From assembly GCA_002269645.1 (NCBI GenBank), contig NIVC01000133.1:51030-115029 (forward strand): DNA of 64,000 nt, read 5' to 3'. The notes beneath the pieces were generated by a model. It had not been told where the DNA came from. It did no database searches and saw nothing but the letters and a program-made list of their open reading frames with translations. This document shows positions 1 to 64,000 of this stretch, piece by piece; position 1 is the stretch's first letter; each line of letters starts with the position of its first letter. This DNA comes from Macrostomum lignano (lineage: Eukaryota). A program made the translations under genes and the position numbers.

Positions 1-489
1 ACATTTGAAATGTCCTTGAACTATTTCAGAGTTTATTGAGCTAATGGTATCAAATGGAAGGCTAGTGCTCATACTCGTAAGCAAAGCAGGTTCACAATTG
101 AAATGGTTGTATTCATGGCCATGGGATCTAAACTGATCTGTTTTACTTTCACTCGCTTCGGTCTCAGAAGGAGCAGCAGTTGATGGACTATGGTGAGAAG
201 AAGATGCATCACGAGTTGAGCTGTTTTTAGAAAACATCTTTATCCAATTAAATATTTTCATGCAGCTCCTTAGGTTGTTCCACATTCCAAGTCTAGAAGT
301 CAAGACAGAAAAAAAGTTGAGAACTGCTACGAGCATACTGATGCATAGTGTTGGGACTGCATCCAAGATTCCAACCCAGCTCACCTGGAATACTTTGACC
401 AAACACTCAAGACTGCTCAACTAAACATACGACTTTTACAATAGAAGGTGCAGATGGTTTTCTCTATGCTATTTTGAACATTTGGATAA

Positions 490-830
490 TAAACTTAGAT
501 TATGTGATATTTATAGGGTTATGATATTTAGGGTTTGGGATATGGATTGTGTTTTCGAAGTTAGAGAATATGATATTTAGGAGTTATGATATTTAGGGTT
601 TGTGATATGTCTTGTAAGATTTTAGAAGTGATATTTAAGGGTTACGATATTTAGGGTTTGTGATAGAGACTGCATTTTGGAGCTTAGAGAATGTGATATT
701 TAGGATTTATGATATTTAGGGCTTATGATAGGGACTACATTTTGGAGTTTAGAGAATGTGATATTTAGGAGTTATGATATTTAGGGTTTATGATATAATG
801 TGTTTAGAGAATATGATTTTTAGGGTTTGT
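490..830. repeat. Degenerate AT-rich tandem repeat (GATATTTAGGGTTT-like)
   Basis: Recurring gatatttagg(g/a)gtt motif at irregular spacing. Confidence 0.6.
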
Positions 831-3800
831 GATACCCCTCTAAAGAGAGGCTAGCTGCTTCCCATATCCAATAAACAGGGGCAGATCTAGAGAGGGGCCA
901 AGGGGGTCATGCTTTCCCAGCCGCGGCACAATATTAAAGTACGTTTTTTGAGGGCATAAACTTTACAGTGACTGCCACTTTTCATATTGCAAAACTTTTA
1001 TGTAGTTGAATAGGAAGATTTTGCATGTAAATGACCCCCTCCAAGATAGCTACATGTATCGAGAATAAAAATAAGGCAATTCTGGAGTGATTCAATAAGA
1101 ATTTAGATAGAAATATTTAAACTTGGCCATATAATAAGAAAAAGTGTGCGTGATAGTTTATTTAAATATTTAATTAATGCATTCAATATGTTCAGTAAGC
1201 AAAGGCATTAAAGCAGAAAAGAATAGAAATAGGAACAAACAAAGTTGTAAAGAAGATAACATGAAGGGGCTTGATGTAGAGAAATGCTGAAGAAAACCAT
1301 AAAAAGGAGAAATAACTAACTGTATTTATGGGGCATTTGCAGCTAAGAAATAACCAAGTAGACTAGTATGTTTGCGAATGAAAAGAGGTAGATCTAAGGC
1401 ACAAGAGTGCAAGGAGAGGGGTGCACACAGGATGCACACATAAAATAGCTAAGATAGGAAAAGTATTAGTGCGACCATGGAGAAAGGAGAGAAACGATAT
1501 GAGGGGGAAATGGCAACATTTGGAAGGATAGGAAGAACCGAGATCAGTAATGGGGTCTGGTGCAAATTAAGGTGACTTTGATATCCCTCCCTCCCAGTCG
1601 CAGCCACATTACAAAGCAATAAAAAAAAAGTGTAAAACAAAATCAAATGCAATAGAAATTCGTAAGTTCAAAGTTTAAGTATAGATTTATAACTCAGTGA
1701 GCAACAGGATGTGATACTGCATTTGATTGAACATGTCAGTGGTGTCACTGGTCGTGAGCCTAGTGCTGGGTGGCATAATAGCAGATTCTGGCAGCTGAGA
1801 TGCTGCAGCACCAGTTAGGCTAGCTTGCTGGCCAGCCACTCGAAGTAATGCATCTAGAGTAAAATGGGGCGCAGTTGCAGAAAAGCGTCAATAACGTTTT
1901 AAACAACACTGCAATACAAAAAAATGAAAACATCACCTGGTTTGGTCTTTGTCACCTTTCTAGCGACGCTGGTCTTTCTTGGTAGTTTGCCCTCTTGGCA
2001 TCGGGAGTAGGCACACTGCAGCTTGAATTTTGTGATTTTACATGACTTTAAAACAGACTGTTTGGGGTGGAGTATGTCGCCTAACACCAGTCCTGTAGTG
2101 TACGGCATAGTCCTGGCAACGACACTTAGCAGTCCCAAGGTCATCAGGCATTAATGGCCAGAGGAAAATTTGGCTGAGGGGCATGTATACATAGCATAAA
2201 TGACTTAGGAGCATGTTATGATAATGTTAAAATTCTGTTTATTGAGCAATAAAATCTAAACCTAAATTAAAAGGCAACTAAATTGATTATTAATAATTTT
2301 CTTTAATTATAATGGTATAAGTACAGTGCTTAGAATGTTAAATCTGGTGGTAAATGTTTATTCTACAAAAAATAATAACTTGCAAATTTTAAAACTATAA
2401 TGTTATAGATGTAACATATAGTTATATGTATTCATATGTATTCATATACATATATGTATTCGAATACATATAGACTATAAAAACTTAAAAAACAAAAATT
2501 ATATTATTACTATTCAGAGTTATATATTTGGAATTTAAATGATTTCTTAAATTGATTTCTTACTTATGTTCTAAAACTTTTTACCATTTAGCAAGCTCTT
2601 TGTGCTTATATACAATACTTATCTTTATTATAGGTGAAATATTAATTAGGATGAGTTTTCTAAATAATTTTCTATTCTTACTAACTTTAAGTAATAAATA
2701 AATAGGCTAATTGCTAGCAATTGACAACAGCTATTTTAATTTTTGCTAAAATCAATGATACATACACACAGACAGACCACTTTTAGTATAATGGATTTTT
2801 TTGCTTATGCATAGTGCAGACTGATTGATTTCATTATTAAAAATCAATATTATATTTATCATCCAAGATTATTATTATGCCTGTTGAGACTGGACTTAAT
2901 TAAATTATAATTTACTATGTGGCTCATGGCTGCCAATTCCTGAACCAAGGCAGGGGCAGGGGGTCAGTCCTTGCTATTGACTTATTTAGTGAAATAACTC
3001 ACATTGACTATTTTTGAAGTTAAATAAACTTTCTGTTAGATTATGATAATTTAATACAAAAGTAGCAAGACACGCTTCACTAGCTAGCACATAAAATATC
3101 GATCAAGTTCTGAAAACGTGGCGTCTGAAATTTAAATATTTTTTGAGTGACAAAAAACAAACAAAATAGTTTCCTAGCTTTTTTCACATTAGTCAGCACA
3201 ATGAAAGAGTGAAAAGCACAGAAAATACTTAACAAAAAAAAAGATTTTTGCCTTGAATAGCTAATTCAGAAACAGGTATTTAAAGTAAGCGACTGTAAAT
3301 GATTTCGACACATTATTTCCCACCATTTGTAATCGATATATTAACTGTCCTATAATCGTAATTTTTTTAAATAATAAAAATACATGTATGGTTGAATCTT
3401 GGAACCTGGGCACCTAGCTTCCTACTCGTTTAGCTATATTGATTTAAACTCATTTTTAATCTGCATCGTCACATCAAAGTCCCTCAGGACACACTTTTAG
3501 AAAAAAACCGGGCTAGAGACCCGAACGTCTGGGTTTCTGCTTTCCCCGCTTTCCGGGCGGAAGTCCCGCTTTTTCGCCCGATTTAGTTTCTACCGTTTTG
3601 TCGGCGTGCTTTCCGGGTGAATCAACCGCTTTTTAGTTTTCACCCGCAAAATTTAAAGTTCCGGGCCCAATTTCATATGTTTTCGGGCGAAAATTCGGGC
3701 CAATTTTTCATAGGGTAATTAATCTATTAAAACGTGTAGCTTTTCTATAAATAATGTATATTCGTTTTTTATTATAGACACAACTAAATATTTAATTTGG

Positions 3801-4293
3801 CTCTTGAGATGGAAGGCCTTTTTGTTTCAATAGATGGAATGGCATCGAAGAGTTTGTGCTGCTTTGCGCGTGTATTTATATATTTACAAACAACGCCAGA
3901 TTGAGGGGCCAAGCCAAGGGAGGTGCGAAACAGGTGGCGTGGCGTGATTGGCTACGCCAACCCCCTGGCTTAGCGAGCCGGCTAGCGCGGTGCGCAACCA
4001 CCCACCTCAGCTAGACAGAGGTTGGGGGGTTTCCAGTGCGGCTGCACTGGTACTGCCGGTCGCGTACAGTCTGGCCGCCACACTCTAAATATTTGAAGTC
4101 AAATACCAATATATTTTTATTGGGGCCTATATCATGTACTTTTTATACTTATCCTTAGTCCTTATGTTGTCTAACTACTATTTTAAAATGTCTTTTATGA
4201 GTTGAGTTTCAACTAGATAAATTCATTTAAATTTGACTAATTGCACTGCATGTGCACAGCGGCACCCCAGTCAGGGCAGGAGGCCAGCCCGCC

Positions 4294-4546
4294 ATGAGCA
4301 CCGCCGCACCAGACGGCAATCTGGCCGCCTATTATGACCCTGGAGAGCGTCTGGCCGCTCTCGTACTGGACTTAGTCGACAGCTTCCTCCTGGTTGCTAA
4401 CCGTGCCGCTGTGGTTGCTTACGCGTCGTCCAATCTGTCTAAGTATCTCGATTGCACCGCTGAACAGCTGCGGCAGAGGCCCATTGTCTCGCTGCTGTAT
4501 AGGGACGATCGGAGTTTACTTAAACCCTACTTAGAACAGCTCAGCA
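4294..4546 (+). CDS. PAS-PAS-LxxLL protein (NCOA/p160/Taiman-like), coding exon 1, PAS-A
   Basis: ATG 4294. LVDSFLLVANRAAVVAYASSNLSKYLDCTAEQLRQRPIVSLLYRDD fits the PAS-A pattern (LDGFFFVVN..VVFVSENV.QYL...EEL...VYSILH.GD). Donor GTGAGT at 4547, phase 1. Upstream branch point/AG (GACTAAT...CACAG 4259) suggests a further 5' exon or trans-splicing. Confidence 0.8.
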
Positions 4547-4638
4547 GTGAGTAGCTGTCAATTTTATTTGAAACTGTTTTCATATACGTATTTGCTGTAC
4601 TTATAGTAGTACATAAATTGAATTTTTATCCACTTCAG

Positions 4639-4770
4639 GTTCATCACTGGTAAAGCGGACCTTGCCAAGCCAGTTGCGCTTCCGTCTGGATGTAGAAATC
4701 TCCGGCGGGTCTTCTGTTACCGCCAATGTAGAGGCCATCGTTAAACTGCAGCAGTTCCCGTTCAGCGAGG
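4639..4770 (+). CDS. PAS-PAS-LxxLL protein, exon 2
   Basis: Acceptor CACTTCAG, donor GTCAGT at 4771; phase 1/1 keeps the frame (SSLVKRTLPSQLRFRLDVE...FPFSE). Confidence 0.7.
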
Positions 4771-4966
4771 GTCAGTGCTGCTTAGTTTTTGTTGACCTTC
4801 TTTATGCAATCCTTGTACAAGCGGTTAAGAATGCTCGCAGATCATTCAGAATTGATCTGCTGTTGTCGCACTTCTCTATACAAGTTTTTCTCTTTTGTCT
4901 CGCCTAATCTGTTTGGGTTGGACCTTAAAATTTCATGCCCCACACTTTCAACCTCGGCTTCTAACC

Positions 4967-5425
4967 CTCCAAGATTCTCAGTTGCTGGGCCCCCACCGCC
5001 ACCCTCCAAGATTCTCAGTTGCTGGGCCCCCACCGCTACCCTCCAAGATTCTCAGTTGCTGGGCCCCCACCGCCACCCTCCAAGATTCTCAGTTGCTGGG
5101 CCCCCACCGCCACCCTCTCAGATCCTCAGTTGCTGGGCCCCCACCGCCACCCTCTCAGATCCTCAGTTGCTGGGCCCCCACCGCCACCCTCTCAGATCCT
5201 CAGTTGCTGGGCCCCCACCGCCACCCTCTCAGATCCTCAGTTGCTGGGCCCCCACCGCTACCCTCCCAGATCCTCAGTTGCTGGTCCCCCACCGCTACCC
5301 TCCCAGATCCTCAGTTGCTGGGCCCCCACCGCCACCCTCTCAGATCCTCAGTTGCTGGGCCCCCACCGCTACCCTCCCAGATCCTCAGTTGCTGGGCCCC
5401 CACCGCTACCCTCCCAGATCCTCAG
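4967..5425. repeat. 37-bp minisatellite (CAGATCCTCAGTTGCTGGGCCCCCACCGCCACCCTCT), ~12 copies, PAS gene intron 2
   Basis: Unit read directly; 37-bp period. Confidence 0.95.
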
Positions 5426-5497
5426 ACCCACGCCGCCAGCCCCAGCCCCTGGCACTGCAATGAATCCCCTAAAGCAGTGGATCGCGCACCCCCGCAG

Positions 5498-5696
5498 GCT
5501 GTCTGGAGCCAGCCCTAGTTTTCGTCTGTCGCCCGGCCGCGGCCCCGCAGCCTGAGCCCGTGCGGCGGCCGCCCAGCCTGCCAGCCCAGTTGCCAGTCGC
5601 AGGATTTTCTCTGCAGCCGCAGCAGAAACGGCCAACTCCCACTCTGGTTTGCGAGCTCAACTTGCCAGATTTAACTGTGCTGCGATCTGCTTGCAG
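5498..5696 (+). CDS. PAS-PAS-LxxLL protein, exon 3 (end of PAS-A, start of PAS-B)
   Basis: Acceptor CCCGCAG, phase 1; CLEPALVFVCRP resembles the last PAS-A strand; donor GTCTGT at 5697, phase 2. Confidence 0.7.
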
Positions 5697-6148
5697 GTCT
5701 GTGCGCGAATCTTACTTACAACAATTCACAATCGTGTTCTGTCCGCGTTATTTGAATCTGTTAGACTCAATCGTTCATTAGTATATGTTTTTTTATAACT
5801 TATTTAGATTTTTATGTATAAAGCAAGCCTCTATTGCGGCTGGTACGTCTGAGGTAGGTTTTTATTATGGATTGTCACTGGCGCTCTTGTCAGTCAATAT
5901 CTATTCAATAATTTTATATCAGTAGTATTATCAGTAGTATGTATTTGGCCAAACCCAAATGCTACAGCTTCTACAGTAATTTTATCGCTCTTCAGTATCC
6001 AGTATGCCAGTGCATATGCCAATTAGCATGACGTATAGCAGATTTTCAACTTTCCACCTTACCGGCTCAGATTCATTAACCCCCCACCCTGTCTGGCTTT
6101 AATAAAGCCTGTTAAATGAATCCTAAATTCACCCATAGGTGAAAAAGT

Positions 6149-6848
6149 TCACCCACTCTCAGATCCTCAGTTTGAGCAGTCATTCACCCACTCCCAGATC
6201 CTCAGTTTGAGCAGTCATTCACCCACTCCCAGATCCTCAGTTTGAGCAGTCATTCACCCACTCTCAGATCCTCAGTTTGAGCAGTCATTCACCCACTCCC
6301 AGATCCTCAGTTTGAGCAGTCATTCACCCACTCCCAGATCCTCAGTTTGAGCAGTCATTCACTCACTCCCAGATCCTCAGTTTGAGCATTCATTCACCCA
6401 CTCCCAGATCCTCAGTTTGAGCAGTCATTCACCCACTCCCAGATCCTCAGTTTGAGCAGTCATTCACCCACTCCCAGATCCTCAGTTTGAGCAGTCATTC
6501 ACCCTCTCCCAGATCCTCAGTTTGAGCAGTCATTCACCCACTCCCAGATCCTCAGTTTGAGCAGTCATTCACCCACTCCCAGATCCTCAGTTTGAGCAGT
6601 CATTCACCCACTCCCAGATCTTCAGTTTGAGCAGTCATTCACCCACTCCCAGATCCTCAGTTTGAGCATTCATTCACCCACTCCCAGATCCTCAGTTTGA
6701 GCAGTCATTCACCCACTCCCAGATCCTCAGTTTGAGCATTCATTCACCCACTCCCAGATCCTCAGTTTGAGCAGTCATTCACCCACTCCCAGATCCTCAG
6801 TTTGAGCAGTCATTCACCCACTCCCAGATCCTCAGTTTGAGCAGTTAT
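6149..6848. repeat. 35-bp minisatellite (CACCCACTCCCAGATCCTCAGTTTGAGCAGTCATT), ~20 copies, PAS gene intron 3
   Basis: Direct; 35-bp period. Confidence 0.95.
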
Positions 6849-7005
6849 TCATCAACAAAGACCCTAGGAAAAAGTCAAAACCATTAATTACTTTTGATTG
6901 AACCTACAGAAATAAGTTTTGTAGATAGAATGGAATTGACACTTGAAGCTGTAATCGATGTGATGCTAGGATTAACATGGACTCCCGCTGTTAACCACGC
7001 CACAG

Positions 7006-7121
7006 TCCTGAGCTAACGGCCAGCCTAGGCATCCTTGGCGAATACTTCCTCGGCAAACAATGGGGCCAACTGGTGGCGCAGTCCGACCGGCCCATCTGGC
7101 AAAGGCATTTGGACACGGCTG
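7006..7121 (+). CDS. PAS-PAS-LxxLL protein, exon 4 (PAS-B)
   Basis: Acceptor CCACAG, donor GTAAGG; phase 2/1; SPELTASLGILGEYFLGKQWGQLVAQSD matches the PAS-B core. Confidence 0.8.
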
Positions 7122-7129
7122 GTAAGGAC

Positions 7130-7520
7130 TCCTCACCTACCTGACTGTCTCCTCACTCATCTGTCTCTTTCCTCGCTCACATGCCTCTGCTCACTCACCT
7201 GTCTCCTTGCTCACTCACCTGTCTCTTTCCTCACTCGTCTCCTTGCTCACTCACCTGTCTCCTTGCTCACTCACCTGTCTGTCTCCTCACTCATCTGTCT
7301 CTTTCCTCGCTCACATGCCTCTGCTCACTCACCTGTCTCTTTCCTCACTCGTCTCCTTGCTTACTCACCTGTCTCTTTCCTCACTCACTTGTCTCCTTGC
7401 TCACCTGTCTCCTTGCTCACTCACCTGTCTCTTTCCTCACTCACCTCTCTTTCCTCACTCCCATGTCTCTTTAATCTTTGCACACCTATCTATTTTTCGC
7501 TCACCTGTCTCCTTATTAAT
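7130..7520. repeat. CT-rich low-complexity tandem repeat (CTCACTCACCTGTCT), PAS gene intron 4
   Basis: Direct. Confidence 0.9.
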
Positions 7521-7605
7521 GTTCACTCTATGCCAATCCATCAACTTCTTTCCCATGCCCACTCCATCACTGCGCAACTCTAAACTGCGCCCATTTAATT
7601 CGCAG

Positions 7606-7735
7606 TGAGCAGCTCCGGCCGGCCGGCCAGCTCAATTTATCGCTGTCAGGTGGCACCCGGCCGTGTTGCCTACGTGAAAACCTGCAGCCAGCTGACCGGC
7701 CCTAACCTGCTGACCAGCACGCACAGTATTGTTGG
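7606..7735 (+). CDS. PAS-PAS-LxxLL protein, exon 5 (end of PAS-B/PAC)
   Basis: Acceptor TTCGCAG, donor GTGAGT; phase 1/2; SIYRCQVAPGRVAYVKTCSQL...LTSTHSIV resembles NCOA YRF...T.SKL...SLH. Confidence 0.8.
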
Positions 7736-7764
7736 GTGAGTTTCGGGCTGGTGAATTTGGTCAG

Positions 7765-8030
7765 TTTAGTAGACGCCACTAATCCTAAATTCCCATTACT
7801 TGTCCGCCATTAATCCCAAATCCCCATCTTAACTGGTCCGCCACTAATCAAAATCCCCATGATAACTGGTCGGCCACTAGTCCCAAATCCCCATGATAAC
7901 TGGTCCGCCACTAATCCCAAATCCACATGATAACTGGTCCGCCACTAATTCAAATCCACATGATAACGGGTCCGCCACTAATCCCAAATCCACATAACTG
8001 ATCCGCCACTAATCCAATTCCCCATGATGA
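7765..8030. repeat. Degenerate 34-bp minisatellite (CCGCCACTAATCCCAAATCCACATGATAACTGGT), PAS gene intron 5
   Basis: Direct. Confidence 0.85.
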
Positions 8031-8054
8031 TGACATCAATTCCTACTCCCACAG

Positions 8055-8580
8055 CGGCGGAGGCGCCACCGAGCAGACTGGTGCGCAGCAGCGGTCGCGG
8101 GCGCCCCAGCCTGTCAGTCGGACAGTCAGCAGTGACTCTGTGCTTCTCGACCTGCTTGACACCTGCGACGGCGGCGGCAGCGGCGTGCCGACGATCAATG
8201 GGAAACGGCGAAACGGCGGCGACATCAGCAAAGGCGCCGTGACGCCGCCGAAGCTTGGCACGCCACCGATGCAGCTCGCCGGAGCCGCATTCCAGCTGCC
8301 GAACTTTGGCATCGGCAGCAGTCGCGGATTCGCCGCCCAAATGAAAGAGCTGCCTGTGCCGCCAAATGTCCGGCTGGCTGGGCCGCCCGAACTGCCGCAG
8401 GATGTTGTTGACACAATTCTGGCCATGGAGGACCAGAGGGAAGCGGCCAAGTCCTCAGCTAGGGGGGTCAACGGTCGGCGGTCCAAAGAAGACGAAGAGG
8501 ATGAAGAGGAGTCGGTGGAATCGGTGGCAGCCCCGAGCCGAGTGTCCAACGGCTTGCTTGAGAAACTGCTCAGCACGTGA
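8055..8580 (+). CDS. PAS-PAS-LxxLL protein, last exon with two LxxLL motifs
   Basis: Acceptor TCCCACAG, phase 2, in frame with ORF 8140-8580; motifs LLDLL and LEKLL; TGA 8578-8580. Exon total 1356 nt = 451 aa + stop. Confidence 0.8.
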
Positions 8581-8804
8581 CTGCCGCTTAAAATTGGAGG
8601 CCACTGTTAATGGTGGCCATTTGATTTCCTAGTTTTGCTCCGATTTTACAGTGTTGTAATCTAATACGAGTATGATCTCGTGCTCTGTAGTACCTGTGCT
8701 GCCGATAATGAGATTTAGCAACTGCTTCTGAATTGGTTGGGATTTCGATGTACACTAGGATCTAGATCTTCAGTGTGCGCCACATCTTCAGGCTAAACAG
8801 CTGC

Positions 8805-9200
8805 CACCCTGCCAGATCCTCAGTTTCTTGGCCACTGCCACCCTCCCAGATCCTCAGTTTTTTGGACACCGCCACGCTCCCAGATCTTCAGTTGCTGGGC
8901 CACCGCCACGCTCCCAGATCTTCAGTTGCTGGGCCACTGCCACGCTCCCAGATCCTCAGTTGCTGGGCCACTGCCACCCTCCCAGATCCTCAGTTGCTGG
9001 GCCACTGCCACCCTCCCAGATCCTCAGTTGCTGGGCCACTGCCACCCTCCCAGATCCTCAGTTGCTGGGCCACTGCCACCCTCCCAGATCCTCAGTTGCT
9101 GGGCCACTGCCACCCTCCCAGATCCTCAGTTGCTGGGCCACTGCCACCCTCCCAGATCCTCAGTTGCTGGGCCACTGCCACCCTCCCAGATCCTCAGTCG
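8805..9200. repeat. 34-bp minisatellite (CCCAGATCCTCAGTTGCTGGGCCACTGCCACCCT), related to the 37-bp array
   Basis: Direct; 34-bp period. Confidence 0.95.
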
Positions 9201-10494
9201 CGTGTCCACTGCCACCGTCTCCTAAATCATCAGACTCAGATTACAAATCTAGATGTGTACTCTTAATTGTATCTATTCAAAAATCAATTAGGCATTAGTA
9301 GTTCTCCCTTCGCTTCCATGTTTTCCTTGTTATTTACGAGGTATTCACTAATGTCGGTCGAAATTCTCTTTACTTTCACACCTATCTCTTCTGTCTCATT
9401 CATCTTTCGATATTGCCGGAGCGGATGGCAGCACTAGAAAGAAAATGTAAATAGGGCATCGGCGGTCCCTGTCCACTCTGTCAGTTAAATTTGTCTTTGT
9501 GGATTTGCTTTTTTCAATTTTGATTTGTTTGCTTTTCATACCATTACCAGGCTTAATGGTTTAACTGGCTCCCTCTGGCGCCTGCGGGCAGTTATAACCA
9601 ATTATTTAATGGCTTATGTTCACCGCTGTCTTTGTTGCCTAGCCTAGGATTGGTAACATTTTAGCTTGTTTGCATATCTTCAATACGAGCATCTCTAGAC
9701 ATGTCCAAAGTTGACGCCGAATCTTCAAGATTCATTTTTTATACGTGTTTGCTTCATAAAGACGGCTCGCCACGTGGCGAGAATTTATCGCAGTGACCCC
9801 TTCCCCAGTTCAGTTTGAAAAATGTCCCGCCTGCACTACTCGCCGCAAGTAGAACTCTCTTTTGCTCACGCATGTCTCAGCATGACCTTGTCACCCAGTG
9901 CTCCTCTAGATAAAGGTTTATACCGTTTATGATGATGCTAAGCCATTGTATCTGTTGTTATTTTCTATACCCTCCCAATCGCCAATGACTGCTTAGCTTT
10001 GTCTAATTCATTACCTCAGGTGACCCCCGCGCCCCGGCTTATATTTGTTTAGATGCGACACTTGTCAAACAACTGACCAAGGGTGACTTGGTTCTTTCTC
10101 TACGCATCCGGGTGGTCTTGGGTCCCTGCGTGTTTAACCAACCAACCGCAAGCAACCAAGCTTTAATTATCTACTAATATTATAACATGTGCTCTCCTTT
10201 GTCTGTTAGCGCGTGAGCTAGTGGTTTTTTCACAATAAAAACAATATAATATGAACTATACATAATAATTACACTACTACTGCTCTCTTTCTGCCTATAT
10301 GAATGGCTCAGTCTGATGCGGCTCTCGGCGTTAAAAAATCATTATTAGAGAATATGCCTTTATTATTTCATTGATAATAATTTTTATTTATGCTACTTAA
10401 GTTTGAATTAACTTGACAGTGCTTCAAATGCAACATAGGCAGGCCAAGATCGAAAGGTCTTTCAAAACAATTGTTAAAGCTTTTTAGATTGTTA

Positions 10495-10969
10495 TTAAGT
10501 CTGACGCTTTTGCAAGCCGCCCTCGTCAATCTGCTTGTCCAGGTATTCATCAATAGCGGTGCTGAACTGCGGTCGCGTCGGTTTGCCTTTGTACTTTTTG
10601 CGCAGCCTCTGCTGCATGCCAACCTCCATAGCGTACCGGTCCGGCATCTTTGGCCGTTGAATGTCCAACAGAGGCGGCTCGATCAAAAGCTCCTGTGCGT
10701 GCGGCAGGCTGGTACCCGAGGCGTAGTCGCCGAACGGGTCAGCTGGCAGGGGCCGGCCGCCGCTGTACAGGCTGTAGTCGTAGAAGCGAAACGGCACAGG
10801 CGCTTCCAAGTAGCTGGAGTCGAATGCCTTCTCAACCTCGAGTTGCAGCTTATCGTATTGGTGCTTGCACACTTGCACCTTGCCTACGCCCAGCAGCAGG
10901 CCCGACTGCGGGTCCAGGAACTGCACTAGCAGGTCACTGTGGCGATAGTCCAGCACGAGGTACTCGTCT
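10495..10969 (-). CDS. MRPS18B: Mitochondrial ribosomal protein S18B (mS40), exon 2
   Basis: Acceptor AATTCAG, phase 2, joins CPLC-R-DEYLVLDYRHSDLLVQFLDPQSG...VCKHQ (S18 motif); RLRKKYKG matches the RLRRLYQG region of human MRPS18B as I recall it; stop at 10495. Confidence 0.92.
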
Positions 10970-11007
10970 CTGAATTGGGCAGGGTGGGCGGCCTTAATTG
11001 GAGGCCC

Positions 11008-12013
11008 AACTGGCTGGGCGATTCTAAAGGAGGATGAACTGGCTGGGCGATTCTTAAGGAGGATGAACTGGCTGGGCGATTCCTAATGAGGATAAACTGG
11101 CTGGGCGATTCCTAATGAGGATGAACTGGCTGGGCGATTCTTAAGGAGGATGAACTGGCTGGGCGATTCTTAATGAGGATGAACTGGCTGGGCGATTCCT
11201 AATGAGGATGAACTGGCTGGGCGATTCTTAATGAGGATGAACTGGCTGGGCGATTCCTAATGAGGATGAACTGGCTGGGCGATTCCTAATGAGGATGAAC
11301 TGGCTGGGCGATTCCTAATGAGGATAAACTGGCTGGGCGATTCTTAATGAGGATGAACTGGCTGGGCGATTCCTAATGAGGATGAACTGGCTGGGCGATT
11401 CCTAATGAGGATAAACTGGCTGGGCGATTCTTAATGAGGATGAACTGGCTGGGCGATTCCTAATGAGGATGAACTGGCTGGGCGATTCCTAATGAGGATG
11501 AACTGGCTGGGCGATTATTAATGAGGATGAACTGGCTGGGCGATTCTTAATGAGGATGAACTGGCTGGGCGATTCCTAATGAGGATGAACTGGCTGGGCG
11601 ATTCCTAATGAGGATGAACTGGCTGGGCGATTCTTAATGAGGATGAACTGGCTGGGCGATTCCTAATGAGGATGAACTGGCTGGGCGATTCCTAATGAGG
11701 ATAAACTGGCTGGGCGATTCTTAATGAGGATGAACTGGCTGGGCGATTCCTAATGAGGATGAACTGGCTGGGCGATTCCTAATGAGGATGAACTGGCTGG
11801 GCGATTATTAATGAGGATGAACTGGCTGGGCGATTCTTAATGAGGATAAACTGGCTGGGCGATTCTTAATGAGGATGAACTGGCTGGGCGATTCTTAATG
11901 AGGATGAACTGGCTGGGCGATTATTAATGAGGATGAACTGGCTGGGCGATTATTAATGAGGATGAACTGGCTGGGCGATTATTAATGAGGATGAACTGGC
12001 TGGGCGATTCTTA
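11008..12013. repeat. 29-bp minisatellite (AACTGGCTGGGCGATTCCTAATGAGGATG), ~35 copies, filling most of the MRPS18B intron
   Basis: Direct; 29-bp period. Confidence 0.95.
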
Positions 12014-12074
12014 AGGATTATTTTGGAATGGCAGCCAGCCAGCCGCCTGCACCATCACCGCAGCACTGACTGAC

Positions 12075-12445
12075 CTGCACAGGGGACAGGGATTGGCCCG
12101 GATGTAGACGCCCTCGGTATTGAAACAGCGCTGCCGCGGCTTAGACGCTTCAAAGGAGCCGCGCAGATTGCGCCTATAGTGGAACCAGACCGGCCGTTCG
12201 CCGTAGACCTCCTTGTAGGCTGCGCTAGCCATGTAGCGCAGGCTCTCGTCCAGCGTTCTCGGCGTGTACTGCGCGTACTTTACTGGTGGATTGCGCGAGC
12301 CGAGACGCTTGTTCCTGCCTGTGCCGACGCCTTCACCGTCGCCTGATGGCTGCGTGCACAGGGCCTGGGCCAGGCGGAGCCGGGGCAGCGGCAGAGCCAA
12401 GGTGGGCTGCTGCGCCGCTGGTAAAATTCGTCTGAGTGCCGACCA
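12075..12445 (-). CDS. MRPS18B: Mitochondrial ribosomal protein S18B, exon 1 (start Met not in this exon)
   Basis: YMASAAYKEVYGERPVWFHYRRNLRG...NPCPLCR matches MRPS18B; donor GTCAGT at 12074; candidate acceptor TTGCAG just before 12445; in-frame TAA at 12466-12464 and no ATG between. Confidence 0.88.
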
Positions 12446-12900
12446 CTGCAAGCAGTGATTTGCTTAAGTTTATTTTGAATTTTTTGATCCCAGGCCACAC
12501 AGATTAACTAATTAGCTACATAGTACTGTTGGCACACAATGATTATAAACTATAATACAATAATAAGATACTGTGTATATTAAAATATATTACATTATAT
12601 GCTTTTCCTAATTAAAGAAAATATCAGGAAAATATTGGAGTTAGCAGAACAGTCATAGGAAATTCCATGAAAATTCTGTGGCTAGTTCAGCTACAGTAGA
12701 GATAAACCAATAAGGCGTGTTCTAATCTTAACAGTTAAAGTTGTTAATCTATCAATATTTATGCTAGTTTAAGGTCATATTTTTCTTTATTTCTTATTTT
12801 ATATACTTTTAAGACTAGAAACATTGTTATATGCTTTTGATCTTTTTATTGTTTTTTTTACTGATTTCACTAAGAATATAGTTCATCCATCCTCTAGAAC

Positions 12901-15900
12901 CAGCGTGCCCAACGCTGCGCGGAAAATCCCAAACTGCCGCGCTGCGCGGAAATTTTTTGCCGCTGACAAAAGATACAATACTATATGGCCTTTAATTATC
13001 CAATTTCAGAAGCAGCAAATAACTAATCTGAAAGAAAGCAGCACTCTGCACTAGCAGCATAACATCTACTCACCGTATTCCTGAGGTCGAGGTCGAGGAC
13101 CAATCACGCTGCACTACTTGGAAGGAATCCTACGCCAGCATCCAAGATGCCAATGGAGATTCTTTTGGTCTTTGGTGCAAGGCACTACCTACACCTGGCT
13201 CTGTGGAGTGCACTGTGTGTGACAAAACTATCTCTATCAAATCTGGAGGCATTATAAGGCTCAAAGAACATTTGACAACGCAATTGCACCGGTCCAAAGT
13301 GGGTTCCATTCGGAACTGTAAAAAGTTAAATTTCTGTTTTTCCGCTACGAAAAGTTCCGACAAGGCGTCAAAGAAGACCACTGATGCCGAAATTCAGTTG
13401 GCAATCATGTTTGCAGAGCATGATTTGCCTTTTCGTTTAGCTGATTCCATGCCGAAGACACTAAAAAAGATGCTTCTAGACTGCAAAACCACTGAGGAGC
13501 TCTCCATTGCGAAACAAAAGATGACGTATCTCCTCAATTTCGGAGTGAGCGCTCATTTCTAGAAAGAAGTATTGAAAGAACTTAACGACAATCATTGCTA
13601 TTCATTGCTTCTAGACGAAGGAAGCATTGGTGATCGGAAGTGGTTGGCAGCCATGATCCGTCATCTAGCAGATGGACGTGTCATCACCGATTTCCTTTTC
13701 CTGCGCTCTACTGCAAGATCAGGTGCCTCAGCCGAGGCTCTGAAAGACATTGTTTTGGAGAGCTCGGCAATCGAAACTTGCAACCTAGTCACTGCTTGAC
13801 GGTAATGTCGGACAGCGCCTCTGTAATGCGTGGCAACATTGGCAGTCTTGTTGAGCGTCTGAAAGATGCGGCACCAAACTTGGTCGATGTTGGAGGCTGC
13901 ATACTGCACGATGTGCATAACTCTGCACAGCGTGCAGTAGTTCAGTTAGGAGAAGATGTTGAGGAGCTTCTGGATGACACGTACAACTATCGACGCTATG
14001 CCAAGGCTGCCGATAATTTCCGTTGGACGCAAGAAATGCTCCAGAAATCACCATTGCGAATTCTTAGACGTGTGGAGACAAGATGGCTGCATTCTTGTGT
14101 GAATCGCCACATTCAACTGAACGACTCATTAAAAGTATTTTTTCGTCGTCTTCCTGAAGTCGAGAAAAAGAACCCTAAGGTCCAGCGAATTCTACAGCGC
14201 CTGGAAGCGCCTGAAATATTGGCGTACCTAGGATTTGTTAGCTCAGCTTTGACTCCACTGTAGCGTTTTGAGAAGCTCTTTCAGGCGTCAGAACCACTCA
14301 TTTTTGATGTCTTCAGTGAAATCTCTGCTCTAATGGCGTCTGTGGCAAGCTGTTTTCTTCGGAAGTAGTGTATAGAAGCTGCAGTCTGCAGAACAGCTGC
14401 AGGATTTAGCTAACGCGGAGCGTTCGCAGCAGCTACCTGATCGAGAGCTCATCATCGGCGAAGTCGCTCGCAAAGTTCTGACATCCGAGACAGTGACGAA
14501 CTTCCAGCGTTGGTTATTTTACAACCGAGTACGCCTGTTCTACTCGACACTGTTGGCAGCATTGTTCCACTACTTGCCGCTTAAGCTGAGAATTATTCAA
14601 GCTGCAGCCTTTGCCAACCCGTTTTTAACCGAGGCTGCTACTATTTTGACTTACTTTGACTTAGCTGCAGGGCTGTCCCGGAGGGGACACAGCGGGAAGG
14701 CGCGGGCGCCCATTCCGCTAGTCCCTGAACGGCCGACGCGTCGCTATGGACGGAGGGTTGGCGCCGCCCAGGGAGGTCCCCCAGTGTCGCCAGCAGCTAT
14801 AGTGCTCTCTGGAAAAGAGAGTTCAGCCCTGCGGGTGGCCCGAAGGTAGCGCATGAGCTGATTAAAGTTATCGGGTTTGCACGCTTCAGTAATAGATGTG
14901 TGTGGCCCGAGGTAAGTGAGTCTGGCCCGCGTGAAGGCGGGACAGATGCTGACGAAATGCTCAGCGGTTTCGTCACCTGAGTTGCAGAAACTACAGGTGG
15001 CGTTGGTGGCGTTGCCCTGCAGGTACTGGTGCCTGGAGAAGCAGCCGTGACCAGAGAGGGTCATGGTGGCAGCCCGGATGTCTCTGCGCGAGAGGCGCAA
15101 GAGGAGCTTCCGGAGCTGGTGGGAGGGCTGAGGGACAGCGCCTCTGGATTGCCTGCAGGTAGTGCAGTTCGCCCAAGTCGAGCGGTGCTGGGTCCTGATC
15201 CACGCTTTGATGCGCGAGTCGATGACACAGCCAGGAATCGGGACAAGGGGTTCGGGACCGAGAGAGGAGCCGGAGGCACCAACTTTTGCAAGGGTGTCAG
15301 CCAACTCATTACTGAACAGCAGCTGTGTTACATGGCGCGCCGGCTGCATGTACTCGACACGCAGGATGCTGAGTGGCGGCGATTCGGCTGCAGAAGCAGC
15401 TGCCAGTCACTGAGCAACTGAAGGACGAGCCTCGACGCGTCGAGCTGCTGTGGGACAAAGTGCAGGCTTCAGGTGATTATCCGATTCTGGCAGAATTCGC
15501 TCGAAAAACACTGATCCTGCCTCATGGAAATGCCGACATTGAGCGTCAGTTTAGCAAACTGAGTCGAATTTGCGAAAGGACCGCAACCGGCTGCAGGATC
15601 CATTGCTTAACGGCATAATGACCGTTCAAACCTTCTGCGCTGCTTGCAGCATTACCAGCAAGTCGATTGTAATAAAGGAAGCCGTGAATGCGTGAATGTG
15701 TGATTGTGTGAATGTGCCCGGCAGTCGAGCGTTGCGTACAAGAGGTATTTAAAGGTGCACGAGCAATAGGAGAAGGAGGCAGAAGCAGCAGCTGCTGCTG
15801 CAGTTGCTGAAAAGGAAAAGGCTGCTCAAGTCGAGAGAGCCCGAAATAAAGCGGAGGCTGACAAGGCAAAGGCGCGGGAGCTTGCTACGAAGCGAAAGCT

Positions 15901-16230
15901 AGCCATGGAATATATGGCTCACACTAAACACCTCTTGTCTGAGGTTGAGCAGGAAGATTCAGCTGCACCTCCAGCAGGACAAAAACGAGGGGCAACTCGA
16001 CCAGCAGCATCTGCCACATCTGTGCCTCTACCGCCGCCGCCTCTGCCACCAACCCCAGCTAACAAGAAGGTTAAGATTAGCAAAGCTCCGAAAGAGAAAG
16101 CTTAGGGACATTAGCACTGTTACTGACATTGAGCAGATCACTGAACATTTTGCTGCCTGCTGCCTTTTTAGCTTATTTAGCTTAGGACCAGCGCTTTTGC
16201 GACGCCTACAGCTGCTATAAAAAGACAAAG
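12901..16230 (+). mobile_element. Decayed hAT-family DNA transposon (BED finger + transposase + dimerisation domain)
   Basis: ECTVC...LKEH zinc finger, YSLLLDE, GGCILHDVHN (CxxH), ETRWL, LILPHGNADIERQFS; in-frame TAGs (13560, 14261) and frameshifts; candidate left end CAGCGTGCCCAAC with repeated CGCTGCGCGGAAA; right TIR not found, so the 3' limit is approximate. Confidence 0.85.
14643..15309 (-). mobile_element. 5'-truncated non-LTR retrotransposon fragment (RNase H end + C-terminal Cys/His knuckle; I/R1/LOA-like) nested in the hAT
   Basis: NELADTLAK..GPEP...LSGHG...CSFC..GDETAEHFVSICPAF; TACT on both flanks (14639-14642, 15310-15313). Confidence 0.85.
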
Positions 16231-18066
16231 AAGTAATTAATTATTAGTAGATGATATTTCTAATTTTCATCTTGTCTTCCTTTTAAATCTCTACTCCAAC
16301 TCATTGATCATTGTTTCACACTCCTCAGCAGTTAGCAAGCGCTACTATACCCACTGAAACAAATTTTGTTCTCCTGTTCTATTGTATCAATAGTACCCCA
16401 GTTGCTTTTCTTATTGGCATATTATAATTTTACTTCTTTATGATCTTAAATGCAAAAGCATAAAATCATGTCCTTTTTAACATTTTCAATTTTTTTGTTA
16501 TATCAGAATGTGAGACTTTTTTTCTAACTATTCTTGCTCCCAAACTAAGAAAACTTAATTACCATTATCAACTATTATTCATTGGTAAATATACTCGAAT
16601 TGGGACAAAGGGAACTTACCTTTACATTTAATCATATTTAGAAATATTTAGGAATGGTATTCCTAAAAATGTCAAGCCTACAAATAGAAAGACAATAGCA
16701 CCCCTTTAATATTGATAGTAGCCTTAGTAATGACAACTATATTCTTATTTTATTTAGACTTTGTTATTTTCACTTCTGAACATATGTGCATTTTTATAAT
16801 ATGCAATACTTATTAAAAGAAACTTACAACCTTGTAGGCAAAATTAATCTTAAAAATAAATAATTCTAATAAGCTTAGTTATCTATTGATAAAAATCTTG
16901 ATTCAAAATAGATCAATTTTATTAATAAACCATTACTTAACACTTATATTTTCCTTTATTTAAACTACTTGAACCTTAAGAAGCTATAATTAACAAAAGT
17001 TAATAGTTAATAAAAGCTAATAAAATATTTTTCATTAGCATGTATGCAATATTGTATCTATATCTAAAAATAACTATCAAGGTACTCTAGTATAAGCATC
17101 TTCTTGTTCTCCTTTGACTACTTGTACCATTTCTTAAATATGCAAAGATGGCTTCCTAGAAACTACAAACTATAGCTATGGAAATAGGCAGAAATCGCAA
17201 AGTTAATAACATAGTATTTATATGCCAATGGCCTATGGAAATTATTAGTTAAACTGAGTATTTATTATGAATATTAATTTAGTATTTATAATATCCATTG
17301 TTTAGACTTTGTTCATTGTTAATTGATTAATATATATTAAAGGAGATAGATAAGATAGCCAAACTAAAATAGGCCCATATAAACATAAATAAAAGCAAAG
17401 CAATCCTTCAATTTTGCAATAATTAAACAAAGAGCCTATGCAGAAATAAAAGATAACCAAAACTCAAAAGCTGTTAGTTGAGGAAAATAAGATAATAAAA
17501 ACAAAAAAACTGATTTTTTAGTCTTAGCAAGTCTTATGCTACTATATTGAGGTGTCTCCATCTGCATCTTAGCAATGTTGTACCTAAGGTAGCAATTCTT
17601 GACTTTAAAGGTAACTATATCATAGTAGGCATTTAGTGAAATATTCTCTACCACAAGGAAACAAGGCTGCTTATTCTATTCTAGCCAAGCTATCTAGTAT
17701 TAGATCCAATCCAACTTGATGGTCTAACTTAAGCATTCAGGAATCATATAGTAACAAAGAAAAGAATTTCTATTGATAGCTAATGGCACTTTTATTTCTA
17801 TTAGCTAAACACATAGTGATTGGATTTAATGATTTTATTAGATCTACAAATGATGCCAAGTTGCTCTAGCCAGTAGAAACATATTGAGACAACTGCTGAC
17901 ATAGGCCTATCCTATGTAGAGCAAGATAAATATTAAAATTTTTGGCAGAAAGTTTGCATAAATAATGAAGTAGAAAACTGATTATCATTTGCTAAAGAAC
18001 AAAGTAGGCCATGCAAAATTTCTATTATATATAATATTTCAGCTATATAAGGAAACCAAATTGGAA

Positions 18067-18970
18067 GTGCTTATCCCTACAGTCCTGTGTCAAGAATTCC
18101 AATTTTATCCACATGGATCCGTGTTGATAATTTCTAGCTTATCCTTACAGCAGTTTATTGAAATAGCTGCCACCATTCAAGTCTATAGGCTGTGTCAATA
18201 ATTCCAATTTTATCCACATGGATCCATGTCAATAATTTTTTGCTTATCCCTATAGCTAAGATTATGCAATTGTTTATGTTTATTTTTGTGTTTTGATGTT
18301 AAATCAATATTGTCATTATTATTAGTATTATTACTCATTATTATTATATTTTGAATTTTGAATTTTGCAAGTCATTTGCCTCAATCTTCAAGGGTCCGTT
18401 CTAAGCAAAGATAGCAGCTAAGCAAATATTTAAAATTAACCCTTTTAACAATGAAAAAGTTTTAACAAAGTACTTAATACTATTTAGTATTTAGTAGTTT
18501 ACTTGGAATATTTATAAAACAGTGAAAAAATAGATAGTTTTGAACAGATTCATTTTAAGGTTCTCTATTCTAATAAGGTGCCATTGGGATAAGCTAGAAA
18601 TTATCGACATGGATCCATGTGAACATACATGCGCAACGTCCAAAATTCGATCGGCTGTGCAACTTAGTTTTAACAAAAATGCGACATAGTTTTTGGCCAA
18701 AAATGCGACTTACATGTAAAAAAACCCTAAAGCAAAATTAACGCAACTTTGGGTAAACGGCAGGAGTAACTATTACTGTCTTATCAGGCAAAAATGCCTC
18801 GTCAGCTACTTAGTACTACTACTTTGGTATTTTTTGGTGGGCATTTTTGCGACTTCCTTGGTTGGCTGCCAAACCAGTCGGCCAGATCGGCCGACTCGGC
18901 CGACTGTTGCGCATGTATGCATGTGAATAAAATTGGAATTATTGGCATGGGACCATGGGAATAAGCACTT
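18067..18970. repeat. Imperfect inverted-repeat (foldback-like) structure
   Basis: 18067-18145 (second partial copy ~18190-18255) is the reverse complement of 18586-18623 + 18928-18970. Confidence 0.7.
18624..18919. mobile_element. 296-bp MITE, 14-bp perfect TIR, 8-bp TSD (hAT- or P-type)
   Basis: TIR CATACATGCGCAAC (18624-37) / GTTGCGCATGTATG (18906-19); TSD CATGTGAA at 18616-23 and 18920-27. Confidence 0.9.
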
Positions 18971-19974
18971 TTAAGCAGTAAGCAGCTTTAAGCTACTTTG
19001 AGCATAGGCCAAAGGTTGCTAGAGGGGAAAAGCAATGAGCATGCCCAAAATGAATGGCCAGCCTTCCCTTGAGGAGTGTGAGAATTTTAAAGCTATAGAG
19101 TATAGAGATAGATAGTCATAAACCTGCAAGCACAGTATCTATGCTTTTCGATGCCTATGCTTTTTAGTGCCCAGCATTTTGGTGCCCCAGTTTGCTTTTC
19201 GGTGCCTAGGTTATAAAATAGAATTGGACACAAAAAGATAGAAAATGAGCCCTAAAAATTAGCATTAAGTGCTTTGCTGACTGACCTCTCCCTTTCACTC
19301 ATTTTAGCCTTTAGGCCCTAACTCAACTAAAGCAAAATTGCTAAAACTAAGCAATCTACCCTTGCCTCTAAAATAACAGTAACAAACTTGTTTAGCGGTT
19401 ATCACTAGTGCTAATCCACGATTTTTGTGATGCAGCTGCAGTATGCACGATGCACCCGTAAGTCCCGTAAAGTCCGCAACCTTATTCTGTAGTATACACT
19501 TTGTATAGCAGACAATTGTGAGTTGTGTCTTTTTAACTGCCCTAGTAATGAACCAAGAAAAATAAATTGTATGTTTACATACACACAATAAGACTGAACC
19601 ATTGAAAATTAAAATAACAAAGCTCCACATTTGGGGTGCAGAATGAGACATTTTGGATCGCGCAATCAAATATCACAGAATATAGCAGTTCAGAAATTGT
19701 TGTGTGGCGATGTATAAAAAAATCATTTTAGCATTACTGCATTTTAAAAATGTTTATTTTATAATAATTAGCGTATTTATTTTAAATTGTGAGCTATATT
19801 CACTTCAGCCTGACACATACTTTCAAAAAGTTTGTTTTATCACATGTTTTTTAAAGAAGTACACGGGTCCACATGGACCGTAGTGGCTATTCGCTACCGT
19901 ACGGTGTTTCATATGTTCATATGTACCATATGTTTCAATACTAAATTCGACTTTTCAGATGTTGCATTGTGACT

Positions 19975-20125
19975 AATATCTAATAGTTACTAATCTAGTT
20001 ATAATCTAATAATCTAGTTACTAATCTAATAATCTAATCTACTAATAATCTACTAATAATCTACTAATCTAATAATCTAGTTACTAATCTAATAGTTACT
20101 AAACTAGTTATCTAATACTAATAGT
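19975..20125. repeat. AT-rich simple repeat (CTAATCTAATAAT-like)
   Basis: Direct. Confidence 0.8.
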
Positions 20126-21179
20126 TGCAACTTATCGATGTTGGCTAAATATATTCGTCACATTTCTTTATTGTACGAAACTCAGAAAAAAGGTTGGTTA
20201 CATTCAGTACATCAGGGATCAAGCTGTATTGAGAGTCTAACTTTTGTCAACTCTTTGTGTGGAAATGAACTGGAAACAACTAGAGGGGCACCATACAATG
20301 ACAGTGGTCCTTGGCGCCATACTGAGCGAACTGCAGAGGGCGGTGAAAGGATCTTTTTTGATGAGGACCTGAGCTAATATAGTATACGTATGGAAGTTAG
20401 ACAGGCAAATAATTCTATGCTTGCTTTCTGGCCCTCAATTGTGTCTTTTTCCTGTTTCGAATTTAATTTCACTCTGTATAATTCAAAGTTATTATAGTTC
20501 AGAATAGACCTATAGATGATATTGGAACTGCCAGCCCAAGGAAAAGGAGCGCCAGATCATCGCCAGCCACAATGGAGGGCGGCCGCCTCGCCGCGCCGGC
20601 TGCAGCCCCCTTAAATTTGCCCCTGTCTGTTTCTAATCAATCGTATTTTACATATGCACAGCCAGCACCGGGCTGCGTTCAGCGCCTTGATAGCTACTAG
20701 GATTTGCTTTTTCTACAATACTCGTATCTACAAATGCATTCTACAAGATGCACATGTGGTTAGTTATAGTGAATCAAAATCAGCCCAGGTTGACCTTCAG
20801 ACGTAAATAACTCAGCAGAAATAGAATCCAACAATTCTCAAAATAAGAATAAATAAAGGAGAAAAACCCCATAACTAGCCTACAAGAAAAATGACATGAG
20901 AACTCAGGTGCGATTCTACTATTGAAAAAAAGTTAGTCCTCATCACTAATATCGCACATAAAAAAACAAAAAAGTGAACTTCTATCGCTTAGCATGGTTG
21001 CTGAAGGATTTTCTTATGGTGAGTATGTACTTTGAGTAGTCCTTGGAGAAAGCATTAATAAATTCAGCAATTGGAGAGAGAATTAAGTAGCAATTCAAAA
21101 AGTGATGTCTGCATAGTCTTGCAGGAGTATCTAGCTCGTACTTAAAAACTGTGGTAACCGTCTTTACTGTTTGGTTGGA

Positions 21180-21326
21180 TTAGAAGGTGGTCCGCTCGCT
21201 GGACACAATGACCCTATCCATGCTATGTGTGTAGAGCATGTCCAGCTCATCAGGGCTGAGCGGCGTGCTCTGCAGCTCCAGCTCCCAGGCTATGAGATCG
21301 GCGATCTCTCGGGTCAGCCTGACCGG
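21180..21326 (-). CDS. Uncharacterised ~130-aa protein, last exon
   Basis: Acceptor ATTTCAG, phase 0; PVRLTREIADLIAWELELQ...ERTTF*; GC-rich, codon-like. Confidence 0.55.
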   Translation of the reverse strand, partial: PVRLTREIADLIAWELELQSTPLSPDELDMLYTHSMDRVIVSSERTTF

Positions 21327-21421
21327 CTGAAATTGATGCGATGCCGCTTTCGAATTAAGGCAACAAATTGGATGAGGATACATGAAAATCATACAGCCAG
21401 TTCTTGAAATGAGCTGCTAAC

Positions 21422-21620
21422 CTTGACTCTGCCAGCCTCGCCAGATTTGAACGAGTCGAGGCCCCCACTTCGCAGGAAGTGCTGGGAGATGGCGTCTTTC
21501 TTAGAAATAGCGCACGCCATCGTCGAGTCCAACTCTTCGTCTTCAGTGACTGTGGAATCTCGCGGCGTCTCCTTGTTGTAGACCAGCTCGAATAGTGAAG
21601 AGTCGATCATTGCGCTCGAA
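21422..21620 (-). CDS. Uncharacterised ~130-aa protein, middle exon
   Basis: Branch-like GCTAAC plus pyrimidine tract before GGCAG (phase 2); donor GTTAGC phase 0 onto a 95-nt intron. Confidence 0.55.
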
Positions 21621-21835
21621 CTGCCGCGCATTGAAAGGGTAAAAGTTAGCTCTTCTATACAGACTACTGACCATCGTTAAGTAAGACGCTATGCTTTTAA
21701 ATACGCAAAACTGACCATTTTCACCATCCAGAGGCGAACATGTGTCCCCCCCATAAAAGCTATGGGGACATGCCAATGCTTTTCTCCCCACCCCAACTTG
21801 TGGCCCGTTGTGGAAATCGATATTATAGTTCTGCT

Positions 21836-22973
21836 CAGGGGCGTCACCATGGATTTTATGGTGGTGGGGGGGGGCAAAGCCAAGAATTCTACATGTGTAC
21901 ATGTACATGATTAAATTCCTAATTGTACATTACTTTCAGAATCGGTGTTTTTAGCCCTCGTTTTAGCGTCGCAGGCACTCATTTTGGCGTCGCAGGCCCT
22001 ACATTTTGTCACCCTGAAGCAAAATTATTGATTTCCATAACAGGTCACAAGGTGGGGTGGGGCGACAAAGCATTGGCATGTCCCCCCATAGCTTTTACTA
22101 TGGGGCGATGTCCCCCCATAGCTTTTACTATGGGGCGATGTCCCCCCATAGCTTTTACTATGGGGCGATGTCCCCCCAATGCTTTTACTATGGGGCGATG
22201 TCCCCCCATAGCTTTTACTATGGGGCGATGTCCCCCCCCCCAGGTAGCGACGCCCCTGGTTTTGCTTCAGGGCGCCAAAATGAGCGCCTGTCTGCGGCGC
22301 CAAAATGAGCGCCTGTCTGCGGCGCCAAAATGAGCGCCTGCCTGCGGCGCCAAAATGAGCGCCTGGCTGCGGCGCCAAAATGAGCGCCTGCCTGCGGCGC
22401 CAAAATGAGTGCCTGTCTGCGGCGCCAAAATGAGCGCCTGCCTGCGGCGCTAAAATGAGCGCCTGCCTGCGGCGCCAAAATGAGTGCCTGAATGCGGCGC
22501 CAAAATGAGCGCCTGCCTGCGGCGCTAAAATGAGCGCCTGCCTGCGGCGCCAAAATGAGTGCCTGTCTGCGGCGCCAAAATGAGCGCCTGCCTGCGGCGC
22601 TAAAATGAGCGCCTGCCTGCGGCGCCAAAATGAGTGCCTGAATGCGGCGCCAAAATGAGTGCCTGAATGCGGCGCCAAAATGAGTGCCTGAATGCGGCGC
22701 CAAAATGAGCGCCTGCCTATGGCGCTAAAATGAGCGCCTGCCTGCGGCGCCAAAATGAGTGCCTGCCTGCGGCGCCAAAATGAGTGCCTGCCTGCGGCGC
22801 TAAAATGAGCGCCTGCCTGCGGCGCCAAAATGAGTGCCTGCCTGCGGCGCCAAAATGAGTGCCTGCCTGCGGCGCTAAAATGAGCGCCTGCCTGCGGCGC
22901 CAAAATGAGTTCTAACAGCACCGATTCTCAAAAAAATGTTACATGTAGGAATTTAGTCATGGCGACGCCTCTG
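21836..22973. mobile_element. Non-autonomous foldback/MITE-like element containing 30-bp and 25-bp tandem arrays
   Basis: Ends CAGGGGCGTCACCATG / CATGGCGACGCCTCTG (14/16 inverted); inner arms inverted; 5x30-bp at 22081-22230 and ~26x25-bp at 22265-22915; no TSD found. Confidence 0.65.
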
Positions 22974-23278
22974 TCACCATCTGATTACATGCATGTCCTT
23001 ACGTACTACTGGCATGTCGATCCCTGATACATAAGGGACTTTAAGAATTCTATTTATTGATATATGATCTACTTTAATTCTATTTTCAGCAGCGCCGAAT
23101 CAAGCTGACGGACGCTGATGGACTCGCTAGAGCAGCGAGCGGCGCACCGCATTTTAGATCGGCTTCGAGCGAGTCACCAACGCGGTACATCCTACTGCCC
23201 ACAGACGATGCAGGCTCCAGCTGCCCAAGAGGATTGCTGCCCACTTCCGAAAGCAACTCTGCTAATTTTTAGACTCAC

Positions 23279-23325
23279 TCAGAGCGTGGTCGAACTGCAG
23301 TGAGCAGCACCGCCTTGCTGCTCAT
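23279..23325 (-). CDS. Uncharacterised ~130-aa protein, candidate first coding exon
   Basis: ATG 23325 MSSKAVLLTAVRPRS; donor GTGAGT at 23278, phase 2 matches the next acceptor; could instead be an internal exon. Confidence 0.4.
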
Positions 23326-23957
23326 GCTTGCTTCTGGTCGAATCTGGTCGATCGGATGAATGCAGTAGGCTGCTCACTGCAGACTCAGCAGGGCAGTGGC
23401 TTGATTTATCAAGCTTATTTTCTGTTTAAGCTCTTTCCTTTAAGGGCACAGTATAGATTTGCATTTGGAATTTAAAGTGACTATTTTTAACATTAACGAT
23501 TGCTATGCCTCTTGCCGAGAAAGTGATATGTATTCGGTGGCAGAGTTGCGCAGTGCCAGAGAGCTTAAACCAACGCAGCTGTTATCTTTCCTCGAACTCT
23601 GTATGGGTTTTGCCGAATGCATAATAGACCTGTAAATTGACTCGCCGTGCACTCGCTCGACCAGAGTCACGTGCCTTCTGTGCTTTAGATCATTAGGAGC
23701 AAGTCTTGCTCATAGGTTAGTTAGTCGGAGGCAGTCAGCGAAGAGGCAAGAAGTGAATGCCCATGCACACCATTGACTGGAATACGGACCCGTGCATAGC
23801 ATTCACACAGGGTGTACAGCGGCTTTAGCATGTACACCCACATTTTGGACTGGGGTTTGAGATTGGGGAATCGCACAATATGTCAGACCAATTTTAGAAC
23901 GATTCGCTCAGAATCGAATCAAGGCACTTAATACTACAGATCTAGATGTGCTACTTT

Positions 23958-24985
23958 TCTAGCTGTGTTGTCAATGAGTCTAGTCCAGCTATGTTGTCAA
24001 TGAGTCTAGCTGTGTTGTCAATGAGTCTAGCTGTGTTGTCAATGAGTCCAGCTGTGTTGTCAATGAGTCTAGTCCAGCTATGTTGTCAATGAGTTGTCAA
24101 TGAGTCTTGTGTTGTCAATGAGTCTAGCTGTGTTGTCAATTAGTCAAGCTGTGTTGTCAATGAGTCCAGCTGTGTTGTCAATGAGTCTAGCTGTGTTGTC
24201 AATGAGTCCAGCTGTGTTGTCAATGAGTCTAGCTGTGTTGTCAATGAGTCCAGCTGTGTTGTCAATGAGTCCAGCTGTGTTGTCAATGAGTCTAGCTGTG
24301 TTGTCAATGAGTCCAGCTGTGTTGTCAATGAGTCTAGCTGTGTTGTCAATGAGTCCAGCTGTGTTGTCAATGAGTCTAGTCCAGCTATGTTGTCAATGAG
24401 TTGTCAATGAGTCTTGTGTTGTCAATGAGTCTAGCTGTGTTGTCAATTAGTCAAGCTGTGTTGTCAATGAGTCCAGCTGTGTTGTCAATGAGTCTAGCTG
24501 TGTTGTCAATGAGTCTAGCTGTGTTGTCAATGAGTCTAGCTGTGTTGTCAATGAGTCTAGCTGTGTTGTCAATGAGTCCAGCTGTGTTGTCAATGAGTCT
24601 AGCTGTGTTGTCAATGAGTCTAGCTGTGTTGTCAATGAGTCTAGCTGTGTTGTCAATAAGTCTAGCTGTGTTGTCAATGAGTCTAGCTGTGTTGTCAATC
24701 GGTTTAGCTGTGTTGTCAATCAGTTTAGCTGTGTTGTCAATGAGTCTAGCTGTGTTGTCAATGAGTCTAGCTGTGTTGTCAATGAGTATAGCTGTGTTGT
24801 CAATGAGTCTAGCTGTGTTGTCAATGAGTCTAGCTGTGTTGTCAATGAGTATAGCTGTGTTGTCAATGAGTATAGCTGTGTTGTCAATGAGTCTAGCTGT
24901 GTTGTCAAATGAGTCTAGCTGTGTTATTAATGGGTCTTGCTGTGTTGTCAAATGAGTCTAGCTGTGTTATTGTTGGGTCTAGCTA
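23958..24985. repeat. 21-bp minisatellite (GTGTTGTCAATGAGTCTAGCT)
   Basis: Direct; 21-bp period. Confidence 0.95.
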
Positions 24986-26667
24986 TGTGTCGGCACTTCT
25001 AGTTGAGGTTTCAATGAGTGCAAGCCCCCACAATATCAGAATTAGCGACCAAGGTACACATTATGAAATCAGAAAATAAGGGCATAGCAGGTATTCCTTA
25101 TAGCGCATGCAGCTTATTAAGTGTCTTGTGTAAAAGTACAGAAATGAACTGTGTGCATCCGTAATGTAAGCAGCCAGGTACTGCAGTTCATACATGCAGG
25201 GTGGGGGGTCCCCCAAGTCACGCGCGCGCGGCTACTGAAGTGGCTGTGAAGTGGACCAACCAAGCGTGAATCTGACAGGTAGGAGGCATCGGAGGGAATT
25301 AAAACAAAGGTGATGGAGAAGCAAGAGACCAGTTCAACTTTCATGTCGTCGGTAGACATCTCAAATTTGTGCTCAAAATTTGTCTTGTATTCGAGCCGCG
25401 GCAAAGTTGCTGCAGAAATAATTATTATCCGCTGCCCATATGCAGTTGTCAACCAAATGCCGCAGGGGCTGAGGCTCAGCCCTTCAACTGGCAGCTGCGG
25501 GATTCAAGAGAGATGAAGCTGAGAGAGGTTCTGAAGCATCGATAAAGAATTTATGGGACAGCTCTCCCATAACGGCAGGCAGTTTCTCAGCTTCCCATAT
25601 TCGTTTTTCTCCTACTGAGGATCTTCAAGCCGGGCCGATCCTCTCTATCGATGAGGAAGGGAGAGAGGCTGGAGCGCGAGATTTCACGGCTGGGCAAGCT
25701 TTGCTTTAAGAATTTTCCTCATCTCAGCTCTTCATAAAACAGCAACGGTTGCGCAATGGGCCAACCCCGATTGAAATTCCCAACTATAGCTGGCAACCGA
25801 CTGATAACACTTTGGATGGGAATAAGTTGGGAATCAGCTTGGGGATTTATATTGAAGGAACTGGGCTAGGATAAAAAGTCGATTGAATCCAAGGAGGTCC
25901 AAGTCCTAGATATCTGGAGAGTTGATTCGAATTCCTTTTTGGAATTTTATTGGCTCGGGTAATTGGTTTGCACGAATCCGTAATACGATTCTGTGCATTG
26001 AGTGAAGAGAAGTTGAGTCAGGCTGTAAAAGTTAGTTTTTCAATATTCATGAGATCTGCCGGAAGGTTACAGGTAGTTACAGGCAAGTTGAACACGCTCA
26101 CACATGGTGTACAGCACTGGCTGCAGAACATTCACCATTCACTGCCAGCGGGTGTGCCCTGCAGGAGAAAGGGGAAAATATGGGATTTTAATCTCGACGT
26201 GTCGTCAGCATTCCCGAGAGCTGGAGTAGCCAAAAAATATCCATACAGAATTTGGATTCTTATTGCTGCCGCTGTGTAGTAACTGCCTCGGAGCTTAGCA
26301 GCAAGATAAGAAATGTGACACTGAGAAGCGGTATCGCAAAGCTGAAACAGGAATTATTGCTCCAGAATTATTGCTCCGTAACTATGCAATAATTAGCGCA
26401 ATTGCTTTGCGAGAGGGGCAACGGTTGGCCGTAAACAGCAGCAACCCTAGATTGCTGCGTTGACGCCGTCATTTCTTCAGTAGCCGCATTGATTTTTTTC
26501 AAGGTTGCTGCGCGATGCCTTTTCAAGATTACTTTTACTGCCGGACACGACAATAACTGGCTGGAGGAGTTGTGTTGCTAGGATGTTGGGATTTGCACTT
26601 TTCTGGGATGCATTGCTGTTGCTATAGCTGCATGGTTAAAGCTGATTGACTGCCACAAAGTGACTTT

Positions 26668-27301
26668 TTAGATAGCAGCTGCACCTGTGTGAAACACACC
26701 TGACTCACCTGTTAGATATCAGCTGCACCTGTGTGAAACACACCTGACTCACCTGTTAGATAGCAGCTGCACCTGTGTGAAACACACCTGACTCACCTGT
26801 TAGATAGGAGCTGCACCTGTGTGAAACACACCTGATTCACCTGTTAGATAGGAGCTGCACCTGTGTGAAACATTCTTGACTCACCTGTTAGATAAGAGCT
26901 ACAACAGTGTGAAACACTCCTGACTCACCTGTTAGATAAGAGCTACAACCGTGTGAAACACTCCTGACTCACCTGTTAGATAAGAGCTACAACCGTGTGA
27001 AACACACCTGACTCACCTGTTAGATAGGAGCTACATCTGTGTGAAACACACCTGACTCACCTGTTAGATAGGAGCTACACCTGTGTGAAACACACCTGAC
27101 CCATTTGTTAGATAGGAGCTGCACCTGTGTGAAACACTCCTGACTCACCTGTTAGATAAGAGCTACACCTGTGTGAAACACACCTGACTCACCTGTTAGA
27201 TACCAGCTACACCTGTGTGAAACACTCCTGACCCACCTGTTAGATAGCAGCTACACATGTGAAACACACCTGACCCACCTGTTAGATAGCAGCTACACCT
27301 G
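26668..27301. repeat. 44-bp minisatellite (GCTGCACCTGTGTGAAACACACCTGACTCACCTGTTAGATAGCA), ~14 copies
   Basis: Direct; 44-bp period. Confidence 0.95.
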
Positions 27302-28240
27302 AACCCTTAAATCTGACTCTCTCTTACGCTACCTGATTCCTCATGCAACATAGATAGTCATAAATCATCCATGTAATTACAGAGACAGCAGGCAGGTCAA
27401 GGACACTTGAACCATGGACAAGAAGTATTTCATCTCCGATTTCACTGCTGCAGGAAATCACTGAAAGACGTCACATACTAGCCCTGATCACATACTATCC
27501 ATTATAACTTCCTGGATCGAACCCACTGAAATTAAGAATGTGAAAAACTTCCATATTTAGCATCGTAAAAATCATGACTCACCAAAACTGCACACAACAC
27601 CGCCTTATATTTCTGACGCTTTCAATCTTCAAACAACAGGGCACATGGACAAATCATTTTTTTGTCTAAAGCTATGACGCAAATGGACAGAAAAATTAAT
27701 GAAACTTTGCTATTTGCAGAGGCCGCGGATACACACTACTAGCGAGTTTTACACGATTAAACAACATTGCACGCTTACTCAAGATTAGCACAATAAGCAC
27801 ACTCAGACAAGTTTTTTGTTTCGAAAGAAAATTCATTTTTTATCTCGCAGGATTGTTATTAACGAAGCTCGATAATACATCAGTTATTATAGCTCTTATA
27901 AGGGAGACGCGTACTCGGCTGACTACATATTATGCAGATTGGCTAATACGACAGCAAGCGGCCGCAATGGCCGGTACAGAGAGACAGTATTTAAGCATTG
28001 GAGTGCGGGGATGGACTGGGAACAGGACAAGGACTTCTAAGAACTAGAACTTGGAATAGAAACTCTGCTAGCCTTAATTAGTCCCGAGAATTTGGGTTTT
28101 GCTGCTAGAGCCGCTATTCTGGGGTCCTAGTTCTAAAAGTCCTTGAGCAGGATGACGCGACGCCGGATTGAGAAACCCGGTGGAGAAATGCAGGCAAATA
28201 AAGGGGATCGGGGAGCTCGGGCTACACAGTTTCGCAGCTT

Positions 28241-28395
28241 TCAGACGTTCGACTCCTCGATGTGGCCGATCGGCTCCTCTTGCAGGCGTCTCAGACTGTG
28301 CTGATAATGCAGCTGGTGGGGCTGCTGCTGCTGCTGCATGAACTGCTGGCGATGCTGCAGTTGCTGCTGCTGCTGGAACTGATACTGCAGCTGTA

Positions 28396-28432
<37 letters not shown>

Positions 28433-28719
28433 AATCAGCTGCTGACGACCACCGTCTGGCACCAGCCGACCGAAAGCCTCGTGACCTCCTGGCATCGGCC
28501 CGGAAGTCAACTGCTCCGACGATGCTGGGACGCCGCCGCCGCCACTGCCGCTGGTGTTGTATGTTGCTGAAGTCGCCGACCCGACCGCCGACATTGCGAT
28601 GAGGCCGGCCGCGTGGTAGCAGGCGGCCAGCAGGAGGCCGCACACGCTGAGGCTGCACAGGGCGCGGGCGATGCTGCGCGCGTCGGTTAGGAGTTGCGCC
28701 AGAGCGTCGGACTGTGCGC
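28241..28719 (-). CDS. Large 5-TM membrane protein, last exon (TM5 + polyQ tail)
   Basis: Acceptor GATCAG, phase 1, in frame with ORF 28241-28645; ALCSLSVCGLLLAACYHAAGLIAMSAV; CAG-repeat polyQ; TGA. Confidence 0.82.
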
Positions 28720-28774
28720 CTGATCGACGTTTAGGAGAAATTCGGGATTTGTAATTGACCTAAAAGTATGGGTC

Positions 28775-29280
28775 CACGATCCCAAATCCCCACTCCCCCA
28801 TCCCAAATCCCCTTTCCCTGGTCCCAAATCCCCATTTCTGATCCCAAACCCCCACTCCCCAATTCAGAATCCCCATTCCCAATCCCAAACCCCCACACCC
28901 TAATTCTGAATCCCTCCCCAACTCCCCAATTCCAAATCTCCACTCCCCAATTCCAAATTCCTATTCCCCGATCCCAAATCCCCATTCTTCAATTAAAAAT
29001 CCCCATTACCCGATCCCGAATCCCTATTCCCCGATCCCAAATCCCCATTCCCCGATCCCGAATCCCCATTCCCCGATCCCAAATCCCCATTCCCCGATCC
29101 CAAATCCCCATTCCCCGATCCCAAATCCCCATTCACCGATCCCAAACCCCCACTCTCCAATTCCAAATCCTCATTCACCGATCCCAAAACCCCATTCTCC
29201 AATTCCAAATCCTCATTCACCGATCCCAAGCCCCCATTCTCCAATCCTAAATCCCCATTCCCCAATCCCAAATCCCCAAC
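28775..29280. repeat. 21-bp degenerate minisatellite (CCCCGATCCCAAATCCCCATT), intronic
   Basis: Direct. Confidence 0.9.
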
Positions 29281-29298
29281 CCTGAACTCGAGTCTCAC

Positions 29299-29461
29299 CT
29301 AGTCGCGCTAAGGACACATTGGCGCTGACTATTGGCAGAAAGTTGCACGTCTGATCGTCGAATATGACTGGCGAGACTTCGGTCCCGCCGAGGCTGCAGT
29401 ATTGCGGCTGCCGGTCAGACAGCTCGCATGCGTACCGCAGGTAGCTCTCTTTGAAATAGTT
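29299..29461 (-). CDS. Large 5-TM membrane protein, exon 10
   Basis: TTTGCAG acceptor / GTGAGA donor, phase 0/1; NYFKESYLRYACEL...CNFLPIVSANVSLARL. Confidence 0.82.
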
Positions 29462-29592
29462 CTGCAAATTCAGGTGTTTTCTTTTCTACAGACTGCGGAC
29501 TTTTCAAAAGAATGATAAAAATGAAAATGGATTCGAGCCCAGGACCTCTGCTACCTTTCGTCTGTCAGGAATTCTTCCGGCATGTCACTCAC

Positions 29593-30541
29593 CTGATCGT
29601 AATTGAACCTGCTGACCAGCTGCATCAGCCGGGCCACTTCAACGCGGGCCTCCAGCTTGAAGGCGCCGGCAAAGCCCGGCCCGTTCAGCAGCGTCGCTTG
29701 CGCCGAGGCCAGGCGTCCGGCCTGCTCGGCCAGTTCGGCCAGCAACGGTCGAGTTGGACGAGTTGCCGTCAAAAGCTGCCGCTGTTGCAGAGCCGACGAC
29801 GAGGTCAACTGAGCGGTTGAAAGCGCGCCAGTGGGCGTGGGCGGCGGCGCCGAGGAGGCGCTGAAGGCCAGGGCGGCCCGCTCGCAGACGGCAAGGACGA
29901 GGAGGAGGCAGAGTGCGGCGGTCAGGCCGCAGAGCAGCGCCAGGCAGTGGCCCGACTGCGAGCAGGCGACCCGGCGGGAGCAGCCGGAGGAGCCGTCCGA
30001 TGAAGTAGCCGACGCTGACGCGGACGCGGAGCCGGACTGGTCGAGCCGACGGCGCCGGTCTCCTGGCCGCTGCTGGAGCTGCTGCTGCTGCTGTTGGTCA
30101 AAGCGGCGACCTGGCGACTGCGGCTGGAGCGGGCGCAGGTCCGACTTGGCCGGGTCGTCGGCCGGTTGTCGGCCGCTGCACAGCCGCCTGACGGTGCGCA
30201 CGGTGTGGTAGAGGCGGTACAGCAGCACCAGCAGGTCCAGCAGCAGCAGGAACAGCCTCAGCTGCAGCAGGCTGAAGCCGACGCCGCCGCCGCCGCCGCT
30301 GCCACTGCCGCGCAGGAATCTGTCATCAACGCCTCCGGCATCTTCACCAGACCCGATGCTGCCGCTGCCAGCCTCGTTCCGGTAGGCGGAGTCGTCGTTA
30401 GAGCAGAAGTAGCGGTGCGAGTCTCCCACGGTGGCCGTGGACCCGGTGGAGGGCAGCTCTGGGGAGGCAGCAGCTGCGGCGGCGGCGGCGGCTGGCGGGT
30501 AAAACGCGGGATCGCTGAACTGCGGCAGCATCTGGCCGAAC
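29593..30541 (-). CDS. Large 5-TM membrane protein, exon 9 (TM3, TM4)
   Basis: TTTCACCAG acceptor, phase 2; GTGAGT donor, phase 0; hydrophobic LRLFLLLLDLLVLLY and CLALLCGLTAALCLLLVLAVC. Confidence 0.85.
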
Positions 30542-31056
30542 CTGGTGAAAGCGGTGGAATGGCTCTCATTTTACTTTGGCCGTTCAATTGCTCCTCTAGA
30601 GGAGTCGGACTGCCATAAATAATAATGCCACTTCAGCCTGTGAGGGCGTCCGGTCAATGACCAGTTGGCAGCCCCGGCTTCCTGACCCGGGAATTGCCGC
30701 CGTCGCCATTCTGGACAGGCGACAATTCCAACATCGCTCGATGCCTCAAAAGGCTTTCGCCTGCTGCCGCTATCCTCGTGCGGTGGAGGGAGATGAGAGG
30801 GAGAAGGAAGCCCGGCTCAGGTTTCGGCTGAAGCAGCCTCTCGCCTCGGAGCCCGGAGGTGAAAAGCGGAGACAGGAAAACAGGGCGGGGAGGAGAAAAA
30901 CTCTCCGGGGAAATTTCCCACCTGACCAGCCTCCAAATAAGATATCCCCATTCTACTTCCTGACTTTCCTCTTCCCCAAGAAATCTGTCGGATCTCAAGT
31001 CATGCACGCGAATTCCCCCCCCCCTTGGCAGGGCCCAGTGCTCAGGCCGGACCAAC

Positions 31057-32314
31057 CTCTTCCACAGAACAGTTGGCATGAGATGCAACTCCTCGGCGTT
31101 CGTGTCTTCAAGGAAGCTCATAAAGTCCACTTCTCGTTTTCTCAGGTGAGACTTTCTCTGGTAGAAGTCGTAGAGAGACTCGGTGAGGAAGTGGGTCCGG
31201 TTGTAAATGCTCAGCGGGAAGCTCATCCACTTGTTGCCGTATACCTCCTTCAGGTACTTGGCGTAGGGCGAGTATTTCAACTCCAGCCGGTCGCTCAGCT
31301 CCTGCAGTTGGACGTCCAGAAAGCCGCTCAGCCGGTTGGCGAACTTGCGGTGCTCGGCAACGAATCGCTCGCCGAGCAGGCGGCCAACCGATCGGTCACC
31401 GTCAAACGCCAGCCGAGCTTGAGCGTCCGCCGACCTGCCGAAGGCGGCGCCGAGGTCGGCGAGGTTGGCCGCCAGTACGCGGTCGCAGGCGTGCCGCATC
31501 TCCTGCAGGTGCTGCAGCTGGCCGGCCTGCACGGCGCCGCTCAGAGTCTCAAGGTGCTCCAGCTCCGAGCTGAACGACGCGTAGCTGACTTCGTCGCCGC
31601 CGCTGCCGCCGCCTCTGCCGCCTCGTTCGAGCCGGGCGAACTCGGCCGGCCGCATGGCCATAAGGAGGGCAGCCCCGGCCGAGAAGGTGAACAGCAGGCA
31701 GTAGCAGACGCGAACCGTCAGGTAGACAGCAACAATGAGTCGGCGGCGCCACTGGCTGCAGGTGGCAACAGGCGCCGGAGTTGACAATTGCTGATGTCGC
31801 TGAACGCTGTCGCGGCCGCTTCTGCTCCGACCAGAACGACACGAGCGGACCAGCAGGAAGGTGACCAGCAGGAACAGGTACAGCAGGCCCAGCAGTACGC
31901 ACAGCACCAGTGGCACCATGCCGCCGGCGCCAAAGAGAACGCGCCGGCGCCCGCTGCCGCCCCAATTGGCCTCCTCTGAAGCTGCCGCCGCCGCCGCCGC
32001 TGCCGGCGATCCGCCTCCGCCACCGCCGAACGCCGACCCGGCTGAGTCGGTCAGGCGCACCTGGCTCAGGTAAATTCTTGACCTTCCAGCGCAGTCGTCT
32101 AAATCGGCTTCAAGATCCGCGTCGCCCGGTAGGTCGCGGCCGCCGGAGCCGCCGTGGTCGCTGCCCGAGGTCGCATCCGGGCCAAGCAGGGGCAGGGTGA
32201 GCACAGCGCTGAAGCTCAGCTGGCGGATCAGCCACTCCTGAACTAGCAGAAGCCGCCGCCTGCCGATGTCCTTCAGCTGCAGTCGAACGTAGGCAGGTGT
32301 CGAGGTCACTGAGC
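31057..32314 (-). CDS. Large 5-TM membrane protein, exon 8 (TM1, TM2, long helical loop)
   Basis: TTCCCGCAG acceptor, phase 1; donor GTTGGT at 31056, phase 2 (weaker site); MVPLVLCVLLGLLYLFLLVTFLLV and LIVAVYLTVRVCYCLLFTFSAGAALLMAM. Confidence 0.85.
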
Positions 32315-35300
32315 CTGCGGGAAGTTGGGGGGGATATTTATTCCGTGAATTAACCTGCAGAGATTGTCATCATTAGCAACCTGATCGGATCCAATCACTT
32401 GGCTCAGTCATGCCGCTTGAGCGAGAGACATCATTATCCCCTAGTCTAGGGAGCAGAGAATCGCGGTCGGATCGGGTGTCACTGGTTTTTCTATCGCTCA
32501 CGCTTTCTTGTATTTCATCATCCTAGCAGTTTATTACCGACACAGTATAAGCCGCTATCTGCGCCGGGTGCAGATTGAGAGGAGGCGTGACTGGGAGAGG
32601 CATGTACACTCTGTGCTTTGGAGGGTTGGCCTTCATGGCTGAGAGTCGCACGACAAACCCCCTGAGCCAGTTTTCGTGCACAAGCCCCAAATGAATGTGT
32701 TTGCTCACGGAATCGAACCAAGGGTCGCCTAGGAGAGTCAGACGTCTTTACCGCTGAGCTGCCCTGATTTCCCATGTCTTCATCCTCATTCTTCATCGCC
32801 AAATTGAATCAACCCAAGCTGACTTTCCAGTTTGTGTTCTGCTTTAAAAAAACCGACACTACAGAGATAAACAAAAAAGTGCACAGAGATCCGAGCTCAT
32901 GCGACCGACAGCAAGTGTAACTGCGGCGGCCAGCTCTCGAAAGTCTCGCACGCGAGCCTCCCGCACCCACAAAAAAAAGAAGCAAAAGAAGAAGGATCCG
33001 CGGGCAGGCGGCCAGTCTAAATGGGATTGAATTAACGCGCTTTGAGGCTCTTCTTGGGAGAAGAAGAGAGAGAGAGAAAGTGTGTGCGAGTGTGTGTGGG
33101 GGGATTCTCTTCATCAGCAGCGGAGTGCGACCAGAAAAAGAAAGAATTTGAGAGGCCCAGCGATTGCATTAGAGGAAGAGGTGCAGTTTCAATATATAGA
33201 ATTAACGACGGCTTCATTCCCCGCTGCAGACCACAACCGGGTCTAAAGAGTAGCCGCGGCCTCCCTATTTCTTAGAAAGCACAATGCACCGCCTAACAAG
33301 GAAGGCCGGAGTTCTCCGCCCGCGACTATCCGGACTTCAAAGGCATTGGCGGGTCCCGCATTAAAAACAAGGCGGGGCCCAAGCAAACAAACTGTTCCAC
33401 TTCGCCTTATTTTCATTGCACACATTGCCAAGCTACAGCCGGCTCTTATAACTCAGTATCGACTAGAGCGATCTGAATGCCTCCTGCTCAGGGATTCGGC
33501 ATCCTGTTGCCAGGAAGAATTGGCTTCTAATTAAAAATCTTGACAAGTTTGAAATTGCCTTTAATTTGCAGCCACTCTGGCCCTGCTCAAGTCGGTCCCA
33601 CTTGGCCCCAAGGGACGCGAAATTAAACGGCCTGGCACTGCCGCCTCTCCTGTTGCGGCGGCAGTGACTGACGGTCGCTTCTTAATCGGGGCGGGCGGAA
33701 TCGCGAATGAGAAATCCAACACGCCGCTGGGGTCGGCTGGTAACCGCCCAAGCCTCAGATGAAGCGCATGGGTATGAGGAAGAGCCTGGAAGCTGGGGAT
33801 ATGAGAGAGTGCCGTTAGATCCTCTTTCCCTGCAATGCAAGTGGTTTATCCCGACAATTCGTGGCGCCTCCCATGAGCAGTCGGGAAGAGTAATCCAATA
33901 TTTGCAGTTTCCTTTCCCCTCCATCTCCTCTCCCTCTCTCTCTTAGTGTCGCTCGCTACTTTGTCCCGACGACGGCACTAATAAAAAATGAGCACTGTTC
34001 TCTCTCTCTCTTCTCTCTCTCTGAAAAGCAAATTTCGAGCAGCCCGCCTATCAGCCTGAGCTTCTAGAGGAAGAAAAAACACAAAAGCGTCACACTATTT
34101 CACACTTGCATCCTTGATCCCCGTGTCTCAACCAACTCACTCTTTCCCTCTCTCTCGCTCTCTCCGGCGCTCTTAGCCCAATTAGCCTGACTGCTGCATG
34201 GTCTGCATCACTGTCGGGCGGGAGCAGAGACTTGAGAGTCCTAGAGAAAAAAATACAGCGCACTTATATACCGCCCCTATCCCAGTGTTGAGGCGCTGAT
34301 AGGGGCACTCGGAGTGCTGAGGGCTTATATAACTGATTGACAGCCAGCCGCTTGAATTAACTGCCGCAGCAATTGACCAGCTTGAATCCCCGCGCTTAAA
34401 GCCGGCGGCAGCCCCACAAAGGCGAGAGGGAGAGGGAGAGAGACAGACAGAAAAAGCAAATACAAAGCGAGCGAACGACTGGCCAAATGCGCAGTTTTGC
34501 AGCCGCCTCTTAATGTTGTTGTTTTGCTTAGCAGGGCGGCTTTTAGAGGCCCCGAATTCCACGGCTACTATTGGGTAAGAGCGGCTATTTAGTCTGAATA
34601 ATTCACGGTATAGTGACTGCTGGATGAGGGAGGGAGAGAGGGGGTCAAGCCCCTACATCTCAGCTCGCGCACCTGGTCGCATGCCTTCACACCAGCCCCA
34701 GCATCCCACCCCCACCCCATTAATTAATTTACCTGCCAGAGCGCAATCAGATTGGAATCAGGCGGGCTGGGGTTTGAGCTGGGGAGAGCAGGGGAAAAAT
34801 GAGAAATAGAGACGGAGTTTTTTTGGAAAATAGCGAAGGAGCGGCGGGTAGGCGGGCAGGCGGAAGAGGCGGCCTGGGGAAGAATGAGCGCTTAGGGGGG
34901 AGCTGATGGCAGAAAATAATCATTGGCATCCCATAAATCTGCGCCTGCCAAAAAAACCGGGAGCGGAGAGGCGGAGAGAAGATGGCTTAGAATCCCAATA
35001 TTCCCTAATCCGGCTCCCCCTCCTTTGCTGGCATGAATTTGGCTCAGGAAGAGGGGTAGACAGCAGTGGCGGTTCCATTGGGCGGCGGTTATCTGGGAGT
35101 CTCCTGGTGATTAGGGCTGGATAGATTTCATTCAGAACACGGCAAAAATTGGTTGCATATTAAGTGCAATGCTTTTAGACTCGTGGGCGTTGAATTCATT
35201 GGCTTTAAAAGACTTTATAAGGCTGAGCAAGTAGAGCAGTTGGCATCCTCATTCATTTCCTCATTCATTTCCTGGCGGCTTTTATTCTCTACTTTTCTAG

Positions 35301-35444
35301 ATCCGCACAGCGTCGGCATTCTTGTGGGCACGTGTCTCTCGGCTTTACAAAGAGCACACCGTCTGGCTGCAGATGCTGCTGGGCATCATCTCTTGGCTGG
35401 TAGGGACAGCATGAATCAGCGTATGCACTGTTGGCTACGGTACC

Positions 35445-35905
35445 GAAGCTGTCAGGTACCTAAGCTGTCGGAAGGTACCGAAGCTGTCAGGTACCTAAGC
35501 TGTCGGGAGGTACCGAAGCTGTCAGGTACCTAAGCTGTCGGAAGGTACCGAAGCTGTCAGGTACCTAAGCTGTCGGGAGGTACCGAAGCTGTCAGGTACC
35601 TAAGCTGTCGGAAGGTACCGAAGCTGTCAGGTACCGAAGCTGTCAGGTACCGAAGCTGTCAGGTACCGAAGCTGTCAGGTACCGAAGCTGTCAGGTACCG
35701 AAGCTGTCAGGTACCTAAGCTGTCGGAAGGTACCGAAGCTGTCAGGTACCTAAGCTGTCGGAAGGTACCGAAGCTGTCAGGTACCTAAGCTGTCGGAAGG
35801 TACCGAAGCTGTCAGGTACCTAAGCTGTCGGAAGGTACCGAAGCTGTCAGGTACCTAAGCTGTCGGAAGGTACCGAAGCTGTCAGGTACCGAAGCTGTCA
35901 GGTAT
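35445..35905. repeat. Composite 16/19-bp minisatellite (GTACCGAAGCTGTCAG / GTACCTAAGCTGTCGGAAG)
   Basis: Direct. Confidence 0.95.
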
Positions 35906-38477
35906 CAGTCATGCAAATCGAAGCTGTCACCCAAATAAAACAGAGGGGCCTCAAAACTTCACTCTCGCTCTTCCTAAGCTAGCAATTGCTGGAAGCAACA
36001 GCCGCTCAGCTCTGTCCGGACCAGCTGCGTGGCCCCCCCCCCCCCCCAGACCCAGGTGTCGGGTCTGACGCGCTCATCGCGCGAGCACCTCACAACTAAG
36101 CTGCACCTCTCCGTCTCGGCTTCAGATTCCGGCGAGACTGAGGGAGGCAGGGAGAGAGAGAGAAAAACAGCAACAACTTTCCATTCCAGCCTCTGCTGAA
36201 GTGGCCCACTCCAGGCCCGCAGTCTTACTGCAGTTGTGCTGCTGTTTTCCGGCAACAACAGGAACTGGCGGGGGGAGGAAATGGGGGGGGCGGGGGAGAC
36301 GCCAGCGGAGAGCAGGAGAAAAACTCATGCAAGTTTTTTTCTCGTTCACTCACTCGGAACAAAACAGTGACAAGCAGCAACTATTGGGCTACAACCTTGC
36401 TAATCTACTGGGGAAGCCTCCCAGCATGCCAGGAGAGAAGATGGGGAGAGGCGAAAGGCGCTGACGGAAGAGTAGAAGGCGGAGAACTGCAGCAGCTGGC
36501 AGTCCACTTGCTAAACACACGGGGGTTAAGTTGCTTGCGGGCACGTGGCTCCGGCCACCCCAGAGCCCCCCCCCCCCGATTCTCAACTCTGGGAAGTCCT
36601 GCCAGGCAGCCAGCCATGCAGAGTCGGGTGGGCGAGTGACAGGAAAGTATCGAACGCACGCCTAGCAAGGGAGCAGAAGAGCAAACACGGCTGCCTCTTT
36701 CATTACAGCAAAGGGTTTCAGGTGAGAGAGAGAGAGAGGCGACAGTCCTCAGGAGTTTCAAGGGCGACCCTGATTGACGTGACGCATGCCCTTGGCAGAT
36801 GCCGAGCTGAAAGCATTTTTAAAGACCAAGGCTTCCTGGTCAATCTGTCTCTTGTACCTCCGCAGTCGCACCTGGCTGTGACGGGGGGTGGGGGGGAGCG
36901 GTCGCCACAAATTGGCCGTGTCGACGTCGCAGGACACGCTTCAACAAACACGTCGGCGACGGGGGTCCTTGGGAGCGATGAAACCCTGCTGAATGCAGAT
37001 TTCAGTTCATCGTCAATTCCCCATTTAGTAGGGGATGGAGAGTGGACGGCGGCGCTCAGGTTTATAGCCTGGGGGTGGAGGGCTAATGAGCCCAGGTACT
37101 GAGGCCAGGTGTGCGAGAGGCAGAGACTCATTGGGGGAGCAGGGAGGTAAGGCGGCGACCAGCAGCAGCAGAGCCCATGCGCAATGCCAGACAGGCGGGC
37201 AGGCAGACAGCAATATATCAAATTCCGTGGCGTTGGCGACTGCTTCTTTTACTCAGAAAAATGCGCTTGGCTACAAATTTTCTCGTTGCAAGAAATATAC
37301 CCATTCTCTACCGTTCTGACGCCAATTTGGGACCGGCTTTCAAGGCCGGCTAGGCCATAAAAATTAAAAAAGAACACACACACACGGGCAGAATACCTGT
37401 GCCCGCCCCGATCAATGATGCGCACTGTAATAACCCCCCCAGCGCTCTGCCCCAGGGCCTATCGACCAATTGAGAGAAATGTTATTGAAATTTATGACAC
37501 AGAGTTTTGCTAGCATCGCTGCCACAGCCCAGATCTGTTCAGCAGCTGTCAGAATCGAGTTGAAACAAAAATTTATGTTTTTGACTTAACGTTCTGGCGC
37601 ACGCGGACTTCGGTTTGCGTGACTGCGGCAACATCAGCTCAAAATTCATTCTGATTTCTGAGGCAGCCCACCTGGATTCAGACTCTGCACTTCATCTCTG
37701 TCTCTCTATACCCACCTACTCACTTCTCATCTCACTGACACGGAAGCGGCCCACTTTGCACAGCGGGAGGGGGGTTTCAGAGCCCGGTTGAAGCTTGATG
37801 GATTGAAGGATCTTAATGACAGCCCGGGGGGGGACTGCTGATCTGCGCGCAGAGTCTAACAACTTAGATTTAGATGGATTAGCTGAAAAAATATTTATAT
37901 CTATATGGATAAATGCATAGTCATTCGTGAGTCGGCGACTCTGAATGCTCTCGCATGAAGCTGTTTCAATCTGAGCGTCCACGCGCGCAAAGGCATTCAA
38001 ATGTTTGAGGTGGGGGAGTGTGAAGGAGCGCCGTCGTGCGTGAGACCGGAGCCTGCTCAGCTAAGCTGCTCTCTCCCTCTCGGGCTGGTTGAGAAAAGCC
38101 GCTCAGTGATGAGTAGCATTCGGCCAGATTCATAAATAGCCGTCCCGACACCGCCATCCGAAGCCTACAAATCCCCACTGCCCCCCCCCCCCCAAAAAAA
38201 TGGGAAAACTGATGCGAGAAACCCGGGCAAGGATGGAAGGGGCCGCCTGGTCCGGGTTGCTAAAGCAGACACGCAGAGGGCGACTGGGTAGAAAATTAAT
38301 GAGAGCCTTTCTTAATCCCCACCGCGCCTCAGTTCTCTTTCTAAGGCTTAGCTTTTCCCTCCCTCTTCTTTCGCTCTCTCTCTTTTCTGTTGCCAAAAAG
38401 CAGAAAATGGCGGACGAAGGCGAAATCCTCAGATTATCCCTCTCCTGTCCCTCCTTCGCTTCCCATGTACCCGACTG

Positions 38478-38592
<115 letters not shown>

Positions 38593-40435
38593 GTGCTTCC
38601 ATAGAGATCTGCCCGCCCCAAGTAGTCTTACAGGAACTGATCCCGGCAGCCAAAATGCTAGTGAGCTCTCTCTCAGCTCTCAATTATTGCCACCGGGGGT
38701 GTAAAGGAAATCGGGTTGCAACCCTGAGTCACGCAATTCCCACCAGCCTAAGGTGGGTCAAAGAGGCTCAGTTTATTAAGTCACAGCTCACCTGTAATGT
38801 TAATTGTCCACAGACCATCGCCAGAGTAGGTCAGAGTGCCAGCGGAACTTGCCAATCTAGGCGATGGAGCGTCTCTGCAGAAGTAGTGCCTCAGCAGCGA
38901 CTGTCCCTCTGTAGGTGTTGTAAAATTGAGTACGCCTTATAGCTTAGCTTGCAATGAAAATTCAAAGCGCCTAGAGATTAGGGACTGATAAACTGTCTGC
39001 TGCGACTGCGCCTGGATAGGACAGCGGATTGATATAGATGGAGCAGTATTGGAGAGGCTGGGCTGGGCAGACCAATGAGCTTGCAGCTAGAGGTGTCAGC
39101 CAGTTGAGACTGACGGCTCTGTCTTTCCCATACAGTCTCCAGGTTTTCTGGGGTCCCGTTGATTAGCATTCCGGGTATTTGCACCTGCCATCACCAAGTT
39201 GAAACTTTCCAGAAGCATTGAGCTGATTCGAGAACCGAAGAGAGAGCCAATCTGAGTGCTTTCGAGTGGCGAAAATATACCAGCAATGTTTGACAAAAGA
39301 GAAGCCAAATACGCTCGTAAAGATGATCGCAAAAGAAAAAAAGTGAATTACAGAATGAAGGGAAAAAGCTTTCTCTTCTGAGCAAAAAAGCAAAATGCCT
39401 ACATGCAGGACCCGCTAGCAGACTGCGCAGAGCCGGCTGACTTACTCGCTAATGAGAGTCGACAGCGGGGGGTCTAAAGAACGACCGGAGAGCCGTGTAG
39501 TGAGAAACTGATGGAGAGAGGCGGAGGCTGCGGCGGTGCAGGCAATGCTTGAAGGAAAACAGACAGATGACTGCCAGACCTGAGGCTGACGCGGGGCGCA
39601 ATTTCGCATTCAGAAATGAGGAGAAAAGCTGACAGGGAAAGTGGAGTCCGTGATTTTGAGCCGAAAGCCGGGCGACTCCCCGCTGCGCCTTGCCTGACCG
39701 ACCTCTCTGCAGCTTTTAAATTGGCCTCGCGAGGCCTCTCACGACTCGCGCGCACCTTCTGATTACTTGGGCTAATCCGCCCCGCAGGTTTGTTTCCATC
39801 GACAGGGGGGGGGGGAGAAACGGCTAAACTTGTCGTCAGGCAAACTTCAGGACGAAGCCGCGCGGTGCGAGCTGCTCCCTCGAGGCTGGCTGGGGGCGCC
39901 CCGTCCAGCTTCTGAATGATGAAGCGCCGGGGAAGGCGGAGCCGCTCCGTAGAGGAGGGAGAGAGGCTGAGAACGGCTTTAGGCGCGCGGCTTCCTTAAT
40001 GACTTGTGGCGGCTTTGTACGGACAGACACAGGGGGGGGGGGGCGGAGAGACGGCCGGTCGCCGGTTCACCGCCTGCAAATGATTGACCCACTTGACATA
40101 TTTTGGATTCAAAGAATCAAGCGGGCTGCGCGCTAGTGGTGAGAGACTGAGTGGCTGCCGGGATTGAGTCCAGTCCGCAAGAGTTGCAGACTGACTGGCT
40201 TGTGGCGGGCGCCGCTTCCGCCTCCATCGCTCTGTTTCCCCTCTCCCAGCCTGCTATTGAACTGCTCTATCGATCGAACATCAATGCATTGGCGTCACTT
40301 TATGTTAAAGCAATTTGCCAAATTGGAGTTCTATTGCGCGCTGTAAGGAAACTCATCGATTAGTATAAGGATGACGCAACGCTAAATTTAGAAGCTTAAA
40401 CAGCTTAAACAGATTTTATGAAACTCTTACAGAGA

Positions 40436-40905
40436 AGGATCAGAGAAGGATCAGGGAAGGATCAGGGAAGGATCAGGGAAGGATCAGGGAAGGATCAGGG
40501 AAGGATCAGGGAAGGATCAGGGAAGGATCAGGGAAGGATCAGGGAAGGATCAGGGAAGGATCAGGGAAGGATCAGGGAAGGATCAGGGAAGGATCAGGGA
40601 AGGATCAGGGAAGGATCAGGGAAGGATCAGGGAAGGATCAGGGAAGGATCAGGGAAGGATCAGGGAAGGATCAGGGAAGGATCAGGGAAGGATCAGGGAA
40701 GGATCAGGGAAGGATCAGGGAAGGATCAGGGAAGGATCAGGGAAGGATCAGGGAAGGATCAGGGAAGGATCAGGGAAGGATCAGGGAAGGATCAGGGAAG
40801 GATCAGAGAAGGATTAGGGAAGGATTAGGGAAGGATCAGGGTAGGATCAGGGAAGGATCAGGGAAGGATCAGGGAAGGATCAGGGACGGATCAGGGAATG
40901 TTCAG
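40436..40905. repeat. 11-bp tandem repeat (GGATCAGGGAA), ~40 copies
   Basis: Direct. Confidence 0.97.
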
Positions 40906-41480
40906 AGAGAGAGAGAAAGAGAGAGAGATCAGAAAATGATCAGAAAGAGATAGCAAAGTAAGGACAGCTGAGAACAATTGATGTAGAGGAGGAATTGTGT
41001 TCAGTTGTCGCGAGGATCTCAATAAATGTTTGTTTTATTGTTCAACAAACCAGTTAGCGAAAGACGATTTTCGCAATTTCTCTATTTAATTTTTCTATAT
41101 TTTATATAGAAATTTCTCTGAGGAATGAATGCAGTGTCGATAGGAGAACTGAGGCCCCAATATTGCTGAGTACAATATGAATGCAGACAATGCAGTTCCA
41201 GGCACGCGAATAATTAAATGATTCGCTGCCCACACAGAAATTTTTCTGCGCCATTGTCAGCGCAGAATTCTGAGATTAATTAGCAGTTATGAATGGAGAA
41301 GGATCACCGGAGTAGATTTTCAGGTCATGCCAAAAAATAGCTTCGTCAACTTCAAGAAGTTCGTTCCAGTTTCTCAAGCTCATAACAAAGTTTAAGTATT
41401 GTAGAATCTGTGTAAAAATTAAAAATTTGCTTCAAAATTTTTACTAAGAACTTTTCATGCTCCGATAGAGAAATTCACTG

Positions 41481-44003
41481 TCTATGACCAGCTAGTGTTT
41501 ATGGCCTGTTAGTGTCTATGACCAGCTAGTGTTTATAGCCTGTTAGTGTCTATGGCCAGCTAGTGTTTATGGCCTGTTAGTGTCTATGACCAGCTAGTGT
41601 TTATGGCCTGTTAGTGTCTATGGCCAGCTAGTGTTTACGGTATGGAAGTGTCTATGGCCAGCTAGTGTTTATGGTCTGCAAGTGTCTATGGCCAGCTAGT
41701 GTTTTTGGTATGGAAGTGTCTATGGCCAGCTAGTGTTTATGGCCTGTTAGTGTTTATGGCCAGCTAGTGTTTATGGTCTGTTTAGTGTCTATGGCCAGCT
41801 AGTGTTTATGGCCTGTTAGTGTCTATGGCCAGCTAGTGTTTATGGTCTGCAAGTGTCTATGGCCAGCTAGGTGTTTATGGTCTGCAAGTGTCTATGGCCA
41901 GCTAGTGTTTTTGGTATGGAAGTGTCTATGGCCAGCCAGGGACAACTAAAACCCTCGGGACGCGAAACGAGCCAATTCATGGCAAAAAATCTGAGGGGCT
42001 CGCTTAAAAGTATTGTTCTATGGCTTTTTCAAGTCTTCTCTGCTATCAGGCATTAACGGTTAGATTAAATAGTAAAGCGAGGAAATGTCGAGTATTTAAT
42101 TTAAAGAATAGGAACCAGTGATATAATTACAATGTATTTACAATAAAGTAACCGCCATATCAACAAAAAAACTCCAACGGCAAGAAGAGGATAAAGGATG
42201 AAAGCGAAGATGAAACTCCAACGGCAAGAAGATAAAGGATGAAAGCGAAGATGAAACTCCAACGGCAAGGAGATAGAAGCAAATACGGAACTCCAAGGAC
42301 AAGACGACACAAACAGTCAGTAGCTCGTACATAAAGGAACCTGGTCCGGATCGTCGACGGCTCGACCCAGAAGGTGACGGCATCGATATCGAACGGACGG
42401 TTGTATGTACATTTCGTCAAACATAATTACGCAGTTTCGCTGAGCTCCTGATAGACTAGCAAAAACTGACTGGATCACATCGGCTGCGTCGGTTTCTGTG
42501 CCAACTTCTCCTGTACCTGCTAGTTGCAGCTGCAGCGTTCGGGGATGAGGCAATGGCAATAGCTTCCGTAGGTAAGAGTAAGCCGAACTACTGATCAAGT
42601 AGAGCAATGCTGACTGTCGCACTAGTGAAATGTCATAGCGGCGATTGTTCCGATTTACTAATGTAAGGCTAAGTTGTCGAATCAAAAACTGAAGCGACGG
42701 ATCCAAATCAGAGTCAGAATCTATATCATCACTGATTCTACTAACAAACGCTTCGACTTCACGTTGGGGATTGGCGTCGGAATTTTTGCACCGCACGACA
42801 ACAGCATCCAGTTGCGACCAGCGCTTGAGTGTCGGTTGAAATCCCAACAAGTCTCGAACCGAAATCGGTGTATGCAGTTTGAACAGACAGGTCTCCATCT
42901 TTATCTAACGTAAACAAGTAAACGTCTTCGTTCAGAATAGCTGTGTTCAGTGCATGTCGAGATACGACATCCGAATTTTTCACCTCAGCTCGAAAACTTT
43001 CCCATGCCGGCAAAAAATCAAGCAGCTGAAAAGCGTCCATCTCATCGATGTCGCCGCACCTCGCGTCAGAAAGAACACCGCGCTTTTCGGCCTGTCGGTC
43101 CTGGTCTAAAATAAGAGTAAAAATAAAAGTAAGATAATTGTAAGCGGCAAAATCGATATAGACGCTAAGTGTTGAGCAATCTTTAAGTTACGTACCTTGG
43201 TTCTGAACAAAACACGAGCTAGGAACTCCATTAAAAACAGAAGGAGGATTAATTGGCCTTTCGGTAGAGTTTTTCTTGACCATTGGAGCATCGCTTGGCC
43301 AATGCTTTACGCACACGCCCATATTGTCAGTCACTCTCTAAAATAATAAATTTTGGGTTTCAAGTTGTTTGGACGAGACTGGCATGCAGAATTGAAGCGG
43401 AATTATGCAGCAGTAATGACAGCAAATGATCTGGTTTCTTACCTGGAGAATATTTGGCAGCGCCTTTCTCCATCGCTCTCGCTCCTGTGAATCTCTGGGA
43501 AACGCAAATGTCCGTGTTCGAACGGCTTCAGAGTTGTAATTTGACGAGCACGGAAATACGCTGCACTTTCTTGGCATTTCATCAAGTGAATAAAAAATGC
43601 TTCTCTTGATTTAGTTCAGCTTAGCTTCACTGCTGGCCGCAACTAAAGCAATTTTAATTTGCTTGATAGCAGAGAAGACTTGAAAAAGCCATAGAACAAT
43701 ACTTTTAAGCGAGCCCCTCAGATTTTTTGCCATGAATTGGCTCGTTTCGCGTCCCGAGGGTTTTAGTTGTCCCTGTGGCCAGCTAGTGTTTATGGTCTGT
43801 TAGTGTTTATGGCCAGCTAGTGTTTATGGTCTGTTAGTGTCTATGGCCAGCTAGTGCTTATGGCCTGTTAGTGTCTATGGCCAGCTAGTGTTTATGGCCT
43901 GTTAGTGTCTATGGCCAGCTAGTGTTTATGGTATGGAAGTGTCTATGGCCAGCCAGTGTTTATGGTATGGAAGTGTCTATGGCCAGCTAGTGTTTATGGT
44001 CTG
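41481..44003. repeat. ~34-bp minisatellite (TGGCCAGCTAGTGTTTATGGCCTGTTAGTGTCTA) split by a P-family element
   Basis: Units at 41481-41936 and 43776-44003. Confidence 0.9.
41937..43775 (-). mobile_element. Internally deleted P-superfamily (THAP-type) DNA transposon, 1839 bp
   Basis: Perfect 112-bp TIRs (41937-42048, 43664-43775); TSD TGGCCAGC; THAP MPRKCSVFPC...FAFP...RWRKA...VCVKHW...PPSVF; transposase AYSYLRKLLPLP...CVIMFDEMYI, truncated after GRAVDDPD. Confidence 0.95.
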
Positions 44004-45044
44004 CTACACACAGAAGTCAGTGTAAAATGGCTTCTACGTCAAATAAACACTTTTTTTGCAGAACTGCGGTTGGTTATCTGTCTCGGGTCTAGTCGCAAGT
44101 ACAGATTTCTAAAGCTAGGTTTAATTAGTTAGAACAGCTCTAGAGTCGAATTGATACTCGAAATGCGGTCGCATTTCTTTAAGCACTTTCCAGGCTTAAG
44201 CCCGTGCTCAGACAAGGATCTGAGTAGTCAGCAGTAGCCAAGAAAGGCTTACTGGAGGCCAGACGAGCTCACCGAAGCGCAACTGACAGACCAGCCGACA
44301 GTCAATCGACGTCTCCCATCCGTCCAGGGCCTTTGCTTGTTTGAAAATTAAAGCTGGGGATAGTTGTGAGTAAGAGACTAGGGGGGGGGGGGAATATGCT
44401 GCAACTGCGACTTTGCTCTTCCTTCCTTCCCCCAACCCACGCCAGGCTCCCTGGCTCTCACTTTCGCTTCTGCTCCAACAGTTCTCCGCCCCGACAGGGC
44501 TGGCCGGCTTGAAATGGAGAAAATAAGAAAATTAGAAATGGGATTTCTCTAATTTCATCGCACCTAGTTTGCATAATTAGATTGGGCTAAACTGCGCGAC
44601 CCCCCTGCCCCCCCCCTCTACTAGCCTCCTGGATCCCGGTTCAGCCTGGGAATAGAGACAGACAGGGAAATCCCCCCTCAATCCTCTCCGCTGCAGTACT
44701 TTGTAGAATTTCTGTCCAGTTGATGCCGGCCAGAGTCTTCGTGTCTCCATCTGGCTCCTGTGGACCCCCTCCACTTGGCTTGGCCGCCAGGATAATTGCT
44801 GGAGCAGGGTCGGAGGCTACTCAAGTCCTCGATTCCTTGATTCTTTTGGGGGGGGGGCGATTTAAGGAAAAGTAAATCGCTCCCTTGTACTGTAGCACTA
44901 GGGGATCGAGTTCGAATGCACTTCATGTCAATGAGCTCTGCCTGGATTTCCAGTCAACATCATTTTTAGTCAGTACACAATAGTACTCCAGGGCGCAGTG
45001 AGGTGGCTTCAAAGTATCATGAACCTCTGGATGACCCCTCCCCC

Positions 45045-45690
45045 AAGATCCCTCGATGACCTCCATTGATCCCAGATGACCCCACGATCATAGATGACCC
45101 CCATAATCCCAGATGACCCCCATGATCCCAGATGACTCCATTGATCCCAGATCATAGATGACCCCACGATCATAGATGACCCCCATGATCCCAGATGACC
45201 CCACGATCATAGATGACACCCATGATCCCAGATGATTCCATTGATCCCAGATGACCCCACGATCATAGATGACACCCATGATCCCAGATGACTCCATTGA
45301 TCCCAGATGACCTCACGATCATAGATGACCCCCATGATCCCAGATGACTCCATTGATCCCAGATGACCCCACGATCATAGATGACCCCCATGATCCCAGA
45401 TGACTCCATTGATCCCTGATGACCCCCATGATCCCATACCATGATCCCATGATCCCAGATGAACCCATGATCCCATAGGACCCCACGATCCCTGATGACC
45501 CCATGATCCCAGATAAACCAATGATCCCAGATGACCCCACGATCGTAGATGACCTCATGATCCCAGATGACCCCATTGATCCCAGATGACACCCATGGTC
45601 CCAGATGACCCTCATGATCCCAGATGACCCGCATTGATCCCAGATGACCCCCATGATCTCAAGTGACTGCTCACGATCCCAGATGACCTC
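45045..45690. repeat. GATCCCAGATGACCCC-type 18-19-bp degenerate minisatellite
   Basis: Direct. Confidence 0.9.
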
Positions 45691-45755
45691 TTCCTCCTAA
45701 CTGAAGATGACCTCGCAACCTAGCTGATCTCAAGTCACTCAATGAAGTCCCTTAC

Positions 45756-46036
45756 CGGGTATTTGAATCTCAATGGCCAGGTAGCCGGACTGCAGGGTGT
45801 AATAAAACACTCCGTCCTTGGCTACCGGCATCTCCTGGTCAATGAGCTGACCCTTGTCGGCGTAGATCTTGTCCGCCGGTGTCAGCAGGGAGCTGTTCAT
45901 GTGGCAGTGGTGGCTGAGCCAGTTAGCCGAGGACACGTCGAACGGCCGGCGCACCTGGACAACCGCTGTGTAATAGGGCGAGCCCGACAGCGGCGTCTCA
46001 ACTCGGATTGTGCCGTTCATGGGCTCCGTGTCCGAC
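45756..46036 (-). CDS. Large 5-TM membrane protein, exon 7 (ectodomain)
   Basis: GCGCAG acceptor, phase 2 (less certain); GTAAGG donor, phase 1; SDTEPMNGTIRVETPLSGSPYYTAVVQV...LAIEIQIP. Confidence 0.78.
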
Positions 46037-46084
46037 CTGCGCATGTGACAGACGGCTGCGTGCTAAAATGACTTGAAAACCGTG

Positions 46085-46525
46085 GATAACCTTTTGACCC
46101 TGAATAACCTTTTGACCCTGAATAACCTTTTAATAACCCTGGATACCATTTGACCCTGGATGACCTTTAGACCTTGTTTACTTTTTTGACCCTGGATGAC
46201 CTTTAGACCCTGGATAACCTTTTTGACCCTGGATGACCTTTAGACCCTGGATAACCTTTTTGACCCTGGATGACCTTTTGACCCTGGATAACCTTTTAAC
46301 CATGGATAACCTTTTGACCCTGGAAGAAATTTTGGTCCCGGATAATCTTTTGACCCTGGATGACCTTTTGACTCAGGATAACCTTTAAAAACTGGATAAC
46401 CATTTAACCCTGAATAACCTTTTAACCCTTGATAACCATTTGACCCTGGATGACCTTTAGACTCTGGATGACCTTTAAAACAGGATAACCACTTGACACT
46501 GGATAACCTTTTGACCCTGGATAAT
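46085..46525. repeat. 18-19-bp minisatellite (TGACCCTGGATAACCTTT)
   Basis: Direct. Confidence 0.9.
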
Positions 46526-46744
46526 CTTCCGACCTTGGCTAAGCTGATCATTAATAACGTATTGATTTTGAATCATCTTCTGACCTAGGACAAAATTCTG
46601 AATAATTTTTGACTTTACATTAAATTTTTGTTCATTAGTTTCTATTCTAGAAGACCTTCTCTATGATTCTAGATATTGTTTGTCTAGTGACGGCTTCAAA
46701 TCTTTCAAGATGAACCCCCCCCCCCGATTCTCCTCAGTCCTCAC

Positions 46745-47093
46745 CTGAGCTGGTGCACAGTAAGATTTGCCATGGTCCGCTGCCGCTGCTGCCACAGGCT
46801 GCCGTGCACAATGTAGTCCTGCGGCAGGTCGATCTCAGCGTCGTGCGTCACCCTCAGCGGCCCGAAGTCTACGCTGCCCCGCCGGTGGAAGCTGGCGTTC
46901 GCCGATGGCACCCGCTGCCACAGGGTGTCGCCGCGCCACTCCGCCGCGTCCCCGTCGCCGGCCAGGCTGACGTTGTAGCCAATGCTGTACAGCTGGTCCG
47001 GGGGCTCGTAGGTCACGTGACACAGGAAATAGGTCCTGTTGGCGTGCGAGAAGCCGTCAAATGTTGGCGTGAGAACGAACCGGTCCACGTCGC
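46745..47093 (-). CDS. Large 5-TM membrane protein, exon 6 (ectodomain)
   Basis: CCTGCAG / GTGAGG, phase 1/2; DVDRFVLTPTFDGFSHANRTYFLCHVTY...; sequons NRT, NVS, NAS, NLT. Confidence 0.85.
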
Positions 47094-47779
47094 CTGCAGG
47101 TTTGTGAGGTAAGCAAACTCTCAGTTCGGCTCGTAAAAAAGTTTCACTTCAATTGCAATCGCAGAAGCAGATTAGATCAAAGCAATGTACGAATCTAAAT
47201 TGGTCTGAAATTAAATTCCATCTCTGTTCGCCTCTTCCGAACTCAGCGGCCTGTAAGAGCAGCCCTACTCTTGCAAACAGATTTGATTAGACGCTAATCC
47301 CTCCTCCTGACGACAACTCCTAAGCTGTTAATCGCGGGTTTGTGGGCCGTGGGGGGGGGGGCGGGGCTGTCTTGCTGATTGCCAGCTTAAGCCTTAATCT
47401 CATCAGCCATATGCTCAAATTGAATTATTGTCTGCAAAACGACTTCGCATATGTTTATAGCCTGCTAGGGAGATACCAATTCGGTTAAATTGATTCAGCG
47501 CAAATAAATTTCCTCGTAATGCAAAATTTGTCTGAAAAAATTCCCAATTAGGGATTTTTACGAGAAAAATATGAACTCATTGTCCAACTGGCGCAATGGA
47601 TAAGTGGATTGTATTTTATTGCCTAAAAAACGGGAGTTATTCAAGGTCAGTTCGTTGTTTAAATATTTTATCATTTTATCAGAGTTTTTACTCCGGATTA
47701 TAATGCATAAACTTCCATGCTTGCTGTCGTAGTTTCCTCTCCAGATTCTAATATCTGATAATAATTCCATGGGTTGAAC

Positions 47780-48085
47780 TTGTTTCTCTCTCTAGACTCT
47801 AATAAGTTGAGAACTCCATGAATTAGACTCGTAGTTTCCCTCTCTAGATTCTGAGTTAAGAGCTCCATGACTTGCACTAGTGGTTTCTAGACTAATAAAT
47901 TAAGAACTCCATGCCTTGGGCTCGTAGTTTCCCTCTCTAGACTCTAATAAGTTAAGAACTCCATGACTTGGACTAGTAGTTTCCCTCTTTAGACTTTAAT
48001 AAAGTAAGGACTTCATGACTTGGACTGTCATGTGGGGTAGTTTACCTCTCTAGACACTAAGTTAAGAACTCCATGACTTGGTTTA
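47780..48085. repeat. Degenerate ~50-bp tandem repeat (GAACTCCATGACTTGG...TCTCTAGACTCTAATAAG)
   Basis: About 6 diverged units. Confidence 0.7.
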
Positions 48086-48784
48086 ATCAGAAGCTTTCTG
48101 TACATAGTAAAGATTTAGGGATAGAGCTCCATGGATCCAGTCGGCAGTTTCCTTTCCAGATATCTATAATCTACGAGCGTAGAACTCCATGTTCTGGCAC
48201 CAGTCCGCACAAGGGTCACCCAACGCCCGCTTTTTCAGCCAGTGGAGGGCGTATTAAGAAAGACGGTGGTTCCTTACAGAGATGGCTTTAATCCCTTCGA
48301 TTATTTTGTCTCTCAACACCTCGCCGAGCCTTAGTCCTAGAAGATTAGAGACAGAACAAAATCGTGGGATTTGATTTCCCTAAGCGCAAAAATGAAAAAA
48401 AGGCATAGATCTGAATCACTGCTTCAATGAATTTTTACTGATTCACTGATGAGAAGAGATTATTACAAGCAAGGGAATATTTTCGAAGAATTTTCCTCAC
48501 TACTCTTCTGCTAAAAAATGATCAAAAGGGCTCTGCCTAATGAATAATTGCGTCTAATATTGACAGAGATGTCGGAGCCTGGCACAGGGGATGGAGGCGG
48601 AATCGTGCATTGGTTCCCCATGGATTCCCCGGTTATTAGAGCGGGTTTTGCTAAACGTACGAACTAACACACCAGTTTCACTACTTACTAAGTAGTCTAA
48701 ACATGCATTAAATGCTTGGCTAAGTTAAGCGACGCAAGTTTTAGTTAATGTACAATTTTTGTAGCAATCTGAGTTGGCAACAAA

Positions 48785-49104
48785 GAAAAGGAATAATAAT
48801 TGATTACACCTGCCCTATGGGGCAGATGTGCAACCGACAGCTCAGCCGCAGCTATTGCGCGGCGCATCTGAAGGCTGCGTACGGCTGTTCAGTCCAAGGA
48901 CTGGGGGGTCGCCACACGCACCCTCAATTACCCCAGCTAATGCTGGCACCCATTTTACAGCTGGGTGAACTGAAGCAATGCAGAGTTAAGTGTCTTGCTC
49001 AAGGACACAAATTGTTCCAGTGGAATCAGGAATCGAACCCCCGACCTTCAAGTCGTGAGTCCGACGCTCTAACCACTAGGCTACAACCCTAGGCTATGCT
49101 ACAA
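48785..49104 (-). mobile_element. tRNA-derived CORE-type SINE, copy 1
   Basis: On the - strand: A box TAGCCTAGTGG, B box GGTTCGATTCC, CORE-like GTGTCCTTGAGCAAG...CTTAAC...CTGTAAAATGGG, AT-rich tail. Confidence 0.88.
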
Positions 49105-49260
49105 TCCTCATGAGTATGTACGCTCTCCATGCCTTGTGACTGGCCTCACTTCTAGTCTTGTGTATCTCTAGTGATTTTTTATCAGCTACTTATAGTAACT
49201 AAGTAGTGAAGGCAGTGAACTGAATTGAAAATCAAACGCATCAGAAGAGGCCTCGCTCAC

Positions 49261-49365
49261 CCCTGGCGCAGACTGGCTCCACTTTCATGCAAGTCTCTCT
49301 GTAGAAGCTGCTGCAGGCCAGGGAGCTGAAGCACTCCAGCTTGCAGCAGGAGACGCCCAGGCCGG
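49261..49365 (-). CDS. Large 5-TM membrane protein, exon 5 (Cys-rich)
   Basis: CTCCACAG / GTGAGC, phase 1/1; PGLGVSCCKLECFSSLACSSFYRETCMKVEPVCAR. Confidence 0.82.
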
Positions 49366-49454
49366 CTGTGGAGCAGAAAATTATTAATTCCTATTGTAAT
49401 TTTTCTATTTTAGTCGTATTTTTTTAACTACACTTTGCAACTTTTCTCTTTACA

Positions 49455-51110
49455 GATCCATCAGTGATCCAGCACACTTCCCCCTCAGATCCTCAGTGAT
49501 CCAGCACACTTCCCCCTCAGATCCCTCAGTGATGCAGCACACTTCCCCCTCAGATCCCTCAGTGATGCAGCACACTTCCCTCTCAGATCCCTCAGTGATC
49601 CAGCACACTTCCCTCTCAGATCCCTCAGTAATCCAGCACACTTCCCTCTCAGATCCCTCAGTAATCCAGCACACTTCCCTCTCAGATCCCTCAGTAATCC
49701 AGCACACTTCCCTCTCAGATCCCTCAGTGATCCAGCACACTTCCCTCTCAGATCCCTCAGTGATCCAGCACGCTTCCCTCTCAGATCCTCAGTGATCCAG
49801 CACACTTCCCTCTCAGATCCCTCAGTGATCCAGCACACTTCCCTCTAAGATCCCTCAGTGATCCAGCACACTTCCCTCTCAGATCCTCAGTGATCCAGCA
49901 CACTTCCCTCCCAGATCACTCAGTGATCCAGCACCCCTCCCAGATCACTCAGTGATCCAGCACCCCTCCCAGATCACTCAGTGATCCAGCACCCTTCACA
50001 GATCTCTCAGTGATCCAGCACACTTCCCTCTCAGATCCTCAGTGATCCAGCACACTTCCCTCCCAGATCACTCAGTGATCCAGCACCCCTCCCAGATCAC
50101 TCAGTGATCCAGCACACTTCCCTCTCAGATGCCTCAGGGATCCAGCACCCTTCCCTCCCAGATCACTCAGTGATCCAGCACCCCTCCCAGATCACTCAGT
50201 GATCCAGCACCCCTCCCAGATCACTCAGTGATCCAGCACCCCTCCCAGATCACTCAGTGATCCAGCACCCTTCACAGATCCATCAGTGATCCAGCACCCT
50301 TCACAGATCCATCAGTGATCCAGCACACTTCACAGATCTCTCAGTGATCCAGCACCCTTCACAGATCCCTCAGTGATCCAGCACACTTCACAGATCTCTC
50401 AGTGATCCAGCACCCTTCACAGATCCATCAGTGATCCAGCACCCTTCACAGATCCATCAGTGATCCAGAACCCTTCACAGATCCCTCAGTGATCCAGAAC
50501 CCTTCACAGATCTTTCAGTGATCCAGCACCCTTCACAGATCCATCAGTGATCCAGCACACTTCACGGATCCCTCAGTGATCCAGCACCCTTCACAGATCC
50601 CTCGGTGATCCAGCACCCTTCACAGATCCCTCGGTGATCCAGCACCCTTCACAGATCCCTCGGTGATCCAGCACCCTTCACAGATCCCTCGGTGATCCAG
50701 CACCCTTCACAGATCCCTCGGTGATCCAGCACCCTTCACAGATCCCTCAGCGATCCAGCACACTTCACAGATCCCTCAGCGATCCAGCACACTTCACAGA
50801 TCCCTCAGCGATCCAGCACACTTCACAGATCCCTCAGCGATCCAGCACACTTCACAGATCCCTCAGTGATCCAGCACACTTCACAGATCCCTCAGCGATC
50901 CAACACACTTCACAGATCCCTCAGCGATCCAGCACACTTCACAGATCCCTCAGTGATCCAGCACACTTCACAGATCCCTCAGCGATCCAGCACACTTCAC
51001 AGATCCCTCAGCGATCCAGCACACTTCACAGATCCCTCAGCGATCCAGCACACTTCACAGATCCCTCAGCGATCCAGCACACTTCACAGATCCCTCAGCG
51101 ACCAGCACTC
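49455..51110. repeat. Minisatellite grading from 33-bp to 29-bp units (CAGATCCCTCAGTGATCCAGCACACTT...)
   Basis: Direct; period 33 near 49621, 29 near 50941. Confidence 0.95.
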
Positions 51111-51177
51111 AGCCACCTGAAAGCCACCAGATCAACACAACTGTCAGGCAGTCAGCCAACACCAGCTGGTCCCTCAC

Positions 51178-51370
51178 GCTGCTGGCACTTGTCCTCCTTC
51201 TGGTTCTGGCAGGCGAGGCACTTGGCTGCCGCGTGCGCGCAGTCATCAGCGAAGATCGGCGGCGTGAGCTCCTCAAAGTTGGTCATGTTGAAGACCCTGG
51301 CTAGCAGTTCCGTGGTTTGTCCGCAGTAAAATTTGTTGAGATTTGGCTCCATGTAAAAACCGATTTGATC
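51178..51370 (-). CDS. Large 5-TM membrane protein, exon 4
   Basis: TTTCTATCAG / GTGAGG, phase 0/1; DQIGFYMEPNLNKFYCG...DDCAHAAAKCLACQNQKEDKCQQ. Confidence 0.83.
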
Positions 51371-51984
51371 CTGATAGAAAAATAACAAGCCAATTAAGTT
51401 TCAATGTCCGTGCAGTCCTACTATAAGTAAGTAGGAACAAACCATGCCAATAATATCTGTTAAAAATGACACAAAATGCTGTACTCTCAGACATTTAGAT
51501 TACAAATTGTATAGCATTTTTTGGGATAGCAAACCGTGAACCGTGGGAGCGAATAAAAATCCATATAGCTATATATAAACTTTAAAGATTGGAATTTTTA
51601 AACCCCTAACCAGTTGAAAATGTCTTTTCACTTTGATACCAAAGTTTTCCGCACCAACAACACATAGGAAAATTCAATAAATCACCAGTATGAATACAAT
51701 TACCAGCAAAAAAATAATGCATTGAGAAGCCCCGGTCTCCGATAATGCTAGACAGATTTTTTGTAGCAAATAAAAATAATTGATTGCATTTGTTTTACCT
51801 CGGAGCCAACCCGGTATGGATTGTACTCGCCGAACTCACTGAACCTGATGAACTCGTAGTTCTGGGGTGTCCCGAGCGATTTTGTTCAGCGATTTTATGG
51901 CATTCTTAGCAAGAAGTCAATTGTGTTCGTCATTTGCAAATCATTTGTTTATTTTCGAACTTCAGTGTGCCTTTAGGACACTTA

Positions 51985-52680
51985 GTATATTGGTGCCATT
52001 TTGTACCATGTTGGTGCCATTTTTTAACCGTATTAGTGCCATTTTGTACCAATTTGGTGCCATTTTGTACCATATTAGTGCCATTTTTTAACCATATTAG
52101 TGCCATTTTGTACCAATTTGGTGCCATTTTGTACCATATTAGTGCCATTTTGTACCATATTAGTGCCATTTTGTACCAATTTGGTGCCATTTTGTACCAA
52201 TTTGGTGACATTTTGTACCATATTAGTGCCATTTTTTAACCATATTAGTGCCATTTTGTACCAATTTGGTGCCATTTTGTACCATATTAGTGCCATTTTG
52301 TACCATATTAGTGCCATTTTGTACCATTTTGGTGCCATTTTGTACCATATTAGTGCCATTTTGTACCATATTAGTGCCATTTTGTACCATATTAGTGCCA
52401 TTTTGTACCAATTTGGTGCCATTTTGTACCATATTAGTGCCATTTTTAACCATATTAGTGCCATTTTGTACCATATTAGTGCCATTTTGTACCATACTAG
52501 TGGCATTTTGTACCAATTTGGTGCCATTTTGTACCATATTGGTGCCATTTTGTACCATTTTGGTGCCATTTTGTACCATTTTGGTGCCATTTTGTACCAA
52601 TTTGGTGCCATTTTGTACCATATTAGTGCCATTTTTTAACCATATTAGTGCCATTTTGTACCAATTTGGTGCCATTTTGA
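51985..52680. repeat. 21/22-bp minisatellite (TAGTGCCATTTTGTACCATAT)
   Basis: Direct. Confidence 0.95.
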
Positions 52681-52951
52681 ATCATAAAGAGCCACTGTCA
52701 TATTGTCAAAGTGCTCCGCATATTCTACTGCTATTATTTTGCATTTTTTCATTTCTAAACTGCTTCGTCAAACTTGGCATCGAGCTGTGCGAACAACCAG
52801 CAGCTGAGGCAATTCTGCCCAAATACTTTGCGCAGGAATTCACTCGTACACACAGCTCACGCAGGGTGTACATCAGCCCTGACTTTCTAATCGTCAGACA
52901 TGTACACACTCTGTGCCCCAAATTGATGCGGCTTGTGGAGTTCTCCCTCAC

Positions 52952-53135
52952 CTGTCTGGAGCAGGGGCTGTTCAGCCGGCGCACGTAGTACTGCTCGTCT
53001 GGCCCGTAGTCGGCCGGACAGCGGTCCGAGGTCGGGCTGAGGTTCTTCCGGTTGGCGCAGGAGATCCGCTGCACCCGGTTGAGAATATTGGACCGTCGGG
53101 TCAGCTGCAGCACGTAGTGATCCGGGATCGGCTGC
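52952..53135 (-). CDS. Large 5-TM membrane protein, exon 3
   Basis: CCCGGCAG / GTGAGG, phase 2/0; QPIPDHYVLQLTRRSNILNRVQRISCANRK...SPCSRQ. Confidence 0.8.
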
Positions 53136-53324
53136 CTGCCGGGTGTGAGGTTTCAAGCGTGAAACTGAATTCTAGACTGCAGTGGCTGTAAGTAGTCAAA
53201 ATAGCATTTTTCCTTATTTCTAATCTATGACTAATTTTTGTTGCTTATTGAGCGTTCAAAGATCACGAGCTCGAATTAAAAAAACATTTTGGAAGATTAG
53301 AATATTCTGACAAAACTTAGAAGA

Positions 53325-53470
53325 TTCAGATGAACTTCAGGACATTCAGACAAATTTCAGAAGATTCAGATGCATTTCAGAAGATTCAGATTCATTTCAG
53401 AAGATTCAGATGCATTTCAGAAGATTCAGATGCATTTCAGAAGATTCAGACAAATTTCAGAAGATTCAGA
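53325..53470. repeat. 20-bp tandem repeat (AGAAGATTCAGATGCATTTC)
   Basis: Direct. Confidence 0.85.
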
Positions 53471-53472
53471 AA

Positions 53473-53790
53473 GTTGTAGCCTATGGGGGTTGTAGCCTAG
53501 TGGTTAGAGCGTCGGACTCACGACTTGAAGGTCGGGGGTTCGATTCCCTATCCCTCTAGAACAGTTTGTGTCCTTGAGCAAGACGCTTAACTCTGCATTG
53601 CTTCAGTTCACCCAGCTGTAAAATGGGTGCCAGCATTAGCTGGGGTAATTGAGGGTGCGTGTGGCGACCCCCCAGTCCTTGGACTGAACAGCCGTACGCA
53701 GCCTTCAGATGCGCCGCGCAATAGCTGCGGCTGAGCTGTCGGTTGCGCATCTGCCCAATAGGGCAGGTGTAATCAATTAATAATTATTAT
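53473..53790 (+). mobile_element. tRNA-derived CORE-type SINE, copy 2 (inverted relative to copy 1)
   Basis: Same A/B boxes, CORE and (AAT/ATT) tail; near-identical reverse complement of 48785-49104. Confidence 0.9.
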
Positions 53791-54324
53791 TAATAGAAGA
53801 TTCAGACAAATTTGAAGGCATTCAGCTAAAATTCAGAATATTCAGACGAATTTCAGGACACACACAATTCTGATGCCAATTCTGTGCCCCAAGTTTGCTA
53901 ATGACACACTATTTATCTACGGCTCGTATGAGTCAAGAGAATTAAAAAATATGCAAGAATAGAAGCGAGCGTCTGAGCTACGGAGGAGAAGAAATAAGCG
54001 ATCAAGAGGGGGCATTGAGAGGGGGGGGGGTATTTCTGTAGCAAACTTGTCAACCACCGCAACTGTCACACGGGATCCTTGGGCGCCAGCTCTCGACGGA
54101 ACTGCACCTGGGAGTTTCGCTTTGGGATGGAGGAGGCGGGGTCGACTTGTGAGCAGTGCGAGTTGACGCGTGGGCTCTCTGACCTTCTCACGTTGCTTGA
54201 GTTGGGGAGAGCTGACTATCCTCAGCTGACAAAGCTTCAGACTTTTCTCAGCTCTGAATCCGCGGCCACGGACCTCTGTATCGACTGGAAGCAGACTCGA
54301 GCCTATTAGAAATCTATCAGGGAC

Positions 54325-54580
54325 CTCTAAATACACACTTTGGATTAGATGCAGGTCTACAGTTCTAAAAAATCGACAGGGACCTCTAAATACACACCTT
54401 AGATTAGATGCAGGTCTGCAGTCCTCGAAAATCTACCAGGGACCTCTGGATACACACCTGGATTGGAATCAGGTCCTCAAAAATCTACCAAAGACCTCTA
54501 GATACACACCTGGATTGGAAGTAGGTCTACAGTCCTCGAAAATCTACCAGGGACATCTAGATACATACCTGGATTGGAAG
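54325..54580. repeat. Degenerate ~58-bp tandem repeat (ACCTCTAGATACACACCTGGATTGGAA...)
   Basis: 4-5 diverged units. Confidence 0.6.
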
Positions 54581-55179
54581 CAAATCCGCCTGTTTTATCA
54601 ATCTTTTTTCAGTCTAGTTCCAGACATCCAGAGGCCCATGTTGTGCGGAATTTCACACTGCGTCAACAAAAAAGATTTCATTCAATCTTTCCACCAGCAA
54701 ATATTTTGCAATATTTTTTTAGAAAAAAAGCACATTTCTCTGTCCAGAAACAGAAAGCGTTGGAAATGCGGCGATGGCTCTGTGATTGAGACTTCCCGTC
54801 AGGACCACCGTTTTGTGATCTGGGACAATGGTGGCTCACAGCCTGAGGACGACAGCTCAGGAGGGGGGCGGTGAAGTGAATGCGAGTTGAGGTCGTGTCG
54901 CTGTCAGAAAATGTTTCTCAGCTTCTGTAGAGAGAGAAAAGAAAATGAAAAAAATGTGCCGGTTTATCTGCTTCACAGCGAACTGCAAAATGTAGCAGGC
55001 ATATGCCGGTTTGGTACTCAAATGGATTTGCTGCTTCTGAACTTGCCAATGAGATCCTAAACAAGTTCCTGGACTGGAACTAAGAGAGATAACTTAATCA
55101 AAATAGCGTTTGAAAAGGCTGAATCAGCTTTTAAAAATATCTAATGAACTGAAAAAATTGTGGTATGAGTTGAATGAGC

Positions 55180-55510
55180 TCCTGAGTGAACTGAATGAGC
55201 TCCTAAATAAACCCAATGAGCTCCTGAATAAACCCAATGAGCTCCTAAATAAACCTAACGAGCTCCTAAATAAACCTAAATATCTCCTAAATAAACCTTA
55301 TGATCTCCTGAATAAACCTAATGAGCTCCTAAATAAACCCAATGAGCTCCTGAATAAACCCAATGAGCTCCTGAGTAAACCTAATGAGCTCCTGTATAAA
55401 CCTAACGAGCTTCTGAATAAACCTAATGAGCTTCTAAATAAACCTAATGAGCTCCTAAAATAAACCTAATGATCACCTAAATAAACCTAATGAGCTCCTC
55501 AATTAACCCA
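55180..55510. repeat. 21-bp minisatellite (GAGCTCCTAAATAAACCTAAT)
   Basis: Direct. Confidence 0.92.
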
Positions 55511-55558
55511 TGAGCTCTCCAAGGCAATCAGGAGGCAATTAGCGCAAAGCTAGCCCAC

Positions 55559-55782
55559 CTGCAGTACTTAGCGTGGACATCTCGTAACTTGGCGCTCCAC
55601 CTGCCAGCGCCCGAGCTGGTGTGCTCGTCCCGCTTAGCCAGGTATTTGGCTATGAATGCGTTGTCGGAGGCGTCCACTTGCCGGCCGCCGAGGCCCATGG
55701 TCTTGTTGCCGTCCTTGTACACTGGCACCAGGTTCACTCCGGTGATCGACACGTGAACTGCGATTTCTGGGTTGGCGCCCTC
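55559..55782 (-). CDS. Large 5-TM membrane protein, exon 2
   Basis: GACTGCAG / GTGGGC, phase 0/2; EGANPEIAVHVSITGVNLVPVYKDGNKTMGLGG...HAKYC. Confidence 0.82.
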
Positions 55783-55844
55783 CTGCAGTCAAGGGTGGCG
55801 GGTTCCGACATGGCTATTAATGCCGATTACTGCCCCAATGCCTA

Positions 55845-56355
55845 CACAGGGTCACAATGCGTACACAGGGTCACAATGCGTACACAGGGTCACAATGCGT
55901 ACACAGGGTCACAATGCGTACACAGGGTCACAATGCGTACACAGGGTCACAATGCGTACACAGGGTCACAATGCGTACACAGGGTCACAATGCGTACACA
56001 GGGTCACAATGAGTACACAGGGTCACAATGAGTACACAGGGTCACAATGCGTACACAGGGTCACAATGCGTACACACAGGGTCACAATGCGTACACAGGG
56101 TCACAATGCGTACACACAGGGTCACAATGCGTACACAGGGTCACAATGCGTACACACAGGGTCACAATGCGTACACAGGGTCACAATGCGTACACACAGG
56201 GTCACAATGCGTACACAGGGTCACAATGCGTACACACAGGGTCACAATGCGTACACAGGGTCACAATGCGTACACACAGGGTCACAATGCGTACACAGGG
56301 TCACAATGCGTACACACAGGGTCACAATGCGTACACAGGGTCACAATGCGTACGC
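55845..56355. repeat. 19/21-bp minisatellite (CACAGGGTCACAATGCGTA[CA])
   Basis: Direct. Confidence 0.95.
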
Positions 56356-57061
56356 AGGCTTTCAATACGCCAGTGTCACACTGCATGTAGGTTCAAAGGC
56401 CCGGTACACAGGCTTAACATTGGTACACAGATTGAACTTCAGTAATCAGTACAAAATTTATGTACCCATGACTTACTTTTAATTGGTACTACTCAGACTC
56501 AATTTTGGTATAATTATGCCACTGTACTGTTATGGATGGACTTCAAGCACCTAACTGCATGCACACAGGGTTTGAGTACCGGAGTGGTAAACGCACTAAG
56601 GTCCCAAGTTCGATTCTGCATTAATTTGAAGTTCACGCTAGCAGAATGTCTGTTTACGCATAAATTATTCCCTGTTTGCTACTGACTATTCCCGACTCAA
56701 TCCGGCCGTTCCGTGTTTGTCGAACGTGGCTAGACGACGTGAGAGCCCGGGCATCTGGCCAGCAGGATGAGGCCGGATGCGACCCATTTGGCGCCTGTGT
56801 CTCTGTCTGTCCCACTATCCGCCTTGTTCTTTAGTAATTATACCAATGCTGACAGATGCTACAGGGACTCCTCCGTTGTAACCAAACTGAGTTTTTTACA
56901 TAAGTATGAAAATTCAATTCGCTGAACTATGGTCGCAACTTGGATGTTCAAGCCCATTGGCAAAGGCCCAGGCTCAATTCTATCAGTTTATTTCCAGGTA
57001 CTGACTAATCTAGGCTGGCCAGTAACAATTTTTGCATATGCGACATTTAAAGTGCAATTAC

Positions 57062-59132
57062 TGGTTCACTCCCTGTCTCATACTGTCACTCACACCCTGT
57101 CTCACACTGTCACTCACTCCCTGTCTCACACTGTCACTCACTCCCTGTCTCACACTGTCACTCACTCCCTATCTCACACTGTCACTCACTCCCTATCTCA
57201 CACTGTCACTCACTCCCTATCTCACACTGTCACTCACTCCCTATCTCACACTGTCACTCACTCCCTATCTCACACTGTCACTCACTCCCTGTCTCACACT
57301 GTCACTCACTCCCTATCTCACACTGTCACTCACTCCCTATCTCACACTGTCACTCACTCCCTATCTCACACTGTCACTCACTCTCTGTCTCACACTGTCA
57401 CTCACTCCGTCTCACACTGCCACTAACACTGTCACTCACACTGTCACTCACTTCCTGTCTCACACTGTCACTAACACTGTCACTCACTCCCTGTCTCACA
57501 CTGTCACTCACACTGTCACTCACTCTGTCTCACACTGTCACTCACTCCCTGTCTCACACTATCACTCACACTGTCACTCACTCTGTCTCACACTGTCACT
57601 CACTCTCTGTCTCACACTGTCACTCACTCCGTCTCACACTGCCACTAACACTGTCACTCACTCCCTGTCTCACACTGTCACTCAAACTGTCACTCACTCT
57701 GTCTCACACTGTCACTCACTCTCTGTCTCACACTGTCACTCACTCCCTGTCTCACACTGACACTCACTCTCTGTCTCACACTGTCACTCACTACGTCTCA
57801 CACTGCCACTAACACTGTCACTCACACTGTCACTCACTCTGTCTCACACTGTCACTCACTCCCTGTCTCACACTGACACTCACTCCCTGTCTCACACTGT
57901 CACTCACTCTCTGTCTCACACTGTCACTCACTCCGTCTCACACTGTCACTCACTCCGTCTCACACTGCCACTAACACTGTCACTCACACTGTCACTCACT
58001 CTGTCTCACACTGTCACTCACACTGTCACTCACTCCCTGTCTCACACTGTCACTAACACTGTCACTCACTCCCTGTCTCACACTGTCACTCAAACTGTCA
58101 CTCACTCTGTCTCACACTGTCACTCACTCTCTGTCTCACACTGTCACTCACTCCGTCTCACACTGCCACTAACACTGTCACTCACTCCCTGTCTCACACT
58201 GTCACTCAAACTGTCACTCACTCTGTCTCACACTGTCACTCACTCTCTGTCTCACACTGTCACTCACTCCCTGTCTCACACTGACACTCACTCTCTGTCT
58301 CACACTGTCACTCACTACGTCTCACACTGCCACTAACACTGTCACTCACACTGTCACTCACTCTGTCTCACACTGTCACTCACTCCCTGTCTCACACTGA
58401 CACTCACTCCCTGTCTCACACTGTCACTCACTCTCTGTCTCACACTGTCACTCACTCCGTCTCACACTGTCACTCACTCCGTCTCACACTGCCACTAACA
58501 CTGTCACTCACACTGTCACTCACTCTGTCTCACACTGTCACTCACACTGTCACTCACTCCCTGTCTCACACTGTCACTAACACTGTCACTCACTCCCTGT
58601 CTCACACTGTCACTCAAACTGTCACTCACTCTGTCTCACACTGTCACTCACTCCCTGTCTCACACTGTCACTCACACTGTCACTCACTCTGTCTCACACT
58701 GTCACTCACTCTGTCTCACACTGTCACTCACACTGTCACTCAATCCCTGTCTCACACTGTCACTCACACTGTCACTCACTCCCTGTCTCACACTGTCACT
58801 AACACTGTCACTCAATCCCTGTCTCACACTGTCACTCACACTGTCACTCACTCTGTCTCACACTGTCACTAACACTGTCTCACACTGTCACTCACTCCCT
58901 GTCTCACACTGTCACTCACTCCCTGTCTCACACTGTCACTCCCTCCGTCTCACACTGTCATTCACTCCCTGTTTCACACTGTCATTCACTCCCTGTCTCA
59001 CACTGTCATTCACTCCCTGTCTCACACTGCCACTCACTCCCTGTCTCACACTGTCACTCCCTCCGTCTCACACTGTCATTCACTCCCTGTCTCACACTGT
59101 CATTCACTCCCTGTCTCACACTGTCACTCACA
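57062..59132. repeat. ~2-kb complex satellite (CTGTCACTCACTCCCTGTCTCACA, ~24-bp variants)
   Basis: Direct. Confidence 0.95.
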
Positions 59133-59318
59133 TCTAGAACACTTTGTCACATATTCAAGCTCCGGCCCCAACCCCTCTTTCTCACTGCAGTCATCTTCTT
59201 TTATTTCCCACCGGATCGCCAGCTGGGGACTGGGGCGAGACTCAAAAATCGCAGATAGGACTTAATCTGCGTTGCCACCCAGCTTGACCTCCTGAACGCG
59301 GCTTTAGATGCAGCTTAA

Positions 59319-59366
<48 letters not shown>

Positions 59367-59624
59367 ATCTATCTTTTTTTGCTAGCTTTCCAGCAGCGTG
59401 AGCAAATCCTGAGTCTACTGTCTTAGGGATTTTGATAGGATTTAGGCCTGGGATTGACGGAGGGAACCCCGAGGCCGAATGCGAGTCCAGTAGAAACGCA
59501 GGCAGTGTGGCGGCCCAAGTAGTCGGGTGAACTGAGATAAAATCGAGTTTTACTCCCATCTTGCAAAGTGCGAGTAATTCCCAGGCACTCCATGCGTTCG
59601 ACAGGGCATGTGACTTTCGGCAGT

Positions 59625-60192
59625 CAGCAATAACTTGGTCAGTCACTGGTGCACAAGTCAGCAATATGGTCAGTCACTGGTGCACAAGTCAGCAATAACT
59701 TGGTCAGTCACTGGTGCACAAGTCAGCAATATGGTCATTCACTGGTGCACAAGTCAGCAATAACTTGGTCAGTCACTGGTGCACAAGTCAGCAATATGGT
59801 CATTCACTGGTGCACAAGTCAGCAATAGTTTGGTCAGTCACTGGTGCACAAGTCAGCAATAGTTTGGTCAGTCACTGGTGCACAAGTCAGCAATAGTTTG
59901 GTCAGTCACTGGTGCACAAATCAGCAATAGTTTGGTCAGTCACTGGTGCACAAGTCAGCAATAGTTTGGTCAGTCACTGCTGCACAAGTCAGCAATAGTT
60001 TGGTCAGTCACTGTTGCACAAATCAGCAATAACTTGGTCAGTCACTGGTGCACAAGTCAGCAATAGTTTGGTCAGTCACTGTTGCACAAGTCAGCAATAG
60101 TTTGGTCAGTCACTGGTGCACAAGTCAGCAATAGTTTGGTCAGTCACTGGTGCACAAGTCAGCAATAGTTTGGTCAGTCACTGGTGCACAAG
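59625..60192. repeat. 34-bp minisatellite (GGTCAGTCACTGGTGCACAAGTCAGCAATAGTTT)
   Basis: Direct. Confidence 0.95.
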
Positions 60193-60749
60193 CAGACATG
60201 CAGGAAATAGCAGAACTTTGAATCACTCTCACAGCCATGCACTTTATTTCCTCAGTGGTTCGAGGCGAACTAAATACACAAAATCACTGATACGAGTTGG
60301 CTGTCAACAGCCAGCCACCGCCTGTCAATCACTATTGCTGTCACTTGACTATTAATAATAAACCACTGAATATTTTTAAAAATTTCAGTGCAGTTTGCAA
60401 TCGTACCCAACAAAAATTCCATCTTGTATCAGCCATGCAAATGTGAACTTTAGCAACCAAAATTTCTGCAAGTTTCTGCAAGTTTCAGTCGCAGAGAATT
60501 CCGTCAATTCTCTAGCAAAGCAAACTATTCGTGGATAATCCGGTTATGCAAGTGCGGCAGTGCACTTTTCGAATGTAGGCTTGAAGCTTAGAATTAGAAT
60601 TTTTTTATTAATAAATTATGCGAGTAAATCAGCTACTGTCGTCGCCAGGAAGTCTCTGAGTTTGGAGCTATTTGGAGCAGCAAATTTTGGTGGTGTATGT
60701 TGCTATGGTTAATCTCTAGATGTGAATAGATGGACGGCGATGCTCAGCA

Positions 60750-61417
60750 TTAGGGGCGCCACTTAAAGCATAAGGGGCGCCACTCTAAGTATCAGGGGCG
60801 CCACTTTCAGTATCAGGGGGCACTACTTTAAATATTAGAGGGGGTGCCACTTTAGGTATCAGGGGGCGCCATTTTAGGCATTAGGAGGCGCCACATTAAG
60901 TATCAGGGGGCGCCACTTTAGGTATCAAATGGCACCACTTTTAGTATCAGGGGAGCTACTTTAGGTATCAGGGGGCGCCATTTTAGGCATTAGGAGGCGC
61001 CACTTTAAGTATCAGGGGGGCGCCACTTTAGGTATCAAATGGCACCACTTTTAGTATCAGGGGCGCTACTTTAGGTATCAGGGGTTGCCATTTTAGGTAT
61101 CGGGGGTGCCATTTTAGGTATCAGGGGTTGCCATTTTAGGTATCAGGGGGTGCCATTTTAGGTATCAGGGGGCGCCATTTTAGGCATCAGGGAACGCCAT
61201 TTTAGGCATCAGGGGGCGCCATTTTAGGCATCAGGGGGCGCCATTTTAGGCATCAGGGGTCGCCATTTTAGGTATCAGGGGGCGCCATTTTAGGTATCAG
61301 GGGGCGCCATTTTAGGTATCAGGGGGTGCCATTTTAGGTATCAGGGGGTGCCATTTTAGGTATCAGGGGGCGCCATTTTAGGTATCAGGGGCGCCATTTT
61401 AGGTATCAGGGGGCGCC
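60750..61417. repeat. ~22-bp minisatellite (GGGGGCGCCATTTTAGGTATCA)
   Basis: Direct. Confidence 0.92.
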
Positions 61418-62017
61418 TAGCTGAGCTAAAAGTGCAGTACCGCAGACTTTAATATCGAACAGCGAAGAAATTTTAATCTCCCACACATGGGAGGTGACAG
61501 ACAGCAACTGAAACCATTATAAAATAGTGTGGTCTAAGCAACCACACCTAGCCACACTAAATCTGCCCCAAGCATAACAGCAGATGGCAGCCACACCCCA
61601 GATGCTCTTTAAGGATGGTCATGTCCGCCTACACACACAGAAACACACACAGGACTCACAAGCAGCAACAGCACTGAATGCTCAGCGCAGATCGATTGTG
61701 ATTGGGCCAAAGCTCAACCTCACCCACGACAGAAATCAATCTATCTTATAGAACAGGGCTGAAGGGGTGCAAATAAAGTGTGTTTGCTTGTTCACAGCAC
61801 ACTCTTTCACACCGCAGCTTTCAGGGAGAGGCTTTTGCTTGATTTGGCGGCCAGAGAGCAAGCCAGGATAGGGAACTTAAGAGGCTGGAAAGCCCGGAGT
61901 CAAGGCGAGTCTTACTGGCTCTCCGTGTGGCGAACTCTTTACTTTATGTTCCAACGTTGAATTCGACATAAAAACTACTATATTTATGTCGTACTTTAGT
62001 TCTGATTTTGAACTTGA

Positions 62018-62560
62018 TTGCCGTGATGATACTCACTGAGGTTGTCAACAGAACTATCATTTTGAATCATACTGGAGTGATGATACTCACTGAGGTTGTC
62101 AACAGAACTATCATTTTGAATCATACTGGAGTGATGATACTCACTGAGGCTGTCACCAGAACTATCATTTTGAATCATACTGGAGTGATGATACTCACTG
62201 AGGCTGTCACCAGAACTATCATTTTGAATCATACTGGAGTGATGATACTCACTGAGGCTGTCACCAGAACTATCATTTTGAATCATACTGGAGTGATGAT
62301 ACTCACTGAGGCTGTCACCAGAATCATCATTTTGAATCATACTGGAGTGATGATACTCACTGAGGCTGTCACCAGAACTATCATTTTGAATCATACTGGA
62401 GTGATGATACTCACTGAGGCTGTCACCAGAATCATCATTTTGAATCATACTGGAGTGATGATACTCACTGAGGCTGTCACCAGAACTATCATTTTGAATC
62501 ATACTGGAGTGATGATACTCACTGAAACTGTCACCAGAACTATCATTTTCTATCATACTG
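62018..62560. repeat. 54-bp minisatellite, ~10 copies
   Basis: Direct; gives an 18-aa periodic ORF. Confidence 0.95.
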
Positions 62561-62889
62561 AAAATGGTATCCTATCTCAGAATAGTTTGAGCCAAACATA
62601 GCCAAATGCCAATTTGCTCTCGGCGAAAACCTATTCAGGGGCTTCAAATTGCATCACAATAGCAAACGGTTCCAAAAATCGCCAGCACAAAAATTCTGGC
62701 CAACCGGAGCGCTGCTTGGCTAAAAAAATACCATTCAAGTTTGAAGAGCGAAAATCGGTTTTTTAGAGTGTTGGCACAAGAGGGGAGACGGGGGATCAGT
62801 TCTCCCTCGGATTTTCAGACAGGCAATTTGCTGCAGGCAACACACACGCCTGGCTCCGGCGCCACTCCAGCCTCCGCTGCAGCGCTCAC

Positions 62890-63014
62890 CCAGATGAAGC
62901 TCTTATCGACGCCGTTGCTAGCGATGCGCACTCGTCGCTGTCGCCTCGATCGCAGGCCATCCACCGGCTCGGCAAGGACACCGCGCGAGAGCTGCACCTT
63001 GATGCGCTGGGATT
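62890..63014 (-). CDS. Large 5-TM membrane protein, first exon seen in the window (gene continues beyond 64000)
   Basis: CCCGCAG acceptor (phase 1) / GTGAGC donor (phase 0); SQRIKVQLSRGVLAEPVDGLRSRRQRRVRIASNGVDKSFIW. Confidence 0.72.
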
Positions 63015-63412
63015 CTGCGGGTGTGGGGATGTGGGGATGTGGGCTGCTGTGAGTTTCGCACCTGCCTCTTCAGCTCAAGAGATCTCAAAGCCAATTTGAT
63101 GCATTAGTACATTATCGAGGCCCTAGAAAAAAATATTACAATGCATTTCATGGACAAATAGAATGGAAGGAAGCCAGATGCTGGAAAAGTCCATTATTGA
63201 TATAAAAAGTTTTCCCACTTATTTTTCTGCAATGCAGTTTGTACTGGGCTCATTCCCTATCGTGTTAAATAGGATTTTACCATAGACAAACTTGTTCCAG
63301 AACCTATCCATCACGAAGAGTCAAAAAGTAAATAGCTCGTACGCTCGTAGTAACTTCGAATTTATTTCTCCATGAAGTGCACAGTGTCGGAATGGTCAGT
63401 GGAGCTGATGAA

Positions 63413-63443
63413 GAGAGAGAGAGAGACAGAGAGAGAGGTAGAG

Positions 63444-63512
<69 letters not shown>

Positions 63513-63688
63513 GAGAGAGAGAGAGAGAGGTAGAGAGAGAGAGAGAGAGAGAGAGAGGTAGAGAGAGAGAGAGAGAGAAGAGACAGAGAGAGAGGTAGAG
63601 GTAGAGAGAGAGAGAGAGAGGTAGAGAGAGAGAGAGAGAGAGAGAGGTAGAGAGAGAGAGAGAGAAAGAGACAGAGAGAGAGGTAGAG

Positions 63689-63769
<81 letters not shown>

Positions 63770-63956
63770 GAGAGAGAGAGAGAGAGAGGTAGAGAGAAGA
63801 GAGAGAGAAGAGAGGAGAGAGGAGGTAGAGAGAGAGAGAGAGAGAGAAAGAGACAGAGAGAGAGGTAGAGGTAGAGAGAGAGAGAGAGAGGTAGAGAGAG
63901 AGAGATAGAGAGAGAGGTAGAGAGAGAGAGAAGGAGAGACAGAGAGAGAGGTAGAG

Positions 63957-63993
<37 letters not shown>

Positions 63994-64000
63994 GAGAGAG
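63413..64000. repeat. (GA)n microsatellite with GGTA interruptions
   Basis: Direct. Confidence 0.98.

What the first reader, a model, noticed from the sequence alone, without database searches (positions are those of the whole stretch)
12380..12470. MRPS18B may take its start codon from the spliced leader
Seen: the MRPS18B frame hits TAA at 12466-12464 with no ATG before the internal YMAS Met. A TTGCAG acceptor precedes TGG TCG GCA in phase 0. Adding only AUG yields MWSALRRILPAAQQPTLALPLPRLRLAQALC, which is Arg/Leu/Ala-rich and acid-free like a mitochondrial presequence (282 aa in total). Known: flatworm spliced leaders end in AUG, and that AUG can initiate translation. Inference: an essential mitoribosomal gene whose initiation and import signal depend on trans-splicing. 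Alternative: a distant ATG-only micro-exon, e.g. ATG|GTAATT at 16565-16563. The two other nearby AGs are out of frame for a leader AUG.
Basis: partly seen in the sequence, partly recalled or inferred. Interest (0 to 1): 0.72.

Follow-up and report, generated by a model that had tools for sequence, protein, structure and literature searches.

The report
Flatworm mitoribosomal gene borrowing spliced-leader AUG
The Macrostomum lignano gene for mitochondrial ribosomal protein mS40 (MRPS18B) has no start codon of its own and most likely gets its AUG from the trans-spliced leader, a mechanism already known in flatworms.

Summary
The window is Macrostomum lignano contig NIVC01000133.1. On the minus strand, mS40/MRPS18B has two exons (12445-12075 and 10969-10495). 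There is an in-frame TAA at 12466-12464 and a cTTGCAG|TGG acceptor at 12446/12445. No ATG occurs in any frame for 213 nt, up to Met73.

- The M. lignano spliced leader ends in ATG, and its trans-acceptor motif is [T/C]TNCAG.
- All five public protein models lack an initiator Met. The three RNA-seq-guided models start 0, 3 and 6 nt after this AG.
- Divergence among the three homeologous copies drops from 5.4 % to 0.3-0.5 % exactly at the acceptor, and GC rises from 28 % to 66 %.
- Met73 is a conserved internal residue of the mS40 core.
- With the leader Met, the N-terminal length is typical of mS40 proteins, and the first 36 residues are acid-free and Arg/Leu/Ala-rich.

No leader-joined read could be reached, so neither trans-splicing nor translation is shown. 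The Schistosoma mansoni ortholog uses its own genomic ATG.

This is a new instance of a known mechanism (Cheng et al. 2006). In-frame leader AUGs are already listed for two cestode transcripts with mitochondrial-type annotations. Interest is modest.

The parts
12464..12466 (-). In-frame stop codon TAA, 7 codons upstream of the first exon codon. It closes the frame, so no genomic ATG can lie upstream in the same exon.
   Evidence: The two homeologous copies have TGA at the same codon.
12446..12451 (-). Predicted spliced-leader trans-splice acceptor TTGCAG. It matches the M. lignano trans-acceptor motif [T/C]TNCAG.
   Evidence: It is the only YTNCAG in the 555 nt upstream of the exon. It is conserved in L001 and L003.
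12075..12445 (-). Coding exon 1 of mS40/MRPS18B (codons W2 to the first two bases of R125). The donor is CAG|GTCAGT.
   Evidence: There are only 1-2 synonymous differences among the three genome copies.
12341..12445 (-). Codons 2-36. This is the acid-free, Arg/Leu/Ala-rich stretch read as a mitochondrial presequence. It has an LRRIL phi-x-x-phi-phi motif and a possible R-2 cleavage site RL|AQA after residue 26.
   Evidence: Features only; no trained predictor was available.
12230..12232 (-). First genomic ATG of the frame (Met73). It is an internal residue of the conserved ..S(I/L)RYMxSxAY.. motif, not a start codon.
   Evidence: This position is Met in 50 and Leu in 45 of 103 mS40 sequences (these include the five M. 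lignano models).
10970..12074 (-). Intron 1 (GTCAGT...TTCAG). Most of it is a 29-nt tandem repeat of 34.7 copies at 11008-12014.
10495..10969 (-). Coding exon 2, ending in TAA at 10497-10495.
10359..10388 (-). Two AATAAA poly(A)-signal candidates in the 3' UTR (10388-10383 and 10364-10359).
   Evidence: Sequence only.
12452..12960 (-). Putative outron. It is AT-rich (28 % GC in the 207 nt next to the acceptor), carries 8 ATGs, and is 5.4 % divergent among copies. Two TTTCCGCGC motifs lie at its far end (12952-12944 and 12925-12917).
   Evidence: The transcription start site is not known.

Best explanation
The M. lignano mS40/MRPS18B pre-mRNA is transcribed from a promoter some hundreds of bases upstream. 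Its AT-rich 5' part (the outron) is removed by spliced-leader trans-splicing at cTTGCAG|TGG (12446/12445). The 35-nt leader ends in AUG, so the mature mRNA reads ...UUAUUGCAUG|UGG UCG GCA.... The leader AUG is the first and only AUG for 248 nt and is in frame.

Translation from it gives a 282-aa precursor. Its first ~26-36 residues act as a mitochondrial presequence, and the conserved mS40 core starts near residue 66. The gene itself encodes no usable initiator.

Shown: the anatomy, the frame, the absence of ATG, the constraint boundary, the homology, and the leaderless transcript models. Inferred: the trans-splicing event itself, initiation at the leader AUG, and import.
For: - Organism: 100 % protein identity to M. 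lignano entries and 100 % DNA identity over 12.4 kb to Mlig_3_7 contig NIVC01000133.1.
- The leader CGGTCTCTTACTGCGAAGACTCAATTTATTGCATG ends in ATG. About 30 % of genes are trans-spliced, with acceptor motif [T/C]TNCAG (PMC8629364).
- The annotation pipeline cut transcripts at peaks of leader-trimmed reads (PMC5730564).
- The three NCBI models are 5'-partial. Their CDS starts are at +0, +3 and +6 nt from the AG. Had the transcripts run further upstream, the open frame would have been extended back to the stop at -21.
- The two UniProt models also lack Met.
- Divergence among homeologs is 38/708 (5.4 %) upstream against 1-2 of 371 nt in exon 1, all synonymous. The switch is at the acceptor.
- GC is 28 % upstream against 66 % in the first 207 nt of the exon. 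GC3 is 0.74 there and 0.77 downstream.
- The leader plus exon 1 has ATG only at nt 33 and nt 249.
- The mammalian mS40 alignment starts at query residue 66, upstream of Met73.
- In 95 Met-starting mS40 representatives the conserved Trp sits at median position 99 (IQR 81-120). Here it is at 88 with the leader Met and at 16 with Met73.
- The N-terminus has presequence-like features.
- Precedent: the leader AUG is functional in flatworms (Cheng 2006, cited in PMC9851317 and PMC3510090). Macrostomum authors call the final ATG a translation start codon (PMC10468722).
Against: - No leader-exon junction read or cDNA was seen. The MWSAL... protein is not in the 15-billion-protein collection, and the junction string is absent from JGI metagenome contigs.
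- Two of the three models start 3 and 6 nt inside the exon rather than at the AG. This is unexplained.
- The stretch before the AG is only 50 % pyrimidine.
- The context of the leader AUG (U at -3, U at +4) is weak by vertebrate rules.
- The S. mansoni ortholog has its own ATG and a genomic 5' UTR, so the arrangement is not conserved across flatworms.
- The presequence call rests on composition only.
Confidence: 0.8

Rival explanations
1. Translation starts at the genomic Met73 (12232-12230). The 213 nt after the acceptor are a 5' UTR, and the protein is a 210-aa mS40 without a presequence. The mRNA 5' end at 12445-12439 could even be a transcription start rather than a trans-splice site.
For: No ATG in any frame in the 213 nt before Met73, as expected of a uAUG-free UTR. 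The three model starts are scattered over 6 nt. The leader AUG has a weak context.
Against: Met73 lies inside the conserved core: the alignment to mammalian mS40 begins at residue 66, and the position is M or L in 95 of 103 sequences. A Met73 start puts the conserved Trp at position 16, equal to the lowest value among 95 Met-starting representatives; the two at position 20 or below are 80 and 163 aa long. The region is as constrained as the rest of the CDS, and GC3 is highest in this frame. If the mRNA is trans-spliced, the in-frame leader AUG comes first. A mitoribosomal protein would be left without a targeting sequence.
Confidence: 0.08
2. A cis-spliced upstream exon ending in ATG (or in ATG plus whole codons) joins the same acceptor. 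The reader's ATG|GTAATT at 16565-16563 is one example.
For: Phase-0 candidates exist. ATG|GTAATT is present in all three copies. Flatworm acceptors can be shared between cis- and trans-splicing (PMC12582326).
Against: There are 163 such candidates by chance in 11.5 kb, and none has a donor matching 8 or more of 9 consensus positions. The conservation of ATG|GTAATT only mirrors the ~94 % identity of the surrounding non-coding DNA. The interval 13203-15618 is a decayed hAT transposon on the other strand. None of the three RNA-seq-guided models, nor the two UniProt models, has an upstream exon, and no gene is called within 6 kb upstream.
Confidence: 0.05
3. Non-AUG initiation occurs on an mRNA that is not trans-spliced, for example at the in-frame TTG 12451-12449 just after the TAA.
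For: TTG is in frame and kept in all three copies. The UniProt models begin at this codon.
Against: The TTG is part of the acceptor motif and would be removed by splicing. Unspliced RNA carries 8 upstream ATGs in the preceding 515 nt. No transcript model extends upstream of the AG.
Confidence: 0.02
4. The gene copy is a 5'-truncated pseudogene, or the assembly is wrong at this point.
For: Lack of a start codon is a classic pseudogene sign.
Against: Three separately assembled homeologous copies share the same structure, have intact ORFs and differ only by synonymous changes in exon 1. The search found no other M. lignano mS40.
Confidence: 0.01

Closest known systems
[quoted passage not shown]
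   Same: The leader ends in AUG. The acceptor places that AUG in frame with an ORF that has no start of its own. The N-terminus matches orthologs only if the leader Met is used. That is the same argument used for Echinococcus cDNAs in PMC3510090.
   Different: This is a free-living macrostomorphan rather than a neodermatan parasite. Here it is inferred from the genome and leaderless transcript models, not from leader-bearing cDNA or a translation assay. The S. mansoni ortholog of this same gene does not use the mechanism.
Echinococcus granulosus trans-spliced transcripts listed with the SL AUG in frame and annotated as putative NADH-ubiquinone oxidoreductase and COX6B (PMC3510090, Table 2)
   Same: Both annotations are of mitochondrial proteins (my reading of the names; the paper does not comment on this), and the reading frame is headed by the leader AUG.
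   Different: They are respiratory-chain components, not a mitoribosomal protein. That table does not say whether these two lack any nearby genomic ATG.
Echinococcus granulosus thioredoxin glutathione reductase, where trans-splicing yields mitochondrial and cytosolic variants (Agorio et al. 2003, cited in PMC12582326)
   Same: Trans-splicing decides whether a mitochondrial targeting sequence is translated.
   Different: There, alternative mRNAs give two isoforms. Here a single acceptor is predicted and only one product. Dual products through leaky scanning to Met73 are speculation.
Mammalian mS40 / MRPS18B of the 28S mitoribosomal subunit (PDB 5AJ3 chain p, 3J9M chain AO)
   Same: The core is homologous over residues 66-193, including PVWxxYRRN and NPCPxCRD (E about 2e-21). 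A comparable N-terminal extension precedes the core.
   Different: The mammalian genes have their own ATG. The C-terminal tail is not alignable.

Membership tests
SL-AUG-initiated flatworm mRNA (Cheng et al. 2006 class) | The host has an SL RNA whose leader exon ends in AUG | tested here: met
   The organism was identified as M. lignano. Its published 35-nt leader ends in ATG (PMC8629364; PMC10468722). The SL gene itself is not in this window.
SL-AUG-initiated flatworm mRNA (Cheng et al. 2006 class) | [quoted passage not shown] | tested here: met
   TTGCAG at 12451-12446 fits [T/C]TNCAG. It is the only such motif in the 555 nt upstream and is conserved in three copies.
SL-AUG-initiated flatworm mRNA (Cheng et al. 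2006 class) | The leader AUG is in frame with the main ORF, with no stop in between | tested here: met
   ATG+TGG TCG... reads through to the mS40 stop and gives 282 aa.
SL-AUG-initiated flatworm mRNA (Cheng et al. 2006 class) | No genomic AUG can give the full conserved N-terminus | tested here: met
   There is a stop 7 codons upstream. The first ATG is Met73, inside the conserved core.
SL-AUG-initiated flatworm mRNA (Cheng et al. 2006 class) | A leader-exon junction observed in RNA | not testable with these tools
   No reads or cDNA were reachable. The only support is indirect: three 5'-partial transcript-based models start 0-6 nt after the AG.
SL-AUG-initiated flatworm mRNA (Cheng et al. 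2006 class) | Translation initiates at the leader AUG | not testable with these tools
   This needs Ribo-seq, a reporter or proteomics.
mS40 / MRPS18B mitoribosomal protein | Sequence homology to mS40 chains of solved mitoribosomes | tested here: met
   phmmer E = 1.9e-21 to 5AJ3_p and 2.3e-20 to 3J9M_AO over residues 66-193. 182 representatives have E <= 1e-10.
mS40 / MRPS18B mitoribosomal protein | Pfam Ribosomal_S18 domain above the gathering score | tested here: not met
   16.6 bits against a cut-off of 21, E = 0.0088. The S. mansoni ortholog does carry PF01084. I take the weak score as divergence of the mS40 branch, so the mS40 assignment rests.
mS40 / MRPS18B mitoribosomal protein | An N-terminal mitochondrial presequence | tested here: inconclusive
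   36 acid-free residues, net charge +4, amphipathic ALRRILPAAQQ (muH 0.68), an LRRIL motif and an R-2 site. TargetP and MitoFates were not available.
Downstream gene of an SL-resolved operon | A same-strand gene a short distance upstream | tested here: not met
   No gene is called within 6 kb upstream in any of the three copies. The interval holds a hAT remnant on the other strand.

The most novel reading that the evidence does not exclude
The genomic start codon of mS40 was lost in the Macrostomum lineage after the gene became trans-spliced, since the S. mansoni ortholog still has its own ATG. Synthesis and import of a core mitoribosomal protein would then depend on trans-splicing. With the weak context of the leader AUG, leaky scanning to the uAUG-free Met73 could also give a second, presequence-less isoform. 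Trans-splicing efficiency and start-site choice would then tune how much mS40 reaches mitochondria.
Probability: 0.12. Interest if true: 0.5.

Novelty: new member of a known kind. Interest (0 to 1): 0.3.

Why it matters
It explains why every public model of this conserved gene is 'partial' and lacks a Met, and it gives the corrected 282-aa precursor. It also points to a systematic annotation gap: in M. lignano, trimming the whole leader, ATG included, before ORF calling leaves SL-AUG-dependent genes 5'-partial. If the S. mansoni contrast holds, the gene is a simple case for asking how a genomic start codon becomes dispensable once a gene is trans-spliced. The mechanism itself has been known since 2006 and would not surprise a flatworm specialist.

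Tried and rejected
- Transcript evidence was looked for in several ways, all without result. The MWSAL... and Met73-start proteins are not in the 15-billion-protein collection. The supplements of PMC8629364, PMC5730564 and PMC5816591 do not list Mlig027301, Mlig007758 or MRPS18B. The gene ids occur in no held paper. The junction string is absent from JGI metagenome contigs.
- Cheng et al. 2006 and Wasik et al. 2015 are not held.
- I first concluded that the ATG|GTAATT at 16565 lay outside the block shared with the homeologs. One search showed this to be wrong. The motif is present in L001 and L003, separated by an extra ~790 bp there, so conservation neither supports nor rejects it.
- A strong donor-like GGTGAGT at 13074-13068 was considered as the end of an upstream coding exon. 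It has no in-frame ATG in phase 0.
- The operon explanation was rejected because no upstream gene is called.
- The SL RNA gene was searched for in the window and not found.

Full report
**What is there**

The window is Macrostomum lignano. The predicted protein is 100 % identical to UniRef A0A1I8I1M8. Window 18439-6000 is 100 % identical to part of contig NIVC01000133.1 of assembly GCA_002269645.1, Mlig_3_7.

The gene lies on the minus strand.
- Exon 1 is 12445-12075, with donor CAG|GTCAGT.
- Intron 1 is largely a 29-nt tandem repeat of 34.7 copies at 11008-12014.
- Exon 2 is 10969-10495, ending in TAA.

The product is mS40/MRPS18B. phmmer against PDB chains gives E = 1.9e-21 to 5AJ3 chain p and 2.3e-20 to 3J9M chain AO over residues 66-193. 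182 representatives of a 1.84-billion-protein library match at E <= 1e-10. The Pfam Ribosomal_S18 model scores below its cut-off, 16.6 against 21 bits.

**Check of the observation**

- The frame is closed by TAA at 12466-12464.
- cTTGCAG|TGG follows, with the exon starting at 12445 in phase 0.
- The first genomic ATG of the frame is the YMAS Met at 12232-12230. This is residue 73 if the leader Met is counted as residue 1.
- No ATG occurs in any frame in the 213 nt before it.
- The two neighbouring AGs would put a leader AUG out of frame.
- ATG|GTAATT is at 16565-16563.
- The spliced product with one added Met is 282 aa.
- Residues 1-36 have no Asp or Glu, 4 Arg, 8 Leu and 6 Ala. Given the D/E content of the rest of the protein this has P of about 0.009, and it is the longest acid-free run in the protein.

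The acceptor is not a chance AG. YTNCAG occurs at 0.0029 per nt in the window, and this is the only such motif in the 555 nt upstream of the exon.

**Evidence that the site is a trans-splice acceptor**

The literature supplies four relevant facts.
- M. lignano has one 35-nt spliced leader, CGGTCTCTTACTGCGAAGACTCAATTTATTGCATG.
- About 30 % of its genes are trans-spliced.
- The top motif at trans-acceptors is [T/C]TNCAG (PMC8629364).
- The Mlig_3_7 annotation cut transcripts at peaks of leader-trimmed reads and then called ORFs with TransDecoder (PMC5730564).

The genome holds three homeologous copies of the gene: the window (locus L002) plus L001 and L003. Their NCBI proteins PAA89895.1, PAA88547.1 and PAA89868.1 are all flagged partial. 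They begin WSALRR, SALRR and ALRR.

The stored coordinates are CDS extents. The CDS starts fall 0, 3 and 6 nt after the AG. A 5'-partial ORF is extended to the 5' end of its transcript. If the transcripts had continued upstream, the ORF would have run back to the stop at -21 (ANHCLQWSAL...). So all three transcript models end within a few bases of the acceptor. I cannot explain why two of them start 3 and 6 nt inside the exon. The two UniProt models start at the TTG inside the acceptor motif and also lack Met. No gene is called within 6 kb upstream in any copy, so this is not an operon-internal gene.

**Evidence that the stretch before Met73 is coding**

- The 700 nt upstream differ by 38 of 708 aligned positions (5.4 %) between the window copy and either homeolog. 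Exon 1 (371 nt) differs by one or two third-position synonymous changes. The switch is at the acceptor: the last 100 nt before it carry an indel and several substitutions.
- GC jumps from 28 % to 66 % at the same point. GC3 is 0.74 in the first 69 codons of the exon (W2-L70) and 0.77 in the rest of the CDS.
- The alignment to mammalian mS40 begins at residue 66 (LDESLRYMASAAY against KDEPWKYLDSEEY), upstream of Met73.
- Among 103 mS40 sequences with the W..YRRN motif (these include the five M. lignano models), the position of Met73 is Met in 50 and Leu in 45. It belongs to a conserved ..S(I/L)RYMxSxAY.. motif.
- Among 95 representatives that begin with Met, the conserved Trp sits at median position 99 (IQR 81-120). 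In M. lignano it is at 88 with the leader Met and would be at 16 with Met73. Position 16 equals the minimum of the set, and the two sequences at 20 or below are only 80 and 163 aa long, so they look like fragments.

**The mature mRNA**

Joining the published leader to the exon gives ATG only at nt 33 (the leader's) and at nt 249 (Met73) of leader plus exon 1. A scanning ribosome therefore meets the in-frame leader AUG first. The putative outron, by contrast, carries 8 ATGs in 515 nt.

**Alternatives**

*Cis-spliced ATG exon.* A scan of 11.5 kb upstream for ATG...|GT exons ending in phase 0 finds 163 candidates. The motif is present in L001 and L003, but so is the surrounding non-coding DNA at about 94 % identity, so this says nothing. 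I first read as showing it lay outside the shared block; one search corrected that. The region 13203-15618 on the plus strand is a decayed hAT transposon (Dimer_Tnp_hAT, E = 5.7e-7).

*Initiation at Met73, non-AUG initiation at the TTG, or a pseudogene.* These are weighed in the Rival explanations section. Together I give all the alternatives about 0.16.

**What could not be obtained**

No leader-exon junction was seen. Trans-splicing at 12445, initiation at the leader AUG and mitochondrial import therefore remain inferences.

**Comparison with what is known**

- Use of the flatworm leader's 3'-terminal AUG as initiator was established by Cheng et al. 2006. [quoted passage not shown]
- PMC3510090 extends this to Echinococcus. 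There, 143 of 187 leader-bearing clusters are full length using the leader ATG. The listed in-frame examples include transcripts annotated as NADH-ubiquinone oxidoreductase and COX6B, which I read as mitochondrial proteins.
- Macrostomum authors already call the final ATG of the leader a translation start codon (PMC10468722).
- A link between trans-splicing and mitochondrial targeting is known for E. granulosus thioredoxin glutathione reductase (Agorio et al. 2003, cited).

The present case is therefore a new member of a known kind.

One comparative point is new to me. Seven Logan RNA contigs of the S. mansoni ortholog (A0A5K4EZA8, 288 aa) carry a genomic 5' UTR...gctactgaaagcc|ATG. By my recollection of the S. 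mansoni leader, that is not its leader, but I did not check the leader sequence here. If so, that species uses its own ATG for the same gene.

**Verdict**

Novelty is low and interest is about 0.3. The practical value is a corrected gene model and a pointer to a class of 5'-partial M. lignano models that probably share this cause.

Noticed in passing
window 11008-12014 (intron 1 of the gene); L001 and L003 introns: A 29-nt tandem repeat of 34.7 copies, 96 % matches, fills most of the intron. CDS spans differ among the three homeologs (2672, 1945 and 1658 nt), so copy number apparently varies.
   Followed up: partly
window 13203-15618 (+), with 14646-15303: A decayed hAT-family transposon lies on the strand opposite to the gene; the ORF at 15373-15618 hits Dimer_Tnp_hAT with E = 5.7e-7. 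A ~660-bp segment at 14646-15303 is present in the window copy but absent from L001 and L003.
   Followed up: partly
window 12952-12944 and 12925-12917 (-): Two TTTCCGCGC motifs (E2F-site-like, from memory) lie ~470-500 nt upstream of the acceptor, where the AT-rich outron ends. L001 and L003 have an extra 8-bp TTCCGCGC copy. This may be the promoter.
   Followed up: no
window 12445-12439; L001 6001, L003 6001, L002 6001: The three NCBI 5'-partial CDS models of the homeologous copies start 0, +3 and +6 nt after the same AG. The reason is unknown. Imprecise peak calling on multi-mapping leader-trimmed reads is my guess.
   Followed up: partly
UniRef entries A0A1I8I1M8 and A0A1I8GMM3 (P0001, P0006): The source name is 'ERIC3 protein', but the sequence is clearly mS40/MRPS18B. 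This looks like a mis-transferred name.
   Followed up: yes
L004-L010 (Logan RNA contigs of Schistosoma mansoni, ERR5727xxx): The S. mansoni mS40 mRNA carries a 30-45 nt genomic-type 5' UTR before its own ATG, and no leader is visible in seven independent contigs.
   Followed up: yes
window 13074-13068 (-): A consensus-like splice donor, ACG|GTGAGT, lies ~620 nt upstream of the acceptor on the gene strand, with no in-frame ATG before it. If used, it could give a non-coding cis-spliced 5' exon competing with the leader.
   Followed up: partly
window 42317-42898 (-): This ORF has a P-element transposase-like HTH domain (Tnp_P_element, E = 6.2e-7), so it is another transposon remnant.
   Followed up: no
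window 4800-5500, 7000-7600, 8775-9266, 22025-22921, 24401-24955, 40418-40828, 52075-52988, 55110-56482, 56929-57760, 61996-62601: Many long ORFs on both strands have periodic translations, meaning short tandem repeats occupy a large part of the window.
   Followed up: no
window 29551-32309 (-): Two large GC-rich ORFs (551 and 326 aa) have only sub-threshold Pfam hits. They are probably exons of an uncharacterised membrane-protein gene.
   Followed up: no
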